NCBI GenBank assembly: GCA_041946735.1
Contig: JBHGAY010000015.1
Span: 32,001-96,000, forward strand
Reading direction: 5' to 3'
DNA length: 64,000 nucleotides
From: Candidatus Eiseniibacteriota bacterium
GTDB taxonomy: Bacteria > Eisenbacteria > RBG-16-71-46 > CAIMUX01 > VGJL01
Made by a program: the position numbers and the translations under genes. Of the stretch, positions 1 through 64,000 are shown piece after piece (positions within the stretch are counted from its first letter, which is position 1; each line of letters begins with the position of its first letter). The notes under the pieces are model-generated. The model was not told the DNA's origin, did not search any database, and saw nothing but the letters and a program-made list of their open reading frames with translations.

Positions 1-102
1 GACGAAATGGATCCGCAGGGGCCGCTCCCGCGCGGTCCGCGCCGGCTCGTTCTGTCCGGCGCCGTCCTGTCCAGCGCCGTCCCGTACCGCTTCGACTTCC
101 AT
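1..102 (-). CDS. N-terminal fragment of a gene running off the window (MEVEAVRDG...RPLRIHFV)
   Basis: ATG at 102, frame open to the window edge, divergent from the asnB-like gene; product not identifiable. Confidence 0.45.
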   Translation of the reverse strand, partial: MEVEAVRDGAGQDGAGQNEPARTARERPLRIHFV

Positions 103-190
103 CCCGACCCAGGCTACTCCGGCGCGTGGCGACGCGGAACCCTTGTCCCGCGTGGCACCGAGCGGCTACGCGGGGCGCGCGGCCCCCGCG

Positions 191-260
191 CTCGGAAGCG
201 CCCGGAAGCGCCCCGGAGCGCTCGGAAGCGCTCGGGAGCGCGCGGGCGCGCCCCGAAGCA
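191..260. repeat. Degenerate 10-bp tandem repeat, ~7 copies (CYCGGAAGCG)
   Basis: ctcggaagcg/cccggaagcg/ccccggagcg/ctcggaagcg/ctcgggagcg/cgcgggcgcg/ccccgaagca in register. Confidence 0.8.
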
Positions 261-374
261 CGGTCCCATCTGCTGCATCCGCGCGCGCCGCGATGCTAGA
301 GTCCACGCGATCCGTGACGTGACCGGATCGAGGAAGCGATCGATCGCGTCCGTCGGGAGGACAGGAGGGGCCGA

Positions 375-2228
375 TTGAGCGGGATCTGCGGACAGTTCGG
401 GCTCGAACCGCGCATTTTCGACGATCGGATCCTCGAGCGAATGCTGGCCCGCCTGGAGCACCGCGGGCGTCTTGCCGAGAGGATCCGCCGTCCCGACGCG
501 AGCCTCGGGGTCTGCGACCCGGCCGGTCCGAACCGCTGGCCGCCGCGTGGCAGCGAGGACCCCTCCGAGATCTGCGCCGTCCTCGATGGCAGGATCGACA
601 ACGCGGCCGATCTCGCGGCGGAGCTGGCGCGGGAGGGACACGCTTGCCCCGGCGCGAACCCGGCGGCTGTCGTGGCGATCGGAATGCGGGCACATGGGAT
701 CCCGTTCCTCCAGCGGCTGCAGGGGCTCTTCGCCGCCGCTGTCCACGATCCCGCCCGCAACGTCTCCTGGCTCATTCGGGATCCCCTTGGCATGCGCCCG
801 GTCTATCTGCATCGCACCCGCTCGCGCATCCTCTTCGCCTCGGAGATCGGGGCGCTCTTCGCCGATCCCGTCGTCCGCTCCGACGTCGATCCCTCGCAGC
901 TACGGGTGCTCCTCACGCTCGGGTTCATGCCGTCCCCGCTGACCTTGCTGAAGGGGATCCACAAGATGCCGCCGGGGCATCTGCTCGAGGTGAGCGGCGC
1001 CTCGCTGCGCGTCATCTCGTACGCCAAGAAGGGTCCCGGGGAGGACCTCGAACTCCCGTATGAGGACGCGCTCGAAGCGTACCGAGCGACCCTGCATCGG
1101 GTCGTGCGGCGTTCGGCCGGCGAGGAGACGGTCGGGGTGCTGCTGAGCGGCGGAGCGGACTCGTCGGCGCTCGTCCTGCTGCGGACGCGCGAGGGCAGGC
1201 CCGTTGCTTCGTTCACCGCCGGGTTCCAGGATGCCGGGGAGGAGGACGAGCGGGTCGAGGCGTGGCAGGCGGCGCGAGCGCTCGGCACGCTCCATCGAGA
1301 GACGACGATCCGCGCGGTCGAGATCCCTTCGCTCCTCTCGTCGGTGGCGCGAACCATCGACGAGCCGGTCGCCGCTCCTTGGATGGCTCCGTTCTACAGG
1401 CTGGCGGCTTCGATCGAGGGACAGACGCCGGTCGTCTGGTCCGGCCAGGGGACCGGTTCGCTGCATGGCGAGTCGCCGGTCTGGCGCTGGAGGCAGTGGG
1501 GGGAGTGGGTCAGCGAGCTGCCGCCGTTCGTGGCTGGCGTCGTCGGCGGCGTCAGCCGGACGCTGGGCCGCCTCGATCGAGCCGCGGCCACCCGCAACCA
1601 CCGCATGGTCGCTTCCAGGGAAGAGAGGGAGCGGGTCCTCTCCGCGTTCTTCCTCTTCGAGGACGCCGAGCTGGACCGGCTGCTGCGGGCCGGCCACATC
1701 GGCGATCGGGAGGCGGCGCGCAAACTCCTCGATCGGTGGCGCGAACCGGTGGCGGATCGCGATCCGCTCGATCAGTCGCTCTACATCTACGCGCGGACGC
1801 ACCTGCCCGACGGGGTGCTGCTGCCGGCCGAGCGGCTCGCCTCCGAGCACGGCCTCTTCCTGCGCTTCCCCTACGCGGACCCGGAGGTCGTGCAATGGCT
1901 CGAGCGGCTGCCCGCGTCCTATCGGTTGCAGGGGGGAGCCGGGAAGCGGCTGCATCGCGATGCGCTCGCGGCATGGCTTCCGGCCGGCGTCCTCGCGCGG
2001 CCGAAGCGGCAGCTCGGCGACCTGACGCGGCTGTGGCTGCGGACGGGCGGGCGCGAGCAGGTGTCGCAGTGGCTTCTCGGCTCCGCCGCCTGGCTGCCGT
2101 CGGTGCTGGACGGCGTACGCGTCCGCGGGCTGCTCGAGGAGGCTTCGCGCGGGCGGATCGAGCGGATCGTCCTCTTGATCCACCTCGAACTGTGGATGCG
2201 CGAGATGCTCCAGGGAGGAGGACGGTGA
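375..2228 (+). CDS. Asparagine synthetase B-like amidotransferase (non-canonical motifs)
   Basis: MSGICG N-terminus, RDPLGMRPVY, FASEI, LSGGADSS, RFPYAD and RPKR motifs; TTG start with AGGAGG RBS. Confidence 0.85.
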   Translation: MSGICGQFGLEPRIFDDRILERMLARLEHRGRLAERIRRPDASLGVCDPAGPNRWPPRGSEDPSEICAVLDGRIDNAADLAAELAREGHACPGANPAAVVAIGMRAHGIPFLQRLQGLFAAAVHDPARNVSWLIRDPLGMRPVYLHRTRSRILFASEIGALFADPVVRSDVDPSQLRVLLTLGFMPSPLTLLKGIHKMPPGHLLEVSGASLRVISYAKKGPGEDLELPYEDALEAYRATLHRVVRRSAGEETVGVLLSGGADSSALVLLRTREGRPVASFTAGFQDAGEEDERVEAWQAARALGTLHRETTIRAVEIPSLLSSVARTIDEPVAAPWMAPFYRLAASIEGQTPVVWSGQGTGSLHGESPVWRWRQWGEWVSELPPFVAGVVGGVSRTLGRLDRAAATRNHRMVASREERERVLSAFFLFEDAELDRLLRAGHIGDREAARKLLDRWREPVADRDPLDQSLYIYARTHLPDGVLLPAERLASEHGLFLRFPYADPEVVQWLERLPASYRLQGGAGKRLHRDALAAWLPAGVLARPKRQLGDLTRLWLRTGGREQVSQWLLGSAAWLPSVLDGVRVRGLLEEASRGRIERIVLLIHLELWMREMLQGGGR

Positions 2229-3697
2229 AACATCGCGTCCCGCGTGCGGCGTTTCCGCTCCTTCCGCTCCCTCCGCTGCTTCTGCTGCTTCCCGCCCTCT
2301 GGCTTCTCCGGCCACCCGCTGCGTCGGCGCGGGTGCTCCACGTCGAGCAGGCGGGTGCCGGCCGGCCGCGGGGCGTCTTCACCGAGGTGCAGGCGGCGAT
2401 CGACGCGGCGGCCGACGGCGACACGATCCGGATCGGAGAGGGCCTGTTCACGGCGAGCACGGCCGCGTCGATCGTCGATCCGCTATGCGGCAACTGCCTC
2501 GAGCATCGGACGCCGGTCGCGGCGACGGCCGGATTCCGGATCGCCGGCGCGCGGCGGCTGGCGCTGATCGGAGCGGGCGCGGAGCGGACCGTCCTCTCCA
2601 CCGGCGCCGGCTACGGCATCTGGATCGACGGCGGGGGCGGCGGCGAGGTGCGAGTCGAGCATCTCGCGGTCACGGGGGGCGCGCGCGACGCCGACGGCAA
2701 CGCGACCGATGCCGGGGTCGTCGTGCGCGGCGCCCGCGTCACGCTCGAGCAGGTGCACGTGCGCGACAACACCGCGCGCGCGGCCGACGAGAAGGTGGTC
2801 GTCGGCATCGCGGGCGTCGTGGGGCGCGAGGGGGCGGTGCTCGAGGTCGCCGGCTGTCGCATCGAGAACAACGGCTGGGACGGGATCGCGCTCTACCGGG
2901 GAGCGACGGCGCTGATCCACGACAACGTGATCGAGCAGGGACGCGGCGCTGGGATCGGCATCACGTGGGACGCCGCGGCGATCGTCCTGCGCAACCGAGT
3001 CTCCGGCTACTGGAAGGGGATTGGGACGTTCGGCAGCTCGCGCGCCGTCGTCCGCAACAACGCCGTTTTCGACAACCTGGGGTGGGGGATAATCGCGACC
3101 GGCGGCTCCTACCTCGAGGCGACGCAGAACGTGATCGTCCGCAACGGCAACTGCGGCTTCGCCGTCTGGGACTCCGCCGCAACCGGCACGGCCCGCAACA
3201 ACCTCATCGTCGACAACGGATGGCGCAAGGAGTGGGTCTGCCCGAGGGTCGGCATCTGGCACGTGGGCGATCCCGCGCGCTTCACCGTCCCCTGGAACGC
3301 GGCGTGGCGAAACGTGGCGGGGGATCTCCGGGTCGAGGGAGCGGGGGAGGCGGGCGCGGGAGCCCCAACCGGCGCCGCGGCGGCCGCAGGGGAGGGCGGG
3401 GGAGCCGCGGCGGACACGTCCGTGGCGCGGCCGATCTCGATCGATCCGCTCTTCGAGGGAGCGGCCGACTTCCGGCTGCGGGCCGGAAGCCCAGCCATCG
3501 ACGCGGGAGATCCCGACATCCAGGATGCGGACGGCTCGCGCTCCGACCTCGGTCTCGGCGGGGGATCGCAGGCGCGCGAGCATCTTGGCGCGCCTCCGCC
3601 CGCGCTGCCGGCCGAGCGCAACCGCGTCGGTTCGGCCGCCTGGGCGGCCACGATCGCTTCGAGGCGAGCCGCCCGGAGTCCGCAGCACAGTCCGTGA
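2225..3697 (+). CDS. Secreted right-handed parallel beta-helix protein
   Basis: GTG start overlapping upstream stop (GTGA); signal peptide; VQAAIDAAADGDTI; repeated Asn-ladder beta-helix turns; DFRLRAGSPAIDAG C-terminal motif. Confidence 0.8.
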   Translation: MKHRVPRAAFPLLPLPPLLLLLPALWLLRPPAASARVLHVEQAGAGRPRGVFTEVQAAIDAAADGDTIRIGEGLFTASTAASIVDPLCGNCLEHRTPVAATAGFRIAGARRLALIGAGAERTVLSTGAGYGIWIDGGGGGEVRVEHLAVTGGARDADGNATDAGVVVRGARVTLEQVHVRDNTARAADEKVVVGIAGVVGREGAVLEVAGCRIENNGWDGIALYRGATALIHDNVIEQGRGAGIGITWDAAAIVLRNRVSGYWKGIGTFGSSRAVVRNNAVFDNLGWGIIATGGSYLEATQNVIVRNGNCGFAVWDSAATGTARNNLIVDNGWRKEWVCPRVGIWHVGDPARFTVPWNAAWRNVAGDLRVEGAGEAGAGAPTGAAAAAGEGGGAAADTSVARPISIDPLFEGAADFRLRAGSPAIDAGDPDIQDADGSRSDLGLGGGSQAREHLGAPPPALPAERNRVGSAAWAATIASRRAARSPQHSP

Positions 3698-3734
3698 ACG
3701 AAGATTCGAGTGATCCGAAAGGGAGCGATTCACC

Positions 3735-5903
3735 ATGGAGCCTTCCTCACGACGAAGCCGTCGTCTCGGTGCCGTACTCACGATTCATGCTCGCTGGTTG
3801 CTCGTGCTGCTCACCGCGTGCCCCAATGCTGCAGCCCTCGCGGCGGCCGACGAGGCTGGCAAGACCGAAGAGCCGCGCTCGCGCGTCTTCCTCGCCGACA
3901 CCGTGGAGGTGACCGGGGAGCGCATGCCGGCTGACCCGATGCGCGTCGCGGTCGCCGGCAGCTCCATCCCGGCGTCGGCGCTCGACACGCGGCGGCAGGC
4001 GGGCCTCGACGAAGGGCTCGACTTGGTCCCCGGCGTCCTCGCGCAGAGCCGCGCGGGCGGGGGCGATGTGCGGATCCTGATGCGCGGGTTCGGGGCACGA
4101 GGCAACGGCGACCGGTCGAACGCCGGGACGACGCGCGGCATCCGTGTGCTTCTCGATGGGTTCCCGGTCACCGAGCCGGATGGCCGCACCAGTCTCGACC
4201 TCGCGGACGTCGGCGGCCTCTCGCAGATCCGCGTGCTCCGCTCGAACGCGTCGACGCTCTACGGGTCGGCGTCGGGGGGCGTGATCGACCTCGTCAGCGA
4301 CGTCGCCTTCGAGCATCCCTACGCGGAAGGACGGATCGCCGGCGGCAGCTTCGGCCTGCAGCGCGCGCAGGGGGAGATCGGGACGCGCGCCGGAAGCGCC
4401 CGCATCCTGCTGACCGGCGCCTGGACGAGCTTCGACGGCTGGCGCGAGCACAGCGCGAGCGAGGTGGCGATCGGCGGCCTCGCTATCCGCAGCGACCCAT
4501 CGCCGCGCACCTCGATCGGCCTCTTCCTGCGGGCGGCGCGCAACCGCTTCCGCATGCCGGGGCCGCTGACCGAGGAGCAGCTCGCCGCCGATCCGCGCCA
4601 GGCCGACTCGCTCTACGTCGCGCGAAACGACCGTCGTGACAACCGGATCGGTCGCGTCGGGCTTCGGCTCCGCCAGGCGCTCGGCAGCGGAGAGTCCCAC
4701 TCGATCGTCGCGAGCGCTTTCGTCGAGCCGAAGACGTTGCAGCGTTCCGAACGCGGCCGCTTTCGGGACTTCGAGCGGGTGCATCTCGGCGGCAATCTCC
4801 TGCACTCGCTCGCCTTCACGCTCGGGCGTTCGGGAGCGGTGCCCGCGCGCTGGAACGCCGGCTTCGAGGAGGGCTACCAGGACGGCTCGGCGCGCTTCCA
4901 CGACCTCGGTCCTGGAGGCACGCGCGGCACGACCCTCGTCTCCGACAAGAGGGAGGGGATCGAGACGCAAGGCTTCTACACCGATCTCGCCGTCCGCCCG
5001 TCGGGGCGTCTCGAGCTGGTTGCCGGTGCACGCTACGACCGCCTCCGCTACATCTTCGAGGACTACCAGGACCCCTCGCTCGGAGACGAGCGCACGCTCG
5101 ACGCGCTGAGCCCGCGGCTGAGCGTTTCGTACGAGGCGGGCCGAGGGCAGATGTTCTATGCGGCGCTCTCCGGGGGGATCGAGGCGCCGGCGTTCAATGA
5201 AGTCGACCCCCCGGCGCCGTACGACACGCTGACCGGGCTGAACCCGTTCCTCGATCCCGCGACGTCGGTCACGTACGAGATCGGAACGAAGGGGCGCATT
5301 GGAGGCGACTCCCCGGCGGCGCCGGTGCGCGTCCGCTACGACGTCGCCGCCTACCGGATCGATCTGCGCGACGAGATCGTGCCCTACGACGGTGGTGCCT
5401 ATTACCTGACGGCGGGCAAATCGCGCCGCTACGGATTCGAGGCGGGCATCGACGCGGAGAGCCGCTGGGGGCTGAGCGCGAAGGCGGCGCTGACTGTCCT
5501 CTCGAGTGAGTACCTCCGCTACGAGAACGAGCTGGGGGACTTCGACGGCAATGAGACCTCCGGGATCCCGGGGACGACGCTCACGCTCCTCCTCCGCTAC
5601 GACACCCGGCCCGGCGTCTACGCCGAGGCAAGGCTTCGCACGGTCGGGTCCTACTGGGCGGACGACGCGAACCAGGTCGAGGTGCCGGGCTACGAGCGGA
5701 TCGACTTGACGGTCGGGATGGAGCGGTCGATCGGAGGCTCGCGGGTGGTCGGGATCTTCGCGGGGATCGAAAACCTGGCTGGCGAGGACTACGTCTCCTC
5801 CGCCTTCATCAACGGCACGGGCGGACGCTACTTCGAGCCGGGGATGGAGAGGAACCTGGTTGTCGGCGTCTCGGCGCGAACCGGGCTCGGCGCGGCCGAC
5901 TGA
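3735..5903 (+). CDS. TonB-dependent receptor
   Basis: DTVEVTG TonB box, plug motifs (VPGV, MRGFG, LLDGFP, IRVLRS..STLYG..SGGVI), beta-barrel strands, GIENL near C-terminus. Confidence 0.9.
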   Translation: MEPSSRRSRRLGAVLTIHARWLLVLLTACPNAAALAAADEAGKTEEPRSRVFLADTVEVTGERMPADPMRVAVAGSSIPASALDTRRQAGLDEGLDLVPGVLAQSRAGGGDVRILMRGFGARGNGDRSNAGTTRGIRVLLDGFPVTEPDGRTSLDLADVGGLSQIRVLRSNASTLYGSASGGVIDLVSDVAFEHPYAEGRIAGGSFGLQRAQGEIGTRAGSARILLTGAWTSFDGWREHSASEVAIGGLAIRSDPSPRTSIGLFLRAARNRFRMPGPLTEEQLAADPRQADSLYVARNDRRDNRIGRVGLRLRQALGSGESHSIVASAFVEPKTLQRSERGRFRDFERVHLGGNLLHSLAFTLGRSGAVPARWNAGFEEGYQDGSARFHDLGPGGTRGTTLVSDKREGIETQGFYTDLAVRPSGRLELVAGARYDRLRYIFEDYQDPSLGDERTLDALSPRLSVSYEAGRGQMFYAALSGGIEAPAFNEVDPPAPYDTLTGLNPFLDPATSVTYEIGTKGRIGGDSPAAPVRVRYDVAAYRIDLRDEIVPYDGGAYYLTAGKSRRYGFEAGIDAESRWGLSAKAALTVLSSEYLRYENELGDFDGNETSGIPGTTLTLLLRYDTRPGVYAEARLRTVGSYWADDANQVEVPGYERIDLTVGMERSIGGSRVVGIFAGIENLAGEDYVSSAFINGTGGRYFEPGMERNLVVGVSARTGLGAAD

Positions 5904-5945
5904 GAGCCGGCCGTCCGGCGGCGGGAGAACGGGAAGAAGAAGCGA

Positions 5946-6016
5946 GGCGGGAGAGCGTCGCCGCTCCCCCGCCCATCTGGCGATCTATCGCGCGCGCGAT
6001 CGCGAGCGATAGATCG
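5946..6016. terminator. Two GC-rich hairpins between convergent genes
   Basis: GGCGGGAGAGCG-tcgc-CGCTCCCCCGCC and CGATCTATCGC...GCGATAGATCG. Confidence 0.55.
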
Positions 6017-6024
6017 AGCCGTAG

Positions 6025-6885
6025 CTACGACCGGACCGACTCCGCCTTGTCGCTCGTCTTCGCCGCCGGCCGCTCCGCAGGCTGATGCGTCGAGACGTGC
6101 GCCTGGATCATCTCCGCGAGCCGCGCGTCGTCGATCTTCGCCAGCTTCGCCTGGAGATCGACTGTCTTGCCTTCGCGAGCCGCCGTGTAGCGGACCTTGT
6201 CACCGCTCTTGAATCCTTCGTTCATCAACTTCCCCACCGCTTCCGCGTTCTCCGCGGTGAAAGCGATTCCATTGAGGGAGGTGAGGACGTCGCCGACCTG
6301 GAAGCCGGCCTTCTCCGCCGGGCTGCCTGCGTCGACACGGGTGACGGTCGGCTGACAGGTCCCGTTCGCCGCGCAGATCATCTCGACGCCGAGCCATCCG
6401 TGGTTCGCGTAGTAGGTGCGCAGCATCTGCTCGCAGTCGGCCGTGTTGCTATCGCACACCACGCCGTCATGGCTGCAGACCGCCATCGCGCCCATGTAGG
6501 GGCAGCCGCCACCCGCGTTCGCCTGCGCGCCCGCGCCCTTGCCCGCGCAGCAGGACGATCCGCCGGACGTTTCCATCGCGGTCTTCTCGCCATCGGCGCA
6601 GCCCGAGCCCGCCTTCATCGCTCCCTTCGAGCCCCCGCAGACGGCGCGCGCTTGAGTTCCCTTGGCGTCGCTTCCGGAGCAGACGGGCACGAATTCGGCG
6701 GCGGCCGATGTGGAGCCGGATTGCGTCATCCCGGGGCAGACGGAAGCCTGAGTCGCGGAGCCGGAGCGGTTACAGCTCGCCTTCGACGAGCAATCGGAGA
6801 ACGCGCCGCCCGCGTGGGCGCCCCACGCGGTCAGGCCGGCCAGGGCGACGACCGCGAGCAGACCGGTCAACTTCGTGCTCTTCAT
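6025..6885 (-). CDS. Secreted PDZ-domain protein with Cys-rich N-terminal region
   Basis: Signal peptide; GWLGVEM...VDAGSPAEKAGFQVGDVLTSLNG PDZ motif; 14 Cys; GAGGAGG RBS. Confidence 0.85.
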   Translation of the reverse strand: MKSTKLTGLLAVVALAGLTAWGAHAGGAFSDCSSKASCNRSGSATQASVCPGMTQSGSTSAAAEFVPVCSGSDAKGTQARAVCGGSKGAMKAGSGCADGEKTAMETSGGSSCCAGKGAGAQANAGGGCPYMGAMAVCSHDGVVCDSNTADCEQMLRTYYANHGWLGVEMICAANGTCQPTVTRVDAGSPAEKAGFQVGDVLTSLNGIAFTAENAEAVGKLMNEGFKSGDKVRYTAAREGKTVDLQAKLAKIDDARLAEMIQAHVSTHQPAERPAAKTSDKAESVRS

Positions 6886-6955
6886 CTAGGAATCCTCCTC
6901 GTTGCTTTCGACGTCGGTCGAGGTTCGGGGGGATCGGAACAGATCCCTGGCGGAG

Positions 6956-6985
6956 ATCATACAGTTCATTAGGGGAAGCCCTCAA
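6956..6985 (-). promoter_or_regulatory. Candidate sigma70 promoter of the PDZ gene
   Basis: Minus strand TTGAGG-N18-TATGAT. Confidence 0.45.
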
Positions 6986-7139
6986 CAGAAGGAGCTTCCC
7001 AACTACCACGACGCGCTGGAACCGCTGGAATCCATACCGGTTCCCGGGATTCTCCTCGGACGCTTGGTAGGATCTCGATCGGCCACACTCTTGGCGCCAG
7101 GAGCCGAGGATCGTTCGGCTGAGGCCAGGACGACACCCC

Positions 7140-7205
7140 GGATGTAGGGGCGCTGCCGGACGCGCCGGACGTAGGGGTGCCACAGGACGTAGGGGCGCCC
7201 GCCCC
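7140..7205 (+). repeat. Three copies of GGAYGTAGGGGYG (GTAG-REP-like)
   Basis: Copies at 7140, 7167 and 7185; the last folds as GGGGCG-cc-CGCCCC. Confidence 0.65.
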
Positions 7206-7230
7206 ATGGCCGACGCCAGCAGGCCCGGAA

Positions 7231-7974
7231 TCAGACCAAGCGATCGTTCGCTTGCGCCGCCGTTGCTTGGCTTTCGACCGCGACTGCGGGTCGCCAGCGC
7301 CGGTAGCGCCAAAGCGTCTCGATCGCTTCGATCCCGTCCTTCGCGCGGATCTTCTTCCCTTCGGCCAGGCGCCGGGGCTCGTAGCGGATCGGCACCTCGT
7401 GGATGCGCTCCCCCATGCGGGCCGTTTTCGCCGTGACTTCCGGGCAGAACTCGAAGCGCTCGCACTGCAGGTCCATCGCCTCGATCAACCGCCGGTCGAC
7501 GAGCTTGTAGCAGGTCGCCTCGTCGGTCAGTCGCAGGCCGTAGAGGATGTTCGCGATCCACGTGAGCACGATCCCGCCGAGGTAGAACGAGAGGGCGGAG
7601 TACTTGCGGTTGCGTTTCTCGAGCCGGCGCGAGCCGTAGACGACGCGGGCCCCGACCCTCTGGGTCTCCTCGATCAGGCGAGCCAGGTCCTCGGGGTGGT
7701 ACTCGAGATCCGCGTCCTGCGGGACGATGAAATCGCCGCTCGCCCGCGCGAGGGCGGTGCGCAGAGCGGCCCCTTTGCCCCGGTTGGTCGGATGACGGAT
7801 CATGAGCACGCGCCCGGCATAGCGCGCGAGGATCTCCGGGGTGTTGTCGCTCGAGGCGTCGTCGACCACCACGATCTCGCGCTCCACGGGAAGGGAAGCG
7901 GAAAGCACCCGGTCCAGCAGAGCGGCGATCGTCCCCTCTTCGTTGTAGACGGGGATCAGGATGCTGAGCTTCAC
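7231..7974 (-). CDS. Glycosyltransferase family 2 (DPM1/ArnC-like)
   Basis: LSILIPVYNE, VVDDASSD, NRGKGAA, QDADLEY, VYGSR motifs. Confidence 0.92.
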   Translation of the reverse strand: MKLSILIPVYNEEGTIAALLDRVLSASLPVEREIVVVDDASSDNTPEILARYAGRVLMIRHPTNRGKGAALRTALARASGDFIVPQDADLEYHPEDLARLIEETQRVGARVVYGSRRLEKRNRKYSALSFYLGGIVLTWIANILYGLRLTDEATCYKLVDRRLIEAMDLQCERFEFCPEVTAKTARMGERIHEVPIRYEPRRLAEGKKIRAKDGIEAIETLWRYRRWRPAVAVESQATAAQANDRLV

Positions 7975-8074
7975 CGGGTCTTCCTCCCTCGCTGCCGCGC
8001 GATCCTCGAGATGGAAGGAGGCACTCGCAGCGCGCCCCGAAAGGATAGCGGGCCGGCGCGCAGGCGGGAAGCCG

Positions 8075-8104
8075 TTGACAGGTTCGGCGATCGGTCCGTA
8101 CCCT
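8075..8104 (+). promoter_or_regulatory. Sigma70 promoter of thrS
   Basis: TTGACA-N18-TACCCT ending ~30 nt upstream of the ATG. Confidence 0.6.
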
Positions 8105-8133
8105 TCCGAAAACCTCTTTCAAAGGCTAGAAAC

Positions 8134-9963
8134 ATGCAGGATCAAGAGATCGCGCAACAGGCCCGTGCCCTGGACGAGGCCTCTCGAGAGCTGTACCGCA
8201 TCCGGCACTCGCTCGCGCACGTTCTCGCGCAAGCGGTGCTGGAGATTCGCCCGGGGGCGAAGCTCGGGTTCGGTCCGCCCGTCGAGAACGGGTTCTACTA
8301 CGACTTCGAGTTTCCCGAGCCGATCACCGCCGAGGATCTTCCGAAGCTCGAGAAGCGGATGCGGGAGATTCTGCGCCGCAAGGTCCCGTTCGAGCGCGAG
8401 GAGATGCGGTCGACCGACGCGATCGAAAGGATCGCCGGGTTGGCGCAACCGTTCAAGCTCGAAGCGGCTCGAGATCTGGCCGCGAAGGGGATCGACACGA
8501 TCTCCTTCTACACGAGTGGGCCGTTCCTCGACATGTGCGAGGGCCCGCACGTCGCCGACACCTCCCAGATTCCGGCAGACGCCTTCCGCCTCGACTCGAT
8601 CGCCGGAGCGTATTGGCGCGGCGACGAGAAGAACCCGATGCTCACCCGCATCTACGGCCTCGCCTTCCGGACCAAGGAAGAGCTGGAGGCGTTCATCGAG
8701 CGGCGCCGCATCGCGATGGAGCGCGACCACCGCAAGCTGGGGCGCGAGCTGGACATCTTCGACATCGACGAGGAGGTCGGCAAGGGGCTGATCCTCTGGC
8801 TTCCGAACGGCACGGTGTTGCGCGACGAGGTCGAGAAGCTCGCGAAGGAGGCGGAGTTCCGCTACGGCTACGACCGCGTCGCGACCCCGCACCTCGCGCA
8901 TCAGGAGCTGTATCTGCGCAGCGGGCATCTTCCTTACTACAAGGACAGCATGTTCCCTCCGATGCGCTGGGAAGAGGAGGGGCGTGAAGAGGTCTTCTAC
9001 CTCAAGCCGATGAACTGCCCGCATCATCACATGATCTACCGCAGCCGCCCGCACTCCTACCGCGATCTGCCGCTGCGCCTTGCGGAATACGGGACCTGCT
9101 ATCGTTTCGAGAAGTCCGGAGAGCTGGCCGGCCTGCTGCGGGTGCGCGGCCTGACGATGAACGACGCGCACATCTACTGCACGCATGAGCAGTCGCTCGC
9201 CGAGGCGATCCTCGTCATGCGCCTCTACAAAGAGCTGTACGACGTGTTCGAGCTGAAGAACTTCACACTCCGCCTCTCGACCCACGATCCTGCGAATCGC
9301 GAGAAGTTCCACCCGGACGAAGCGATCTGGACGGAGACCGAGGCGATCTTGCGGCAGGCGCTCGTGCAGGAGGGGATTCCGTTCGAGGAGGGATTCGGCG
9401 AGGCGGCGTTCTACGGGCCGAAGATCGACGTGCAGTTCGAGAACCTGCTCGGCCGTGAGGAAACCGTCTCGACCGTGCAGCTGGACTATATGGCTGCGGA
9501 GAAGTTCGAGCTGCGCTACATCGACGAGCACGGTCAGGAGGCGAAGCCGGCGGTCATCCATCGCGCGCCGCTCTCCACCCACGAGCGGATGTTGTCATTC
9601 CTGATCGAGCACTACGGCGGGGCATTCCCGACCTGGCTCTCTCCGGTGCAAGTGCGGATCGTCACGATCAACGATGATCTATTGCCGCATGCGTACGGCC
9701 TGCGCGACCGCTTGCGGGCCGAGTACGTTCGCGCCGAGGTCGACGATCTGCCCCACTCCTTCAACAAGAAGATCCGCAACGCCTCGATGCAGAAGATTCC
9801 GATCGTGCTGGTGGTCGGGAGGCGCGAGGCGGAGGCCGGTCAGGTCACTGTCCGCCGTTACAAGAGGACAGAGCAACGGACGATGCCGTTCGAGGAGTTC
9901 TTCGCCGAGCTGCGCGAGGAGATCCGGCGGCGGATCCACGTGAAGGGGGAGGAAGGTGACTGA
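8134..9963 (+). CDS. thrS: Threonine--tRNA ligase (lacking N-terminal TGS domain)
   Basis: RHSLAHVLAQA, DMCEGPHV, RDHRKLG, KPMNCP, GLLRVR, FYGPKID, IHRAPL motifs. Confidence 0.97.
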   Translation: MQDQEIAQQARALDEASRELYRIRHSLAHVLAQAVLEIRPGAKLGFGPPVENGFYYDFEFPEPITAEDLPKLEKRMREILRRKVPFEREEMRSTDAIERIAGLAQPFKLEAARDLAAKGIDTISFYTSGPFLDMCEGPHVADTSQIPADAFRLDSIAGAYWRGDEKNPMLTRIYGLAFRTKEELEAFIERRRIAMERDHRKLGRELDIFDIDEEVGKGLILWLPNGTVLRDEVEKLAKEAEFRYGYDRVATPHLAHQELYLRSGHLPYYKDSMFPPMRWEEEGREEVFYLKPMNCPHHHMIYRSRPHSYRDLPLRLAEYGTCYRFEKSGELAGLLRVRGLTMNDAHIYCTHEQSLAEAILVMRLYKELYDVFELKNFTLRLSTHDPANREKFHPDEAIWTETEAILRQALVQEGIPFEEGFGEAAFYGPKIDVQFENLLGREETVSTVQLDYMAAEKFELRYIDEHGQEAKPAVIHRAPLSTHERMLSFLIEHYGGAFPTWLSPVQVRIVTINDDLLPHAYGLRDRLRAEYVRAEVDDLPHSFNKKIRNASMQKIPIVLVVGRREAEAGQVTVRRYKRTEQRTMPFEEFFAELREEIRRRIHVKGEEGD

Positions 9964-10282
9964 GACGGGCTGCCGGGCCGCCGCTCGGATATGCCCGTCT
10001 GACCTTCCGCCCGAACCGCCGCTGCACTGATCGCGCCGTCGATTCGAGGAGTGCCGGCCGCACCCTCCTCCCCGCGCCTTGCGGCGTCTCTCCCTCCTCC
10101 CTGCGCTTCCGACGTCTCTTCCTCATCCGTGTCCCGAATCCGTCCACCGCACATCCGCCGGACGTTCGTCCCCCAAGCTCGCGAAAGTGATAGAATTCAC
10201 CGAACGCAAACGCACCCGAGGCCGCTCCGCATCCGGCCTCCTGCGCACCTGCGAGCTTCCACCCTCAGCCGGGAGGTTCTCG

Positions 10283-13200
10283 ATGCCGCGAGCGGTCGGC
10301 CGCCTACTTGCCCTGTTCTGCTTTCTCCTGTTTTCCCTGATGCTTGCGCCCCGCGCGGGGGCGGTGCTGGCGACGCCGGAAGAGATGGAGGCGGTCGCCC
10401 GCAACTGGATGGCCCTCACCGTCCAGCAGGCCGGAGACTGGGGGGGATCGGAGCGGCCGGAGATCGCTGGCATGCGGGAGATCCGCTCGGGAGGACGTCT
10501 TCTCGGGCGCGTGTACTCCATCAGTCCCACCGGTCACATCGCCGTCCCGGTGCTGAAGGAGTTGCCGCCGGTGAAGTGTTACTCCGAGAAGTACGACCTC
10601 GATCCGGGGGAGCCCGACGGCTTCCCGCGCCTGCTCCGCGAGGCCCTCGGCTCGATGCTCGATCTGTACGAGGCGACCTACGGAAGCTTGGACGCGAGCC
10701 AGCCGTCTGGAACGGAGACGCTCCTGGGGGAGGAGCACCGCCAGCAGTGGGATGGCCTGTTGCTCGCCCAGCCGGTCTTCCAGCGGGACCTCGAGGGCGG
10801 GCGCTTCCAGCCGCTCCTGGACTACGGTCCGCTCCTGTCCACCGAATGGCACCAGAGCTTTCCGTACAACCTCCTCTGCCCGCAAGGGGACGGCGGGCAG
10901 TGCGTCGTCGGTTGCGTCGCGACCGCCGCCGCGCAGGTCCTCCGGTACTATCAGTGGCCGCCGATCGGCCTCGGCGAATCCCAGTACTACTGGGAGGGAG
11001 ACGACTCGTGCGGCGGCGGCTCGCAGGGCGACTGGCTCTACGCGGACTTCTCCGACCCGTTCGACTGGCAGAACATGCCGGCAGACTGCGACGGCGGCTG
11101 CACGCAGCAGCAGCGCGCGGCGCTCTCGGAGCTCTGCTACGAGGTCGGCGTGGCGTTCCAGATGGACTACGGGGTTTGTGGCTCCGGCGCGTATACGAGC
11201 GAGGCGATCACCGTCCTGCCCCAATACTTCCGCTACGACGACACGATCACCGAGGAGCGCCGCAACAGCTACTCGGCGTCCGGATGGTCTCAGATGATCC
11301 GGGACGAAGTAGCGGCCGGGCGTCCGATGCTCTACGCATTCCGCTTTAGCGCGAACGAGGGGCACGCGGTGGTCTGCGACGGATGGCGGCTTTCCGGAGG
11401 CGAGGAGCAGTACCACATCAACTACGGCTGGGGCGGGTCGTTCAGCGCCTGGTACGCGATCGATCACCTCTACCATACCGACGATCCCATGCAGGAGGTT
11501 CTGTATCGCGGGATCCGTCCGTCGCCGGGGATGCGCTTCACGGTAGCGCCGGACGGCGGCGGGGATTACGCGACGATCCAGGCCGCGATCGACGTCTCGC
11601 TCGACGGCGACACGATCGAGCTGCTCGACGGCCTCTACAGGGGCGACGGCAACCGCGATCTCGTCTTCGGCGGTCGCGAGATCACTGTTCGCTCGCGCAG
11701 CGATCATCCGGAGGATTGCACGATCGACTGCGAGGGGAATCCCGGCGCCCACCGGGCCTTCCTTTTCACCTCCGGCGAGACGGCGGAGGCGCGCATCCGC
11801 GGTGTCACCATCACCGGCGGCTACCCGGGGATCGGGCAGAGCGGCGGCGCGATCCTCTGCTCCAACGGGGCCTCTCCCGTGATCGAGAACTGCGTCTTCG
11901 AGGGCAACGAGGTCGCGAGCGGGGCGGGCGGCGGAGCGATCGCGTGCGCGGGAGCGGGCGCGAGCCCCCGCCTGGTCTCGTGCACCTTCCGCGGGAATCA
12001 AGCGCAGGGACCGCTCGGAGACGGGGGCGCCGTGGCCGCCAGCGGGGCGGGAAGCGCTCCGCTCCTCGATCGCTGCGTCCTGGTCAGGAACACGGCCGGC
12101 AGGCGCGGCGGCGGAATCTCCGCCTCCTCCGGGGCGCATCCCATCGTCACCGGCTGCACGTTTCATGCGAACGGCGCTGCATCTGCACAGGGGGCGGCCG
12201 TCTGGGTGGGAGCTTCGTCAGCCGTCGACCTGGAACGATCGATCCTCGGTTTCGGCGCTTCAGGCGGCGCCGTCGCGTGCGAAGGGGCGGGTGCCAATCC
12301 GAGCCTCTCCTGCTGCGACGTCTATGGCAACGCGGGAGGGGATTGGGTCGGATGCATCGCGGGGCAGTCGGGAATGGCTGGGAACCTCTGCGCCGATCCG
12401 CTCTACTGCGGGATCGAGCAGGAGAACCTGCGCCTGACGGCGGAATCCCCGTGTGCGGAGGAGAACAACCCCGAATGCGGTGGCATCGGGGCGATGCCGG
12501 CGGGGTGCGGCCTCGTCATCGTCCTGGCTGACGGCACCGGCGACTATCCCACCATTCAGGCGGCGATGGACGCAGCGGAGGCCGGATTCGTGGTGGAGCT
12601 GGGCGACGGCGTCTATCGGGGACCGGGCAACCGCGACCTCGATTTCCGCGGCAAGACGCTGATCGTCCGCTCGCGCAGCGGCGATCCGGATTCGTGCGTG
12701 ATCGACTGCCAAGGGACCGCGGCCGAGAACCATCGGGGTTTCGAGTTCCATTCGGGCGAGGGATCGAACGCCATGGTTTCCGGCCTCACGATCCGCAACG
12801 GATACATGTCCACGTACAGCGGCGGCGGCATCTCGTGCACGAACTCCTCGAACCCGACGATCGAAGCCTGCAACCTGTACGACAACCGCTCGGACGTGGG
12901 CGGGGGCGGCCTCTTCTGTTTCCAGTCGCGCCCCACCATCCGGGACTGTACGTTCGCCGGCAACACGGGGGGGAGCGGCGGAGGCGCGTACCTGAACAGC
13001 GGGAGCCAGCCGATCCGGCTCGACCGGTGCACCTTCTCCGGAAATGCCGCCACTGCATTTGGCGGAGCGGTGTTCTGCTACTACGCCGACCTCGTCGCGG
13101 AGAACTGCATCTTCGCATTCAGTTCCCAGGGCAGCGCCTTCTACTGCTTCTACAGCTCGGTCGATCTGCGGTGCTGCGACGTGTTCGGCAACGTGGGCGG

Positions 13201-13690
13201 GGACTACGCGGCATGCATCGCCGGCGAATCGGGTGCGGATCACAACCTGTCGGTCGACCCCCAGTTCTGCGACCGAGCCGGATACGACTTCGGCCTGATG
13301 CCCGGCTCTCCGTGCAACGACGCGGTCTGCGGCCGCATCGGGGCCTGGCCTGTGGGGTGCGGAGTCATGGACGTGGAGGAAGGGGCGGCAGGACTGTCAG
13401 GACCGCCGCTCGATATCGCGGCCCCCGCGCCGAACCCGTTCGCGAGCGTCGCGAGGATTCCTTGCGCCTTCCGCTCCGCGGAGGCGGGTCGCGTCACGTT
13501 ACGGATCTTCGACGCGAGCGGGCGTAGCGTCCGCCAGCTGATCGACGAAGTCCGGCCGGCGGGACGGTGGATCGCCGAGTGGGACGGTCGCAACGACGCC
13601 GGGGACAGGCTCGCCGCGGGCGTCTATCTCGCGCGCCTCGAGGCGCCGGGCGCGGAGGGGCGATCCGTCCGCATCGTCCTGCTGAAGTGA
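10283..13690 (+). CDS. Secreted C10 (streptopain-like) cysteine peptidase with two beta-helix modules and C-terminal FlgD-Ig domain
   Basis: WHQSFPYN, GCVATAAAQV (catalytic Cys), GHAVVCDG, HINYGWGG; PNPF...IFDASGR...WDGRN...AGVYL. Confidence 0.9.
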   Translation: MPRAVGRLLALFCFLLFSLMLAPRAGAVLATPEEMEAVARNWMALTVQQAGDWGGSERPEIAGMREIRSGGRLLGRVYSISPTGHIAVPVLKELPPVKCYSEKYDLDPGEPDGFPRLLREALGSMLDLYEATYGSLDASQPSGTETLLGEEHRQQWDGLLLAQPVFQRDLEGGRFQPLLDYGPLLSTEWHQSFPYNLLCPQGDGGQCVVGCVATAAAQVLRYYQWPPIGLGESQYYWEGDDSCGGGSQGDWLYADFSDPFDWQNMPADCDGGCTQQQRAALSELCYEVGVAFQMDYGVCGSGAYTSEAITVLPQYFRYDDTITEERRNSYSASGWSQMIRDEVAAGRPMLYAFRFSANEGHAVVCDGWRLSGGEEQYHINYGWGGSFSAWYAIDHLYHTDDPMQEVLYRGIRPSPGMRFTVAPDGGGDYATIQAAIDVSLDGDTIELLDGLYRGDGNRDLVFGGREITVRSRSDHPEDCTIDCEGNPGAHRAFLFTSGETAEARIRGVTITGGYPGIGQSGGAILCSNGASPVIENCVFEGNEVASGAGGGAIACAGAGASPRLVSCTFRGNQAQGPLGDGGAVAASGAGSAPLLDRCVLVRNTAGRRGGGISASSGAHPIVTGCTFHANGAASAQGAAVWVGASSAVDLERSILGFGASGGAVACEGAGANPSLSCCDVYGNAGGDWVGCIAGQSGMAGNLCADPLYCGIEQENLRLTAESPCAEENNPECGGIGAMPAGCGLVIVLADGTGDYPTIQAAMDAAEAGFVVELGDGVYRGPGNRDLDFRGKTLIVRSRSGDPDSCVIDCQGTAAENHRGFEFHSGEGSNAMVSGLTIRNGYMSTYSGGGISCTNSSNPTIEACNLYDNRSDVGGGGLFCFQSRPTIRDCTFAGNTGGSGGGAYLNSGSQPIRLDRCTFSGNAATAFGGAVFCYYADLVAENCIFAFSSQGSAFYCFYSSVDLRCCDVFGNVGGDYAACIAGESGADHNLSVDPQFCDRAGYDFGLMPGSPCNDAVCGRIGAWPVGCGVMDVEEGAAGLSGPPLDIAAPAPNPFASVARIPCAFRSAEAGRVTLRIFDASGRSVRQLIDEVRPAGRWIAEWDGRNDAGDRLAAGVYLARLEAPGAEGRSVRIVLLK

Positions 13691-13792
13691 GTCGGTGGAG
13701 GCGCAGCGGCGGGTCGGCTCGTGCCTTGCGCCCGACGGCCCTCGGCGAGCGAGGGACGGGGAGGCGCTAAGCCTCCCCGTCGTGTTCGGCGC

Positions 13793-14194
13793 CTACAGCT
13801 GGCTCGTGCAGGACCGGCACTTCTTGGCGCCGGCGGGGATGACGTCCATGCAGTAGGGGCACTCCTTCGTGGGTGGACCCGGAGGAGGCGGAGCAGGCTT
13901 CAGGAACGTCCTCGTGATCTGGAAAACCACAAACCCGATGATCAGCAGATCGATCACGTTTCCGAGGAACGACCCGACCATGAGGGCGTTCTTTGCCGTT
14001 CCGTCCGGGTTGTGGCTGAGCGTGATCGCCCAGGTCCGCCATCCGCCACCGGGTAGGATCAGGCCGATCACCGGCATGAGAAGATCGCCGACGATCGAAG
14101 TCACGACCTTCCCGACGGCGGCGCCGATGATCACGCCGATGGCGAGCGCGAGGGCGTTCGACTTGAAGAGGAACGCCTGAAACTCCTTCCACAT
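13793..14194 (-). CDS. mscL: Large-conductance mechanosensitive channel with C-terminal zinc ribbon
   Basis: MWKEFQAF, LAIGVIIGAA, GSFL; CPYC...CRSC tail; GGAGG RBS. Confidence 0.9.
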   Translation of the reverse strand: MWKEFQAFLFKSNALALAIGVIIGAAVGKVVTSIVGDLLMPVIGLILPGGGWRTWAITLSHNPDGTAKNALMVGSFLGNVIDLLIIGFVVFQITRTFLKPAPPPPGPPTKECPYCMDVIPAGAKKCRSCTSQL

Positions 14195-14778
14195 AGTCCA
14201 CCTCCCAAACGTTCGACCCATCGCGACAGTCAGACGGGACGCACCGTTCATACGCCCAGCCCGGAAGCCTGGCAAGCGTTCGTTTGGCGCCGGTCTCGGC
14301 CTGCGCTCGAGGAGGAGCGGGCTGGAGGGGGAACGCGGCCGCGGGCGAGCCGCCGGCCACGTGAGACGCGGCGACCGACAACACGCCCCAGCCTGGCGCG
14401 ACGGCCGGGCCGGCTATCAGCCAGAAGGAGGGATCGAGATCGTTTCGTCCGCGGGCCGGGCCTGCGGAGCACGATCCAGGGGCGCCGCGACAGGAAGGGC
14501 GCAGCCATGTGAGGACGGCGCAGAAAGCGCCCCGCCACGTGCCGACTCCCTCGACGCTTTGTTCGGATTGACTCCGTTTCGCCGTATGTGAGACGTTTTC
14601 TCCAACGGGGCATGCACGATCGTTCGTGAATGATAAAGGTGATGGCAGAATGTTGGACCGAAGAATGGATCGTGGGTCCCGTTCGGCTCTTCGCTGCCAT
14701 CGCGCGGGGATTGATGCGCAAGTGATGCATTCCCCTCGACCGGTTCCGGCCGGCCTCGCAGGAGGAAGGAGTGATCCC

Positions 14779-15225
14779 GTGAAGCGCTTCTGGCCCAGCC
14801 TGATTCTCGCCATCATCCTGCCGGTTCTCGGTTGCGGCGGCGGAAACCGCGGCGATGAGAACGCGTCTGCGACGGAGCGCGGAACGACGGCCGATACGAC
14901 GGCGGTCAACGACACGAACCGGGTCTACACCCAGGACGAGATGACCGCGTACAGGACGCAGGTGACGCAAGACCTCCAGAATATGAATCAGCAGCTGACG
15001 CAGATGCGATCCCGCATGGCGAACATGACGTCCTCGGCGCAAGCCGACATGCAGCAGCAGCTCGACCGAATCCAAACGGAGCGCCAGACGATTCAGGCCC
15101 GCGTGGACTCGTTGGAGACGGCCACCGGGACGCAGTGGACAAGGATCCGGATCCGGGTCGACCAGGACCTGAAGAACCTGCGCGCGGATCTCGAGGACGC
15201 GGGCGACAAGCTGCAATCGCAATAG
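14779..15225 (+). CDS. Hypothetical coiled-coil lipoprotein
   Basis: GTG start after GGAG; VLGC lipobox; Q/M-rich helical body. Confidence 0.75.
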   Translation: MKRFWPSLILAIILPVLGCGGGNRGDENASATERGTTADTTAVNDTNRVYTQDEMTAYRTQVTQDLQNMNQQLTQMRSRMANMTSSAQADMQQQLDRIQTERQTIQARVDSLETATGTQWTRIRIRVDQDLKNLRADLEDAGDKLQSQ

Positions 15226-15353
15226 CCGGCCGGCGGGAAGTGGCGGCCGCCCAGTGCCTCGCAGAAAGGAATTCGGCCGATCCCGGTGCGGCGCGCCGGT
15301 CCTCGCCGGCACCTCGCCCGGGATCGAGCCCAAGGCCTGACAGTGGAGGGTCG

Positions 15354-15767
15354 ATGGAGGGGTATCACGAGCCGTACGAGATCCTCGGTCCCGAGACGAG
15401 CGATCTCCACCGGGCATTGACAAGCCTGAAAGAGGAGATCGAGGCGATCGACTGGTACCACCAGCGGGTCGTCGCCGCGCATGACCCCGCCCTCCGGGAC
15501 GTCCTTACCCACAATCGGGACGAGGAGATCGAGCACGCGACGATGGTGCTCGAGTGGCTCCGGCGCAACATGCCCGGATGGGACCGAGCTCTTCGCGCCT
15601 ATCTGTTCCGGGAGGAGCCAATCACCGAGATCGAGGAGGAGGACAAGGCAGGTGGGGAGCGCCGTGAGGCCGATCTCACATCGCCGGCCCCCTCCCAGGG
15701 ATCGGTCCGGCATGGACGGCAGCCGATCCCCGACCTTGGAATCGGCAAGCTCCAAGAGGAGGCGTGA
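15354..15767 (+). CDS. Encapsulin-associated ferritin-like protein (EncFtn/Flp)
   Basis: YHEP, SLKEEIEAIDWYHQR, HNRDEEIEH, LEWLRR; C-terminal LGIGKL targeting peptide. Confidence 0.93.
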   Translation: MEGYHEPYEILGPETSDLHRALTSLKEEIEAIDWYHQRVVAAHDPALRDVLTHNRDEEIEHATMVLEWLRRNMPGWDRALRAYLFREEPITEIEEEDKAGGERREADLTSPAPSQGSVRHGRQPIPDLGIGKLQEEA

Positions 15768-16571
15768 GTGGACATTCTCAAGCGGGCTCTCGCTCCCATC
15801 ACCGACCTCGCCTGGACCGAAATCGAAGCGGTCACTGCGAGCGCGCTTCGTACGCACATGATCGGCCGCCGGATCGTCGACGTCAGCGGACCCCACGGGT
15901 GGGACTTCGCCGCGATCGGTCTCGGCCGCCTGGACGTCGACCGGCAAAGCCTCGACGAGGTCTATTTCGGCGTCCATCAGGTGCAGCCGCTGGTCGAAGT
16001 ACGTGTTCCCTTTTCGCTCGGGATCTGGGAGCTGGACAACGTGACGCGCGGCGCCGCCGACGTCGATCTGACGGCTGCGATCGACGCGGCGAAGCGGATC
16101 GCCGACTTCGAGGACGGCGCGATCTTCAACGGCTTCGAGAAGGCGAAGATCCAGGGTCTGCTTCACGCCTCTCCGCATCCCGCGATTGCCGTTCGACCGG
16201 ACTCGGGGTCGCTCCTGGAGGGCGTTTCGAAGGCGCTCCTGGCGCTTCTCGACGCCGCGGTGCAAGGCCCCTACGTCCTCGTCCTCGGCCCGCGCCTCTT
16301 TCAGACGCTCGCCAACACTGCCTCCGGCTATCCGTTGCGCAAGCAGGTGGAGCAGCTCCTCGAAGGGAAAGCCATCTACCGGTCCGTGATCGAGGGAGGC
16401 GCGCTCGTCTCGAAGCGCGGGGGAGATCTGGAGCTCACGATCGGGCAGGACATCTCCCTCGGATATGAATCACACGACACCAAACAGGTCCGCCTCTACC
16501 TGACCGAATCGTTCACGTTCCGGATTCTCGACCCTTCGGTCGCCGTACCGCTCACGCTCGCTTCCTCGTAG
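15768..16571 (+). CDS. Family 1 encapsulin shell protein (linocin M18)
   Basis: MDILKRALAPI, GRRIVDVSGPHG, ELDNVTRGA, FEDGAIFNG, IGQDISLGY, ESFTFR. Confidence 0.95.
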   Translation: MDILKRALAPITDLAWTEIEAVTASALRTHMIGRRIVDVSGPHGWDFAAIGLGRLDVDRQSLDEVYFGVHQVQPLVEVRVPFSLGIWELDNVTRGAADVDLTAAIDAAKRIADFEDGAIFNGFEKAKIQGLLHASPHPAIAVRPDSGSLLEGVSKALLALLDAAVQGPYVLVLGPRLFQTLANTASGYPLRKQVEQLLEGKAIYRSVIEGGALVSKRGGDLELTIGQDISLGYESHDTKQVRLYLTESFTFRILDPSVAVPLTLASS

Positions 16572-16838
16572 CCGGCGTTCCCGTCCGGCCTCCAAAGAGG
16601 TCTCCGCCGCAGCGGATACCTTTCCTCTCGCGCCTCCCGGCGGCGCGGGCACTGCTTGCGCGAGCGGCAGCCCCCCATTCCCCGGGCGCTCGCGCAACGG
16701 TTGAATGCGCCGACATTCGGGCGACGAACTTGCCAGTGTGCGACACCACGTAAAGGCGAGCGAGCTTCGTAATAGCCGGGATTACATGAGATCGCATAGA
16801 CCGATTCATGTACGTTTTCGTCATCTTGAAACACGAAA

Positions 16839-16854
16839 GGGCCGTCAGGTTGCG
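16839..16854 (+). promoter_or_regulatory. Candidate sigma54 promoter upstream of lmo0937-like gene
   Basis: GGGCCGT-CAGG-TTGCG (GG-N10-GC with TTGC). Confidence 0.4.
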
Positions 16855-16982
16855 ATCTGCTGTTGCCGGGCGCGATTTGAACCTCGACAATGAGGAAAGA
16901 AGGACCGGGTTTCCCTCGCAGATAGGCCGCGACGGCCTAGGCCGATGCGATTGGCCGATCGACCTATTCCCAGGAGGAAGAC

Positions 16983-17132
16983 ATGCTGTGGACAATCTTC
17001 GTGATCTTGCTGGTTCTCTGGCTGCTCGGGATGGTGAGCTCCTATACCCTCGGCGGCTTCATCCATATCTTGCTCGTGCTTGCGATCGTCGTTCTCCTGA
17101 TCCGGGTGATCTCAGGTCGAAGGGTCGTGTAG
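16983..17132 (+). CDS. lmo0937 family (DUF5670) 49-aa membrane protein, not in ORF track
   Basis: MLWTIFVILLVLWLLGMVSSYTLGGFIHILLVLAIVVLLIRVISGRRVV; AGGAGG RBS. Confidence 0.9.
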   Translation: MLWTIFVILLVLWLLGMVSSYTLGGFIHILLVLAIVVLLIRVISGRRVV

Positions 17133-17458
17133 CGGCTCGTCATCGGCTTCGATGATCCGCTTGGTGGCCGCCTTGCGGACGCGAACGCCAGGAGATCGGC
17201 CGGAGTGGCGAGCGCCCTCCGGTCGATCGGCGTCTCCCTGCACGTCCTTTCTCCCCGCACGCCCTTTCTCTCTGCACGACCCTTTCTTCTCGCGCGGCTC
17301 TCCCCGCACGACGGTTCCTCCCCGCGCGACCATTTCTTATCTGAGCGCCGCGAAGCCCCTCCGGGCGCCGGCGGGCCGGCCATCCCGTCCTCGGGAGGGA
17401 GTCCGCATCCGCCCGGTGGCGCGCCTTCGTGCTGTAGAATCGACCTGGGAGGTTTCCG

Positions 17459-17956
17459 ATGGAGTTCGTGCCGTCTCGAGCGCAAGCGCACCTCGTCGTC
17501 GCCGCTGTCCGTGTGCTCAGCCATACGAAGAAACGCCCTCCGACCGCCGAGGAAATGTCCGAGCTTCTCGGGATCGGACGGGAGGTCATCCTGCATCTCG
17601 CCCGGGGTCTGGAGGCGAAGCAGATCCTTCGCGCCATCCAGAACCCGTTCGAGCTGCGATGGGATCTCGAAGATCCCAGCCGCATCGACGAGCTTCCGAT
17701 GGCCGCCTCGGGACCGGACATGGGACGCGAAATCGAGGACTTCCACCGGCGGGCCGAGGACCGGCAGAAGAAAATCGAGCGAATGATGCGGGACACGGAC
17801 CCGGAGAGGTCCTCGCGCGAGAAGGCGCAGAAGATCGAGGAGGAGTTCCGGCGTTTTCGCTCGGATCGAAGCAAGCGCTCGATCTTCGGTCCCGCGGGCG
17901 GGAGCGACGGCCGGCCGGAGGAGAATGCGGAGGAGGAAGGGAAGGACCGGGAGTGA
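17459..17956 (+). CDS. Hypothetical protein with winged-HTH-like N-terminus and charged C-terminus
   Basis: RPPTAEEMSELLGI resembles LexA-type HTH; GGAGG RBS; TAGAAT at 17435. Confidence 0.7.
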   Translation: MEFVPSRAQAHLVVAAVRVLSHTKKRPPTAEEMSELLGIGREVILHLARGLEAKQILRAIQNPFELRWDLEDPSRIDELPMAASGPDMGREIEDFHRRAEDRQKKIERMMRDTDPERSSREKAQKIEEEFRRFRSDRSKRSIFGPAGGSDGRPEENAEEEGKDRE

Positions 17957-18014
17957 TGGGTGGCGTTGGAGGAGCGAGAAGGCGATGCGGCCGGCGCGCG
18001 AGAACGCCGAGCGA

Positions 18015-19388
18015 TCAGGCTCTTCCCGCCGCGGCTCGCTCCTTCCTCTTTCTGTACGTTCGCGCCAGCTCGAAGAAGATGCCGAGGTCGCGCTCCAGGT
18101 GCGACTGCGTGCCGTCGAAATAGAAGATCCGGATCGGGATGCCGTCGTGGTCGCGGCTGATCTTCGGATAGACCGCCTCGCTCACGATCCCATTCATGCA
18201 GCTGAACGGGCTGATGTCGACGATGCCGTCGCACCCCTTCGACCAGAAGTAGACCGCCTTCCCGGCGGAGATCACCATCTCCCCGTACACACCCGATGCG
18301 GGGAGATACGGTTCGGCGAGATCCGTGACGATCTTCATCCTCTCCGGTTCCTCGCGCCCCTCGAAGAGCGCGTGGAACGGGGCTGCCAGCGCGTGTTCGT
18401 CACTCCGCTGGAACGCCTCCTTCACGTACGCGCCCAGCATCCGTAACGAAAATGTCTGCCCTGCGTAGCGGATCCATTTTCTCCGCTGCTCGAGATTCGT
18501 GTAGTAGATCCACTCGCTGATGTCCGAGATCCAGGCTTCGCCTCCCTGCGCCTCGATCTTGCGGACCATCTCCTCGTTGCTGAAGGTGTTCATCCGGCAG
18601 AAGATCTCGCCCACCACGCCGATCCGCAGCCGGTCCTCGGATCGTCGCGGGACCGACTCGAACGCGGCGGCCGCCTCGTCCATTGCCGACCGGAGCTTCG
18701 CGAGCGTCTCGCCCGCCGTCGCCCCACGTGTCTCGAGGATCGCGCAGACCGCGTCGATCGACCGGTCGTAGAGCCGGTCGGTCGTTCCCGCCTCGATCTC
18801 GTACGGTCGCACCCGCAACGTCGCCTTGCGGAGCAGGTCGGCGGCGACGAGGGCGCGCCACGACGCGCGCTGGACCGCCCGCGAGTCCATCCCCATCAGG
18901 TCATAGCCGCTGCCGCTCGTCGGGCTCACGATCGCCACGCTCTCTGCCCCGACCGAATCGAGCACACGGCGGAGGAACGGAGCGTACTGGCCGAAGCGGC
19001 ACGGCCCCGGAGCGGTCGGCATGAAGAAGGCGAGCCGCTCCTTGGGGATCGGGCCGTCCTGCACGATCCGCAGGATGTCTCCGAGAGTGGCGCGCTCAGG
19101 GAAGCACTCCTCCCCGGACGTGTGGCGCCCGCCGAGTTCGATGGTCCGGCTGTCGGACGGCGGGATCGGTCGAGCATCGACACCGGCGCCGCGAATCGCC
19201 GCGGCGACGCAGGTCGCGGCGGAGCCGCTCATCCGGGGGATGAAGAGAACGCGCTCGGCGATCGGAACGCCACCCGGCGCGCGATCGTTTCGCGGCCGGA
19301 CCGCGGCAGGGCGAGCGCGATCCGGATCGGCCGGCTCGCCGGCGGCTTCCGCCCTCGCGCCCTCGGGGATGCGCGTCGTATCGCTCAC
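18015..19388 (-). CDS. CoA-activase-associated protein (2-hydroxyacyl-CoA dehydratase-like C-terminal partner)
   Basis: SGEECFP, GPCRFGQY, IGVVGEIFCR, ISPFSCMNG; GTG with AAAGGAG RBS (alternative start 19415). Confidence 0.8.
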   Translation of the reverse strand: MSDTTRIPEGARAEAAGEPADPDRARPAAVRPRNDRAPGGVPIAERVLFIPRMSGSAATCVAAAIRGAGVDARPIPPSDSRTIELGGRHTSGEECFPERATLGDILRIVQDGPIPKERLAFFMPTAPGPCRFGQYAPFLRRVLDSVGAESVAIVSPTSGSGYDLMGMDSRAVQRASWRALVAADLLRKATLRVRPYEIEAGTTDRLYDRSIDAVCAILETRGATAGETLAKLRSAMDEAAAAFESVPRRSEDRLRIGVVGEIFCRMNTFSNEEMVRKIEAQGGEAWISDISEWIYYTNLEQRRKWIRYAGQTFSLRMLGAYVKEAFQRSDEHALAAPFHALFEGREEPERMKIVTDLAEPYLPASGVYGEMVISAGKAVYFWSKGCDGIVDISPFSCMNGIVSEAVYPKISRDHDGIPIRIFYFDGTQSHLERDLGIFFELARTYRKRKERAAAGRA

Positions 19389-19411
19389 AGGGAAGGAAGC
19401 TCCTTTCGTCC

Positions 19412-22400
19412 TCACCGCGACGGACCGCCCGCCTCGACCGACCCCGATCGCGACACCGACCCGGATCGCGTAGCCGCCCCCGGTGATCGGGAGGCGCCGA
19501 GCAGTGCTGCGGCCTCCTCGACGACCGCCGAAGCGCCGCCGCGACGCTCTTCGCCTCCGCCTGCCGCCGCCGCGGCGGCCGCCCCGCTCCATCGCCGCAG
19601 CATCCCCTGGCTGTCCAGGTAGGCCTCGACGCGCGTCAGCATGCCTGCGTCGTTCGCGTGGCCGTCGAACTGCAGGGTCAGGAAGGCGCGCCCGAAGGCG
19701 TCGCGGACGAAATGCTTGATGTAGGAGTCGGGGCCGCACTTGAAGTTCGTAATGTAAATGAGGTGGAGGCGCTCGCGGCGCGAGGCGACGATCGCCGCCG
19801 CGAGGATCTTCCTTCCATAGGCCCAGTACATGTTCGCATTGACCGCCTCGATGTCGGCGTCGCCGGAGGCGAGGAACTCGAGCGGCACCACGTTCGCCCC
19901 GTAGAGATCGCGGAGCTTGCGCGGCACGTCGAGGTTCACGACGGGGTCGAAGAGGTTGTACGGGCGGCCGGCCAGAAGGACGGCCGGCTCTCCGCTCGCA
20001 TCCAGCTCCCGCATCGCCGTCTCGCCCGCCTCTCGAATCCTCCTCCGAAAGAGGGCGAGAGCCTCCTCACCCGCGGCCAGGCCCCGCTTCACGGCCCCCT
20101 TCCGCACTCCATAGCGCCGGAGGGAATCGTGCAGCGGATCGACCAGCGCCCGCGGGCCGGCCTGGATGCGGAGTAGCGGGTGGACGATCCGTTTGGCCTG
20201 CGCCTCGAACCCGGCCGCCGCGCGCACGACGTAGGGGATCGTCATCCCCCAAGGACAGCAGAAGCTTTCGATCTCGTCGTGCGTCCGCTCTGTGTTGATC
20301 AGGTTCGGCAGGAAGACGAAGTCGGTCTCGGGCATTTCGAGCGCGAGCCGGACGTGGCCGTGGGCGACCTGGATCGGGAAGCAAGGCTCGGCGACCGCCG
20401 CCTCCACTCCATCGTGCGCGATCGATCGGTTCGTCTCCGGCGTCAGGCGGACCCCGAAGCCGGTCTCGCGCAGGAAGGCGTTCCAGAACGGAAACCGGTC
20501 GAAGAAGTAGAGGGAGCGCGGGAAGGCGACCGTGCCGCGTGGGCCGCTACCCGGCTCGTACCCCTCGAGGAGCCACTCCTTTCGCAACCGCACGAGATCG
20601 TCGATGACCGGCTCGTACTGGACCCGCGCCCGGCGCCTGTAGCGATCGCCGCACTGGTCGCCCCAGAACGTCTTCTCTCCCTCGACCCGGAACTCCTGCA
20701 TGTCGCAGCGGTTCTCGCACCCCTGGCACGTGAACTCCCGGATCCGGTAGTCGACGGTGCCGAGGTCCCATCCACGGAACCGCGATGGCGCTCCGGAATC
20801 CGCGTTCGCCTTCTCCCAGGCGAGCAGGGCCGCGCCCACGGCTCCGACGACTCCGTTGTAGGGAGGGACGATGATCTCCCGGTCGAGAATCTGCGCAAAA
20901 GCCGCTGCGACGGCGTCGTTGTAGGCCGTCCCCCCTTGGAAGAAGATCACGCCGTCGATCTTGCGGCCGCGCACGACGCGGTTGATGTAGTTCGTCGCGA
21001 CCGAGAGAGCGAGTCCGGCCAGCAGATCCTCGGTCGACGCGCCACGCTGCTGGTAGGCGTTGACGTCCCGTTCCATGAAGACCGTGCAGCGTTCGCCGAG
21101 GCGCACGGGGGAGGTCGACGCGAGCGCCCGGCTCGCGAACTCCCCCTTGATGCAGACTCCCAGCTCCTCCGCCCGCTCCTCGAGGAACGACCCGGTGCCG
21201 GCCGCGCACGCTTCGTTCATCGCGAAGTCGACGACGATCCCGTCCTCGATGCGGATGTACTTCGCGTCCTGCCCGCCGATCTCGAAGATCGTATGGACCG
21301 GTGAGCCGAGCATCGTCCGCGCGATGAAGCTCGCGCCGGTCTTGTGAGCGGTGATCTCGTCGTTCACGGTGTCGGCGCCGACCAGCTCACCGATCAGCTC
21401 GCGACCCGAGCCGGTCGTCCCGACGGCCCGCACGGCGATCCGTTTTCCCAGCTCGCCGCGCAGCTCCGCGAGCGCCGCGGTGACGACCTCGATCGGCCGT
21501 CCCTGCGTGCGCGTGTAGATCTCGCGCACGATCTGGCCTTCGCGCGTCAGAAGAACCACGTTCGTGCTGACCGACCCGATGTCGATTCCGAGAGCGACCT
21601 CGACCGGAGAGCCGTTCCCACTCGACGGCATCTCGTAAGGGAGCACGCGGTCCCGAAGCGCGATGACCTTGCCGAGGTCGAGCGGGCGGGCGCGCGGCAT
21701 CGTGTCCGAGCCGAGGGACGCCTCCGACACTCGCTCCAGATCGAGAGGATGGTGCACGGCGTCGCTCGCTTCGAGGATTGCGCATCCGATCGCGGCATGC
21801 GCCGCGTGATGCTCCGGGACGATCAGGTCTTCGTCGAGATCGAAAACGTCGCGCAGCGCGCGCACCACCATCCCATTGGCCGCGACCCCGCCGACGAGTA
21901 GAACCGGCGGCCGCGGGGTCCGTCCTTTCACTACGGCGGCTCGGAAGTTGCGCGCGACGGTTTCACAAAGTCCCCGGAGCACCTCCGGGGGCGAGTAGCC
22001 TTTCTGCTGCGCGTGGATCATGTCGCTCTTCGCGAAAACGGAGCAGCGCCCGGCGATCTTGGCGGCCCGCTCGCTCGCGAGCGCGATCGCGCCCAGCTCC
22101 TCGACCTCGTAGCGCAGTCGCCCTGCCTGCTGATCGAGGAACGAGCCGGTTCCGGCAGCGCAGTCTCCGTTGGTTGCGTAATCGGCGATCCCCAGCTCGC
22201 CCGATCCTGGGTCCCGCTCGAAGAAGAGCGCCTTCGAGGACTCCCCGCCGATTTCGAAGAGCGTCCGCACCTCGGGTGCCAGGGCGCGCGTCGCCGCCGC
22301 GAGGCAGCGGAAGTCGTTCTCTTCCGGGATTCCGAAGCGCTCGCGAAGCAGGCGGGCTCCCGAGCCGGTCACACGGACCCCGTCGAACGCGCGGCCGCCG

Positions 22401-22636
22401 GCGCTCTCCCGTATCCGCTCCACGAGGAGCCGGGCGGCCTCGAGCGGACGTCCGTGGGTGCGCCGGTAGGTGGTGACGCGGAGAGATGCCGGCCCTCCGC
22501 CGGGAAGCTCGATATCGAGGAGGTCGGGGGACCAGAGATCCCCCGACGGCTCCTCGCGACGCTCCCGATCCTCGCCGATCTTCAGCAGGGCGGCCTTGAT
22601 GCTGACCGCGCCGATGTCGAGTCCCAAGTACAGCAA
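19412..22636 (-). CDS. Acyl-CoA dehydratase activase (two BadF/BadG/BcrA/BcrD ATPase domains + DUF2229)
   Basis: LGLDIGAVSIK, EIGGESSK, CAAGTGSFL twice, GIDIGSVST, CQGCENRC, FKCGPDS; TTG with CAGGAG RBS. Confidence 0.9.
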   Translation of the reverse strand: MLYLGLDIGAVSIKAALLKIGEDRERREEPSGDLWSPDLLDIELPGGGPASLRVTTYRRTHGRPLEAARLLVERIRESAGGRAFDGVRVTGSGARLLRERFGIPEENDFRCLAAATRALAPEVRTLFEIGGESSKALFFERDPGSGELGIADYATNGDCAAGTGSFLDQQAGRLRYEVEELGAIALASERAAKIAGRCSVFAKSDMIHAQQKGYSPPEVLRGLCETVARNFRAAVVKGRTPRPPVLLVGGVAANGMVVRALRDVFDLDEDLIVPEHHAAHAAIGCAILEASDAVHHPLDLERVSEASLGSDTMPRARPLDLGKVIALRDRVLPYEMPSSGNGSPVEVALGIDIGSVSTNVVLLTREGQIVREIYTRTQGRPIEVVTAALAELRGELGKRIAVRAVGTTGSGRELIGELVGADTVNDEITAHKTGASFIARTMLGSPVHTIFEIGGQDAKYIRIEDGIVVDFAMNEACAAGTGSFLEERAEELGVCIKGEFASRALASTSPVRLGERCTVFMERDVNAYQQRGASTEDLLAGLALSVATNYINRVVRGRKIDGVIFFQGGTAYNDAVAAAFAQILDREIIVPPYNGVVGAVGAALLAWEKANADSGAPSRFRGWDLGTVDYRIREFTCQGCENRCDMQEFRVEGEKTFWGDQCGDRYRRRARVQYEPVIDDLVRLRKEWLLEGYEPGSGPRGTVAFPRSLYFFDRFPFWNAFLRETGFGVRLTPETNRSIAHDGVEAAVAEPCFPIQVAHGHVRLALEMPETDFVFLPNLINTERTHDEIESFCCPWGMTIPYVVRAAAGFEAQAKRIVHPLLRIQAGPRALVDPLHDSLRRYGVRKGAVKRGLAAGEEALALFRRRIREAGETAMRELDASGEPAVLLAGRPYNLFDPVVNLDVPRKLRDLYGANVVPLEFLASGDADIEAVNANMYWAYGRKILAAAIVASRRERLHLIYITNFKCGPDSYIKHFVRDAFGRAFLTLQFDGHANDAGMLTRVEAYLDSQGMLRRWSGAAAAAAAGGGEERRGGASAVVEEAAALLGASRSPGAATRSGSVSRSGSVEAGGPSR

Positions 22637-22819
22637 GAGAGGCGCTCCTGAACGGTCTCCCTGCCGCGCAGGTCGAGACCCGGCCGGTCCATACGAACGA
22701 GGGCGGCCAACCGGGGCTGAGAATACGTTCGGCCTGATGCGTTGGCAAGGACGCCCGACCGGTCGCCGCATCGCAGCTCCATGCCCGCCGATGCCCGCCG
22801 GCGGGCCGTGTCAGGCCCG

Positions 22820-22889
22820 GGCAGGCCGGCTCTCCTAGCACGCCGGCTCTCCGTGCGGGGTGCTCTCCTGGCAGGCCGGCTCTCCGTGC
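22820..22889. repeat. Short direct repeats GCCGGCTCTCC (3 copies)
   Basis: GGCAGGCCGGCTCTCC at 22820 and 22870; GCCGGCTCTCCGTGC at 22842 and 22875. Confidence 0.65.
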
Positions 22890-22948
22890 AGGCCGCTCCG
22901 GCTCGCCTTCGCGGCTGGCTTTCCCGGCTCGTTTCCGTGGCTCGCTTC

Positions 22949-23599
22949 TTAGCGAGGAGGCAGCGCAGAGCCGAGTTCATCGGCGAGGAGCCTGGCTTTG
23001 TGCGCCAGGTTCGCTGCGGCCTGGAGATCCTCGTGATCGAACGCCTTCCGGGCCTGGTCGATCAGGCCGCGCACGGTGCGAAGCTTCTGCTTCTGTTCTT
23101 CAGTCTGGACGCGGTCGACGGAGCGCGTGACCGACAGCTCGGCGATGCGCAGATCGTCCTCGGTCACCGCCTTCAGCCGCAGCTTCTCGGCATCGGTGAG
23201 TGCGACCGAGATCGACGACTGTCCAGCGCCGCCTTCCTCGAGGAGGGTATCCGCCGGAGAGGTCTCGGTCGTTTCGGACCCCGGCGGGCCCGCTTCGGCC
23301 TGCGGTCTCTCGCCCGGCTCGGCCGTCCGCCGTGAAGCGCCGTTGCTGCCCCCTCGAGAGGGCGCGCCGGTCGATCCCGATGCGCTCGAGGGCGGATGGA
23401 AGGCTGCGGAATCGATCGGGGCAGCTTCGGACTGCGCTCGGATCGAGTCGGCAATCTCGGCGGACCAGGTGGGAGGCGGGGGAGCATCCGGAGGACGGAA
23501 CAGCCTCTTCACGCTGCCGCATCCCGAGCCGCCAGCCGTGACCGCGAAGGCCAGAAGCACGGCGGGGGGGAGGAAGCGCCGTCCAAAGAGGCGGGTCAA
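22949..23599 (-). CDS. Hypothetical lipoprotein, coupled to the histidine kinase gene
   Basis: Hydrophobic signal with GSGC lipobox, Pro/Ser linker, helical C-terminus; TTGA overlap with upstream stop. Confidence 0.75.
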   Translation of the reverse strand: MTRLFGRRFLPPAVLLAFAVTAGGSGCGSVKRLFRPPDAPPPPTWSAEIADSIRAQSEAAPIDSAAFHPPSSASGSTGAPSRGGSNGASRRTAEPGERPQAEAGPPGSETTETSPADTLLEEGGAGQSSISVALTDAEKLRLKAVTEDDLRIAELSVTRSVDRVQTEEQKQKLRTVRGLIDQARKAFDHEDLQAAANLAHKARLLADELGSALPPR

Positions 23600-25449
23600 G
23601 CGGGCACGCCACGGGAATCACGCAACGGCGATCCCCGTCCCGCCGACAACCGTACCGGCACGCGCAACGTCACGGACGTTCCCTCGCCCACGCGGGACTC
23701 GATCTTCATGTCTCCCGCGTGCATGTGCATCGCCTGCATCACGAGCGCCAGGCCAACCCCCGTCCCCTCGCCGCGCGTCGTGAAGTAGAGGTCCGCGACC
23801 TTGTCGAGGTGCTCGGGGGGGATCCCGGGGCCGGTGTCGGAGACGACGATCTGAATCTCATTCCCCTCGGTGCGGCTCCGCACCAGGACCCGTCCCTCTC
23901 TGGAGGGGAGCGCCTGGATCGCATTGCGGACGACGTTCTCGACCGCTTGACGGAGCACCGATCGATCCCCTTGAGTCTCGGGAATCGCCGGATCCGGATG
24001 GAACTCCAGCTCCAGCCCGGCGAGGTTCGCCTCGGCTTCCATGCCCTGCTGGATCTCCTCGAGCAGATCGTTGACGTCGAGCGGAGCATACACGAGCTGT
24101 CGCAGGCGGGCGACCTTCAGGAAGCCGCTGACCGCGCGCTGCAGCCGCTGGATTTCGTCCTGCGCGGTACGTACGTGGCTATCGACCTCCTCCATGCTCA
24201 GATTGCGCGATTGCCGGAGGATGCCCAGCTCCAGGTTGATCGTCTGGAGCGGGTTGCGGATCTCGTGGGCCACACCGGCCGCCATCTGTCCGAGCCGGGT
24301 CAGCACTTTCGAATGGTCGATCAGTAGATGCAGCTCCTCGAGCGCCGTCGTCTCCTTGAACTCGATCAGGACGCCCGCGGGAGCGTCCGCGCCCGTGATG
24401 CGGTGACCGATCGCGACGTGCGCGGGGGCGTTCCCGGAGGGCGGCAACGGGACCGAGAAGGTCCCTTCCTCCGGTGATGCGTTGTCGTAGAGCCGGTCCG
24501 CCAGCACGCGCACCGGATGATCGGGCGCCAGCAGCTCATCGATCCGCTTCCCGCGCGAGGATTCGAGGTCGATTCCGAGGAGTCCTGCCGTGGTCGCGTT
24601 GATGAGAACGATCTCGCGGCGCGGGCCGAGCGTCAGGACACCTTCCCCGAGAAGCTCGACCGTCTTGCGGAAGGAGCCGAGATGCTCGCGATCCGCGCTC
24701 TCTTTCGAGAACTGCTCGGAAAGGAGGTTCAGGTCACGAGCGAGCTGGCTGAATTCGTCGACTCCCTCGGGGATCCGGCTCTCGTAGCGGCCCTCGCGCA
24801 TCGCGGCGACGCTCGTCTCGAACTGGCGGAGGCGGCGCGTGAGGAGATAGGCGAGCGCGAGGCCGAACAGCAGAGCCAGCCCGAGCTGGAAGCCCGCGGC
24901 GAGCGCCCCACGGCGAGCGACCTCCGCCATCCGCTCCTTCAAGAGAACGCTCGCGATCGCGATCCGGATCGTCGCGAACGGAGTGCCGTCCAGCAGCAGC
25001 GGGGTTTCGGTCTGGTAGACGTCCGCCGAACGGATCACGTCCCGGAAGAGGGCGAGCGTCTGCTGGAGCGTCTTCGCCTCGGGCAGCGGCGGGAGCGGGT
25101 CCGCCGGGCGGTCGACCATCCCCCGCTCGGTGCTGGCGATGACGACGTCGCTGGAATCACAAATCGCGACGAAGACGACGGCGGGGGCCTGAGCGGTCGC
25201 GGCCTGCATCACGAGTGGAAGACGGGGATCGGACCGGATGCGGCGGATCAGGTCTTCCCCCCGGTCCTTTCCGGCGAGCCAGCCGATCTGCAGCAGCGCG
25301 GACTGCGAGATCAAGGCGCTCTCGCTCCGGACTCCGTCGAGCGCCATGCGCATGACGTAGGTCATCTCGAGGAGTCCCGAGATCGAGACGAGGACGACGG
25401 CAAGCAGGAGCAGCGCGAGGATCTGGCGCGCGCTCCACTCGATTTTCAC
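23596..25449 (-). CDS. Membrane sensor histidine kinase (HAMP, PAS-like, HisKA, HATPase)
   Basis: VAHEIRNPL H-box, NVVRNAIQA, DTGPGI, GTGVGL; two TM helices; GTGA overlap. Confidence 0.93.
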   Translation of the reverse strand: MKIEWSARQILALLLLAVVLVSISGLLEMTYVMRMALDGVRSESALISQSALLQIGWLAGKDRGEDLIRRIRSDPRLPLVMQAATAQAPAVVFVAICDSSDVVIASTERGMVDRPADPLPPLPEAKTLQQTLALFRDVIRSADVYQTETPLLLDGTPFATIRIAIASVLLKERMAEVARRGALAAGFQLGLALLFGLALAYLLTRRLRQFETSVAAMREGRYESRIPEGVDEFSQLARDLNLLSEQFSKESADREHLGSFRKTVELLGEGVLTLGPRREIVLINATTAGLLGIDLESSRGKRIDELLAPDHPVRVLADRLYDNASPEEGTFSVPLPPSGNAPAHVAIGHRITGADAPAGVLIEFKETTALEELHLLIDHSKVLTRLGQMAAGVAHEIRNPLQTINLELGILRQSRNLSMEEVDSHVRTAQDEIQRLQRAVSGFLKVARLRQLVYAPLDVNDLLEEIQQGMEAEANLAGLELEFHPDPAIPETQGDRSVLRQAVENVVRNAIQALPSREGRVLVRSRTEGNEIQIVVSDTGPGIPPEHLDKVADLYFTTRGEGTGVGLALVMQAMHMHAGDMKIESRVGEGTSVTLRVPVRLSAGRGSPLRDSRGVPA

Positions 25450-26840
25450 GATCCGGCCTGCGCTCGGGTTTCGGCGCCCGCTCGATAGCTGCGCAGTTTC
25501 ATGTGCAAGGTCTTGGTGCTGATCCCCAGCAGACCCGACGCGCGCGTCTTGTTGCCCCCGCACGCTTCGAGGGTTTCGAGGATCACTGCCTTCTCTACCT
25601 CCGAGAGAGGGGTGCCGACCGAAACCGAGAGACTTCCGGCCTTCGTCGGGTTCTTCCGCACGCTCGGCCGCACCGCCGGGGGAAGTTGGGACGGCTGAAT
25701 CTCTTCCTCCTTGGAGAGGATGACGGCGCGCTGGATCGCATTACGCAGCTCACGGACGTTGCCGGGCCAGTCGTACTGCATGAGCAGCTGGAGCGTCTCC
25801 TCGGCAAAGCCCACGACCGGCTTCTGGTTCTCCTGCGCGTACTCTTCGAGGAAGCTCTGCGCGAGGAGCGGAATGTCCTCCGGGCGCTCCCGCAGCGGTG
25901 GAATGTGCAACGTGAAGACGTTCAGCCGGAAATACAGGTCCTCACGGAAATGCCCCGCTCCCATGCGCTGCTCGACATCCATGTTCGTTGCGGCGAGAAC
26001 GCGTACGTCGACCGGAGTCTCGCGCTGGCCGCCAACGCGGCGGACCTTCCGTTCCTCGAGGACGCGCAACAGCTTGCTCTGCAATGCGGCCGGCATCTCC
26101 CCGATCTCGTCGAGAAAGAGAGTCCCTTTGTCGGCGAGCTCGAACGTCCCCGGCCGCGACGCGGTCGCGCCGGTGAAGGCCCCCTTCTCGTGCCCGAAGA
26201 TCTCGCTCTCGAGAAGCGTCTCCGGAATCGCGGCGCAGTTGATCGCGACGAACCTCGCTGCGCTTCGGGGGCTCAGGTTGTGGATCGCCCGCGCCACCAC
26301 TTCCTTGCCGGTTCCGCTCTCTCCCGTAATGAGCACGGAGGCGGAGGAAGGAGCGATCTGATCGATCATCCGGTAGAGCTCGAGCATGGGAGGCGACTTC
26401 CCGATCAGACTCTGGAATCGTCCGCTCCGAACCATCTCCCGGCGGAGGTCCAGGACTTCCTGCCGCATCGACGCGCGCTCGAGCCCCTTGAAGATCACCG
26501 TCGCGAGGCGCTCCGGATCGACCGGCTTGACCAGGTAGTCGTAGACGCCGCGACGGGTCGCTTCGACCGCGCTGTCGATCGTGCCGTGCGCTGTAAGGAC
26601 AACGAGGGTCGCCTCGATTCCGCGGTCGCTCAGGTCCGAGATGAGGTCGAGCCCGCTCCTTCCCGGGAGCTGCAGGTCGGTGATGACGAGGTCCGGGGGA
26701 GACGTAAGTGCTTTCTGAAGTGCTTCTTCTGCGCCTTCGGCGAGGTCGACGGTGTGTCCCATCCCCGAGATGATCCGCGCGAGTCCCTTGCGGATCGGCT
26801 CCTCATCGTCGACGACGAGAATCCGAGTCTCCTTCGGCAT
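25446..26840 (-). CDS. Sigma54-dependent NtrC/AtoC-family response regulator
   Basis: ILVVDDE receiver, GESGTGKE, GAFTGA, WPGNVREL, Fis-type HTH. Confidence 0.95.
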   Translation of the reverse strand: MPKETRILVVDDEEPIRKGLARIISGMGHTVDLAEGAEEALQKALTSPPDLVITDLQLPGRSGLDLISDLSDRGIEATLVVLTAHGTIDSAVEATRRGVYDYLVKPVDPERLATVIFKGLERASMRQEVLDLRREMVRSGRFQSLIGKSPPMLELYRMIDQIAPSSASVLITGESGTGKEVVARAIHNLSPRSAARFVAINCAAIPETLLESEIFGHEKGAFTGATASRPGTFELADKGTLFLDEIGEMPAALQSKLLRVLEERKVRRVGGQRETPVDVRVLAATNMDVEQRMGAGHFREDLYFRLNVFTLHIPPLRERPEDIPLLAQSFLEEYAQENQKPVVGFAEETLQLLMQYDWPGNVRELRNAIQRAVILSKEEEIQPSQLPPAVRPSVRKNPTKAGSLSVSVGTPLSEVEKAVILETLEACGGNKTRASGLLGISTKTLHMKLRSYRAGAETRAQAGS

Positions 26841-27033
26841 GTGATCCCCCTCCCTGGAATCGCCGACGATACTCCAAGCCGGACCTGACCGGGAAGAAAG
26901 GTAACACTACGCACCTTTCATCCCGCAAGCACAAGCGTCGCTGGTCTCGCGGATGGACGAACTCCGGGACGCCTGGAGAGTTAAGGCGCTGAAGCAGATC
27001 AGCTTGCAGGCGCCTCCCTCAGCGTGCGCTCCA

Positions 27034-27049
27034 TGGCACGCCGCTGGTT
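27034..27049 (+). promoter_or_regulatory. Candidate sigma54 promoter of the OmpA lipoprotein gene
   Basis: TGGCACG-CCGC-TGGTT: perfect -24 element, imperfect -12. Confidence 0.4.
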
Positions 27050-27088
27050 AGTGCCTAAGGCATGGACCGAGTGCGAGGAGGTAACTGC

Positions 27089-27745
27089 GTGAGCAACTGG
27101 AGAGCGCCCGTCTGGATGGCCGTCGTTGGACTCAGCGTATTGGGACTCGGGTCGGGATGCGCCACCCGGGGTTACGTGAGAAGCCAGGTAGCGGACGCCC
27201 GAGCCGACCTTCAGCAGCAGATCGAAGATGTTCGGAACTCGTCCAGCCAGGCGCTCGAGCGAGCGGAACTGGCCTATGGGCAGTCGAACGAAGCCAAGGA
27301 CTTGGCACTCGGCCGCGTGGGATTCCATGAGGTAACCCAGTACACGTTGCGATTCGACTTCGACAGCGATGAGCTCGACGGTGAAGCGATAGAGACACTG
27401 AACCAGACCGCAGACCAGATCCAGAGCCGTCCTGATGTTCTGGTCGACGTGTATGGGTTCGCCGATCGGACGGGATCCGAACGATATAACTACGAGCTAG
27501 GCCAGCGTCGTGCGAACGAGGTGATGCGCTATCTCCTCGACCGCATGCCCAGCCAGCTGAACCGCTTCGCCGCGGTCTCCTACGGCGAGGACAAGCCTCT
27601 CGGGGAGCAGGAAACCCCCGAGGAACGGGCGGCCAACCGCAGGGTCGTGGTTTCTCTCATCGAAAGGGTCCCGTTGGAGCAACAGAACCAGGCGCAGGCG
27701 ATCCCCGAAGAGGTCCCTGAAGAGGGATCGCAGGCATCGGAATAG
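27089..27745 (+). CDS. OmpA-family peptidoglycan-binding lipoprotein
   Basis: GSGC lipobox; FDFDS, GFADRTG, NYELGQRRA, SYGE, NRRV; GAGGAG RBS. Confidence 0.92.
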   Translation: MSNWRAPVWMAVVGLSVLGLGSGCATRGYVRSQVADARADLQQQIEDVRNSSSQALERAELAYGQSNEAKDLALGRVGFHEVTQYTLRFDFDSDELDGEAIETLNQTADQIQSRPDVLVDVYGFADRTGSERYNYELGQRRANEVMRYLLDRMPSQLNRFAAVSYGEDKPLGEQETPEERAANRRVVVSLIERVPLEQQNQAQAIPEEVPEEGSQASE

Positions 27746-27784
27746 CGACCGAGACGCGATAGAAAGAGTTCGAAAAGAAGACGC

Positions 27785-27855
27785 GGACTCCTCCCGGAGC
27801 GGGACGTTGTGCATGCCCCTCGCCCGTCCCCTCTGCGGAGGAGTCCAAATTTTTT
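27785..27855 (+). terminator. Long hairpin with T-tract after the OmpA gene
   Basis: GGACTCCTCC...GGGACG/CGTCCC...GGAGGAGTCC followed by AAATTTTTT. Confidence 0.6.
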
Positions 27856-27862
27856 GCCCCGA

Positions 27863-27892
27863 TTGACGCCCTTCCCCTGGGTTCCCTACTCT
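27863..27892 (+). promoter_or_regulatory. Candidate sigma70 promoter of the dehydrogenase-citrate lyase operon
   Basis: TTGACG-N18-TACTCT. Confidence 0.5.
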
Positions 27893-28013
27893 CTCCTTCG
27901 TTCGCATGCACGGCGCTGCGGCGCCAGGCCGGCTGCCCGCGATTCCTTTGGGGGCCGGGAGGGTCGGGTTGGAGTCAACCGCTTGCGGCGCAAGCGGTTC
28001 GAGGAGGTGGATC

Positions 28014-29195
28014 GTGAAGCGCAACGTCGTGTCGATGCCGGGAGACGGAATCGGGAAGGTCGTCCTCCCCGAGGCGATCCGAGTCCTGGACGCGGTCGGG
28101 TTCGAAGCGAACTACATCCATGGCGATATCGGCTGGGAGTTCTGGTGCAGCGAGGGCAACGCCCTCCCGGACCGGACCATCTCGCTCCTCGAGGAGCACA
28201 AGCTCGGCCTCTTCGGCGCGATCACGTCCAAGCCCAAGGACAAGGCGGAGGCGGATCTCTCGCCAGCGTTGAAGGGGAAGGGGCACGTCTACTACAGCCC
28301 CATCGTCACGATGCGGCAGAAGTTCGATCTCGACATCTGCATCCGCCCCTGCATCGCCTTCGAAGGCAACCCGCTGAACTGGATCCGCAAGGACGGTCGC
28401 GGGAGCATCGAGGAGCCGAAGGTCGACGTCGTGATCTTCCGGCAGAACACCGAAGGGCTCTATAGCGGCATCGAGTGGACGAACCCGCCCGAGAACGTCC
28501 GCGCCGCCCTCGCGAGCCATTCGAAGTGGAAGATGTACCAAAAGGTCGCAGGACCGGATCTCGCCGTGTCGACGCGCGTCATCACGCGCCCAGCCGCCGA
28601 AAGGATCTGCCGCAACGCGTTCGAGTACGCGAAGAAGTTCGGCTACAAGTCGGTGACGATCTGTGAGAAGCCGAACGTCCTTCGTGAAACCTCCGGGATG
28701 ATGGAGTCCGTGGCGAAGCAGGTGGCGAAGGACTTTCCGGGCATCCCTCTCTGGTCGGTGAACATCGACGCGCTCATGATGTGGCTCACGAAGAACCCCG
28801 AGGCGTACGGGGTGATCGTGGCGAGCAACATGTTCGGCGACATCATCAGCGACGGCTTCGCGGGATTGGTCGGCGGGCTCGGGTTCGCATGCAGCGGCAA
28901 CATCGGCCGCAATTGCGCGGTCTTCGAACCGACCCACGGGTCCGCGCCGAAGTACGAGAAGCTTGATCCTTCGATCGTCAATCCGATCGCGATGATCCTT
29001 TCCGCGGTGATGATGCTCGAGCACGTCGGGGAGACCGCGAAGGCTTCGCGGATCAAGAGCGCGATCGCCGCAGTGATCCGCGAGGGGAAAGTCCGTACAT
29101 ACGACATGATGCGGCTCACGGGCGGCCCCGACGTGTTCGGGAAGGGCGCCGTGACCACGCAGCAGATGACCGACGCAATCCTGGCACATCTCTAG
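28014..29195 (+). CDS. Isocitrate/isopropylmalate dehydrogenase family protein
   Basis: MPGDGIG, RQNTEGLY, KPNV, NMFGDIISD, FEPTHGSAPKY, NPIAMILS; GGAGG RBS. Confidence 0.92.
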   Translation: MKRNVVSMPGDGIGKVVLPEAIRVLDAVGFEANYIHGDIGWEFWCSEGNALPDRTISLLEEHKLGLFGAITSKPKDKAEADLSPALKGKGHVYYSPIVTMRQKFDLDICIRPCIAFEGNPLNWIRKDGRGSIEEPKVDVVIFRQNTEGLYSGIEWTNPPENVRAALASHSKWKMYQKVAGPDLAVSTRVITRPAAERICRNAFEYAKKFGYKSVTICEKPNVLRETSGMMESVAKQVAKDFPGIPLWSVNIDALMMWLTKNPEAYGVIVASNMFGDIISDGFAGLVGGLGFACSGNIGRNCAVFEPTHGSAPKYEKLDPSIVNPIAMILSAVMMLEHVGETAKASRIKSAIAAVIREGKVRTYDMMRLTGGPDVFGKGAVTTQQMTDAILAHL

Positions 29196-29270
29196 TCCAT
29201 CGACCGTCTGTCGATCGATCGTCTATTGATCGTCCATCGATCGTCGTCCGTCGTCGTCGGGTCGTCGACC
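29196..29270. repeat. Low-complexity TCG/GATC-rich tract
   Basis: tccatcgaccgtctgtcgatcgatcgtctattgatcgtccatcgatcgtcgtccgtcgtcgtcgggtcgtcgacc. Confidence 0.55.
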
Positions 29271-29307
29271 GGCCGCTCTCCTCGGCCGGCAATGGGGGAG
29301 GTGGAGG

Positions 29308-30525
29308 ATGCCACACGCTGCCGAGGCGGGGCGCCGCGGAGCGGACGTTCGCTCGGACTGCTGGATCTCGATCACGCCCGAGTCCTCGGGCGGCGCGCGT
29401 CTCTCGATCCGGAGCAAGGTCGCTGCGATGTACGGAGGCGCAATCCAGGAGCAGATCGCGTCAGGGCTCGCGGAGCTTTCCATCCGTGACGCGACGGTCG
29501 AGGTCGAGGATGCCGGCGCGCTCCCGTGGGTCATCGCCGCTCGTCTGGAAGCGGCCGCCCGGCGCGCCTACGGGCCAGCGCTTGCCGGGCGCCTGCTCCC
29601 TCCCGCGAGTCCCGGGGCGAGCGCGACGACGGAGCGGGAGCGCTTCCGGCGCTCGCGCCTCTACCTACCCGGCAACGAACCGAAGTTCATGGTCAACGCC
29701 GGCCTGCACGGCGCCGACGGCATCATCCTCGATCTCGAGGACTCGGTAGCGCCGGCCGAGAAGGACGCGGCGCGGCTCCTCGTCCGCAACGCGCTCCGGT
29801 CGGTCGACTTCGGCGCGTGCGAGCGGATGGTCCGGATCAACCAGCTGCCGATGGGCTTCGACGATCTCGAGGCGGTGATCCCGGAGAACGTCCACGTCGT
29901 CCTGATCCCGAAGTGCGAGTCGGCGCAGCACGTGCACGACGTGGAGGCGAAGATCCGGAGCCTCCGCCGCTCCGACGATCCGCAGGTCTTCCTGATGCCG
30001 ATCCTCGAGACGGCGCTCGGAGTCTTGAACGCCTTCGAAATCGCGACGGCGAGCCGGGCGATCGTGGCACTGACGATCGGACTGGAGGACTACACGGCGG
30101 ACATCGGGACCGCGCGCACCGAGCAGGGAGCGGAGTCGCTGTGGGCACGCTCGATGGTGATCAACGCCGCGCGCGCGGCCGGCGTCGCCCCGATCGACAG
30201 CGTCTACTCGGACGTGATGAACACCGAGGGGCTGCGGGCGAGCGTCCTCGAGGCGAAGGCGCTCGGGTTCGAGGGGAAGGGCTGCATCCATCCCGGGCAG
30301 ATCCGCGTGATCCACGAGGGGTTTGCCCCTACCGCGGCCGAGATCGAGCGGGCGACGAAGATCGTTCGCGCGTTCGAGGATGCCGAGGCGAAGGGGCTCG
30401 GGGTGGTGTCGCTCGGAAGCAAGATGATCGACGCCCCGGTCGTGAAGAGGGCGAACCGGACGGTTCGCCTCGCGATCCGCTCGGGGAAGCTCGCGGAGGG
30501 CTGGAGGGACGCGCAGCAGGCGTGA
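29308..30525 (+). CDS. citE: Citrate lyase ACP (CitD)-citryl-CoA lyase (CitE) fusion
   Basis: N-term SKVAAMYG, EDAGALPWVIAARLEAA (CitD-like); RRSRLYLPGN, LDLEDSV, LIPK, GLEDY, GKGCIHP, MIDAPV (CitE). Confidence 0.9.
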   Translation: MPHAAEAGRRGADVRSDCWISITPESSGGARLSIRSKVAAMYGGAIQEQIASGLAELSIRDATVEVEDAGALPWVIAARLEAAARRAYGPALAGRLLPPASPGASATTERERFRRSRLYLPGNEPKFMVNAGLHGADGIILDLEDSVAPAEKDAARLLVRNALRSVDFGACERMVRINQLPMGFDDLEAVIPENVHVVLIPKCESAQHVHDVEAKIRSLRRSDDPQVFLMPILETALGVLNAFEIATASRAIVALTIGLEDYTADIGTARTEQGAESLWARSMVINAARAAGVAPIDSVYSDVMNTEGLRASVLEAKALGFEGKGCIHPGQIRVIHEGFAPTAAEIERATKIVRAFEDAEAKGLGVVSLGSKMIDAPVVKRANRTVRLAIRSGKLAEGWRDAQQA

Positions 30526-30583
30526 ATCGGCTCGCGGCCGGCTGCCCGCAGGGGGGGAGGGGCCGGAGGGGGAGAGGGAAGCG

Positions 30584-32143
30584 ATGGCGCAGAAGCTGGT
30601 CAAGAATGCGGTAGGTCGGGAAGTCCCGGTCGAGATCAACGGAGAGCCTGCGGTCGCCTACCAGGGGGTCGGGAAAGACCGGCCGTCCGGACGGCGCGCG
30701 GCGCCGCCGATCGCCACCTGCGCGGACTATCCGGCCGACGGGAACAAGATCGTGCCCGATCTGCGCGCGGCGCTCGAGAAGGCCGGGCTGCGCGACGGGA
30801 TGACGATTTCGACGCACCACCACTTCCGCAACGGCGACCTGGTCGGGAACCGCGTGTTCGACATCGCGGCCGAGATGGGCGTGAAAGACCTGCGGTGGTT
30901 CCCGAGCGCCTCGTTCCCTTGCCACGCGCCGATGATCCGGCATCTCGAGAGCGGCGTGATCCATCACATCGAGGGGTCGATGAACGGTCCGCTCGGCGAC
31001 TACACCTCGCAGGGGAAGATGCGCGGCATGGCGGTGCTCCGCTCGCACGGCGGCCGCTATCAGGCGATCCAGGACGGCGAGGTCCATGTCGACATCGCCG
31101 TCATCGCGGCGCCGGAGGCCGACCCGTTCGGCAACGCGAACGGCCTCCATGGCCCATCAGCCTGCGGCGGCCTCGGGTTTGCCGTTGCCGACGCGGAGTA
31201 CGCCGATCGCGTCGTGGTCGTCACCGACAACCTGGTCCCGTTCCCGTGCGTGCCGTGGCAGATCAGCGGCAACCGCGTCGACTCGGTCGTCGTCGTCGAC
31301 CGGATCGGCGACCCGGCGCAGATCGTCTCCGGGACGACGCAGATCACCCGCAGCCCGGACCGGCTGCTGATCGCCGAGATGGTCGCCCGCTTCCTGGACG
31401 CGTCCGGGATTCTGCGCGATGGCTTCTCCTTCCAGGCAGGGGCCGGCGGGACGGCACTCGCCTTCGCGATCTACCTAAAGGAGATGATGAAGGAGCGGGG
31501 GATCCGGGCCCGCTTCATCCGGGGAGGCTCGACGAAGTACCTGGTCGAGATGCTCGAGGAGGGGTTGACCGATTACATCCTCGACGGGCAGACCTTCGAC
31601 CTCTTCGGCGTGCGCTCGATGGGGACGAACCCGCGCCACGTGAACACGACGCCGTTCACCTCCTACAACTATCACGGCAAGGGGAACTTCGCCTCGATGG
31701 TCGACGCGGTCGTGCTCGGAGCGACGGAAGTGGACGTCCACTTCCACGCGAACGTCGTCACCCACTCCGATGGCCGCCTGCTCCACGGAATCGGTGGATG
31801 GCAGAACTGCCTGTTCTCCGGATGCACGATCCTCGCGCTCCCTTCGTTCCGCGATCGCATCCCGGTGATCCTCGATTCCGTGACCACGTTGTGCGGCCCC
31901 GGCGAGCTGATCGACGTGATCGTCACGGAGCGCGGGATCGCGATCAATCCGCGCCGGACCGACCTGCTCGATGCCGTCCGTGGAAGCGATCTCCCGATCC
32001 GCATGATCGAGGAGATCCAGGCGGACGTCGACCGGATCTGCGGCGGGCGCCCGACGAAGGCGAGGATGGGGGAGAAGGTCGTCGCGGCGATCAAGTGGGT
32101 CGACGGGACGGTGATCGACTCGGTGAGGCAGGTGCTCGCGTAG
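30584..32143 (+). CDS. citF: Citrate lyase alpha subunit / citrate CoA-transferase
   Basis: GLRDGMTISTHHHFRNGD, RSHGGR, FSFQAGAGG, VTERGIAINPRR, DGTVIDSVRQV. Confidence 0.93.
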   Translation: MAQKLVKNAVGREVPVEINGEPAVAYQGVGKDRPSGRRAAPPIATCADYPADGNKIVPDLRAALEKAGLRDGMTISTHHHFRNGDLVGNRVFDIAAEMGVKDLRWFPSASFPCHAPMIRHLESGVIHHIEGSMNGPLGDYTSQGKMRGMAVLRSHGGRYQAIQDGEVHVDIAVIAAPEADPFGNANGLHGPSACGGLGFAVADAEYADRVVVVTDNLVPFPCVPWQISGNRVDSVVVVDRIGDPAQIVSGTTQITRSPDRLLIAEMVARFLDASGILRDGFSFQAGAGGTALAFAIYLKEMMKERGIRARFIRGGSTKYLVEMLEEGLTDYILDGQTFDLFGVRSMGTNPRHVNTTPFTSYNYHGKGNFASMVDAVVLGATEVDVHFHANVVTHSDGRLLHGIGGWQNCLFSGCTILALPSFRDRIPVILDSVTTLCGPGELIDVIVTERGIAINPRRTDLLDAVRGSDLPIRMIEEIQADVDRICGGRPTKARMGEKVVAAIKWVDGTVIDSVRQVLA

Positions 32144-32181
32144 CCGCGCCGCGCCGCACCGGGACGCGGGAGGAGCGCCAG

Positions 32182-33222
32182 ATGCCTGGCCGTCCGGGAT
32201 TCCGGTTTCCGCTCGCAGCCTTGGCGTGCGCTGCCTGCCTCCTTGCCTGTGTTCCCGGCCCGCCGGCTGCGCGCGCCGATTCGACGATCGAGCTGCGCCG
32301 CTCTCCCCTCGTCGACCTCGAGTCCTACCTGCGGGCGCTGGCCGGCGAAGGCGACTCGCTTCTCCCGTCCGATCTGCCGGGGATCGCGCCGGCCGTCGAG
32401 CGGGTCCGGGCGCTGGATCGCGCGCTCGGCAGCCCTCTCGCCTGGGGCGCGCTCGAAGGCAACCTCGTCGGGGTCGAGACGGCGGCCGAGGCGCGCGAGC
32501 GGTTCACGAGCCTTCCCGAGAGCGCGATGGTCGCTCCCGGCCGCAAGCTCGCGATCCGGGCAGAGGCGCTTGCGCTCGCGGATCACCTTGCGGCGCTCGA
32601 GCCGGCGTTCCTCGTCTCCGTCTGGCCCGAGCATCAGGTCGCGATCGATCGCGCCTGCCTGCAGATCGAGCGGGACCTGCTGCCGCGGCAGCAGGAGTGC
32701 TTCGCGCGGATCGAGGCCGACCTCGGACTTACGCCATCCCCCGAGCCGATACCGGTCTATCTGGTCGCGCGGTCTCCCTGGCCGCACGGCGTCACGCACC
32801 GGACCCATCAGGGTGGGGGTGTCTGCTGGATCGGCGCCGACGGCGACTCGGGAGGACTCCTGATCGAGACGATCCTGCACGAAGCGACCCACGCCCTCGA
32901 CGTTCGTTCGCGCGAAGGCGTCCTCGCCGAGCTGCGCGCGAGGCTCGCCGCCTCGCCCCTGCAGGGCAGCCCTTCGCGGCAGCGGGACATTGCGCACACG
33001 CTGATCTTCGTGGAGGCAGCCGAGACGGTGCGCCGCGTGCTCGACCCGCAGCACATCGATTATGGAGAGGCCTCGGGCTACTATGCGCGCGTCGGGCGGG
33101 TGGCCGAAGTCGAAAGGACGATCTGGCGTCAGCACCTCGATGGACGCGTGAGCCGCGAGCAGGCGATCGCGGCGATCGTCGACAGCCTTGCGCCGGCGCT
33201 CGCCTCTCCTGTGGGGCAGTGA
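32182..33222 (+). CDS. Secreted hypothetical protein with HExxH motif
   Basis: Signal peptide; ETILHEATH; GGAGGAG RBS. Confidence 0.7.
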   Translation: MPGRPGFRFPLAALACAACLLACVPGPPAARADSTIELRRSPLVDLESYLRALAGEGDSLLPSDLPGIAPAVERVRALDRALGSPLAWGALEGNLVGVETAAEARERFTSLPESAMVAPGRKLAIRAEALALADHLAALEPAFLVSVWPEHQVAIDRACLQIERDLLPRQQECFARIEADLGLTPSPEPIPVYLVARSPWPHGVTHRTHQGGGVCWIGADGDSGGLLIETILHEATHALDVRSREGVLAELRARLAASPLQGSPSRQRDIAHTLIFVEAAETVRRVLDPQHIDYGEASGYYARVGRVAEVERTIWRQHLDGRVSREQAIAAIVDSLAPALASPVGQ

Positions 33223-33339
33223 GTGGGGCAGTGAGTGCGAAACAGCCCGACGAAGCAGAGCGAGAGGCTCCCGGCGCCGTCAGCGCCAGGAGCCTCTCAC
33301 TCTCAGTCGGCAGGTCGGACGAAGCGGATCACGCCTCGG

Positions 33340-34572
33340 CTACATCTTCTCGGCGTGCTCCCCTTGCGCCTGCGCCTGCGGTTGGGCCGGACCCTTGCCT
33401 TCGAGCAGGTAGGCGATCTCCGCGTCGAGCGTCTCCTCGCCTCCCTCGGCGAAGCCGAGATGGCGGAAGATCACCCGCCCGTCGCGATCGATGACGAGGT
33501 TGTACGGCACGCCCTCGAGCGAGTAGAGGTCGTGCATCTTCTTGTCGACATCGAGAACGATCGGGAAGGTCGCGCCCACCTTCTGCACGAACTCCCTTGC
33601 GAGCTGCGGGCGGTTGGTGGTCTCCACCGAGAGGATCGTGAAGTCGTCGCCGCCGCGCCGCGCGTAGATCTGCTGCAGGTGTGGATACTCCACACGGCAG
33701 GCGCCTCAGGTCGGATGCCAGAAGTTCAGCAGCACGACCTTCCCGCGAAGCGATGAGAGCGACAACGGCGTGCCGTCGGCGAGGGTCGGAAGGGTGAAGT
33801 CCGGGGCTTCGAATGCGTTCGCAGCGCGCGTCGCTTGGATCGAAGCATCGACATCCGCCATTGATTCGCCCTTCTCCGCGACGATCTTCTCCAGATTCTG
33901 CCGGAGCTTCGGGCTCTCCTGATGCCCGAGCAATGCGACGTAGATCTCGCGCGCCTCGTCGTCCCGTCCGGCCGCATCGAGGATCAGCGCGGCGTGCTCC
34001 TCGATCTCGTCGATCGGCTGGCCGTAGATCTTGCGCGCCTCGAGAATCGGTTCGGCCGCCGCCGCGGCGTCTCCCTTCTTGTAGAGAGCCCATGCATAAC
34101 TGTCGAGCACCGAGGCGATGCCGTTGGAGTCCCCCTCCGCCCGCGCCTTCGCGACCCCCTTCTCGAGGATCGGAACCGCGAGGTCGAGATGCTGCTCGCG
34201 CTCGGCGAGATCCCAGCCGACCGAGTTGTAGGGCGCGGCCGAAGGGAAGTCAGTCTTCAGGAACTGCTGCAAGGTAGATTGCACCGACTCGGGTCGATGC
34301 TCCAGCTCGAGGGGGACGAGTCGCGCATACGCCTCCGCCGCCTGCTCGCTGTGAGGATGCTCCTTCAGAAACTGCTCGAGCGCCGCCATCCTGGCCGATT
34401 CGTCTTCGAGGCCGGCCGCTTGTGCGTATACCGCGCTGTCGGCAGCCGCACTGCCCGTTCCGCCCGCCGTTCGGTTCTCCCCGGAGCAACCGGCGAAGAG
34501 CGGGACAGCGAGCAGAGTCGTGAGCGCGGCCCCGACGATCCATCTCCATTGTTCGACACGCGTCATTTCCAC
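33340..34572 (-). CDS. Lipoprotein TPR + TlpA-like thioredoxin, probable selenoprotein (in-frame UGA at 33706-33708)
   Basis: ORFs 33706-34572 and 33340-33693 are in frame; junction APDFTL...LRGKVVLLNFWHPT-U-GACRVEYPHL; later GVPYNLVIDRDG; LFAGC lipobox. Confidence 0.88.
33673..33700 (-). promoter_or_regulatory. Candidate bacterial SECIS element
   Basis: mRNA CUGC-C-GUGUGGA-GUA-UCCACAC-CU-GCAG; G-starting loop 17 nt 3' of the UGA. Confidence 0.7.
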
Positions 34573-34945
34573 CTCTCGTTTTGTTGCCTTCGACAGCGTC
34601 CCGTAGCAGGTCCCGACGCCACCGGCCGGCCGTTACGAACCTGGCATTCTAGCCGCTTCCTCGCGCTCCCGTCATCCGATCCTTCCGCGAATCGGCCGAG
34701 ACGGATGACTCGGACGTTCCTGCTCTCCGGTCTTTGAACCGGGTTCGCGGTTGCCGGGAGGAGTTTCTTCCCGGGTGGGTGAAATCGTATCGCTCCCGCG
34801 CGCGCTTCGCGGTCGCGTGACGCTGCCAGGGAAAGAGACACGTGCCACAGACCGGCAAGAAGAGCGCCAGACCTTCTCGGGAAGGCCTGGCGCGAGGTTG
34901 CTCGAGTGTTGGAAGGAGGGTGGGTGGGGGTCAGTGAACTCCTTG

Positions 34946-35323
34946 TCAGTTGTTCTGCGCTTTCTCGGCCTTCTCCTGGCACTTCAGACAGAAGCGGGCG
35001 TAGGGCAGCACTTCCAGGCGCCGTTCGGCGATCGGCTTGCCGCACCATTCGCACAGCCCGTAGATTCCCTCGTCGATGCGTCGGATCGCTTCCTCGATCT
35101 CGTTCAGCAGGCGGCCTTGCGCGTCGACCATCAAGTAATCGGACTCACGGTCGGCCTCTTCGGTCGCGGCCTCCGCCATATGACTCGCGAAGGCGCCGCC
35201 CTCCTCGAGGTACGCCTGGGAACGCTCCGTCGCCGACTTCTTCATCTGACCCAGGAGACGTCCTCTCTGTCCCAGCTCGTCCAGCAACCGCTGGCGGATA
35301 CGCAAGGTGGTGTTGGCGTCCAT
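34946..35323 (-). CDS. DksA/TraR family C4 zinc-finger protein
   Basis: IEEAIRRIDEGIYGLCEWCGKPIAERRLEVLPYARFCLKC; GAGGAGG RBS. Confidence 0.92.
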   Translation of the reverse strand: MDANTTLRIRQRLLDELGQRGRLLGQMKKSATERSQAYLEEGGAFASHMAEAATEEADRESDYLMVDAQGRLLNEIEEAIRRIDEGIYGLCEWCGKPIAERRLEVLPYARFCLKCQEKAEKAQNN

Positions 35324-35637
35324 CGTTCTATCCTCCTCGCCCGGGCGACACCGGCGCGTTTGCTTCGGCCTCTCGGTGGCGGGTCTTCCTGGCCCGGCAC
35401 CCGTCGCCGGCCGGCCATTTTCTTTCGAAGTCCGTGTATGTACCTTCATTCGCTTCACAAGGTCCCGGGATTTTCCCCTTCCTTCTGCAAGATGGGGGCC
35501 AGGATGGCGCGGGGCCGCGAGCGGTAGCGGTGTGCTGCCCCATCCGGGTATCTTGGTGCCGGATCGACGGATCGGAGAGGACCGCGGCGGGATGACGATT
35601 GCATGAAGGTCCCACAGGTACAGGGCGGGAGGGTCGA

Positions 35638-36042
35638 ATGTACACAGTCACACGGAAGCACTCCTTTTCCTACGGCCACCGCCTGCGCGAACACCCGGGC
35701 AACTGCTCGCGCTTGCACGGGCACAATGGTGTCCTCTTCGTCACGGTCGGCTCCGACGCGCTCGACGGCGGCGGGATGGTCGTCGACTTCCACGAGATCA
35801 AGCGAACGGTCGCGCGATGGGTCGACGACACGCTCGACCATCGCCTCGTACTGCAGCGTGGCGATCCGGCGGCTGCTCTTCTCCAGGAGGCTGGCGAGGA
35901 GATCCGGGTGGTCGACTTCGAACCCACCGCGGAGAACCTGGCCCGTCACGTCTACGAGGCTCTGACGGCGCTCGGCCTGCCGGTCCGCGAGATCGTGTTC
36001 GAGGAGACGGAGAACTGCCGCGCCTGCTACCGCCCGGGCTGA
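35638..36042 (+). CDS. queD: 6-carboxy-5,6,7,8-tetrahydropterin synthase
   Basis: FSYGHRL, CSRLHGHN, GMVVDF, LDH, PTAENLA, ETEN. Confidence 0.9.
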   Translation: MYTVTRKHSFSYGHRLREHPGNCSRLHGHNGVLFVTVGSDALDGGGMVVDFHEIKRTVARWVDDTLDHRLVLQRGDPAAALLQEAGEEIRVVDFEPTAENLARHVYEALTALGLPVREIVFEETENCRACYRPG

Positions 36043-37517
36043 GCCGACCCGGCCGCGGCCGGCGGAGGTGCGGCGCGCAAGGCGGGGATGCGGGAGGCGA
36101 ACCAACCGGCGCCGACCAGGCAAGCGATGCCGCCGAGCCGGACCGACCAGGGCGCGCCGAAGTGCTGCGCGACGAACCCCGCGAGGAACGAGCCGATCGG
36201 AGCGACGCCGACCAGCGTGAAGCTGTAGATGCTCAGCACCCGCCCGCGGATGGCGTCGGGACTGACCCGCTGCAGGTAAGTGTTGGTCGTGGCGAGCTGC
36301 GTGATCATCGCGCCGCCGGTCAAGACCAGGATCACCAGACTGAGCGCGAAGACCCGGGAGAAGGAGAGCAGGATCAGGCTCGTCCCGAACAGGCCGAGGC
36401 CGATCGTGATCAGCCGGGCCGACCCGCGCGTGCTGCTGCGCGCCGCGAGGCGCAGGGCGCTCGTCACCGCTCCCACTCCGAAGGCGCCCATCAGCAGCCC
36501 ATAGCCTCTCGCACCCTGGTGGAGGATCTCGTCTGCGAAGACCGGAAGCAGGATGGTGAACGACATTCCGAAGATGCTGCTGATCGCGACGGCGAGGAGA
36601 ACGGCGCGGACGCGGACCGTCCGCAAGACGAACGAGAATCCCTCGCTCAGCTCGTGAAGGACGGGCCGGTGGGGACGTGCCCGCGGCTTCTCGAGCCGCA
36701 TAGCGAGCAGGCCCGCGATCACGGGGAGGAAGGAAAGGCCGTTGACCAGGAAGCAGACCGCCTCGCCGGTCGCCGCGATCACGAGCCCCGCGACTGCGGG
36801 CCCGACCACGCGGGCGGCGTTGAAGACCGAGGAGTTGAGAGCGATGGCGTTGAAGAGGTCGTCCTCCCCGACCATCTCGATCACGAACGCTTGGCGGGCT
36901 GGCATGTCGAAGGCATTGACGATCCCCAGGCAGAAGGCGATGACCGCGACGTGATAGACGGTCACCACATCGGAGAAGGTGAGAGCTGAAAGGACGAGCG
37001 CCAGCGTCATCGCGGAGAACTGCGTGGCGACGAGCAGCCGGCGTTTCGGCACCCGGTCCGCGACGACCCCAGCCAAGAACGAGAAGAGGAAGACCGGCAG
37101 GAACGCGGCGGCGCCGACGATTCCTAGCCAGATCGGCTCGCTCGTCAGGCGATGGACGAGCCACCACTGGGCGGCCCCCTGCATCCATGTGCCGATCAGG
37201 GAAATGAGCTGCCCGAACCAGAAGAGGCGGAAATTGCGGTGGCGGAGCGCCCGGAACGTCGCGCGTGCGCCGGCCAGGAGCGGGCGCGGCGGCTCGGGCG
37301 TCGGAGCCGGAGCGGAAATCGGATTCGCCGGCGCGACCGCCGGCATGCGGACCGACCGTGAGACGTCGGCAGCCGAGTGCGAAGACGGCGACGGCGACGG
37401 TGATGGCGATGGCGAGGGTGACTGCAACGGTGACGGGGAGGGTGATGGCGACGGCGAGGTGCGGCCCGGCGCTTCGTTCCGTTCCCCGCCCCGCTGTCCC
37501 TTCCCGCCGTCCACCAT
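36027..37517 (-). CDS. MFS transporter with Ser/Pro-repeat N-terminal extension
   Basis: FRALRHRNFRLFWFGQLISLIGTWMQ, FDMPARQAF, NAIALNS; about 12 TM segments; start uncertain (37541/37517 or further downstream). Confidence 0.88.
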   Translation of the reverse strand: MVDGGKGQRGGERNEAPGRTSPSPSPSPSPLQSPSPSPSPSPSPSSHSAADVSRSVRMPAVAPANPISAPAPTPEPPRPLLAGARATFRALRHRNFRLFWFGQLISLIGTWMQGAAQWWLVHRLTSEPIWLGIVGAAAFLPVFLFSFLAGVVADRVPKRRLLVATQFSAMTLALVLSALTFSDVVTVYHVAVIAFCLGIVNAFDMPARQAFVIEMVGEDDLFNAIALNSSVFNAARVVGPAVAGLVIAATGEAVCFLVNGLSFLPVIAGLLAMRLEKPRARPHRPVLHELSEGFSFVLRTVRVRAVLLAVAISSIFGMSFTILLPVFADEILHQGARGYGLLMGAFGVGAVTSALRLAARSSTRGSARLITIGLGLFGTSLILLSFSRVFALSLVILVLTGGAMITQLATTNTYLQRVSPDAIRGRVLSIYSFTLVGVAPIGSFLAGFVAQHFGAPWSVRLGGIACLVGAGWFASRIPALRAAPPPAAAGSAQPGR

Positions 37518-37722
37518 GTTGTCCGCCGCCTCCCCACGCATGATGGGTGCATTGTAGCGGCATGGCCGGCGTCGATGGAGCGGCGAAGCAGTCGGATCCT
37601 GGGGCGGAGGAGGCGGATCCGCAGGCGGATCTGCTGGGGCGCCGGCGCAGGTGGGGAGAGGCGAGCGACGGCTCCGGGAAGGGGGTATGCTCGCCGCGGC
37701 GAGCACGAGGGAGGAAGGGAAC

Positions 37723-38940
37723 GTGGAGCGTCGGACGCGGGATTCCGAGGCGGGGGGCGGGGACGTCCGCCTGCAGGATGAGCAGATCGATCTCTCGACC
37801 CGAGAGGCGAGCGACGAGCAAGGCGGAGTTCGCGAGTTCCGGCGCCGCTTGCTCGCCTTCGGCTTCGGGATCGTGACCCTCTCGATCATCGCGCTGCTCG
37901 TCGCGATCTACCTTCAGCTCATCTACCAGCTCCTCTGGGGCGTGGCATTGGCCATCCTCTTCTATCCCCTGCATCGCAAGATCCTCCGGCTCGTGCACGG
38001 GAGGACTTCCCTGGCCGCGACGATCAGCACCGCGCTGTCGATCGCGATCGTGATCGTTCCGGCGGCGCTGCTCGTCTTCAACCTCGTCGCGGAAGTCCAG
38101 GACCTCTGGCCGCGGATCGAGAACGTCGTTGGCGACAACGCCTACCAGCAGGTTTCGGAATGGCTGGAGGACTCTCCGCTGCGCTCCGTGGTCCATTGGG
38201 CGCTCGGGCCCCAGGCGGGGACCGGCCCCGAAGTGCTCGAGGAAGAAGTGCGCAAGGCGGCGCTCTCGCTGCAGGTGTTCCTGCTCGAGCAACTGCGAAA
38301 GATCACGCGCTCCGTCCCGGCGTTTCTGATCAAGCTCGGCATCACTCTCGTCACCTTCTTCTTCTTCCTCAAGAACGGGCCGGGATGGTCGAAGCAGGCG
38401 CAGCGGGGGCTGCCGCTCGCCCAGGAGCACTCCGCGCGCCTCTTCCGGATCGCCGAGCAGACGATCAACGCCGTGTTCCGCGGAGTCGTCCTTACGGCGG
38501 CGACGCAGGCGGCGCTTGGCGGGCTCGGCTACTGGGTCGCGGGGGCGGAGGTGCCGATCCTCCTCGCCCTGGTCACCTTCATCGCCGCTCTGATCCCGTT
38601 CGTCGGTCCGGTCTTCGTCTGGCTCCCCGTCTCGATCGGGCTGCTCCTGACCGGCAAGACCTGGGCCGCGATCGGGCTCGCGGTCTGGGGAACGTGCGTC
38701 GTCAGCCTCGTCGACAACGTCCTGCGACCCTGGCTGATCGGCCGCGAGATCCAGCTGCCCTTGCTCTGGCTCTTCCTGGCGATCGTCGGCGGGCTCAAGC
38801 TCTTCGGATTCCTGGGCGTGCTCGTCGGGCCCGCCGCTCTCTCGCTCGCCGTCGCCTGCTTCCGGATCTACATGGAAGCGCGGCGCGAAGACCACCACGA
38901 GGAGCGCCAGCCGGCAGAGGAGAACCCCGCTGCCCCGTGA
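37723..38940 (+). CDS. AI-2E family transporter
   Basis: LIPFVG, VDNVLRPWLIG, GGLKLFGFLGVLVGP; start uncertain. Confidence 0.88.
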   Translation: MERRTRDSEAGGGDVRLQDEQIDLSTREASDEQGGVREFRRRLLAFGFGIVTLSIIALLVAIYLQLIYQLLWGVALAILFYPLHRKILRLVHGRTSLAATISTALSIAIVIVPAALLVFNLVAEVQDLWPRIENVVGDNAYQQVSEWLEDSPLRSVVHWALGPQAGTGPEVLEEEVRKAALSLQVFLLEQLRKITRSVPAFLIKLGITLVTFFFFLKNGPGWSKQAQRGLPLAQEHSARLFRIAEQTINAVFRGVVLTAATQAALGGLGYWVAGAEVPILLALVTFIAALIPFVGPVFVWLPVSIGLLLTGKTWAAIGLAVWGTCVVSLVDNVLRPWLIGREIQLPLLWLFLAIVGGLKLFGFLGVLVGPAALSLAVACFRIYMEARREDHHEERQPAEENPAAP

Positions 38941-38967
38941 CGAGCGCCGGACCGCCGCGGTCCGAGA

Positions 38968-39420
38968 TCAGCGGGCCAGGCGGGAGCGGTGCCGCCAGGC
39001 GGACCAGATCGGCAGGCTCGCAGCGCTGAGCGCGACGCCGATTGCCAGGTAGATCGCTCCTCGCCAGAGAGACGGCAAGGGGCTCGCGCGCAGCAGGCGG
39101 CCGAGCGCGATCATCGAAAGGACGAGCAGCCAGCTTCGCCAGGACAGAAAGCCGCCGAGGCATCGGCCGTCCCCGCGCCGTTCGATCCGCGTGACCGTTT
39201 TCGCTCCGGCTCGTTTGAGGACGAAGCGGGCCTTCAACAGACCGGCGGCGAGCGCGCCCGCCAGCTGAGGGACCGCCAGGGGCGAGCGGCTGCCGATCAT
39301 CCAGGCGATGCCGGCGGCGGAGAGGCCGGCGCCGACGACGGTCCAGAGCACCGCGGCGGCCAGCAGATGCGTGCCGCGCGAGGCGGCCGGGACCGGGACG
39401 CGCAGGGGGCGGTGGGACAT
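38968..39420 (-). CDS. Hypothetical membrane protein
   Basis: Four hydrophobic segments; CLGGFLSWRSWLLV. Confidence 0.75.
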   Translation of the reverse strand: MSHRPLRVPVPAASRGTHLLAAAVLWTVVGAGLSAAGIAWMIGSRSPLAVPQLAGALAAGLLKARFVLKRAGAKTVTRIERRGDGRCLGGFLSWRSWLLVLSMIALGRLLRASPLPSLWRGAIYLAIGVALSAASLPIWSAWRHRSRLAR

Positions 39421-39548
39421 GCTTCCGGCAACCTATCACGACCGGACGAGTAGCGCGCGCCCCGATCCCCATGCTAGGCTTCCGGGCTCGTTCGGGATCG
39501 GGACGGTCCGCCTCGGCACCACGATCCTCGGGCATGAGGAGGCGTGCT

Positions 39549-40130
39549 TTGAGCGATACGACTGCGACCGTCTACTTCTCCGTCGACGTGGAAGCTTCCG
39601 GGCCGCTCCCCCCCCAATACAACCTGGTCTCGATCGGCGCCGTCGAGGTCCGCGCGACGCCGGAAGGACACCAGCTGGGGCGCGAGTTCTACGTGGAGCT
39701 GAAGCCGATCTTCCCCGGATTCCGCGCCGAGTCGATGGCCGTGCACGGAATCCCGCGGGAGCGCCTCGAAGCCGAGGGGGTGGAGCCCCGTGAGGCGATG
39801 CGGCGCTTCGCCGATTGGGTCCGCGAAGGACTGGCCGCCGGCGAACGCCCGGTCTTCGTCGGCCACAACGCGGTCTTCGACTGGGCCTACATCAACTACT
39901 ACTTCCATCACTTCGAGATGGACAACGTCTTCGGCTACAAGGCGATCGACCAGAAGTCGCTCGCGATGGGAGTCCTGCGGATCCCGTGGTGGGACGCGCA
40001 GAAGGACATCCTCGTGCAAAAGCTTCCGGGTCTGTCCGGATTGAAGGAAGGGGAGCGGGCGCACGACGCGCTCGATGACGCCCGGTTCCAGGCCCGGATC
40101 CTCTGCGCTCTCCTCGATCACAGAGGATGA
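39549..40130 (+). CDS. DEDDh 3'-5' exonuclease
   Basis: SVDVEASG, GHNAVFDW, HDALDDA; TTG with GAGGAGG RBS. Confidence 0.88.
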   Translation: MSDTTATVYFSVDVEASGPLPPQYNLVSIGAVEVRATPEGHQLGREFYVELKPIFPGFRAESMAVHGIPRERLEAEGVEPREAMRRFADWVREGLAAGERPVFVGHNAVFDWAYINYYFHHFEMDNVFGYKAIDQKSLAMGVLRIPWWDAQKDILVQKLPGLSGLKEGERAHDALDDARFQARILCALLDHRG

Positions 40131-41095
40131 GCGGGGCCGATCGCGCGCACTCGATCCGCGACCGCTGGCCCGGCCGTCCCGCCGCCGCATCGCCTGCGGA
40201 GGGACCGCTTCTCGGGGCCCACATGTCGATCGCTGGCGGGATCCAGAACGCGATCCTGGCGGCCGCGCGCCATCGCTGTCGCGCGGTGCAGCTATTCAGC
40301 AAATCGTCGAACCAGTGGAAGGCGCGCATCCTCGCGGACGAGGACGTGGCCGCGTGGCGGGAGGCGATCGGGCGACATCCGATGATCCCGTTCGTCCACG
40401 ACTCCTACCTGATCAATCTGTCCTCGCCCGATCCGACACTGCGCAAGAAGTCGCGGGAGGCATTCGTGGAGGAGATCCGCCGCTGCGATCTTCTCGGGAT
40501 CCCGTGGCTGATCTTCCATCCGGGCGTCGCCATGGGCGCCAGGGAGACGGTGGGCTGCGACCGGGTAGCGGCGAGCCTCGACTGGGTCGCCGACCGGCGC
40601 CCCGACTCGCGCACCGGGCTGCTCCTCGAAACGACGGCGGGGCAGGGAAGCTGCCTGGGACATCGATTCGAGCACCTCGCCCGCATCCTGGACCGGGCGC
40701 GCTGTCGCGAGCGGCTCGGCGTCTGCATCGACACGGCGCACATCCACGCGGCCGGCTACGACATCCGCACCGAGGAGGCGTACCGGACGACGTTCGAGGA
40801 GTTCGACCGGATCGTCGGAATCGAGCGGATCCGGGCGTTCCACGTCAACGACTCGAAGCGGGAGCTGGGGAGCCGCGTCGACCGGCACGAGCACATCGGC
40901 CGGGGCAAGATCGGCTCGCGTGCCTTCGGGTCCCTCATGCGGGATCCGCGCTTCCGTGACGTGCCGAAGATCCTCGAGACGCCGAAGGAGGGGAACATGG
41001 ATCGCTGGAACCTGGCGCTGCTGCGCCGGCTCTCACGGAATGCGGCGATCGCGTCTTCCCCGGAGCGGCGCGGAAGCGCGCCAGCGGCGAATTGA
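40127..41095 (+). CDS. nfo: Endonuclease IV (AP endonuclease)
   Basis: LGAHMSIAGG, HDSYLINL, FHPG, LETTAGQG, CIDTAH, HVNDSK, DRHEHIG, LETP. Confidence 0.95.
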   Translation: MSGADRAHSIRDRWPGRPAAASPAEGPLLGAHMSIAGGIQNAILAAARHRCRAVQLFSKSSNQWKARILADEDVAAWREAIGRHPMIPFVHDSYLINLSSPDPTLRKKSREAFVEEIRRCDLLGIPWLIFHPGVAMGARETVGCDRVAASLDWVADRRPDSRTGLLLETTAGQGSCLGHRFEHLARILDRARCRERLGVCIDTAHIHAAGYDIRTEEAYRTTFEEFDRIVGIERIRAFHVNDSKRELGSRVDRHEHIGRGKIGSRAFGSLMRDPRFRDVPKILETPKEGNMDRWNLALLRRLSRNAAIASSPERRGSAPAAN

Positions 41096-41224
41096 GCCGA
41101 CCAGCCGGGATCGCACCGGTCCGGCCGGAGACCGCCGCCGACTGTGCCGCGGAGTCGCGCTCGAGCGGCATCCAGCAAGCTGCGGCCGGGGGGCTCTGAT
41201 AGACTGGGCGAGGAAGGAGAACCG

Positions 41225-41839
41225 ATGACCCGTTTCGCCCGGATCCTGTCGCTGGCCGCTCTCGTCCTGCTCCTGGCTTCGGCCTTCTCCACGCTCTCCC
41301 GCGCTCAGCAGGAAGGGCCCAAGCTGCCTCCCGAGAAGGAGGCGGTGGCGCAGAAGATCTTCAACGAGCTCATCTCTCCCTGCTGCTGGACGACCACCGT
41401 CGCGCAACACGGCTCCGGGGCGGCGCCGAAGATCCAGGCCGAGGTGCGGCAGATGCTGGCCTCGGGCATGACGCACGACGCGATCATCGACCGGTACGTG
41501 AAGGAGTACGGGGAACGCATCCTCGCCAAGCCCGAGCGGAGCGGCCTGAACCTCGTCGTCTACTGGATCCCGTACCTCGCGCTGGTCGGTGGGGTGGCCG
41601 CGATCTGGGTGGCGTTCCGCCGCCGGCGCGGCCGTGAAGGCGGACGTCCCGCCCTCGCGCGCGTCGACAGGACGGGGGAGCGACAGGCGCCGATCGAGAA
41701 GCGCGGGCGCCCGCCCGTCGCCATCCGGCCGTCGCCGTCCGCGTCCTCACCGACGCCGTCACCGTCGCCTGCGCCCGTTCCAGGAACCGAGGAGGACTAC
41801 CGAAGGCGTCTCGAGGAAGAGGTGCGCCGCATCTCCTGA
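41225..41839 (+). CDS. CcmH/NrfF-like cytochrome c biogenesis protein
   Basis: Signal peptide, ELISPCCW, EVRQML...IIDRYVKEYGERILAKP, C-terminal TM helix. Confidence 0.8.
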   Translation: MTRFARILSLAALVLLLASAFSTLSRAQQEGPKLPPEKEAVAQKIFNELISPCCWTTTVAQHGSGAAPKIQAEVRQMLASGMTHDAIIDRYVKEYGERILAKPERSGLNLVVYWIPYLALVGGVAAIWVAFRRRRGREGGRPALARVDRTGERQAPIEKRGRPPVAIRPSPSASSPTPSPSPAPVPGTEEDYRRRLEEEVRRIS

Positions 41840-41846
41840 GACCGGC

Positions 41847-41882
41847 CGAAAGCGAAAACGGAAGCGGAAGCGAAAGCGGAAA
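41847..41882. repeat. Hexamer microsatellite CGRAAR x6
   Basis: cgaaag cgaaaa cggaag cggaag cgaaag cggaaa. Confidence 0.7.
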
Positions 41883-41883
41883 A

Positions 41884-41913
41884 GCTGCCGGGAGGGTCGA
41901 CCTTCCCGGCAGC
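41884..41913. terminator. Hairpin terminator between the CcmH-like gene and sodB
   Basis: GCTGCCGGGAGG-gtcga-CCTTCCCGGCAGC; upstream A-run gives a U-tract on the minus strand. Confidence 0.7.
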
Positions 41914-41925
41914 CTTCCTTCGTCG

Positions 41926-41998
41926 AGCGGGCCGCGTCTAGCGGGCCGCGTCTACCTCTAGTGGGCCGCGTCCACGTGCATCGAGCGGACCGCGTCTA
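41926..41998. repeat. Four copies of AGCGGGCCGCGTCTA at the sodB 3' end
   Basis: Copies at 41926, 41940, 41960 and 41984; the last contains the sodB stop codon. Confidence 0.75.
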
Positions 41999-42598
41999 CT
42001 TCGCGAGATTCTCGTTTGCGAAGTCCCAGTTCAGCAGATTCTCGATCGTCGCCGCGACGAAGTCCTTCCGCCGGTTCTGGTAGTCCAGGTAGTAGGCGTG
42101 CTCCCAGACGTCGGTCGTCAGGATCGGCTTCAGGTTCATGTGCAGGGGATTCTCGGCGTTGCTCGTCGTGACGATGGAAAGCTTTCCGCCGTCGAGGACG
42201 ACCCACGCCCAGCCGCTGCCGAACTGGGCAACCGCCGCGTCCACGAACTTCCCCTGGAACGTCTCGTAGCTGCCGAACGCCTCCTCGATCTTCTTCGCGA
42301 TCTCGCCGGAGGGGCGTCCGCCCCCCTTCGGCCGCATACAGCTCCAGTAGAAAGTGTGGTTCCACGCCTGGGCCGCATTGTTGAAGATCCCCTTCTTCGA
42401 AGCGTCTCCGTGCGTCTTGCGGATGATCTCCTCGAGCTTCGCATCGGCGAGCGGCGAGCCCGACACGAGCTCGTTGAGCTTGTCGACGTACGCCTTGTGA
42501 TGCTTGCCATGGTGGAAGCGGAGCGTGTTCGCCGAGATCGTCGGCTCGAGGTCGGTCTCGGCATACGGCAGGGGCGGAAGCGTGAACGGCTGGCTCAT
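41996..42598 (-). CDS. sodB: Fe-type superoxide dismutase
   Basis: HHGKHH, NNAAQAWNH, FGSGWAW, DVWEHAYY; AAQ pattern typical of Fe-SOD. Confidence 0.93.
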   Translation of the reverse strand: MSQPFTLPPLPYAETDLEPTISANTLRFHHGKHHKAYVDKLNELVSGSPLADAKLEEIIRKTHGDASKKGIFNNAAQAWNHTFYWSCMRPKGGGRPSGEIAKKIEEAFGSYETFQGKFVDAAVAQFGSGWAWVVLDGGKLSIVTTSNAENPLHMNLKPILTTDVWEHAYYLDYQNRRKDFVAATIENLLNWDFANENLAK

Positions 42599-42904
42599 GG
42601 CTTTCCTTTCCTCCAACGTCGATGGGGACGCCTGGTCTCATGCCAGGGAATGATCCGTATCGGCGGCGACGGGTGGACGGGTGGTGGTTGTCAGCTCTGC
42701 ATCGGATCGAGGATGCGGCCCGCCGCCGCCGCCGTTCAAGTGGTATCTCGACGATTTCCGTTCGGTCGGCGTCCCCTGCCGCCGTCCCTTACCTCGCGGC
42801 GGGACAGAGAAGGGCGGCCGGCGCGCGATACGCCGAGCCGCCCGTCTCTCGATCGAATGTTCGCCTGACAACGCGCGCCGGCTTTCGGTTGCGGCGCGTC
42901 CGCC

Positions 42905-44155
42905 TTACCTCTGCGCCATCGGAATGTACGGCGACGAGATCGGTCCCACGTACACCGCCCGCGGCCGGAAGATGCGGTTGTCCTGCAAGTACTCGAGCGA
43001 CCGCGCGGTCCATCCCGCGACTCGGCTCACCGCGAAGATCGGGGTGAACATGGCGGTCTCGATCTCCATCGCTCGATAGATCAATCCGGAATAGAAGTCC
43101 ACGTTCGGGAAGATCTTCTTCTCGCCGAGCTGGCCGCAGAGGAGGGAGTCGAGCTTCTCGGCGACCTGATAGAGGCGCTTCACCTCCGGATTGCGGTCGG
43201 CGAGCAGCCGGGCGATCGGACCGAAGATCCGGGCGCGTGGATCGTACGCCTTGTAGACGCGGTGCCCGAATCCCATGACGCGCCGCTTCGACTCCATCGC
43301 CTTGCGGAACCAGGGTTCCACGTTCTCCGGAGTCCCGATCTCCTCGAGATCGTAGAGAACCCGTTCGTTCGCGCCGCCGTGGAGTGGGCCCTTCAGGCTC
43401 GCGATCCCTGCCACGACGCTCCCGTACATGTCGGAGAGCGAGGAGTTCACGACCATCGTCGCGAAGGTCGAGGCGTTCATCCCGTGGTCCGCGTGAAGGA
43501 TCAGGGAGATGTCCATCGTCCTCTCGATGACCGGATCGGGCTTCTGCCCGGTCATCATCCACAGCAGGTTGCCGGCGTGGCTCAGGGTCGGATCGGGCGG
43601 GAGCGGCTCCTTCCCTTTGCGGATGCGGGCGATCGCGCCGGTGATCGTCGCGAGTTGCGCGATCATCCGGATCGCGATCTGCTGCTCGTATTCGACCGAC
43701 GTGTCGTCCGCGCGTGGGTCGAGGTTGCCTTCGACGGAGGCGCAGGTGCGCAGCGTGGACATCGGGTGGGCCTTGGCGGTCGGCACGATCTCGAGAATCT
43801 TCTTCGCCTCGGGCGCCATCGGCGCCGCCGCCCGGATCTTGGCGACGAAGCCGTCGAGCTCCACCTTCGTCGGAAGGTGGCCGTACAGGAGCAGGAAGGC
43901 GGTCTCCTCGTAGGTGGAGTATTCCGCGAGGTCGAAGATGTTGATGCCCCGATAGACGAGCCATCCCTTCGCCCCGTTGACGTAGCCGACCTCGGTGTCG
44001 CAAGCCGGCGCCCCCTCGAGCCCCTTGCCGATCTTCGCGTCGATCGGCCATTCGTGAGCGCCGGTGCGCTGCGGCTCGGGCTCGTCGCTCGTCTCCTGGA
44101 GCGCCTTCTCCTTCGCCGCCCTCACCAGTTCCTGAAGGTCATGCGTGCTCGTCAT
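42905..44155 (-). CDS. Citrate synthase / 2-methylcitrate synthase family
   Basis: KGLEG, YRG, HADHGMNAST, GPLHGGANE, MGFGHRVYK, PNVDFYSG, IFRPRAVY. Confidence 0.93.
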   Translation of the reverse strand: MTSTHDLQELVRAAKEKALQETSDEPEPQRTGAHEWPIDAKIGKGLEGAPACDTEVGYVNGAKGWLVYRGINIFDLAEYSTYEETAFLLLYGHLPTKVELDGFVAKIRAAAPMAPEAKKILEIVPTAKAHPMSTLRTCASVEGNLDPRADDTSVEYEQQIAIRMIAQLATITGAIARIRKGKEPLPPDPTLSHAGNLLWMMTGQKPDPVIERTMDISLILHADHGMNASTFATMVVNSSLSDMYGSVVAGIASLKGPLHGGANERVLYDLEEIGTPENVEPWFRKAMESKRRVMGFGHRVYKAYDPRARIFGPIARLLADRNPEVKRLYQVAEKLDSLLCGQLGEKKIFPNVDFYSGLIYRAMEIETAMFTPIFAVSRVAGWTARSLEYLQDNRIFRPRAVYVGPISSPYIPMAQR

Positions 44156-44283
44156 CGGGTCCTTCCTCGCAACGGGCGGCGCGCGCCGCCCGGCATCAGG
44201 GTCTTTCGGCCGACTCCTACGAACGGGAGGATCACCTATACTCCGCTCCTGGGTAGTGCCGCGACCCCGAGGACGGAGGACCA

Positions 44284-47200
44284 TTGGAGAAGCCGCCGAC
44301 ACCGACCGTCGCCCACCAGGTGACGGATGCGGCTCGGGACCTGGCCCATGCCTTTCGGGACACCGCCAGTCGCAACCGAACGCTCGAGGATACCATTCCG
44401 GAACGCGTGATCGCAGCCGTCGTGGAGACGGCCTCGGCGCATGCGCGGCTGCCGTCCGGGGCCGAGGAGGCGGAAGTTCGCAGCCTCCTGCTCGACCTCC
44501 TCGAGGCCGGCCGCACCCCAGCCTTTCTCCGCCGGATCGCCGGCACCCCGCTCGCCGACCGCTGGCTCGAAGCGGTGCTCGGCGCCCTCGACGCGGCCGC
44601 CATCTCCCTCGGGGATCTCCTGCAGCAGCGGGCGGCCCGGACGCCCGACCGCACCTGGATCCGGGTGCCGCGCGCCAACGGTTGGGACGACGTGACCTGG
44701 GGGGAGGCCGAGGAGCGCGTCGCCGCGATCGCCCGCGGCCTGCGCGAGGAGCTGCCCGAACGGCCGGGCGCGGTCCATGTCGCAATCCTCGCCCCGAACC
44801 GCCTGGAGACGATCCTCGCCGACGTGGCCTGCCTGACGCACGGAATCGTCGACGTGCCGATCTCGTCGGACTCCACGCCCGATCAGGTGCGCTTCATCCT
44901 CGAGCAGACCGCCCCTCCGATCCTCCTCGTGTCCGATCGAGCGCGGCTCGATGCGGTGCTTTCGGCCGGACCGCTGCCGGCGGTGCGGACCGTCCTCTTG
45001 ATGGACGAGCCGGAGGGGGACCCTCCGGTGGAGCATTGGCTGCTGCTCCGCGAGATCGAGGAGCGGGGAAGGAGCCTGGGGAGGCTTCCGCTCCCCCGGA
45101 TCGCGCCGCGCGCCCTCGCCACGCTGCTCTATACCTCCGGCACGACCGGGCAGCCGAAGGGCATCCGCTTCTCGCAGCGCAACATCGTCTACAAGCGCTT
45201 CTGCAGGGCGGTCGCGATTCCGGAGATCGGCGAGGACGACACCTTCCTTTGCTACCTGCCGCTGTTCCACACATTCGGCCGATGGCTCGAGATGACCGGG
45301 ACGCTCTTCTGGGGAGCGACCTACGCGATGATGGAGAATCCGTCGGTCGAGACAATGCTGGCGCGGATGGCGCTCGCGCGCCCGACCGTCTTCATCTCGA
45401 TCCCGAAGCGCTGGATCCAGCTTCACGAGCGGATCATCCAAGTCGCGGGCGGCACGATGGAGGAACGCGAGGAGATTCCCGCGGCGCGCCTGGACGACGC
45501 CACCGAGGCTGTCACCGGCGGCCGCCTCCGGTGGGGGCTATCGGCCGCCGGACATCTCGACACGGAGGTCTTCCTCTTCTTCCAGAAGCGGGGGATCGAG
45601 CTTCTGAGCGGCTTCGGGATGACCGAGGCGACCGGGGGAATCACGATGACCCCTCCGGGGCAGTATCGCCGCGGCACCGTCGGAAAGGCCCTCCCGGGAA
45701 TCGAGGTGCGGCGAGCGGAGGACGGCGAGCTGCTCGTGCGGGGTCCCTACCTGATGCTCGGCTACAACGACCCGGACGCCGGAGATCGCGACTACGAGGC
45801 GGATTGGTTCGCGACCGGCGACATCGTGCGCGAGGACGAAGACGGCTATTACACGATCGTCGACCGCAAGAAGGACATCTACAAGAACGTCAAGGGACAG
45901 ACGATCGCGCCGCAGAGGATCGAGAACCTTTTCGATGAGTTCGAGGAGGTGAAGCGCAGCTTCCTGGTCGGCGACGGGCGGGAGTACAACACGCTCCTGC
46001 TCTATCCGGACTACGAGGCGGCCGGCGGCAAGCTGAAGCGCATGAGCGCGGAGGATCTGCGGGAGTACCTCTCCTCCTTCGTCGTCTCCGTCAATCGCTT
46101 CCTCGCCCCGTACGAGCGCGTGGTTGCCTTCGACCTCCTCCCCCGCTACTTCCGCGAGGACCGCGGCGAGCTGACACCGAAAGGGACGTTCGTCCGGAAG
46201 GTCGTCGAGAAGAGCTTCTCCGAGCTGATCGAGTCGCTCTACGCGCGGCCGTACGTGACCGTGACGACGCAGGGGATCGACGTGCGCGTGCCGAGCTGGC
46301 TGCTTCGCGAGAAGGGCCTCACGCCGGATTCGGTCAGCGCGGAACCGGGCGGGATTCGCCTGCGCCCGGGCGGAGAGCGGCTGACCATCGCGCGCATTCC
46401 CGGCGCTCCGGGGCGCTATCGCGTCGGGACCTTCACCTACCGGATGGAGAGCGAGGAGCGCGCGGCGGCGCCGCTCGCCGCTCCGCTCGTCGACCTCGAC
46501 CGCATCCTGGCGATCGCCTCGCTCTGGGCCGGCAACCTCGAGCTGTCCCGCTTCGTCGGGGAAGGAAGGCCGAGGCGGCCGCGCACGGCGCAAGGCGGCG
46601 GCCCGCGGATCTCGATCGAGGGATGGCACCGGCCGACCCTCCTGGTCGACTTCGCGCGCGAGACGCTGGGGCGCGCCCGCGCGAAGGGAGCCACCGGGGC
46701 TGCCCTCGTCCACGCGCTGGCCGGCGCGCTGTTCGCGACGCAGGGCTCGGACGCGCTCGATGCGCTCGCCTCCTTGCGCAAGCTCCTGCAGGATCCCGCG
46801 GCAGAGGAGGCTGCGCTCGCCCGCGCGATCCTCCCGTTGCTTCGGACCCATCCGGATGCGGCCGTCCGCTCGGCGGCTCTCGCGATCCTGCTGCCCGGCG
46901 AGGTGGACGAGCGCGCCGCCGAGACGCTCGCGAGCTTCCTCGAAGTCGATGCGGACGTCTTCTCGCCCGAAGTGCGCGCGCGCGCGCTCGAGCACGAGAT
47001 CACTCCGGCCGCCCTGCGATCGATCCTCCGCCTCGGCGCGTCCCTCGAAGTCCCGGCCGGACAGCCTTGGGCGGCCGGCCCCGCCCGGCGCCGGATCGAG
47101 TCCATCCTTCGCTTCTGTGTGGAGACGGCCGAGCAGTTGCCTCGCTGGTATGCGATCGTCCGACAGCTCCTGGCGGGCCGCTCCATGCAGGAGCGCGACG

Positions 47201-49047
47201 CGGACGTCCGCGCGCTCGCCCTCTCGCTGCGCGAGCGGCTCGACGAGCGTTTCCGGTCCTGGATCGAGTGGGGACGAACGAGCCCGACCGATCCGGAGAC
47301 CGGCAAGCCGATCGGCTGGGATCGCGTCCTCGGCTTCGACGAGCGAGTGGAACCCGAGGTGCGGGAGCGCCTCCGCGACGCGCTCGCCGAGACCACCCTT
47401 CTGCGCGAGTCGATCTTCCTGCTCGCGGACGGAACGCTCCTCTCCGGCGGCGATCTCCTTCCGGGGGGGATTTGGGTGAGCCACCTCGGAGCCGGCCACG
47501 GAAAGACGGTCGTCCGTCTCATCGTGTCGACGCGAGGCGGCCGGACGCACGAGTTCGTCGTCAAGATCCTGCGCGAGATCCGACCCGAGGAGGCGCGCGA
47601 GGAAGCGGACTGGCTGATCCGGCTCGGCTCGTTCGATCGAGCCGTCCGGCTCGTCGCCGATTTCGGAGGCTATTGGCCGGAGCGCGGGATCTGGTCCGAG
47701 GAGTACATCAGCGGCGAGACGGTGCGGAACAACCTCACGCGGATCGCGGCGCATCCTGACGAGGAGCGGCGGCAACGCCTGTCGAGCAGCTGGCCGCACG
47801 TCGCCTGGTCGGCCCTGGCGACGTTCGTCGAGTTCTGGCAGCGGACGGGGCGCAAGCTGATCCTTGCCGAGCCGACGCCGGAGAACATCGTCGTCGCCCC
47901 GCACGACTACCAGGAAGGCTCGCGCCTCGTCTCGATCACCTCCCGCCTGCCGTTCCAGGGGATCGCGTCGATGCTGCGCCGCCAGCACGAGACGTTCCTC
48001 GATCCGGTGCATGCGCAGTTCCCGGAGCTCGCCTCGGGGGCGCCGCGCCGCACGAGCTTTTCCGCCTTCCTGGAAGCGGTCGGGGAGACGACCGGCTTGG
48101 CGCTGCTCTGGCGCGCGCTTGGCGAGATGAAGGAGAAGCTGCTCGCCGGAGACCCGTCCTGGCAGCCCTGGTCGGACGATCTGCGTGCTTTCCTCGACGA
48201 GGTCGAGCAGGAGGGATTCGCGCCACGCCGCCTCGTGATGGCGGTGCGCCGCTACCATCTCTGGGCGGGGCTCAACGCCGGGGCGTCGCTCCAGGCGCGC
48301 GCGATGACCCTGCAGGAGGTCTACGAGACCTACGGCCTGCCGGAGCTGGAGAAGACCCGTCCGGAGATGCGCATCCGCTTCTTCCGCCGCACCGTTTTCG
48401 CTGGCGCGCGGGCTCCACTTGCTCGGGAGCTGGACGCATTGATCCGTGCGCACCGCGACACGCCGCTCAAGCTCGAGGCGCTTCTCCGCCGGATGGCGAT
48501 CCTCCATCGCTCCATCCAGCTCGACGACGAGGAGGCGTACTTCCTCGCCCGGATGACCTACGCGCACCTGGACGTGCTGCAGGACGCCCACCTGGAGCTG
48601 CTCGAGGAGGGCGGGGAGATCCGCGCGGAACTGGTCGAAGAGTTCCGCGACGAGACCGGCGACCTGCTACGAATAAGGCCGGCTGCCAGCCCGAAGGAGC
48701 TGATCCGCCTCCATCACCTCTTCGAGCAGTCGGGCCTCTCCGTCGTCTTCCGGCCGGAACACCGCTTCCTGGTTGCCGTCGACGAGCAGGATCTGACCGT
48801 CGGCGGGCTCTTCTACCGCCCGGCCGTCCCGGGCGTCGTCCACATGGAGAAGATCGTCGTGGGACCGCGGCGCCGGGGGAAGGGGCTGGGCGAGCGGCTC
48901 ATGCGCTCGTTCCTGCAACGGCTGCGGGACACGGGGCAGCGCCGTGTCACCACCGGATTCTTCCGGCCCCACTTCTTCTATCAGTTCGGCTTCCGCCTCG
49001 AGCGGGGCTTTGCCGGCCTGGTCAAGGACCTCGAGGAGGAGTCGTAG
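44284..49047 (+). CDS. Multidomain protein: long-chain acyl-CoA synthetase + helical region + kinase-like domain + GNAT
   Basis: YTSGTTGQPKG, GFGMTE, WFATGD, DRKKD; GAGHGKT..VVK..EEYISGET..EPTPENIVV; RRRGKGLG and FFYQFGF. Confidence 0.85.
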   Translation: MEKPPTPTVAHQVTDAARDLAHAFRDTASRNRTLEDTIPERVIAAVVETASAHARLPSGAEEAEVRSLLLDLLEAGRTPAFLRRIAGTPLADRWLEAVLGALDAAAISLGDLLQQRAARTPDRTWIRVPRANGWDDVTWGEAEERVAAIARGLREELPERPGAVHVAILAPNRLETILADVACLTHGIVDVPISSDSTPDQVRFILEQTAPPILLVSDRARLDAVLSAGPLPAVRTVLLMDEPEGDPPVEHWLLLREIEERGRSLGRLPLPRIAPRALATLLYTSGTTGQPKGIRFSQRNIVYKRFCRAVAIPEIGEDDTFLCYLPLFHTFGRWLEMTGTLFWGATYAMMENPSVETMLARMALARPTVFISIPKRWIQLHERIIQVAGGTMEEREEIPAARLDDATEAVTGGRLRWGLSAAGHLDTEVFLFFQKRGIELLSGFGMTEATGGITMTPPGQYRRGTVGKALPGIEVRRAEDGELLVRGPYLMLGYNDPDAGDRDYEADWFATGDIVREDEDGYYTIVDRKKDIYKNVKGQTIAPQRIENLFDEFEEVKRSFLVGDGREYNTLLLYPDYEAAGGKLKRMSAEDLREYLSSFVVSVNRFLAPYERVVAFDLLPRYFREDRGELTPKGTFVRKVVEKSFSELIESLYARPYVTVTTQGIDVRVPSWLLREKGLTPDSVSAEPGGIRLRPGGERLTIARIPGAPGRYRVGTFTYRMESEERAAAPLAAPLVDLDRILAIASLWAGNLELSRFVGEGRPRRPRTAQGGGPRISIEGWHRPTLLVDFARETLGRARAKGATGAALVHALAGALFATQGSDALDALASLRKLLQDPAAEEAALARAILPLLRTHPDAAVRSAALAILLPGEVDERAAETLASFLEVDADVFSPEVRARALEHEITPAALRSILRLGASLEVPAGQPWAAGPARRRIESILRFCVETAEQLPRWYAIVRQLLAGRSMQERDADVRALALSLRERLDERFRSWIEWGRTSPTDPETGKPIGWDRVLGFDERVEPEVRERLRDALAETTLLRESIFLLADGTLLSGGDLLPGGIWVSHLGAGHGKTVVRLIVSTRGGRTHEFVVKILREIRPEEAREEADWLIRLGSFDRAVRLVADFGGYWPERGIWSEEYISGETVRNNLTRIAAHPDEERRQRLSSSWPHVAWSALATFVEFWQRTGRKLILAEPTPENIVVAPHDYQEGSRLVSITSRLPFQGIASMLRRQHETFLDPVHAQFPELASGAPRRTSFSAFLEAVGETTGLALLWRALGEMKEKLLAGDPSWQPWSDDLRAFLDEVEQEGFAPRRLVMAVRRYHLWAGLNAGASLQARAMTLQEVYETYGLPELEKTRPEMRIRFFRRTVFAGARAPLARELDALIRAHRDTPLKLEALLRRMAILHRSIQLDDEEAYFLARMTYAHLDVLQDAHLELLEEGGEIRAELVEEFRDETGDLLRIRPAASPKELIRLHHLFEQSGLSVVFRPEHRFLVAVDEQDLTVGGLFYRPAVPGVVHMEKIVVGPRRRGKGLGERLMRSFLQRLRDTGQRRVTTGFFRPHFFYQFGFRLERGFAGLVKDLEEES

Positions 49048-49110
49048 CCGACGCGACGCTGGGCGGCACGGCGCGCCGCTGGGGCAGCGCCGTGCAATGT
49101 ATGCCTGCAC

Positions 49111-49162
49111 AAGGGCGGCGGGATCGCGCCCGAGGCCTCGCCCTCGGGACCGGCGCGCGCCT
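49111..49162 (+). repeat. 52-bp element, exact reverse complement of 54309-54360
   Basis: aagggcggcgggatcgcgcccgaggcctcgccctcgggaccggcgcgcgcct. Confidence 0.9.
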
Positions 49163-50318
49163 ACGTCAGGAACATTGGGAGGCCGAGGACGCTCGACATC
49201 CGCGGCCGGTAGGCTTGGACGTCGTAGTAGGCGCCGACGTCGACCTTCCTTTTGCCGGATACGGCGGTCGCGACCGGCACGACCGTGTAGCAGCCGCGCT
49301 GGAGGGCGACCATCTCCCCGCGGTGTCCGTCGCGCAGGCGGTCGTAAGCTAGATTGCCGAAGTTCGTGCCTACGAGGCGGTCGGTCGAGTCGGGCGGGCC
49401 GGAGCGCATCAAGTAGGCGAGCCGCTGCACGAGGGTCTGCCGCCCCGTGATCCTCTCGATCTCCGCTCCGACGAGGTCACCGATGCCGCCCAGCTTGCGG
49501 TGCCCGTACGCATCGGGCTCGCCGCTCAGGACGCGGTCGCCTCCCTCGATCGTCGCGCCCTCGCTGATCACGAGGATCGCGTAGTGGCTCGGGTTCGCAT
49601 CCTGGTCCTGCGCGAGCAATCCCGCGAGGCGGCCGATGTCGCACGGGACCTCAGAGATGACCGTCCTGTCCGCGCTTCCGAGGTAGCCGGTGAAGAGCGC
49701 AGTCTCGCCGCAATAGCGGCCGAACAGCTCGATCACCGCGATGCGCTCGTGGGAACCGGCGGGCGTGCGCAGGGAGATCAGGAAGTCGACGCTGCGCGTC
49801 ACGGCCGTCGAGAAGCCGATGCAGTAGTCCGTGCCCGGGACGTCGTTGTCCATCGTCTTCGGGATCGCGAGGACGGGAAATCCTTCCTTGTCGAGCCGGA
49901 CCGCGTAGGAAAGGGTGTCGTCCCCGCCGATCGCCACGATCGCGTCGAGGCGAAGAGTCTCGAGGACGCGCAGGACGTGCGGAGTGAGGTCGACCTTCGC
50001 GTCGCCGCCGGCGCCGCCCGTGATCATCGAGCGGAGATGCGCCGGCACCTCGCTTCGCTTGACGGCGGCGGGGTTCGTGCGGGAAGTGTGCAGGAAGGTG
50101 CCGCCATGGCGATCGACGGTGCGCACGCGCTCGCGGGTCAAGGGGATCACGGAGGTGCCGTTGGGCTTCTCCGGGTCGATCTCGAGCAGGCCGCCCCATC
50201 CCCGTCGGATCCCGAGCATCTCGTGGCCGTCGTCGACTGCCCGGAGCGTGAACGCGCGAATGGCGGAGTTGAGCCCCGGAACGTCCCCTCCACCCGTCAA
50301 GATCCCGATCCTCTTCAT
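49161..50318 (-). CDS. pfkA: Phosphofructokinase (PfkA family, PPi-type signature)
   Basis: IGILTGGGDVPGLN, GGTFLHTSR, GGDDT, PKTMDND, GFSTA. Confidence 0.9.
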   Translation of the reverse strand: MKRIGILTGGGDVPGLNSAIRAFTLRAVDDGHEMLGIRRGWGGLLEIDPEKPNGTSVIPLTRERVRTVDRHGGTFLHTSRTNPAAVKRSEVPAHLRSMITGGAGGDAKVDLTPHVLRVLETLRLDAIVAIGGDDTLSYAVRLDKEGFPVLAIPKTMDNDVPGTDYCIGFSTAVTRSVDFLISLRTPAGSHERIAVIELFGRYCGETALFTGYLGSADRTVISEVPCDIGRLAGLLAQDQDANPSHYAILVISEGATIEGGDRVLSGEPDAYGHRKLGGIGDLVGAEIERITGRQTLVQRLAYLMRSGPPDSTDRLVGTNFGNLAYDRLRDGHRGEMVALQRGCYTVVPVATAVSGKRKVDVGAYYDVQAYRPRMSSVLGLPMFLT

Positions 50319-50418
50319 CCCGAAGCTTCCTCCCTGCGCGATCGCCCTCGCGACCGCCGGCCCGTTCTGTCGGTCTCCTTGCCGTGCTCGTGCTGTCTCG
50401 TGCTCGTCCTGCGCCGTT

Positions 50419-51369
50419 TCAGGCCGGCGCCGGCGAGCCGGCCGCCTCGATGACTTCGAGGCCCGGCGCGTCCGTCGCGGAGAGGCGCGCAATCGCGCCA
50501 ACCGGCAGCGGATGAAAACTCGGCTCGTGCCCGTACGCCAGACCGGCAACCGCCGGAACGCCGATCCGCTTGGCGTGATCGAGCAGGACGTCCCGCACCA
50601 CGCTCGCCGGCAGCGTCTCGCCTCGCGGCCGGCAGTCGGTGAACTGCCCGAAGACGAGCCCGGCGACGCCGCCCAGCGCGCCGGAGAGGCGGAGCTGCGT
50701 GAGCATCCGGTCGATCCTCTGCGGCGTCTCGTCGATCTCTTCGAGGACGAGAATCGTCCCGGCCAGCGATGGAAGATAGCCGGTCCCGACCATCGAGACG
50801 AGAAGCGAGAGATTCACGGGGAGCAGCGGCCCGCGGGCTTCTCCGGGGATCCACGCCTCCAACTGATCCGCGGCGATCGACCCGATCGGCGTCGTGCCGC
50901 AGAGGAGCCGCCGCGTCTCCTCCATCACCGGTTCCGGCGGGTCCTCGACGCCGCCAAGATCGGTCGCGACCATCGGCCCCGAGACGCCCACCCACGCGTA
51001 CCTTCCCCAAAACCGGAGATGGAGGGCCGTGATGTCGCTGCGCCCGACGAGCCATACCGGGGGAAGGCGATCCGGGAGCGAGTCGAGATAGGGAAGCAGG
51101 CGAAGCGCCCCCACGCCCCCGCGGCCAGCGAAGATCGCGCCGATCGAGCGGTCGCACAGGAGTTGGTGCAGCTCGCCCGCTCGCTCCTCATCCGTCCCTG
51201 CCCAGATGCCCGCGCCAGCCCTGCAGGACTCTCCCACGGCGATCTCCCATCCCATGGCGCGAAGCCGCGCGACGCCGCGCTCGAGCCGCACGGGATCCGG
51301 GGGACTCGAAGGGCATGTGACAGCGACGCGTGTTCCGGGAAGGAGGATCGGCGGGCGCTGGCTTCGCAT
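50419..51369 (-). CDS. ldcA: LD-carboxypeptidase (S66 family)
   Basis: GTDEERAGEL, RGGVGALRLL, GRSDITAL, LEEIDE..IDRMLTQL, YGH. Confidence 0.88.
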   Translation of the reverse strand: MRSQRPPILLPGTRVAVTCPSSPPDPVRLERGVARLRAMGWEIAVGESCRAGAGIWAGTDEERAGELHQLLCDRSIGAIFAGRGGVGALRLLPYLDSLPDRLPPVWLVGRSDITALHLRFWGRYAWVGVSGPMVATDLGGVEDPPEPVMEETRRLLCGTTPIGSIAADQLEAWIPGEARGPLLPVNLSLLVSMVGTGYLPSLAGTILVLEEIDETPQRIDRMLTQLRLSGALGGVAGLVFGQFTDCRPRGETLPASVVRDVLLDHAKRIGVPAVAGLAYGHEPSFHPLPVGAIARLSATDAPGLEVIEAAGSPAPA

Positions 51370-51567
51370 GGCCGCAGGGTAGCACCGGGCTTACCCGCAC
51401 GCGAGATCGCTACGTGCAATTCGCCGCAGGCGGCACGATGAACGTCATGAAACAGACCGGCGGGAGCCGGCAGCGTACCATGGCATCAATAGGGTGGATC
51501 TGAAGAGGGGCTGCAAGCCGGGAGCGACCGCCTCCCCCCGACGTCGTGGATCGCCGAGCCCGGTTTC

Positions 51568-51583
51568 AGGCATGAGCCTTGCT
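51568..51583 (+). promoter_or_regulatory. Sigma54 promoter upstream of the glycine-zipper lipoprotein gene
   Basis: AGGCATG-AGCC-TTGCT, close to TGGCACG-N4-TTGCW, ~48 nt before the ATG. Confidence 0.65.
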
Positions 51584-51631
51584 CATCCTCGTTCCGATGC
51601 TCAGGCGACGGGACGAAAGGAGATAAGGACA

Positions 51632-52459
51632 ATGAGAGCGTCTTGGAAAGCCTCTTGGATGCTGATTCTTTCTCTCGCGTTCTTGGTGCCGCTGCTCGGC
51701 GCCTGCAACAAGAACCGCAACGATCAGGAGAACGGAGCGGCCGCGCGCGACACGCTCGAGGCTCCCAGCCAGGCGGCCAACGAGTCCACGACCCCGGGCG
51801 AGGCGGCCCCGCCTGTGGCGACGCCGCCTTCCGGTACCCGGACGAGCCACCCCCGAGAGCGGGCTCCGCGCACAGAGGATCGTACGACCGGCGGGGAGCG
51901 GACGTCTGAGTACACGACCCGGACGTTCACCGTCCCAGCCGGGACGGGCATCGTAGCCTCGCTCCAGCAGAACCTCTCGACGGAGAACGACCGAGAGGGG
52001 AGCAGCTTCTCGGCGGTGACGCGTGAATCGATCTCCGAGAACGGGGTCGTCCTCGTCCCGGCCGGCTCGACCGTGCGGGGCGTCGTGACGCGCTCGCAGC
52101 GCGCCCCGAAGGTCGGCGGGCGGGCGGCCATGAACCTCGACTTCCGTGAGTTCGTGACGCCCGACGGACGGTCCTTCCCGATCGACGCGACGACCCTGAA
52201 GCTTCAGGGCGAGCCGGGCGTTCGCAGCGACCTCGAGAAGGTGATCGGCGGCGCCGTCGGCGGCGGCATCATCGGCGGTGTGCTCGGCGGCAAGAAGGGC
52301 GCGGCGAAGGGCGCGGCGGGCGGCGCCGCGGCCGGCGGCATCTGGGCCGTCACGACCCGCGGCAAGGACATCGTCCTCGAGCAGGGGACCGACGTGCAGG
52401 TCACGCTCGCCAGCTCGCTCAGCGTCCCGATCCGCATGAGGACCGACCAGCTCCCGTAA
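51632..52459 (+). CDS. Lipoprotein with TrbI/VirB10-like beta domain and glycine zipper
   Basis: LGAC lipobox; VPAGT, VPAGSTVRGVV, IGGAVGGGIIGGVLGGKKGA. Confidence 0.8.
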   Translation: MRASWKASWMLILSLAFLVPLLGACNKNRNDQENGAAARDTLEAPSQAANESTTPGEAAPPVATPPSGTRTSHPRERAPRTEDRTTGGERTSEYTTRTFTVPAGTGIVASLQQNLSTENDREGSSFSAVTRESISENGVVLVPAGSTVRGVVTRSQRAPKVGGRAAMNLDFREFVTPDGRSFPIDATTLKLQGEPGVRSDLEKVIGGAVGGGIIGGVLGGKKGAAKGAAGGAAAGGIWAVTTRGKDIVLEQGTDVQVTLASSLSVPIRMRTDQLP

Positions 52460-52550
52460 CACGACCGTCGATCGGCGCACGACACGATGCGGGGCCTCCC
52501 CGCCCATCCCCTCGTTGGGACGGACGAGGCGGCCCCGATCTTCTTTGTCC

Positions 52551-53267
52551 TCAGAAGTAGAGGCTGACGCCGAAGAGGACGCCGCTGTCGTCGAGCGTCC
52601 AGGCGTGCGATTCCCCGTGCTCCACGCTGGTTCGTGGCGGGGCGTACTGGATCTCCTTCGTCGACTCCGACTTGCCCCATTGGTATCCCGCGGTCAGTCC
52701 ATACTCCGCATGGAGTGAAAGCTCGCGGGTCGCGAACCACTCCACGCCAGCCAAGAGGGTCAGGCCGACCTCGAAGCTTTTCGAGATGCCATCCTCCGAT
52801 GCCGGATAGCCGATATTGGTCCAAGCAGTCTTCTGGTGCGACCGGCTGTACTCGAAGGTCGGTCCCGCCCCGAGGAAGAGGGCCGTGCGGGGGGTTGGCG
52901 AAGCGTAATGGAGGTACTGGGCGATGAGATGCAGGCCAAACAGGTTCTCCTCCAGATCATCCTTCCTCACCTCTCGAAGGGTGTCTGCCTCGCTGATCTC
53001 CTCGGACGAGTTGCGATCCCGGTCGCTGAGCGCCAGCCCGATCCCGAGCCGGATCGCGCGCGACGGGGAGAGATGCCGCTTGTAGGAGAGCAACGAGCCC
53101 TGGAAAGACTGGAGCTGAAAGTCGGGCGCGACCTGGAACTGCATCGCCTGCGCTCCGGCGGCCAGGGCCGTCCTCGCGTTGTCCGCAGGGACGGTCTGGC
53201 CGGCGGCGCTTCCCGCGGCGAGCAAGGTCGCGAAGGCGGCGATGAGGGCGATCAGACGTCGAGACAT
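52551..53267 (-). CDS. Outer-membrane beta-barrel protein
   Basis: Signal peptide; LAGVEWF, LHAEYG; C-terminal FGVSLYF beta-signal; AAAGGAG RBS. Confidence 0.82.
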   Translation of the reverse strand: MSRRLIALIAAFATLLAAGSAAGQTVPADNARTALAAGAQAMQFQVAPDFQLQSFQGSLLSYKRHLSPSRAIRLGIGLALSDRDRNSSEEISEADTLREVRKDDLEENLFGLHLIAQYLHYASPTPRTALFLGAGPTFEYSRSHQKTAWTNIGYPASEDGISKSFEVGLTLLAGVEWFATRELSLHAEYGLTAGYQWGKSESTKEIQYAPPRTSVEHGESHAWTLDDSGVLFGVSLYF

Positions 53268-53314
53268 GCGGCCGGGCTCCTTTCTCGTGTTCTGCTTCCG
53301 GTAAGGCTCGGATC

Positions 53315-53850
53315 TCAGAGGTACAGGCTCAGGCCGAAGAGGGCGCTTCTCTCGCTGACGCTCCACCGATGGCCCGATACACGGTAGACGTCGTTCCTTT
53401 CTATGCAGTCGCAAATCACCGATTCCCGCTCATGCCAGTCGTATCCCGCGACCAGCCCGCACTCCGCGTGGGTCGAGGGGTCGGGGAGCAGCCGCCATTC
53501 CACACCCGCCAGGATCTCGAGACCGGCGAAATCGGATTCGTCGTCGACGAAGGGCGCGCCGGTGCCCGATTCCGTCCGCCTTCGGTAATCGAACCTGGGG
53601 CCGGCGCCGAAGAAGAAGCTCGTCGGCGAGACGGGGGCGCAGTAGTGCACGAACTGGGCGAAGGCGGTGACGAACGTCCTGGTGCTCCATGGAACGGGGA
53701 GAGCTGGAAGCTCGGCGCGATCTGGAACTGAAGCGCTTGGGATCCGCCCGTCAGCGATGCGGGCGCTCCGGATGCCTCGGTTGGACCCGCGATCCATGCA
53801 AGGCCGATGGCGGCGAGAATGGTCGCGCACGCGCGGGAAGACGGGAACAT
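53315..53850 (-). pseudogene. Frameshifted, internally deleted paralog of the adjacent beta-barrel gene
   Basis: N-part QALQFQIAPSFQLSPFHG (frame of ORF 53416-53850) and C-part FFFGAGPRFDY..LAGVEW..HAECG..LFGLSLYL (frame of ORF 53315-53989) both match 52551-53267. Confidence 0.8.
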
Positions 53851-54074
53851 GCGACCGGGCCCCTCTTTCCGGATTGCGGATGTCTTCGATGTCGCGAAGA
53901 TCGATAAGACGGCGGGATTCTACACCGGCTGCGCGGGGAGGGTCCACGGGGAATCGCATTGTCTCGCCATTGGGCGTGAGCAGCGTCAAGGGAATGTGTC
54001 AGTAAGGCCCCGTCCTTGGAGGAGAGTATTCCAGCGCTGCGCGAGCCGCGCGGGCACCGTGTAGCTGATCCCGA

Positions 54075-54369
54075 CGGCAAACGTTCGCGCGAGCGAGGAC
54101 CGCGCGCCGCTCGGCGTTCCGTCACTCGGACGGCGCGCGGCCCAATTAGATATGGGGGGGCGTCTCCGGATCTACGCGCGGCGGGGAGCGCCCCCGCGAG
54201 GCCTCGCCCCAAGGGACGTGCTCGCCGCGCGGGAACTACGTTCTGGTTGCGGGAGCGGTCCTTCGCGCGAGCGAGCCCGAGGCGCGCGCCGGGTGGTCCG
54301 TCTTTCTCAGGCGCGCGCCGGTCCCGAGGGCGAGGCCTCGGGCGCGATCCCGCCGCCCTTCGTTTGCCG
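54075..54369. other. Candidate structured non-coding element (ncRNA or MITE/REP-like)
   Basis: Terminal CGGCAAACG/CGTTTGCCG enclosing several hairpins, duplicated TTCGCGCGAGCGAG, and the 52-bp repeat. Confidence 0.45.
54309..54360 (-). repeat. 52-bp element, inverted copy of 49111-49162
   Basis: aggcgcgcgccggtcccgagggcgaggcctcgggcgcgatcccgccgccctt. Confidence 0.9.
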
Positions 54370-54384
54370 CGCCCTGCTAGCCCT

Positions 54385-54426
54385 CCGGCACGGCATCCCT
54401 CCGGCACGGCTCCGTTCCGGCACGGC
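54385..54426. repeat. CCGGCACGGC x3 with 16-bp period
   Basis: Copies at 54385, 54401 and 54417. Confidence 0.75.
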
Positions 54427-54491
54427 GCTCTCACTCAATCGGTGTTCAGGAGGGAGCTGCCAGCGGCACGGCGTTGCGCGGGTCGGCTCAG

Positions 54492-55619
54492 CTACGACCT
54501 ACCCGCCGCCACCTCCGCCGTCTCGATCCCCCTCTGCGCGTATTCCTGGAAGAGCTGTCCCCAGGAGGTGCCCTCCAGCCACTTCTCGAAGCAGCGGCGG
54601 TCGCGGGCCGGCCAGCGGTAGTAGTCGTGATACACCTCGCTCCCCATGATGAAGACGTTGACGAGCGGGGTGCGGAAGAAGAAGTTCTGGAACTTCTTCA
54701 GCGGGCTGAACCAGAGCAGGTCGCCGACGCGACTCGCGCCGTTGTCGCCCACGCGGAAGCCCCACGACTCGGACCTCGCGTCGTCGCCCACGAACTCGAT
54801 GTCGCGCGGATCTCCGCAGCCGAGCCCGGCGTCGTGCGCGAGGCGGATGTAGCGGATCGAGAGCGGATCGAAGCCCATCATCTTCGCCGCGACCGCATCG
54901 ATCGCGACCTGGTCGGCCGAGGCGAGCATCCAGTTCTTCACCTCGGGGAACATCGTGCGCGGGCCCGGGCCGTTGCCGGCCGTCGTCCCGTCCATCACGG
55001 CGAAGATGCCGCTATGAATCTCCTTCTGGATCGCGAGGAGGTCGACGAGCGTCTCATGGATCCAGGAGTGCGTGTAGTGCCGCTTCGTGTTCAACAAACC
55101 GCCGAACGCGTTCTTCATCGCTCCGGTGGTCGTCGTATAGATGTGGCACTTCATCGTCGGCAGATGCACGATGTTCTTGCCGAAAAAATAGTCCGGGACG
55201 GTGATCCCTTCGGGGTAAATGTCGTCGAGCACGAGCATCTTCGCCTTCGGGCGATAGACGACCCACTTCATGTCCTCGTCCCTGAAGTTGTAGAGGACCG
55301 GGATCCCGTACTCACGGAAGAGGGGCAGATAGTGGTTGAGGTCCTCCCCCTTGAAGGCGTTCGTCACGACCGTCTTGTTCTGCACGCAGACCTGGTCGCG
55401 GAAGCCTGCCGAGCGCAGGGCGCGAATCGTCCCTTCGAGCTGCCAGGGCGTGGTATTCGCGCCGGGGAAGGGGAAGTGCCAGGAGATATTGTCCTTGAGG
55501 ATCGTCCTCGCCGACGGATCCAGCGCCTGCCGGACGCCTGCGAGGTCGGCGAGGCGACCGATATCCTCGAGGATCGAGACCGGCCGGACCCGCAGCGCGG
55601 CTACTTTCGACTTTGCCAT
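54492..55619 (-). CDS. DUF362 domain protein
   Basis: ILKDNISW, PTMKCH..TTTTGAMKNAFG, VMDGT..GNGP, DQVAIDAV. Confidence 0.85.
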   Translation of the reverse strand: MAKSKVAALRVRPVSILEDIGRLADLAGVRQALDPSARTILKDNISWHFPFPGANTTPWQLEGTIRALRSAGFRDQVCVQNKTVVTNAFKGEDLNHYLPLFREYGIPVLYNFRDEDMKWVVYRPKAKMLVLDDIYPEGITVPDYFFGKNIVHLPTMKCHIYTTTTGAMKNAFGGLLNTKRHYTHSWIHETLVDLLAIQKEIHSGIFAVMDGTTAGNGPGPRTMFPEVKNWMLASADQVAIDAVAAKMMGFDPLSIRYIRLAHDAGLGCGDPRDIEFVGDDARSESWGFRVGDNGASRVGDLLWFSPLKKFQNFFFRTPLVNVFIMGSEVYHDYYRWPARDRRCFEKWLEGTSWGQLFQEYAQRGIETAEVAAGRS

Positions 55620-55853
55620 GACTGCTTCCCCCATCACCGAACGGTGTGTCGTTGACGCAACTGTGGAGTATCGTACCTTACCCGCCGGCCGGGCAAGGGC
55701 TCTTGCCCGCGTCGAGGCGAGCCGGCCCGGCGTACGCCGCATTTCGCCGCGGAGATCGACCGCCGCGAAGCAGACATGGGCGGGAGGGGGCTAGGCGTCA
55801 CGGGCGCGGGATCGAGGCGCAGGAAGGCCGGTTCCTACCGACGAAGGCTGTCC

Positions 55854-56846
55854 CTACTGGCCCTCGAAGAGCCCCATCAGGGCCATCGCGATCGCGGCGA
55901 TCGCCGCGCTCGCCGGGATCGTGAGCAGCCACGCCCACACGATCCGTGTCGCGACTCCCCAGCGGACGGCCGAGACGCGCCGGATCGACCCCACGCCGAC
56001 GATCGCGCCGGTGATCGTATGCGTCGTCGACACCGGGACCCCGAGCAGCGAGGAGCTGAGGATCGTCGCCGCCCCCGCCGTCTCCGCGGCGAACCCATCG
56101 ACCGGCCGCAGGTGCGTGATCCGCATCCCCATCGTCTTCACGATGCGCCAGCCACCCGACATCGTTCCGAAAGCGATGGCGGCTCCGCAGGAAAGCACCA
56201 CCCAGAACGGGATGTGGAAGGTCCCGATCATCCCGGAGGCGAACAGCAGCCCTGCGATGATCCCCATCGTCTTCTGCGCGTCGTTCGTGCCGTGCCCAAG
56301 GCTATAGAGGGCTGCAGAAACGAGCTGCAGCTTGCGGAACGTCTTGTCGACGCGGGACGGGGAGGATCGACGGAGGATCCAGGTCATGAGCACCATGATG
56401 AAGAACCCGAGGATGAATCCGATCATCGGAGCGATCACGATGAACGACACCGTGCGCGTCCAGCCGCTCCAGAGGATCGAGTCAAAGCCCGCGTAGGTCG
56501 CCGCGGCGCCCGCGTACCCGCCGATCAGCGCGTGCGAGCTGCTCGTCGGCAAACCGAGGTACCACGTGATCAGGTCCCATACGATGGCCCCGAGCAGGCC
56601 GGCCAGGATCACATGGGGAGTGACTGCGTTGAGATCGACGAGCCCTTTCCCCATCGTCTTCGCGACGTGCTCCCCGAAGACGAACACCGCGACGAAGTTG
56701 AAGAAGGCGGCCCAGACGACCGCCTTGCCAGGCGTGAGGACGCGGGTCGAGACGATCGTGGCGATCGAGTTGGCCGCGTCGTGGAAGCCGTTCAGATAGT
56801 CGAAGATCAGCGCGACAGCGACGACGACGACGACGAAAGCGACCAT
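55854..56846 (-). CDS. Inorganic phosphate transporter (PiT family)
   Basis: NGFHDAANSIAT, GLPTSSSHAL, HGTNDAQK, PVSTTH. Confidence 0.95.
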   Translation of the reverse strand: MVAFVVVVVAVALIFDYLNGFHDAANSIATIVSTRVLTPGKAVVWAAFFNFVAVFVFGEHVAKTMGKGLVDLNAVTPHVILAGLLGAIVWDLITWYLGLPTSSSHALIGGYAGAAATYAGFDSILWSGWTRTVSFIVIAPMIGFILGFFIMVLMTWILRRSSPSRVDKTFRKLQLVSAALYSLGHGTNDAQKTMGIIAGLLFASGMIGTFHIPFWVVLSCGAAIAFGTMSGGWRIVKTMGMRITHLRPVDGFAAETAGAATILSSSLLGVPVSTTHTITGAIVGVGSIRRVSAVRWGVATRIVWAWLLTIPASAAIAAIAMALMGLFEGQ

Positions 56847-56847
56847 C

Positions 56848-57495
56848 TCAGGAGTACTTCACCAGGACGTTCTCGATCAGGACCGCCACGTTCTCGCACT
56901 GGTCGGTGGCAGCCTCGAGCACAGCGAGCAGCTCGCGGCGCTTGATCAGCTCGATCGGGTCCTTTTCCTCCTGGAACAGCCTCGCCAAGGCTCGGTGGAA
57001 GATGTCGTCCGCCTGGTTCTCGTATGCGTTCACGCGCACCGACGACTCGCGGATGACGTCCGCCTGCCGCAGATCGTGCAGCAGCGGGATCGCGCGGTTC
57101 AGCTCGACCGCCTGCCGGGCGATGATCCGACTCAGATCCCGTACCGTGTCGTCGAAATCGACGAGACGGTACAGGCTGATGCTCGTCGCCGCGCGGTCGA
57201 CATGATCCATCACGTCGTCGAGAGAGGCGGCGAGCCCGGCGATGTCTTCGCGGTCGAGCGGTGTGATGAACGACTTGCCGAGCTGCCGGAAGATGCGGTG
57301 CGTCAGTTCGTCGCCCTTGTGCTCGTGTTCCTCGATCTGCTGGATCAGACGGTTGCGCTCCTCGGCGCTCGGCGTGTCGACGAGCGTGCAGAGCGCTTCC
57401 GAGGCGACCCGAATGTTTTCGACGTCCTGGACGAAGAGGCTGAGGAATCGATCCTCACGCGGCAGCAGCTTGTGGATGAACCGATCGATCCCCAT
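56848..57495 (-). CDS. DUF47 / PhoU-like phosphate transport regulator
   Basis: EHKGDEL, FITPLDREDI, LDDVMD, ENQAD; adjacent to the PiT gene. Confidence 0.92.
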   Translation of the reverse strand: MGIDRFIHKLLPREDRFLSLFVQDVENIRVASEALCTLVDTPSAEERNRLIQQIEEHEHKGDELTHRIFRQLGKSFITPLDREDIAGLAASLDDVMDHVDRAATSISLYRLVDFDDTVRDLSRIIARQAVELNRAIPLLHDLRQADVIRESSVRVNAYENQADDIFHRALARLFQEEKDPIELIKRRELLAVLEAATDQCENVAVLIENVLVKYS

Positions 57496-57605
57496 CGGAT
57501 GCCCGCTCCCTCTGACCTTCTTCTCGGTCGATTCCCGGACGCGCGACCGCCGGAAGCCTAACGCCGAACCCGAGAACGCACAAGCGCGGTTACATGCCGG
57601 TTTCC

Positions 57606-58592
57606 CTAACCTTCCGTCGTCGTCCGCGTGCGACTCGTTCCCGACGGCGGGCCGCTGCGATCGAGCGCGCGCAGCCGACGGATCCGCTCCTCGAGCGGCG
57701 GGTGGGTCGAGAAGAGCCCACGGGCGCGATCTTCGAAAGGACGGAACGGGTTGACGATGTAGAGATGCTGCGTCGCACGGTTGGCGACCTCGAGCACCTC
57801 CTTGTCGTTGCCAAGCTTCTCGAGCGCGCTGGCGAGCCCGTCCGGGTAGCGGGTGAGCTCGACCGCGGACGCGTCCGCCAGGTACTCGCGCTGACGGTTC
57901 GCCGCGAGCTGGATCAACTTCGCCAGGATCGGGGCGATGATCGACAGCACGACCGCGAAGATCAGGAAGATCGCCGTGCCCGCGCCTCCTCCCCGATCCG
58001 ACGAGGAGCGGCGGCGGCGCGATCCTCCCGCTCCTCCCCAGAAGACCCAGCGGCGGAAGACGTCGGCGAGCAGCACGAGGAAGCCGACCAGCACGGCGAG
58101 AAGCATCGCGAAGCGGATGTCGAAGTTCCTGACGTGCGACAGCTCGTGCGCGAGCACGCCTTGCAGCTCGTTGCGGTCGAGCTTCTCGCGCAGCCCCGTC
58201 GTGATGGCCACGGCGGCGTGTGCCGGGTCGCGCCCGGTCGCGAAGGCGTTCAACGCCGTATCTTCGATCCTGTAGATGCGCGGCATGGGGACTCCGCCCG
58301 CGATCGAGAGCTCCTCGACGACGTTCCAGAGCTGCGGATCGTCCTCTTTCCGGATCTCGCGCGCCCCGCTCATCCCGAGGATTGCGCCGGCGCCGCCATA
58401 CAGGCTCCAGAGGGCGAGGAATCCGGCCACGACGAGCGCGATGACCGCGGGCACGAGGCCGTCGCGTGGGCTGTCGCCGATCAGGGCGACCGCGAAGACG
58501 TAGACGGTCAGCGCGACGAGGACGACGAAGCCGAGGACGAGCAGGATCGAGTTGCGCCGGTTCTCGGCGATCAGATCTTGAAAGGTCGGCAT
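57606..58592 (-). CDS. htpX: M48 zinc metalloprotease HtpX
   Basis: NAFATG, GVLAHELSH, REYLAD, FSTHPP; downstream of lemA. Confidence 0.9.
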   Translation of the reverse strand: MPTFQDLIAENRRNSILLVLGFVVLVALTVYVFAVALIGDSPRDGLVPAVIALVVAGFLALWSLYGGAGAILGMSGAREIRKEDDPQLWNVVEELSIAGGVPMPRIYRIEDTALNAFATGRDPAHAAVAITTGLREKLDRNELQGVLAHELSHVRNFDIRFAMLLAVLVGFLVLLADVFRRWVFWGGAGGSRRRRSSSDRGGGAGTAIFLIFAVVLSIIAPILAKLIQLAANRQREYLADASAVELTRYPDGLASALEKLGNDKEVLEVANRATQHLYIVNPFRPFEDRARGLFSTHPPLEERIRRLRALDRSGPPSGTSRTRTTTEG

Positions 58593-58641
58593 CCGCTTCG
58601 CGCCGCCCGGAGGCTCTCCCGCCCTTTCGCGCTTCGCGCGC

Positions 58642-59202
58642 TTAGAACTTCACCTGAGGAGCCACCCGCTCGGCCGGAGCTTCGATCTCGAAGTACTCCT
58701 CGGGACCGAAGCCGAGCGAGGCGGCGAACAGATTCGCCGGGAAGCTGAGCCGCCTCGTGTTGTACTCCGCCACGGAATCGTTGTAGTGCTGGCGGGCGAA
58801 GGAGATCCGATTCTCCGTGCTGGCCAGCTCTTCCTGCAGGGCGAGGAAGTTCTGGTTCGCCTTCAGATCGGGGTACGCCTCGGCGAGGGCGAAGAGCTGG
58901 CGCAGCGCCGCCGTGAGCTGATTCTCCGCCTGCGCCTGCTGCGCGACGCCGCTCGCCGCAACCGCCGCGTTTCGGGCCTGCACGACCCGCTCGAAGGTCT
59001 CCTTCTCGTGCGCCGCGTACCCCTTCACCGTCTCGACGAGGTTGGGGATCAAGTCGTAGCGGCGCTTCAGCTGCACGTCGATCTGCGACCAGGCGTTCTT
59101 CACGCGTTGCCGCAGGCCGACCAGGGAGTTGTAGATGCCGATCGCGATAACCGCGAGCAGGACGACCAGGGCTACGATCACGAGGACACCGGCCATGCCC
59201 AT
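58642..59202 (-). CDS. lemA: LemA family protein
   Basis: NAWSQIDVQLKRRYDLIPNLVETVKGYAAHE, AYPDLKA. Confidence 0.95.
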   Translation of the reverse strand: MGMAGVLVIVALVVLLAVIAIGIYNSLVGLRQRVKNAWSQIDVQLKRRYDLIPNLVETVKGYAAHEKETFERVVQARNAAVAASGVAQQAQAENQLTAALRQLFALAEAYPDLKANQNFLALQEELASTENRISFARQHYNDSVAEYNTRRLSFPANLFAASLGFGPEEYFEIEAPAERVAPQVKF

Positions 59203-59320
59203 ACCCTCCCTCCGCGCCGAGAGGCGGCGCACCTTGAGCGGCGACGCCCGGCGCAGGTCGCGCTCGATCGTCGACGATGCGGCGGCGTCAGGCAAGAGGC
59301 CGAGTGCGCCCGCCTTCTCC

Positions 59321-61000
<1,680 letters not shown>

Positions 61001-61211
61001 GGACGAGCCTCCTTTGTCGGACGGTTTGCGCTCCGCCTGCCTCGAATCGAAGCGCGAAGAAAGGAAAAAGGATCGTAGCGCCCCGCGCGCTCTCCCGCCA
61101 CCGTCCGTCCCCGCGTTCCGTCCCCGCGGCCGCGGCCGCGGCGCAAGCACGGCACGCCGGGGCAGGGGGACATACGGCCGATCGTCCGGGGATGGATGAG
61201 GGAAGGACCTA

Positions 61212-61250
61212 GGACGCCGCGCTGTGGGGACGCCGCGTGAGGACGCCGCG
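61212..61250. repeat. GGACGCCGCG x3 upstream of a TACAAT -10-like box
   Basis: Copies at 61212, 61228 and 61241; TACAAT at 61291. Confidence 0.6.
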
Positions 61251-61363
61251 GTGTCGGCGCGCCGCGCTTTGTCGCGCGGCCGCCGCCGTCTACAATGATC
61301 CGCGCCGGATCGATCCTTCGCCTGGAGTCGGGTCATCCTCTGAGGAGTCGCAAGGAGGTTCCC

Positions 61364-63163
61364 ATGCCGCGCTCCGCCGCTTCCTGCCGCCGCGCCGTCG
61401 TCCTCGTCACGCGCTCCGCTTCCGCTCGCGCCATCGCCGCCGCCGCAACTCTTGGCCTCGCCCTCGGCCTCGGCCTCGCCCTCGTGCCGGCGGCCGGCGC
61501 CTGGCCCCACGTGTTCGCCGACGAGATCCATTCGAGCCCGATGGTCGCCGACATCCATGGCGACGGGATCCCGGAGGTGATCGTGCTGACGGCGGACGAC
61601 ATGCTGAACGTCCTCGGCCCGGACGATTCGCCGACGGCCGGCTGGCCGCGCTCGCTCGGCCCCGCCTCGCAGATTCCCGACGGACAGAACTGGGTCTCCG
61701 GTTCCGCCGCGGTCGTCGACCTCGAAGGGGACGGGTCGATCGAGATCCTCCAGGTGAGCTTCGACGGGAAGTTGCATGCGCTGAGCGCGACCGGAATCGA
61801 GAAACCGGGCTTTCCGATCTCGATGGGAAGCTACAGCGCCGATACCCCGACCGTCGCCGATCTCGACGGCGACCATCAGCTCGAGATTCTCTGCCGCTAC
61901 AACCCGGGCTCGATCGGCGTCTGGTCGCGCACCGGGCAGATGCTCCCCGGGTGGCCGCGCCCGATCACGAACGCGCCGGGCGGCGCGATCGACGTGTGGT
62001 CCTGCCCTGCGATCGCAGACCTCGACGGCGACGGGGAGATGGAGATCGTGGCTGGGGATTACGACGGATACTGCCGGGCCTTCCATCGCGACGGTTCGAC
62101 CGTCGCCGGCTGGCCGGTCGACGTCAACATCATGAACACCTACCCTGGCTGGTGCCTGTCGTCGCCGGCGACTGCCGACCTGGACGGCGACGGGCGCGAC
62201 GAGGTGGTGATCGGCAGCGACGACGACCGCCTCTTCGTGATCCAGGGGGACGGGACCTTCTTTCCCGGATGGCCGCGGGTGATCCCGTTCGGCTTCCGGG
62301 CCTCTCCCGCGCTTGGCGACTTGGACGGCGACGGCGACCTAGAGATCGTGATCGGACACCGCACCAGCGCCGGCGACCTTCGCCTCTACGCGTTGCACCA
62401 TGATGGGTCGATGGTCAGCGGTTGGCCGGTCGCGCAGGCCGCCGGAGGAGGCGGTTACACATTCGGCTGGCTCTCGCCCGTTCTCGCCGACCTGACGGGA
62501 GACGGACGGCCGGAGGTGATCGCAGTCAAGGAGCGGCGCGTCGCGAATCCAGACCAGGCGGAGATCTGGGCTTTCGGACCCAACGGAGGAGCCGCACTCC
62601 CCGGCTTTCCGATCTCGCTCGAGGGGCTCGCCTACGGCATGCCGGTGATCGACGACTTCGATCGGGACGGTCTTGCGGAGATCCTGATCGGCGACTTGAC
62701 CAGGCGGCTGTACAAGTTCGACCTCTCGCAACCGATCATCGCCGATCGCGAGCCGTTCGAGTGGCGGCGCCTGCAGAAGGACCTCGTGCATACCGGGCGC
62801 TTCGTCGTCCGTAATCCGGAAGGGAACGAGGAGGGCCGGGACCTGGGAGGGTCCGGTCGCCCGGCCGCCTGGGTTGCCGCTCCCAATCCGTTCGTCGATC
62901 AGGTGCGGCTGATGCCAGCGGGCCGGGGCGAGAACGGGAGCGGGGGCGAAACCGGAATCGGGATCGGGAACGGCACCGGCGCGACCGGCGGGTGGACCGT
63001 GCTCGACGCGCAGGGACGGCGCGTGCGCGCGCTGCGCGGGTCTCGGCCTGTCTGGGACGGCAGGAACGATGCGGGGCACGCAGCGGCTCCCGGAATCTAC
63101 TTCGCCTACCCGGATGGATCGGGCGGCACGCGCGGATTCGTGCGGCTGCTGAAGCTCCGGTAG
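61364..63163 (+). CDS. Secreted FG-GAP/VCBS repeat protein with C-terminal FlgD-Ig-like domain
   Basis: Repeated SPxxADLDGDGxxEIV...GWP units; [33 protein letters not shown]. Confidence 0.88.
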
Positions 63164-63175
63164 GCGGAGCCTCGC

Positions 63176-63520
63176 TTACCGCGTGCCGAAGTACCGAGCG
63201 AACGCCGCGACCAGCGCGATGAGCGCGGCGGCCACGACGAGCAGGATCTGCGGCTCGACGCGCGCGTGATCTCCGGAACCGCCGGTCCAGAGAAACGCGA
63301 CGATTCCGAGCGCCGCGACGATCACGACGGAAGCCACCGCGATGCGGGGATCGACACGCGCGCGCGTCTGCCGCTCCGCGGTCCGCAACGCGCGGCGCAC
63401 CTCGAGTCCCGAGACATCCGGATGCTCCCGGCGATACTCCTCGATCAGCGCCGTGATGCGCTGCGCGAGCTCGCTCGCCTTCCCTGCTCCCATGGGGACG
63501 ATTGGCACGAATCCCATCAT
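63176..63520 (-). CDS. Small hypothetical membrane protein
   Basis: Helical N-terminus plus two hydrophobic segments; AGAGGAG RBS. Confidence 0.7.
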   Translation of the reverse strand: MMGFVPIVPMGAGKASELAQRITALIEEYRREHPDVSGLEVRRALRTAERQTRARVDPRIAVASVVIVAALGIVAFLWTGGSGDHARVEPQILLVVAAALIALVAAFARYFGTR

Positions 63521-63726
63521 GACTCCTCTCGCCGGCGCCCCTCCCGGGGCACCCCGACCAACGGCTCACATTCTAACGCGCGCCGCGACTCCTGAGGCTC
63601 GATCCGCGAGACGATCGGCATCCCGTGTGGTGGAAACGCCCGGACGGCTCGCGTATACTTTTTCATGCGCTCGATCTCTACATGGGATTGCGATTGTTGT
63701 CGAGACAACCGATGAAGGGAGGCCGC

Positions 63727-64000
63727 ATGCCCCGGCCCGCCGCTGCCCTCGCGCCCACCGCTCGTCTCTCCGTACTCGCCCTCGGATTCCTTCTGGCGTT
63801 CGTTCTGCTGGCCGCCGATGCGGACGCCGGCAAGAACGGCAACGGCGCCATGATCGTCCATGCCGATCCGGCCTTGGCGTACTCGGTCGGTCACGACGTC
63901 TGCGGCACGCTCTACGAGCAGCACGCCCCGGTCTCTTGCGAGACCGCCGGCACCCGCATCGACGTTGCCCCCGAGGCGGCCGCGGTCGTCTGGTTGCTTG
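63727..64000 (+). CDS. N-terminus of a secreted protein running off the window
   Basis: GGGAGG RBS; signal peptide ending ADA followed by GKNGNGAMIVH...; frame open to the window end. Confidence 0.7.
   Translation, partial: MPRPAAALAPTARLSVLALGFLLAFVLLAADADAGKNGNGAMIVHADPALAYSVGHDVCGTLYEQHAPVSCETAGTRIDVAPEAAAVVWLL

Follow-up and report, generated by a model that had tools for sequence, protein, structure and literature searches.

On the minus strand of the window (the whole stretch of DNA that was analysed, 64,000 nucleotides in length), positions 33340 to 34572 form one open frame whose sole interruption is a TGA at 33708-33706. This TGA is codon 289 when counted from a GTG at 34572 and codon 287 when counted from an ATG at 34566. 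Because a Shine-Dalgarno-like run, GAGAGGTGG, lies directly upstream of the ATG, we take the latter to be the likelier start; the product would then have 408 residues, in keeping with the roughly 410 that had been proposed. The residues flanking the TGA read VVLLNFWHPT-U-GACRVEYPHL. Public records (NCBI/nr, Logan) hold two proteins in its place, a 286-aa N-terminal piece (P0002) and a 117-aa C-terminal piece (P0268). The original prediction was that the two annotated reading frames are a single frame split by one TGA, and that annotation pipelines would divide the gene in this way; both the frame itself and the separate public records of the two pieces bear this out. The gene has 16 full-length orthologues, all of them likewise read-through genes. 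The features of the locus are collected in Table 1.

Table 1. Features of the predicted selenoprotein gene (window positions).
Feature	Position	Strand	Details and basis
Whole selenoprotein gene (predicted)	33340..34566	minus	408 codons; ATG 34566 (alternative GTG 34572); stop TAG 33342-33340
Signal peptide with lipobox L-F-A-G-C	34486..34566	minus	Predicted lipidation at Cys27 (codon 34488-34486); direct sequence reading
All-helical TPR domain	33817..34458	minus	Residues about 37-250, 12 helices; AF2 pLDDT >90 over the range; profiles
TlpA/ResA/DsbE-like thioredoxin-fold (redoxin) domain	33397..33810	minus	Residues about 253-390; Pfam and fold; spans the TGA
In-frame UGA, predicted Sec	33706..33708	minus	U287 of 408 aa; opens the T-U-G-A-C-R redox motif, directly before redoxin helix alpha1
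SECIS hairpin (predicted)	33673..33700	minus	Within the C-R-V-E-Y-P-H-L-Q codons; fit to published model, conservation, covariation

The signal peptide is devoid of a twin-arginine motif and ends in the lipobox MTRVEQWRWIVGAALTTLLAVPLFAG-C27, which can be set beside the consensus [LVI..][ASTVI..][GAS]-C. The Cys27 column was aligned in 14 of the 17 orthologues, with [GAS]-C in 13 and T-C in one, and three of the 17 have an uncleaved transmembrane anchor in place of the lipobox. The genome encodes lspA (125 bits) and lgt (189 bits). From the sequence we infer that the product is a lipoprotein anchored at Cys27; the lipobox signal peptide behind the proposed lipid anchor is indeed present. For the segment that follows, a TPR scaffold had been suggested, and the family profiles assign the N-terminal domain accordingly: all 17 family members have a Pfam TPR_12 match at E<=1 (best 7.6e-08), and a profile of the 38-sequence family, when compared with PDB sequences, retrieved the solved TPR proteins 9qhb (E 2.7e-18) and 7rqf (2e-16, over profile positions 86-265). 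The window protein alone scored below the TPR_12 threshold (E 0.019, 15.6 bits vs 30.1), and fold searches with the whole model report the redoxin domain only, the TPR call resting on the AF2 helices together with the profiles.

The C-terminal domain matches Pfam AhpC-TSA (PF00578) and Redoxin (PF08534) at 69 bits each, against cut-offs of 26 and 26.6, and all 17 orthologues have a redoxin-domain match. In the AF2 model (pLDDT 89.6), a strand at residues 277-283 is predicted to precede U287, and a helix at 288-304 to follow it. When the model was compared with solved structures, the Foldseek/VIA match to DsbE 3gl3 had a Z of 22.9 and an rmsd of 1.5 over 139 aligned residues; the modelled fold also resembled ResA 2f9s (Z 22.5), CcmG 1kng (Z 19.5) and TlpA 1jfu (Z 17.9), which agrees with the TlpA/ResA type first assigned to this domain. 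Residues E293 and P295 are invariant among the orthologues, and a CcdA/DsbD-type membrane protein is encoded elsewhere in the genome, on contig C12 at 172215-172850.

Among 60 relatives, the orthologues carry TGA in the same column without exception (17 of 17). Matches at E<=1e-30 in 206 genomes of the phylum gave the same picture, with TGA in 20 of 20, from different genera and families, and the Cys form in none. The 105-122 codons downstream of the TGA are open and conserved in all orthologues. In the canonical paralogues of these relatives ([NDS]FW[AGS][ST]WCxxC), which show WCGPC at this register, the first Cys aligns at the U column, and the TGA thus falls exactly at the first redox Cys of the TlpA/ResA motif, as had been claimed. 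Metagenome contigs were scanned with the codon left as TGN; at least 119 stretches matched and 80 loci were examined, of which 11 were in-frame family members, 10 with TGA and one with TGC, a 10:1 ratio that describes a sample among the matches listed and not a census. The other 69 loci were dropped as out-of-frame chance matches, many of them from gut metagenomes. Contigs from three sequencing runs, each of a different study, show the identical TGA; one of the three cannot be the source of the assembly, and the agreement answers the question whether the codon is a miscalled TGC or TGT.

Cys at the Sec column was found in more distant homologues. The 431-aa protein P0019 (NFWHPTCGPCR) is 39% identical over 92% coverage, and P0154 and P0184 read NFWHPTCDDC and NFWFPTCGPC, respectively. 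A scan of reference genomes with a Cys-back-translated active site, a pattern that encoded Cys and therefore had TGA forms outside its reach, returned 57 weak Cys-bearing relatives, the best of which was 33% identical over residues 254-371. The column thus holds TGA in all orthologues and Cys further out, in line with the Cys or TGA that the original prediction expected of homologues. The WHPT-U-GAC site was also described there as unusual; the site is as described, but WHPT-U-GxC-R proved to be the signature of a whole subfamily, FWH[PY]T-U-G-x-C-R, rather than a peculiarity of this gene. At 50% identity the subfamily falls into at least 21 clusters, compared with two to three Cys forms.

Immediately 3' of the UGA lies a hairpin with an upper stem of 7 bp, the 5' arm being GUGUGGA (33695-33689) and the 3' arm UCCACAC (33685-33679), closed by the apical loop GUA (33688-33686). 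An outer stem, CUGC (33700-33697) paired with GCAG (33676-33673), is separated from the upper stem by a 1x2 internal loop. The 7-bp hairpin begins 10 nt past the UGA, and the spacing from UGA to loop is 17 nt; the perfect stem, the G-starting loop, its distance and the CUGC/GCAG extension were all found as predicted. The bacterial SECIS model, as set out in section 5 of PMC13188914, calls for a loop of 3-9 nt, a stem of 4-16 bp, G in the first two loop positions, a spacing of 16-37 nt and an MFE of -7.5 or lower, and the hairpin agrees with these values (GUA loop, 7 bp, 17 nt, MFE -15.9). Folding energy was unremarkable against shuffled sequences in this genome of 68% G+C: the 45-nt fold (-15.9 kcal/mol) had a z of -1.55, with 15 of 200 shuffles equally stable, and the 76-nt fold a z of +0.18. 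The hairpin is beyond chance not by energy but because it is conserved and covaries across relatives. Over 27 sequences, 98.4% of the 189 upper-stem cells were paired, compared with 28-73% in slid controls, and compensatory (two-sided) changes were seen in four of the seven pairs, in 20 cells. Changes in the V/A codon (GUG/GCG) are matched, without exception, by the third, synonymous base of the Pro codon (CCA/CCG): the pair is CG in 16 sequences and UA in 11, and no sequence leaves it unpaired. None of 500 shuffles reached the covariation score of the stem, a significance that is overstated because the sequences are kin, and stem conservation is partly a matter of the protein, since the stem sits in the codons of the conserved C-R-x-E-[YF]-P-[HRY]. 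The outer stem is weakly conserved, with 9 to 16 of 17 sequences per pair. L107, the sole Cys-form relative whose DNA was examined, has no such hairpin. The SECIS-like character first ascribed to the hairpin is thus upheld by its retention among relatives with compensatory changes.

The genome is a 72-contig draft assembly of the metagenome type and is 94.8% complete. It contains a tRNA-SeC (anticodon tca), selA (479 bits), selB (349 bits, the match covering positions 2-575 of 581) and selD (388 bits), the last of which has an in-frame TGA of its own where Sec is known to occur; selA, selB and selD all score above the curated cut-offs. The Sec machinery for which the original prediction suggested a search is therefore present. 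In each of two more TGA-containing redoxin genes (C30 and C24), the hairpin has the loop AGUUC, located 16 nt past the UGA, and these loops occupy a place after the UGA equivalent to that of A-GUA-U in the window gene.

Taken jointly, these observations make it very likely that the locus is one gene for an exported, lipid-anchored Sec287 TPR-redoxin of the thiol/selenol-disulfide reductase type, and the decoding of UGA 287 as selenocysteine is strongly supported by the sequence comparisons. No RNA run containing the stretch was found, a result that speaks neither for nor against this reading. During translation, the 7-bp GUA-loop hairpin would recruit SelB-GTP-Sec-tRNA(Sec), and selenocysteine would be inserted at UGA 287 in place of a stop. 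To judge from the signal peptide, the product would cross the Sec translocon unfolded, and Lgt and LspA would lipidate Cys27, leaving the protein tethered to a membrane and facing the periplasm. By homology, the pair Sec287-x-x-Cys290 may cycle between the selenol/thiol and selenenylsulfide states, with Sec attacking the disulfide of a substrate as nucleophile and Cys290 resolving the intermediate, with reducing equivalents probably delivered via the CcdA/DsbD-type membrane protein. The N-terminal TPR domain probably serves as the scaffold that binds clients. The 1.5-kb flanks of 16 orthologue loci showed no conserved partner gene: the dksA-like and queD neighbours are syntenic in five of the 16, in the same taxonomic family only, the citF neighbour was matched in two, also within that family, and the 346-aa neighbour protein in none.

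Several other explanations were weighed against the assignment of selenocysteine. A lone in-frame stop in a draft assembly of this kind looks like a mutated or mis-called TGC or TGT, that is, a pseudogene or an assembly or sequencing error; however, the same TGA recurs in 20 of 20 orthologues and 10 metagenome contigs, the codons beyond it are open and conserved in all relatives, and the base calls agree across the contigs of three runs. The chance of such an error is negligible, and we consider this explanation effectively refuted. The TGA could also be a true stop, in which case a 286-aa TPR lipoprotein would be the main or only product and the redoxin half a separate gene or untranslated. 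The public gene calls list precisely these two products, and since Sec insertion is generally inefficient, a share of truncated product is to be expected anyway. Nevertheless, the break would part strand beta1 (VVLLNFW) of the thioredoxin fold from helix alpha1, and the downstream piece would be left without a conserved start codon, the first strand and the nucleophile; in addition, the hairpin covaries through synonymous sites, and full-length Cys forms are known in relatives. A true stop is accordingly very unlikely in our estimation. Scarcely any probability attaches to read-through with another residue, whether Trp by a change of the code or Cys or Trp by SelB-independent near-cognate suppression. 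Nothing specific points to it, apart from the fact that Cys can chemically replace Sec and that distant relatives have Cys forms, whereas TGA is also an ordinary stop in this lineage, terminating six of the 17 orthologues, and the Sec system is complete, includes a selD in which the known Sec position is encoded by TGA, and is accompanied by a conserved SECIS-type hairpin.

A different question is whether a genuine selenoprotein at this locus is a peroxidase of the Prx/GPx-like type, in which Sec attacks peroxide, rather than a protein-disulfide reductase. Sec is typical of peroxidases, AhpC-TSA and Redoxin score equally at 69 bits, a weak GSHPx match was obtained (E 0.002), and many TPR-redoxin homologues are named 'peroxiredoxin' by their sources. 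On the other hand, the nearest solved folds are DsbE, ResA and CcmG (Z 19.5-22.9), with peroxiredoxins lower (Z about 15-17.6), and the best NCBIfam match is ResA. The register N-F-W-x-x-x-[U/C]-x-x-C-R-x-E-x-P also fits what we take to be the TlpA/ResA signatures and not the Prx PxxxTxxC. A peroxidase is thus unlikely, albeit with a small real chance, and by analogy with the structural relatives we infer that the selenoprotein would function as an envelope thiol/selenol-disulfide reductase.

In public collections the window gene appears, like at least 30 of its relatives, as two entries: a TPR fragment of about 285 aa labelled 'hypothetical' and an orphan piece of about 115 aa. None of the selenoprotein models of NCBIfam release 20 scores the window protein above its curated cut-off, and because none covers it, a curated model with a Sec column would mend this recurrent misannotation. 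We read the family as a new, mis-annotated subfamily and not a new kind of bacterial selenoprotein, since TlpA-like UxxC selenoproteins have already been catalogued. Literature searches on the active-site strings TUGYCR, WAxxUGC, FWHPTU and HPTUG gave no relevant paper, those on selenocysteine in Eisenbacteria gave nothing, and no description of a TPR-redoxin selenoprotein was found among the matches listed, as judged by their titles and the starts of their abstracts. The locus contributes a clear bacterial SECIS backed by covariation, and an example of nearly fixed Sec in an exported reductase with a predicted lipid anchor, which bears on how bacteria employ selenium chemistry outside the cytoplasm; what is known of Sec decoding and of TlpA-type enzymes is unchanged. 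We also propose, tentatively and with more doubt than confidence, that these envelope TPR-redoxin lipoproteins (FWH[PY]T-U-G-x-C-R) form a subfamily that is absent from the catalogues, uses Sec almost obligately and has its SECIS inside the C-R-x-E-Y-P-H codons, and that the genome encodes at least three lipid-anchored selenoproteins of thioredoxin fold, this one included, which share an A-GU-N-N loop 16-17 nt past the UGA. If true, this would suggest that a little-studied soil phylum has, in its cell envelope, a dedicated redox layer based on selenium.

TlpA/redoxin-type UxxC selenoproteins are a long-known predicted kind, catalogued since 2004-2005 (PMC13188914, Table 1). As described in that catalogue, they resemble the window protein in having a thioredoxin fold with Sec as the N-terminal residue of the CxxC pair and a SECIS that lies inside the gene, directly 3' to the UGA, and in being truncated routinely by gene callers. 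Going by the same descriptions, the subfamily of the window protein, which may yet coincide with one of the catalogued entries, would stand apart by its N-terminal lipobox and TPR domain of about 215 residues, and by its site, FWH[PY]T-U-G-x-C-R, in place of the W-U-x-x-C or U-G-C of the catalogue. Of the curated models, NCBIfam NF053656 (redoxin_TUGYCR, 'TUGYCR motif thioredoxin fold (seleno)protein') shares with the window protein the redoxin fold and the T-U-G-x-C-R wording, and NF041054 (WAxxUGC_long, 'ResA-like WAxxUGC motif-containing protein') is likewise a redoxin-fold selenoprotein model; the window protein scored 17.8 bits against the former, whose cut-off is 100, and 66.6 bits against the latter, whose cut-off is 300. 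A separate, true member of NF053656 is encoded on contig C30 of the genome (196.7 bits), and the NF053656 search did not return the window locus.

The scores against ResA (NF002854, 76.2 bits, cut-off 170), TlpA (NF047696, 50.2 bits, cut-off 230) and DsbE/CcmG (TIGR00385, 41 bits, cut-off 123) also lie below the curated thresholds, and by these profile comparisons the window gene is a relative of the three families and not a member. In the model, the predicted fold is like that of Bacillus subtilis ResA, the Chlorobium DsbE-like protein 3gl3, Bradyrhizobium CcmG (1kng) and TlpA (1jfu), with Z of 17.9-22.9 and rmsd of 1.5-2.5. Further likenesses are the active site at the start of helix alpha1 in a C-x-x-C-x-x-E-x-P-like context (E293, P295), the membrane tether outside the cytoplasm, predicted here, and the CcdA/DsbD donor in the genome. 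Unlike these proteins, the window protein is predicted to have Sec for the nucleophilic Cys, and it has Thr for the preceding tryptophan and an extra TPR domain. The same TPR-then-redoxin architecture is found in Cys-containing fusions annotated as 'peroxiredoxin/tetratricopeptide (TPR) repeat protein' (P0029, P0045, P0072; Edaphobacter aggregans), but these read FWFPACGPC or WATWCxPC at the active site and are about 30-37% identical to the window protein over part of its length.

The gene that public records split into products of 286 and 117 aa proved to be a single frame whose sole break is a TGA, as the original prediction had claimed (see the table). The ATG at 34566, preceded by a GAGAGGTGG run, is the likelier start and gives 408 codons terminating at the TAG at 33342-33340; the previously chosen GTG at 34572 would add two residues. 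The peptide flanking the TGA reads VVLLNFWHPT-U-GACRVEYPHL, and the Pfam Redoxin/AhpC-TSA domain spans the TGA in the read-through product (69 bits, against cut-offs near 26). The genome (72 contigs, 94.8% complete) is able to make selenoproteins, since the whole set whose presence was to be checked was found: ARAGORN detected one tRNA-SeC (anticodon tca) among 47 tRNAs, and selA (479 bits), selB (349 bits, positions 2-575 of 581 matched) and selD (388 bits) all scored above their curated cut-offs. The selD gene has an in-frame TGA of its own (...AACAG-U-ASK).

Coordinates of the selenoprotein gene, its hairpin, its neighbours and other TGA-containing genes of the genome (window positions unless a contig is named)
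Feature	Position	Strand	Remark
Isocitrate/isopropylmalate dehydrogenase gene	27867-29195		upstream of citrate lyase genes
Citrate lyase genes	29230-30525 and 30584-32143	+	beta subunit, then CitF
346-aa ORF, exported-protein-like	32182-33222	+	converges on selenoprotein gene
Selenoprotein gene frame	33340-34572	-	TGA at 33708-33706
Upper hairpin GUGUGGA-GUA-UCCACAC	33695-33679	-	directly downstream of TGA
Outer stem CUGC/GCAG	33700-33697 and 33676-33673	-	flanks upper hairpin
dksA/traR-type zinc-finger gene		-	upstream of selenoprotein gene, 380 nt away
queD			neighbouring gene, divergent
MFS_3 ORF	36027-37907	-	good Pfam match
AI-2E transporter ORF	37558-38940	+	good Pfam match
L220, thioredoxin-fold gene with TGA and lipobox signal	G000:C30:35886-36323		AGUUC loop 16 nt past UGA
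L221, thioredoxin-fold gene with TGA and lipobox signal	G000:C24:32877-33227		AGUUC loop 16 nt past UGA
selD (L001), itself a selenoprotein gene	G000:C2:108941-109867	-	GGA apical loop 20 nt past UGA

When 60 relatives were searched in all six frames with stops tolerated, 17 full-length orthologues emerged, the window's own gene included; the TGA stood at the same column in all 17, and the 105-122 codons past it were open and conserved in each. The active site reads F-W-H-[PY]-T-U-[GS]-x-C-R in 14 of them and F-M-[SQ]-P-T-U-[GR]-P-C-V in the three distant ones, and in paralogues from the same genomes the canonical FWATWCGPC stands in this register. Within the phylum, 20 of 206 genomes gave matches at E<=1e-30 (by coded family, f1 5/5, f2 6/13, f15 3/3, f14 5/5, others 0); all 20 have the TGA, and no Cys form was found among them. 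A 5.8-billion-protein collection contains the window's own fragment, and its 19 closest relatives there, 'hypothetical protein' wherever the source gives a name, are pieces of 283-297 aa (47-58% identity); 38 truncated pieces align up to their end at ...NFWHPT; the single full-length Cys form there, P0019 (431 aa, 39% identity), reads NFWHPTCGPCR. Similarly, F[WM][HSQ][PY]T is the end of 21 of the 150 best representatives in a library clustered at 50% identity, where two full-length Cys forms, P0154 and P0184, carry FW[HF]PTC. The homologues found have either TGA or Cys at this column, as the selenoprotein reading predicted.

A metagenome scan with the codon left as TGN matched at least 119 stretches, 80 of which were fetched; 11 were in-frame family members (10 TGA, 1 TGC), and the other 69 were dropped as out-of-frame chance matches. 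The active site is T-U-R-Y-C-R in three members, two with open frames of 253 and 347 codons ahead of the UGA and the third (L172) ending at a contig edge; this wording approaches the name of NF053656, 'TUGYCR', but the families differ. That the TGA is a sequencing error is contradicted by its recurrence, without any difference, on contigs of three runs from three studies, two of them a possible source of the assembly and the third not. One orthologue (L019, genome G013) has a second in-frame TGA within its signal peptide (MASTRLNPKGLRRFATFAL-U-LTMLLAGC), some 3 codons upstream of the lipobox; an assembly error, a mutation or a different start could account for it. Another relative has a second, partial TGA-containing match (G005:C9:2799-3035; 56% identity over residues 266-344), a candidate fragment or second copy.

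The SECIS-like hairpin was as originally described, with a 7-bp stem and 17 nt between UGA and loop. Its folding energy is by itself unremarkable in a 68% G+C genome (45-nt fold, -15.9 kcal/mol, z -1.55; 76-nt fold, z +0.18). Among the 17 genomic orthologues, the upper stem is paired in 118 of 119 cells, with both-sided changes in 4 of 7 pairs. With 10 metagenome members included, which makes 27 sequences, pairing was seen in 98.4% of 189 cells and double changes in 20; none of 500 shuffles reached the covariation score, and slid-register controls paired in only 28-73% of cells. In the clearest case, a 5'-arm Val/Ala codon (GUG/GCG) has a second base that covaries with its pairing partner, the synonymous third base of a Pro codon (CCA/CCG) in the 3' arm (CG 16, UA 11, unpaired 0). 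Because protein constraint alone cannot yield this pattern, the comparison argues that the hairpin is under RNA-level selection. The G and U of the loop are invariant, the outer stem is poorly conserved, with 9-16 of 17 per pair, and the three T-U-R-Y-C-R members (L145, L165, L172) have a G-U wobble in the stem (GGA/UUC). The hairpin falls within every limit of the bSECIS model as outlined in section 5 of a review (PMC13188914), namely a loop of 3-9 nt with G in its first two positions, a stem of 4-16 bp, a spacing of 16-37 nt and an MFE <= -7.5. The SECIS reading also fits the AGUUC loops of the other two redoxin genes, which occupy the same place as A-GUA-U here, and the absence of such a hairpin from L107, the one Cys-form relative with DNA examined. 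Decoding of the UGA by SelB at the hairpin is a prediction that comparison strongly supports.

In an AlphaFold2 model built on a 17-sequence alignment (pLDDT 89.6, pTM 0.81), the signal peptide forms an N-terminal helix, residues 37-250 make up 12 helices, and a thioredoxin fold comes next, with U287 placed between strand 277-283 and helix 288-304. In superpositions the C-domain matched the solved structures of DsbE-like 3gl3 (Z 22.9, rmsd 1.5, 139 aligned), ResA 2f9s (22.5, 1.6, 138), CcmG 1kng (19.5, 1.8, 134) and TlpA 1jfu (17.9, 2.5, 150). E293, P295 and P354 are invariant and probably correspond to the C-x-x-C-x-x-E-x-P context and cis-proline loop of ResA/TlpA. The proposed TPR scaffold was upheld by TPR_12 matches in 17/17 members at E<=1 (best 7.6e-08; the window's own protein, 0.019) and by matches of a 38-sequence profile to solved TPR proteins (E 2.7e-18 and 2e-16), which identify the N-domain as TPR at the level of sequence. 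The lipoprotein claim likewise held: MTRVEQWRWIVGAALTTLLAVPLFAG-C27 is a predicted lipoprotein signal, the aligned column is [GAS]-C in 13/17 orthologues and T-C in one, and the genome encodes lgt and lspA; the three distant orthologues have an uncleaved transmembrane anchor instead of the lipobox Cys. By homology, the product would be exported and lipidated, U287 would cycle through a selenenylsulfide with Cys290 and be reduced by CcdA/DsbD (a transporter gene of this type lies on C12), and the TPR domain may bind clients. The alternative that the selenoprotein acts as a peroxidase is improbable but to be taken seriously. For the gene as a whole, the observation is confirmed and its reading as a selenoprotein supported.

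Beside orthologues, only dksA, queD and, at two loci, citF recur, and their recurrence is confined to the same taxonomic family, so the context points to no client or partner. The citrate lyase beta subunit (HpcH_HpaI) is fused to an N-terminal ACP (MdcD-type) domain. The N-terminus of the 346-aa ORF resembles a signal peptide, and its stretch ILHEATHAL is HExxH-like; the ORF matched no Pfam family at E<=0.001 and was not found beside orthologues. The MFS_3 and AI-2E transporter ORFs overlap by ~350 nt on opposite strands.

The C30 gene is a true NF053656 TUGYCR member (SAT-U-GYCR, 196.7 bits), and the C24 gene reads GG-U-GFC (52 bits); with these two lipobox genes, at least three lipid-anchored redoxin selenoproteins are predicted in the genome. 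No NCBIfam model, the two redoxin selenoprotein models included, scores the present subfamily above its cut-off, and our literature searches found no TPR-redoxin selenoprotein. What results is a sound correction to the annotation and a SECIS with good support. The kind is known, since Table 1 of the review by Zhang et al. 2026 (PMC13188914) lists, among its entries, several predicted UxxC selenoproteins of the same fold: a thiol:disulfide oxidoreductase that is Prx-like, a thiol:disulfide interchange protein, a UGC-containing TlpA family protein and a Redoxin family protein originating in the GOS study. One of these may be the present subfamily; to the known kind, the latter adds a lipobox, a TPR domain and its own active-site wording.

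Follow-up and report, generated by a model that had tools for sequence, protein, structure and literature searches.

The window analysed here, a stretch of 64,000 nucleotides from a Candidatus Eiseniibacteriota contig, contains a gene whose product joins an acyl-CoA-synthetase-type domain, a helical region, a protein-kinase-like segment and a GNAT in one chain. This raises the question of what such a chain does. An initial annotation made from the sequence alone had proposed this four-part anatomy, which proved correct. In bacteria, enzymatic lysine acetylation of the regulatory kind proceeds mainly through acyl-CoA-sensing multi-domain GNATs. To our knowledge, the GNAT of every described type is accompanied by an NDP-forming synthetase-like domain that is inactive, by a small effector domain, or by no other domain. 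In the present family an AMP-forming ligase that apparently works takes the place of the inactive domain, and a kinase-shaped scaffold is added. We found no published description of this family in the literature.

The fusion is a conserved gene

The encoded protein comprises 1,587 residues with no break in the reading frame (Table 1). A database entry (P0002) with 1546 residues, 41 fewer than the TTG frame encodes, implies an alternative start at GTG 44407, which would cut a conserved N-terminal motif. The TTG at 44284 agrees better with the relatives. Its use is supported by N-terminal homology to the loci L024-L027 and by a GGAGGA sequence at 44272-44277, about four bases upstream. The divergent intergenic region contains a candidate TATACT box, for which the alignment shows TATA(C/A)T at three related loci; a consensus promoter scan returned no promoter-like site and did not call this box. 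The terminator scan gave one terminator-like site, located within the citrate synthase gene, which is no more than shuffled sequences yield. Across positions 41500-51500 there was no Rfam match at E≤0.1.

Table 1. Features of the fusion gene and its surroundings (nucleotide positions refer to the window, residues to the fusion protein).
Feature	Residues	Position	Strand	Basis or remark
Citrate synthase, type II		42905-44155	-	TIGR01800, 437 bits; divergent from fusion gene
Divergent intergenic region, 128 bp		44156-44283	.	TATACT box at 44237-44242
Whole fusion gene		44284-49047	+	Single uninterrupted ORF, 1587 codons from TTG plus stop
N-terminal extension	1-112	44284-44619	+	No family; partly conserved in relatives (alignment A1)
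ANL ligase, large N-terminal subdomain	113-494	44620-45765	+	Pfam PF00501 AMP-binding
ANL ligase, C-terminal subdomain	536-655	45889-46248	+	Pfam PF23562 AMP-binding_C_3
Putative catalytic A10 lysine	K633	46180-46182	+	In ANL C-terminal subdomain
Small beta-rich domain	661-781	46264-46626	+	Model m4a3b7b605244; no known family
All-helical solenoid-like region	785-996	46636-47271	+	12 helices in model
Protein-kinase-like fold	~1022-1295	47347-48168	+	VIA-align, Foldseek
GAGHGKT	1069-1075
VVK	1092-1094
EAREE	1103-1107
EEYISGET	1139-1146
LAEPTPENIVV	1194-1204
Helical extension after kinase-like core	1296-1432	48169-48579	+	Model secondary structure
GNAT acyltransferase	1434-1587	48583-49044	+	Pfam PF00583 and VIA-align
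Phosphofructokinase ORF		49161-50549	-	Pfam PF00365, 224.4 bits; convergent

Separate genes might have been wrongly fused during assembly or annotation, and the initial annotation had itself raised the concern of an assembly artefact. The frame is open from end to end, and the same architecture was found in 22 clusters and in 74 long representatives. Moreover, contigs of an independent run from another study (X2) span the two domain junctions, ligase/middle at 44712-46657 and middle/GNAT at 47883-48772, with only 0-1 differences from the window sequence. An artefact is refuted by these observations, its probability being negligible, and the fusion is a conserved one. Read joints with sides of 20-24 letters were rejected as not real; they came from reads of relatives at 90% likeness.

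The phyletic distribution of the architecture was surveyed by a profile search with the middle region, which returned 553 representative proteins (clusters at 50% identity) from at least six named lineages; one marine cluster was found on 200 contigs. Among the best 150 of the 553 matches, 74 are at least 1400 residues long and carry the middle region at residues ~640-1430. The shorter matches look like fragments, since all 20 of those with listed N-termini start within the ligase domain. A search among proteins of fewer than 872 residues gave nine matches. Seven of these lie on contigs of 1-5.5 kb; P0107 and P0310, whose contigs measure 11,169 and 109,769 bases, are possibly split or frameshifted genes. 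Judged by these sequence matches, the family is widespread and abundant and its architecture constant.

Ligase and GNAT ends retain their core motifs

Pfam placed an AMP-binding domain (PF00501; 219.2 bits, cut-off 29.9, E 1e-64) and an AMP-binding_C_3 domain (PF23562; 44.5 bits, cut-off 20.8) at 44620-46248, in agreement with the acyl-CoA synthetase domain claimed earlier at ~44610-46250. The core motifs of ANL ligases are (T/S)SG(T/S)TGxPKG, GxTE, TGD, DRxKD and a C-terminal catalytic lysine. All of them are present in the protein, as the P-loop YTSGTTGQPKG (283-293), GFGMTEATGG, TGD, DRKKD and K633. They are also kept (TSGtTGxPKG, SGFGMTEATGG, TGD, DRxKxIYKN) in the 106 full-length relatives, 26-60% identical, that served as conservation set; K633 is conserved in 103 of the 106 and R638 in every one. 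With its core motifs kept, the ligase end appears to be functional.

None of the NCBIfam models reached its cut-off with this protein. FadD11 matched best (197.6 bits against a cut-off of 950, E 3e-58), the other matches being long-chain-fatty-acid-CoA ligase models, all far below their equivalog cut-offs, so that the profiles name no particular acid. The best PDB sequence match of residues 101-660 was CAR (5mso_A, E 2.8e-29). Every sequence comparison places the ligase with the long-chain ACSL/FadD/CAR kind. Nearest to it in sequence are ACSL, FadD11, FadD15 and the adenylation domain of CAR; in contrast to these, it has an additional N-terminal extension of 112 residues and ~930 residues of C-terminal domains. 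The idea that the protein is the acetate-activating enzyme of the cell is weakened by a canonical acetyl-CoA synthetase encoded elsewhere in the genome; TIGR02188 matches that gene (962 bits) and not the fusion protein, which is consequently not needed for acetate activation.

At the opposite end, the proposed C-terminal GNAT was supported by a Pfam match (PF00583 Acetyltransf_1, residues 1480-1570; 35.4 bits, cut-off 20.7) as well as by a GNAT fold in the model. Its best structural match was YhbS (4rs2_B, Z 16.4, rmsd 2.2, 135 residues aligned; VIA-align). The protein acetyltransferases GCN5/PCAF followed within about one Z unit (Z about 15). As N-acetylglutamate synthases match too (Z 13.6-15.1), the likeness in fold does not tell protein from small-molecule acceptors. 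The motif RRRGKGLG at 1529-1536, pointed out earlier, agrees with the motif A pattern R/Q-x-x-G-x-G/A and is preceded by a strand carrying E1522. Across the 106 relatives, motif A is conserved at positions 1531 (R/K/Q, 91), 1534 (G, 92) and 1536 (G/S/A, 101), and 101 have an acidic residue at 1522. Retention of motif A suggests that the GNAT end is functional as well.

The middle region combines a beta domain, a helical solenoid and a kinase-like fold

AlphaFold modelled residues 661-1587 with confidence (pLDDT 88). In this model the GNAT, which is GCN5-like, is preceded by a beta domain, a solenoid of helices and a protein-kinase-like fold. In the beta domain P670, W672, W748, G750 and N751 are invariant (alignment A3, 17 rows). 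The region behind it had been described as HEAT-like. It is all-helical in the model, but none of the HEAT families of Pfam matches residues 661-1039 at E≤10, and only the term solenoid-like is justified. At the same threshold, Pfam gave just a chance match to DUF6356 on the middle region, and residues 661-1479 had no match among PDB sequences. An ESM Atlas look-up with residues 661-1000 reached a best score of 0.76, which is under the level of a lead. A PI3K-like reading, in which a helical domain precedes a kinase, was dropped, as the VPS34 rows of the Foldseek search had an rmsd of 16-18 Å and TM values of 0.19-0.31.

The kinase-like domain was modelled in isolation (residues 1000-1432; pLDDT 90.6, pTM 0.88) and compared with 48,161 PDB representatives using VIA-align. 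All 50 matches listed are kinase-like folds (Z 9.4-12.2), the best among them being Bud32 (4ww5_A, Z 12.2, rmsd 4.0, 216/236 residues aligned, model range 23-296). Foldseek returned 403 matches at E≤0.001, and those listed are all kinases. On the strength of these models, the bilobal protein-kinase-like fold is real, and the doubt whether the segment would model as a kinase is settled in favour of the initial annotation. Next after Bud32 among the listed matches, within about one Z unit, are small-molecule kinases (Z 10-11.3) including homoserine kinase (2ppq, Z 11.3), methylthioribose kinase and aminoglycoside/antibiotic kinases; Rio1 scored Z 11.1. While the Bud32/PRPK, RIO and APH/CotS/homoserine-kinase types share the bilobal fold with the middle domain, they have no detectable sequence relationship to it, and the fusion family does not conserve the lysine or the catalytic and metal-binding Asp residues of those enzymes. 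A GNAT and a kinase fold also occur in one chain in AAC(6')-Ie-APH(2'')-Ia, the APH domain of which (4ork_A) matched with Z 9.9. However, both domains of that protein act on the same small molecule, there is no ligase, and the domain order is reversed.

All motifs quoted in the initial annotation are present, from GAGHGKT, VVK, EAREE, EEYISGET and LAEPTPENIVV to the RRRGKGLG of the GNAT, and a DFG is indeed absent after the catalytic-loop-like segment of the window protein. Conservation of the canonical catalytic positions is poor in the 106 relatives. The beta3 lysine (K1094 in the window protein) is a lysine in just 12 of them and the alphaC Glu (E1107) is kept in 46, and the glycine-rich loop is variable. 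With the HRD and DFG equivalents set by spacing and predicted strands rather than by residue-level superposition, the position of the HRD Asp holds E in the window protein and D in 28 relatives, and the expected place of the DFG Asp is occupied by Ser in 87. The domain is thus degenerate at its canonical catalytic positions throughout the family and apparently non-catalytic, and the designation pseudokinase fits.

Non-canonical residues are conserved instead, namely R1078 in the second strand (95/106), N1201 (78/106), D1208 (94/106) and S1217 (87/106). The middle domain might therefore be an active, atypical kinase or nucleotide-transferring enzyme that uses R1078, N1201 and D1208, which would give the protein three activities. 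Relocation of catalytic residues is known from atypical kinases such as WNK and SelO. Nevertheless, the beta3 lysine, alphaC Glu, catalytic Asp and glycine-rich loop all vary, D1208 lies in a turn between two predicted strands and not at the DFG place, and the kinase families of Pfam had no match to residues 973-1272 even at E≤10. We regard an active third enzyme as quite improbable.

The fusion gene is associated with citrate synthase

The neighbours are oriented as claimed earlier, citrate synthase divergently and phosphofructokinase convergently. The citrate synthase is the sole PF00285 match in this genome and, being the only one found, presumably the housekeeping enzyme. Conservation of the neighbourhood was examined in 37 related loci, a sample and not a census, obtained from a scan with 13 closer rows (alignment A5) and two peptide patterns. 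A citrate synthase gene occurs in 19 of the 37; where the upstream flank measures at least 6 kb, it is present in 18 of 22 loci and absent from four. The adjacency comes in four arrangements and involves two non-orthologous types of the enzyme, a TIGR01800-type and an NF007128/TIGR01793-type. At locus L024 the citrate synthase is placed divergently as in the window but belongs to the second type, and yet this locus falls inside a five-row clade (100% SH-aLRT) together with the window and three type-II loci. The fusion gene hence stays with citrate synthase through changes in gene order and replacement of the enzyme type. In all seven Myxococcota loci a gene for homocitrate synthase, also an acetyl-CoA-condensing enzyme, lies directly downstream; two representatives scored 458 and 450 bits against TIGR02146 (cut-off 413.55).

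Of the two neighbours taken earlier as a hint of central-carbon control, citrate synthase stays associated well outside this genome. Phosphofructokinase was found downstream only in the four closest loci (L024-L027) and carries little weight. Together with LD-carboxypeptidase, ADP-glucose pyrophosphorylase, a histidine kinase, aconitase and 2-oxoacid:ferredoxin oxidoreductase, it belongs to the neighbours that are lineage-specific. A predicted complex of residues 1000-1587 with residues 25-416 of the citrate synthase had an ipSAE of 0.00 in two runs, which speaks neither for nor against binding.

The conserved adjacency could also mean that citrate, or a different acid of the TCA cycle, is what the ligase activates, with citryl-CoA for instance as product, and that the ligase cooperates with the adjacent citrate synthase running in the cleavage direction. 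Family-specific basic residues (KRFxRA) directly after the ligase P-loop would suit such a substrate. This is a very improbable explanation, given a ligase of long-chain type, a conserved GNAT that would be left without a role, and a citrate synthase that is the genome's only one and presumably housekeeping.

A possible acylation system at the acetyl-CoA/citrate junction

From the observed anatomy and folds, the retention and loss of motifs and the conserved neighbourhood, we infer two activities and their coupling, and likewise which acid and acceptor are used and what the scaffold does. The gene would encode a single cytoplasmic multi-domain enzyme. Its N-terminal ACSL/FadD-type ligase would activate a carboxylic acid with ATP to an acyl-CoA, and the GCN5-like GNAT would move the acyl group from acyl-CoA to an amine, most likely that of a protein lysine. 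The ~770 residues in between, made up of beta domain, solenoid and kinase-shaped domain, would join the two catalytic ends and may also bind a partner or metabolite. Passage of the ligase product to the GNAT in cis and gating by the pseudokinase, both proposed in the initial annotation, would be hypothetical additions to this scheme. The system would act at the acetyl-CoA/citrate junction, where citrate synthase or the ligase's own catalytic lysine are the likeliest targets. Taken as a whole, this reading is the one we put forward, tentatively and with somewhat less than even confidence. In favour of this reading, lysine acetylation alters the activity of E. coli citrate synthase, as stated in the accessible part of a review (PMC11254643, citing Venkat et al. 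2019). Evidence from the gene neighbourhood for a link to citrate synthase is correlative.

If it is functional, the link would mean that several phyla, all of them poorly studied, have a previously unrecognised step of control or supply where acetyl-CoA enters citrate, and it would add a bacterial example of a pseudokinase as enzyme scaffold. In the most far-reaching form of this reading, the family would represent protein acyltransferases of a new class, which produce the acyl-CoA donor themselves and directly control citrate synthase, or homocitrate synthase in Myxococcota, by a pseudokinase-scaffolded covalent switch at TCA-cycle entry. The pseudokinase scaffold would then dock the target or read a metabolite, and the switch would span Eisenbacteria, Ignavibacteria, Calditrichota, Marinimicrobia, Acidobacteriota and Myxococcota. 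We consider this extended version unlikely.

K633 lies in the context GELTPKG, which differs from PxxxxGK, the sequence context of known Pat substrates, and this counts against the reading put forward above. It also bears on a narrower scheme, a self-regulating acyl-CoA synthetase, in which the tethered GNAT acylates K633 as acyl-CoA accumulates and a deacylase resets the enzyme, as in a built-in version of the Pat/AcuA-Acs loop. The near-invariance of K633 and a sirtuin gene in this genome are consistent with it, and the Foldseek matches include the GNAT of S. lividans Pat bound to the C-terminal domain of Acs (4u5y_A). Furthermore, AMP-forming ligases are classic substrates of GNAT acetyltransferases according to the accessible parts of two sources (PMC11254643; PMC11255334). 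Simple feedback in cis, however, needs no ~770 conserved scaffold residues and does not by itself explain the linkage to citrate synthase. Self-regulation of this kind seems possible, with perhaps a minority chance of being the whole explanation.

A long-chain-type ligase fused to a user of acyl-CoA could also serve as a small-molecule amide synthase, with the GNAT N-acylating an amino acid or amine, the kinase-like domain binding this acceptor, and an N-acyl metabolite or lipid as product. Such an activity would accord with N-acetylglutamate synthases among the GNAT matches and with the rank of small-molecule kinases just behind Bud32. Yet the residues by which such kinases work are not conserved, no other biosynthetic or export gene is conserved alongside, and the conserved neighbour is a housekeeping citrate synthase. 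We rate an amide synthase as rather improbable.

Relation to known lysine acetyltransferases

The reading as a protein acyltransferase at the acetyl-CoA/citrate junction invites comparison with Pat/PatZ (YfiQ) of Salmonella and E. coli and with PatA of S. lividans, which likewise are large proteins with an acyl-CoA-synthetase-related domain fused to a GNAT and are linked, as the fusion family is, to control of acyl-CoA metabolism. In contrast to the NDP-forming-type and inactive large domain of Pat, the domain found here is AMP-forming (ANL) with all core motifs kept. Pat-type GNATs acetylate the catalytic lysine of AMP-forming ligases, as described in the accessible part of PMC11254643; the fusion family thus carries what is usually the substrate class of Pat as part of the same chain. 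It has in addition a kinase-like domain, which is missing from Pat. The same part of this review characterises class I type I/II lysine acetyltransferases as proteins of more than 80 kDa with one GNAT and an NDP-forming acyl-CoA-synthetase-like domain. The fusion protein shares their size and GNAT and differs in the synthetase domain, as the eight Pfam families listed at E≤1 for the entire protein include none of NDP-forming type. The fusion architecture is absent from the five types as they appear in the accessible part of the review (PMC11254643). In Bacillus subtilis, AcuA is a GNAT in stable complex with AcsA, which it modifies (PMC11255334, accessible part). As in the fusion family, a GNAT is physically tied to an AMP-forming ligase; AcuA and AcsA, however, are separate small proteins without a scaffold, and their ligase is an acetyl-CoA synthetase instead of the ACSL/FadD/CAR type found here.

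The giant gene and its family

The giant gene is real and intact and belongs to a large uncharacterised family. It forms a single open frame, whereas its own database entry (P0002) comprises 1546 residues, 41 fewer, as if translation began at GTG 44407. Because close relatives are alignable from residue 3-13 onward, a conserved PExV(I/V)AAL motif would be lost with the GTG, and GGAGGA is located 4 bases 5' of TTG 44284, the sequence suggests that the TTG is the better start and that the P0002 call is too short. Some 40 nt before the TTG lies a TATACT box, and three related loci (L025, L026 and L027) have TATA(C/A)T at the aligned place between the same two divergent genes. The box may be a -10 element; a promoter scan based on the consensus gave no hit there.

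Features of the window, the giant protein (residues of the TTG-start protein) and related loci
Feature	Position	Strand	Evidence or remark
Giant gene	44284-49047 (stop 49045-49047)	+	1587 codons, TTG start
AMP-binding	residues 113-494		Pfam, E 1e-64
AMP-binding_C_3	residues 536-655		Pfam
Beta-rich domain	residues 661-781		AlphaFold2 model
Twelve helices	residues 785-996		AlphaFold2 model
Strand-rich lobe, then helices	residues ~1010-1432		AlphaFold2 model
GNAT, Acetyltransf_1	residues 1480-1570		Pfam
Intergenic region	44156-44283
TATACT box	44237-44242		candidate -10 element
Type II citrate synthase	42905-44155	-	TIGR01800, 437 bits; divergent from giant gene
Fe/Mn superoxide dismutase	41996-42616	-
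RNase T-like exonuclease, xylose-isomerase-like TIM barrel protein, CcmH	within 39471-42641
1147-codon ORF	35455-38898	-
Second AMP-binding ligase gene, L047	2210-4612		PF00501 + PF13193
Second AMP-binding ligase gene, L060	3059-4735		PF00501 + PF13193
Matched stretch, L042	8001-10377		3 stops in direct translation
Matched stretch, L044	8001-10381		6 stops in direct translation
Overlapping ORFs, L042	5952-9398 and 9007-10692		giant gene

The fusion is also widespread. An assembly artefact, the concern attached to the initial annotation, can be set aside: contigs from an independent sequencing run of another study (X2) cross both domain junctions with 0-1 differences from the window, and a word-indexed search retrieved 22 further clusters sharing Pfam content and length with the giant protein. 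A profile of the middle region, between ligase and GNAT, matched 553 of 1.84 billion representatives at E<=0.001, 248 of them at E<=1e-30. Among the best 150 of the 553, 74 have at least 1400 residues and carry the middle region at ~640-1430. All 20 N-termini examined (19 of the 76 shorter hits and P0002) begin within the ligase domain, as would fragments or mis-called starts. A search among proteins of <872 residues gave nine hits, seven on contigs of 1-5.5 kb and two (P0107 and P0310) on longer ones.

According to source names and record titles, family members occur in Candidatus Eisenbacteria, Ignavibacteriaceae, Melioribacteraceae, Calditrichota, Marinimicrobia, several Acidobacteriota lineages and Anaeromyxobacter-type Myxococcota; a Melioribacteraceae query on its own retrieved 530 clusters at 90% identity. 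Matches in the window's own phylum were found in 19 of 206 genomes, all in one class, one being a weak 306-residue frame. The gene is single-copy in the window's genome. Three genomes from the window's order (G001, G002 and G004; loci L011, L012, L014 and L020-L023) have long insertions that interrupt the beta and solenoid part, so that the middle region was matched in two or three pieces; the pieces all lie within one open frame of 1614-1710 residues, and such insertions are also seen in columns 50-100, 155-190 and 350-380 of a 17-row alignment. A frameshift, a gapped match or an error of assembly may lie behind the stops in L042 and L044; in L042 the gene appears as two overlapping ORFs.

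Domain folds

The NCBIfam models nearest to the ligase are FadD11 and long-chain-fatty-acid-CoA ligase, with scores far under every cut-off, and among solved structures those nearest in sequence are carboxylic acid reductase adenylation domains (5mso_A, E 2.8e-29). Residues 661-1479 had no match in Pfam or among PDB sequences. An AlphaFold2 model of residues 661-1587 was calculated from 23 sequences (mean pLDDT 88.1, pTM 0.77). The modelled GNAT domain resembles E. coli YhbS (Z 16.4, rmsd 2.2, 135 residues aligned) and GCN5/PCAF (Z ~15). Residues 1000-1432 were folded separately from 17 sequences (pLDDT 90.6, pTM 0.88) and compared with 48,161 PDB representatives with no Foldseek prefilter. 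Among the matches listed, 50 of 50 are protein-kinase-like folds, the best being Bud32 (Z 12.2, rmsd 4.0, 216 of 236 residues aligned), followed down to Z 9.4 by homoserine kinase, YtaA/CotS, methylthioribose kinase, Rio1, aminoglycoside kinases and eukaryotic protein kinases. Foldseek gave 403 matches at E<=0.001, and those listed are all kinases. The segment on whose kinase fold the initial annotation had staked its proposal beforehand thus models as a kinase fold. Ligase and GNAT (Pfam) and the helices (model) had likewise been recognized rightly, and every motif quoted is present in its place.

Retained and lost catalytic residues

The window protein was aligned with 105 others from databases, each 1400 residues or longer and 26-60% identical to it; shorter ones were excluded. 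Among these 106 proteins the ligase motifs TSGtTGxPKG, LPLxHTFGR, SGFGMTEATGG, TGD and DRxKxIYKN are retained at 80-95% or more, as are K633 (103/106) and R638 (106/106). The ligase would make an acyl-CoA. One reading of the protein, a ligase with built-in feedback on the retained K633, strikes us as rather unlikely. GNAT motif A is likewise kept, with R/K/Q1531 in 91, G1534 in 92 and G/S/A1536 in 101 proteins, and the acidic residue 1522 on the preceding strand is E in 60 and D in 41. The GNAT would take an acyl-CoA and acylate an amine; that this amine belongs to a small molecule, making the protein an N-acyl small-molecule synthase, seems improbable.

The kinase-like domain has kept other residues instead of the canonical ones. 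K1094 of 'VVK' is a lysine in just 12 proteins, the alphaC glutamate E1107 is E in 46, and the glycine-rich segment is variable. With HRD and DFG equivalences assigned from spacing and predicted strands, the position aligned with the HRD aspartate is D in 28 and the expected place of the DFG aspartate is a serine in 87. Retained are R1078 (95/106), N1201 (78/106), D1208 of HDYQEG (94/106), W1170 and W1185. By standard criteria these sequences mark the domain as a pseudokinase, in agreement with the initial annotation; an atypical active kinase is very unlikely. The beta domain, solenoid and predicted pseudokinase would together form a scaffold, with a possible role in partner docking or metabolite binding.

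Linkage to citrate synthase

The divergent citrate synthase is found 128 bp from the giant gene and is the sole PF00285 match in the genome (94.8% complete). A sirtuin and a canonical acetyl-CoA synthetase are encoded in this genome too. A citrate synthase gene is present in 19 of 37 loci sampled from one-genome-per-species contigs. Of the 22 loci whose upstream flank reaches 6 kb or more, 18 have it, L038, L047, L051 and L060 being those without; in the 14 other loci without it the upstream flank is <6 kb, mostly <3 kb. The neighbouring enzymes are of two non-orthologous types. A type II enzyme sharing 61-80% identity with that of the window is divergent upstream in seven loci (L025, L026, L027, L032, L046, L050 and L053), as in the window. 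The second type, an 'eukaryotic-like' citrate (Si)-synthase (NF007128 / TIGR01793) 27-32% identical to the window's, immediately precedes the giant gene on its strand in another seven (L030, L035, L045, L054, L057, L058 and L059), lies 2-5.5 kb downstream of it in four Acidobacteriota loci, and is divergent in L024.

In a quick maximum-likelihood tree calculated from the middle region (33 rows; L042 and L044 left out for stops in translation), L024 is nested with the window and three type-II loci in a five-row clade (100% SH-aLRT), which indicates an exchange of citrate synthase type with the position kept. Adjacency to citrate synthase occurs in all five main clades. Eisenbacteria hold two distant clades, one with the window, L024-L027, L032, L046 and L053, the other (L030, L033, L035, L036 and L045) grouping with Acidobacteriota copies (96% SH-aLRT in this quick tree); inter-phylum transfer or an old duplication with loss could explain this.

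In 7 of 7 Myxococcota loci (L043, L049, L051, L055, L056, L057 and L058), close kin counted as one event, the same gene begins on the same strand a few tens of bases past the giant gene's stop, one copy being cut by the contig end. The L051 and L057 copies match homocitrate synthase TIGR02146 with 458 and 450 bits (cut-off 413.55), and the remaining five share 78-94% identity with that of L051. The giant gene of L057 and L058 has citrate synthase on its upstream side and homocitrate synthase on its downstream side; L057 also has an aconitase upstream of citrate synthase. A ligase activating citrate itself is highly improbable.

Proposed function and comparison with known systems

From this anatomy and neighbourhood we infer, tentatively, a protein acyltransferase that supplies its own acyl donor and acts at the acetyl-CoA/citrate node, the likeliest of the readings considered. 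Citrate synthase is a plausible target, since lysine acetylation alters E. coli citrate synthase activity (reported in PMC11254643, citing Venkat et al. 2019). Among systems already described, those that come nearest are the class I lysine acetyltransferases Pat/PatZ, as outlined in PMC11254643, and the AcuA-AcsA complex, as outlined in PMC11255334. In Pat types I/II, by the former account, the large domain is NDP-forming and inactive, whereas that of the giant protein is AMP-forming and looks active; the family therefore lacks the defining feature of these types. Relative to Pat it has an added kinase-fold domain. A full-text literature search limited to sources other than subscription journals found no description of a ligase-pseudokinase-GNAT architecture. 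The family widens the known range of multi-domain GNAT acyltransferases by a new variant.

Other neighbours

Only in the window and in L024-L027 is the giant gene followed by phosphofructokinase and LD-carboxypeptidase. Two Acidobacteriota loci without adjacent citrate synthase (L047 and L060) have a HAMP histidine kinase and a sigma-54 response regulator downstream; a second, ordinary AMP-binding ligase gene lies upstream. In the window, the 1147-codon ORF had no Pfam match at E<=0.001 and may be a shadow frame, since it overlaps other long ORFs in 69% G+C DNA. The genes farther upstream of the giant gene, among them the exonuclease and superoxide dismutase, are of unrelated housekeeping types.
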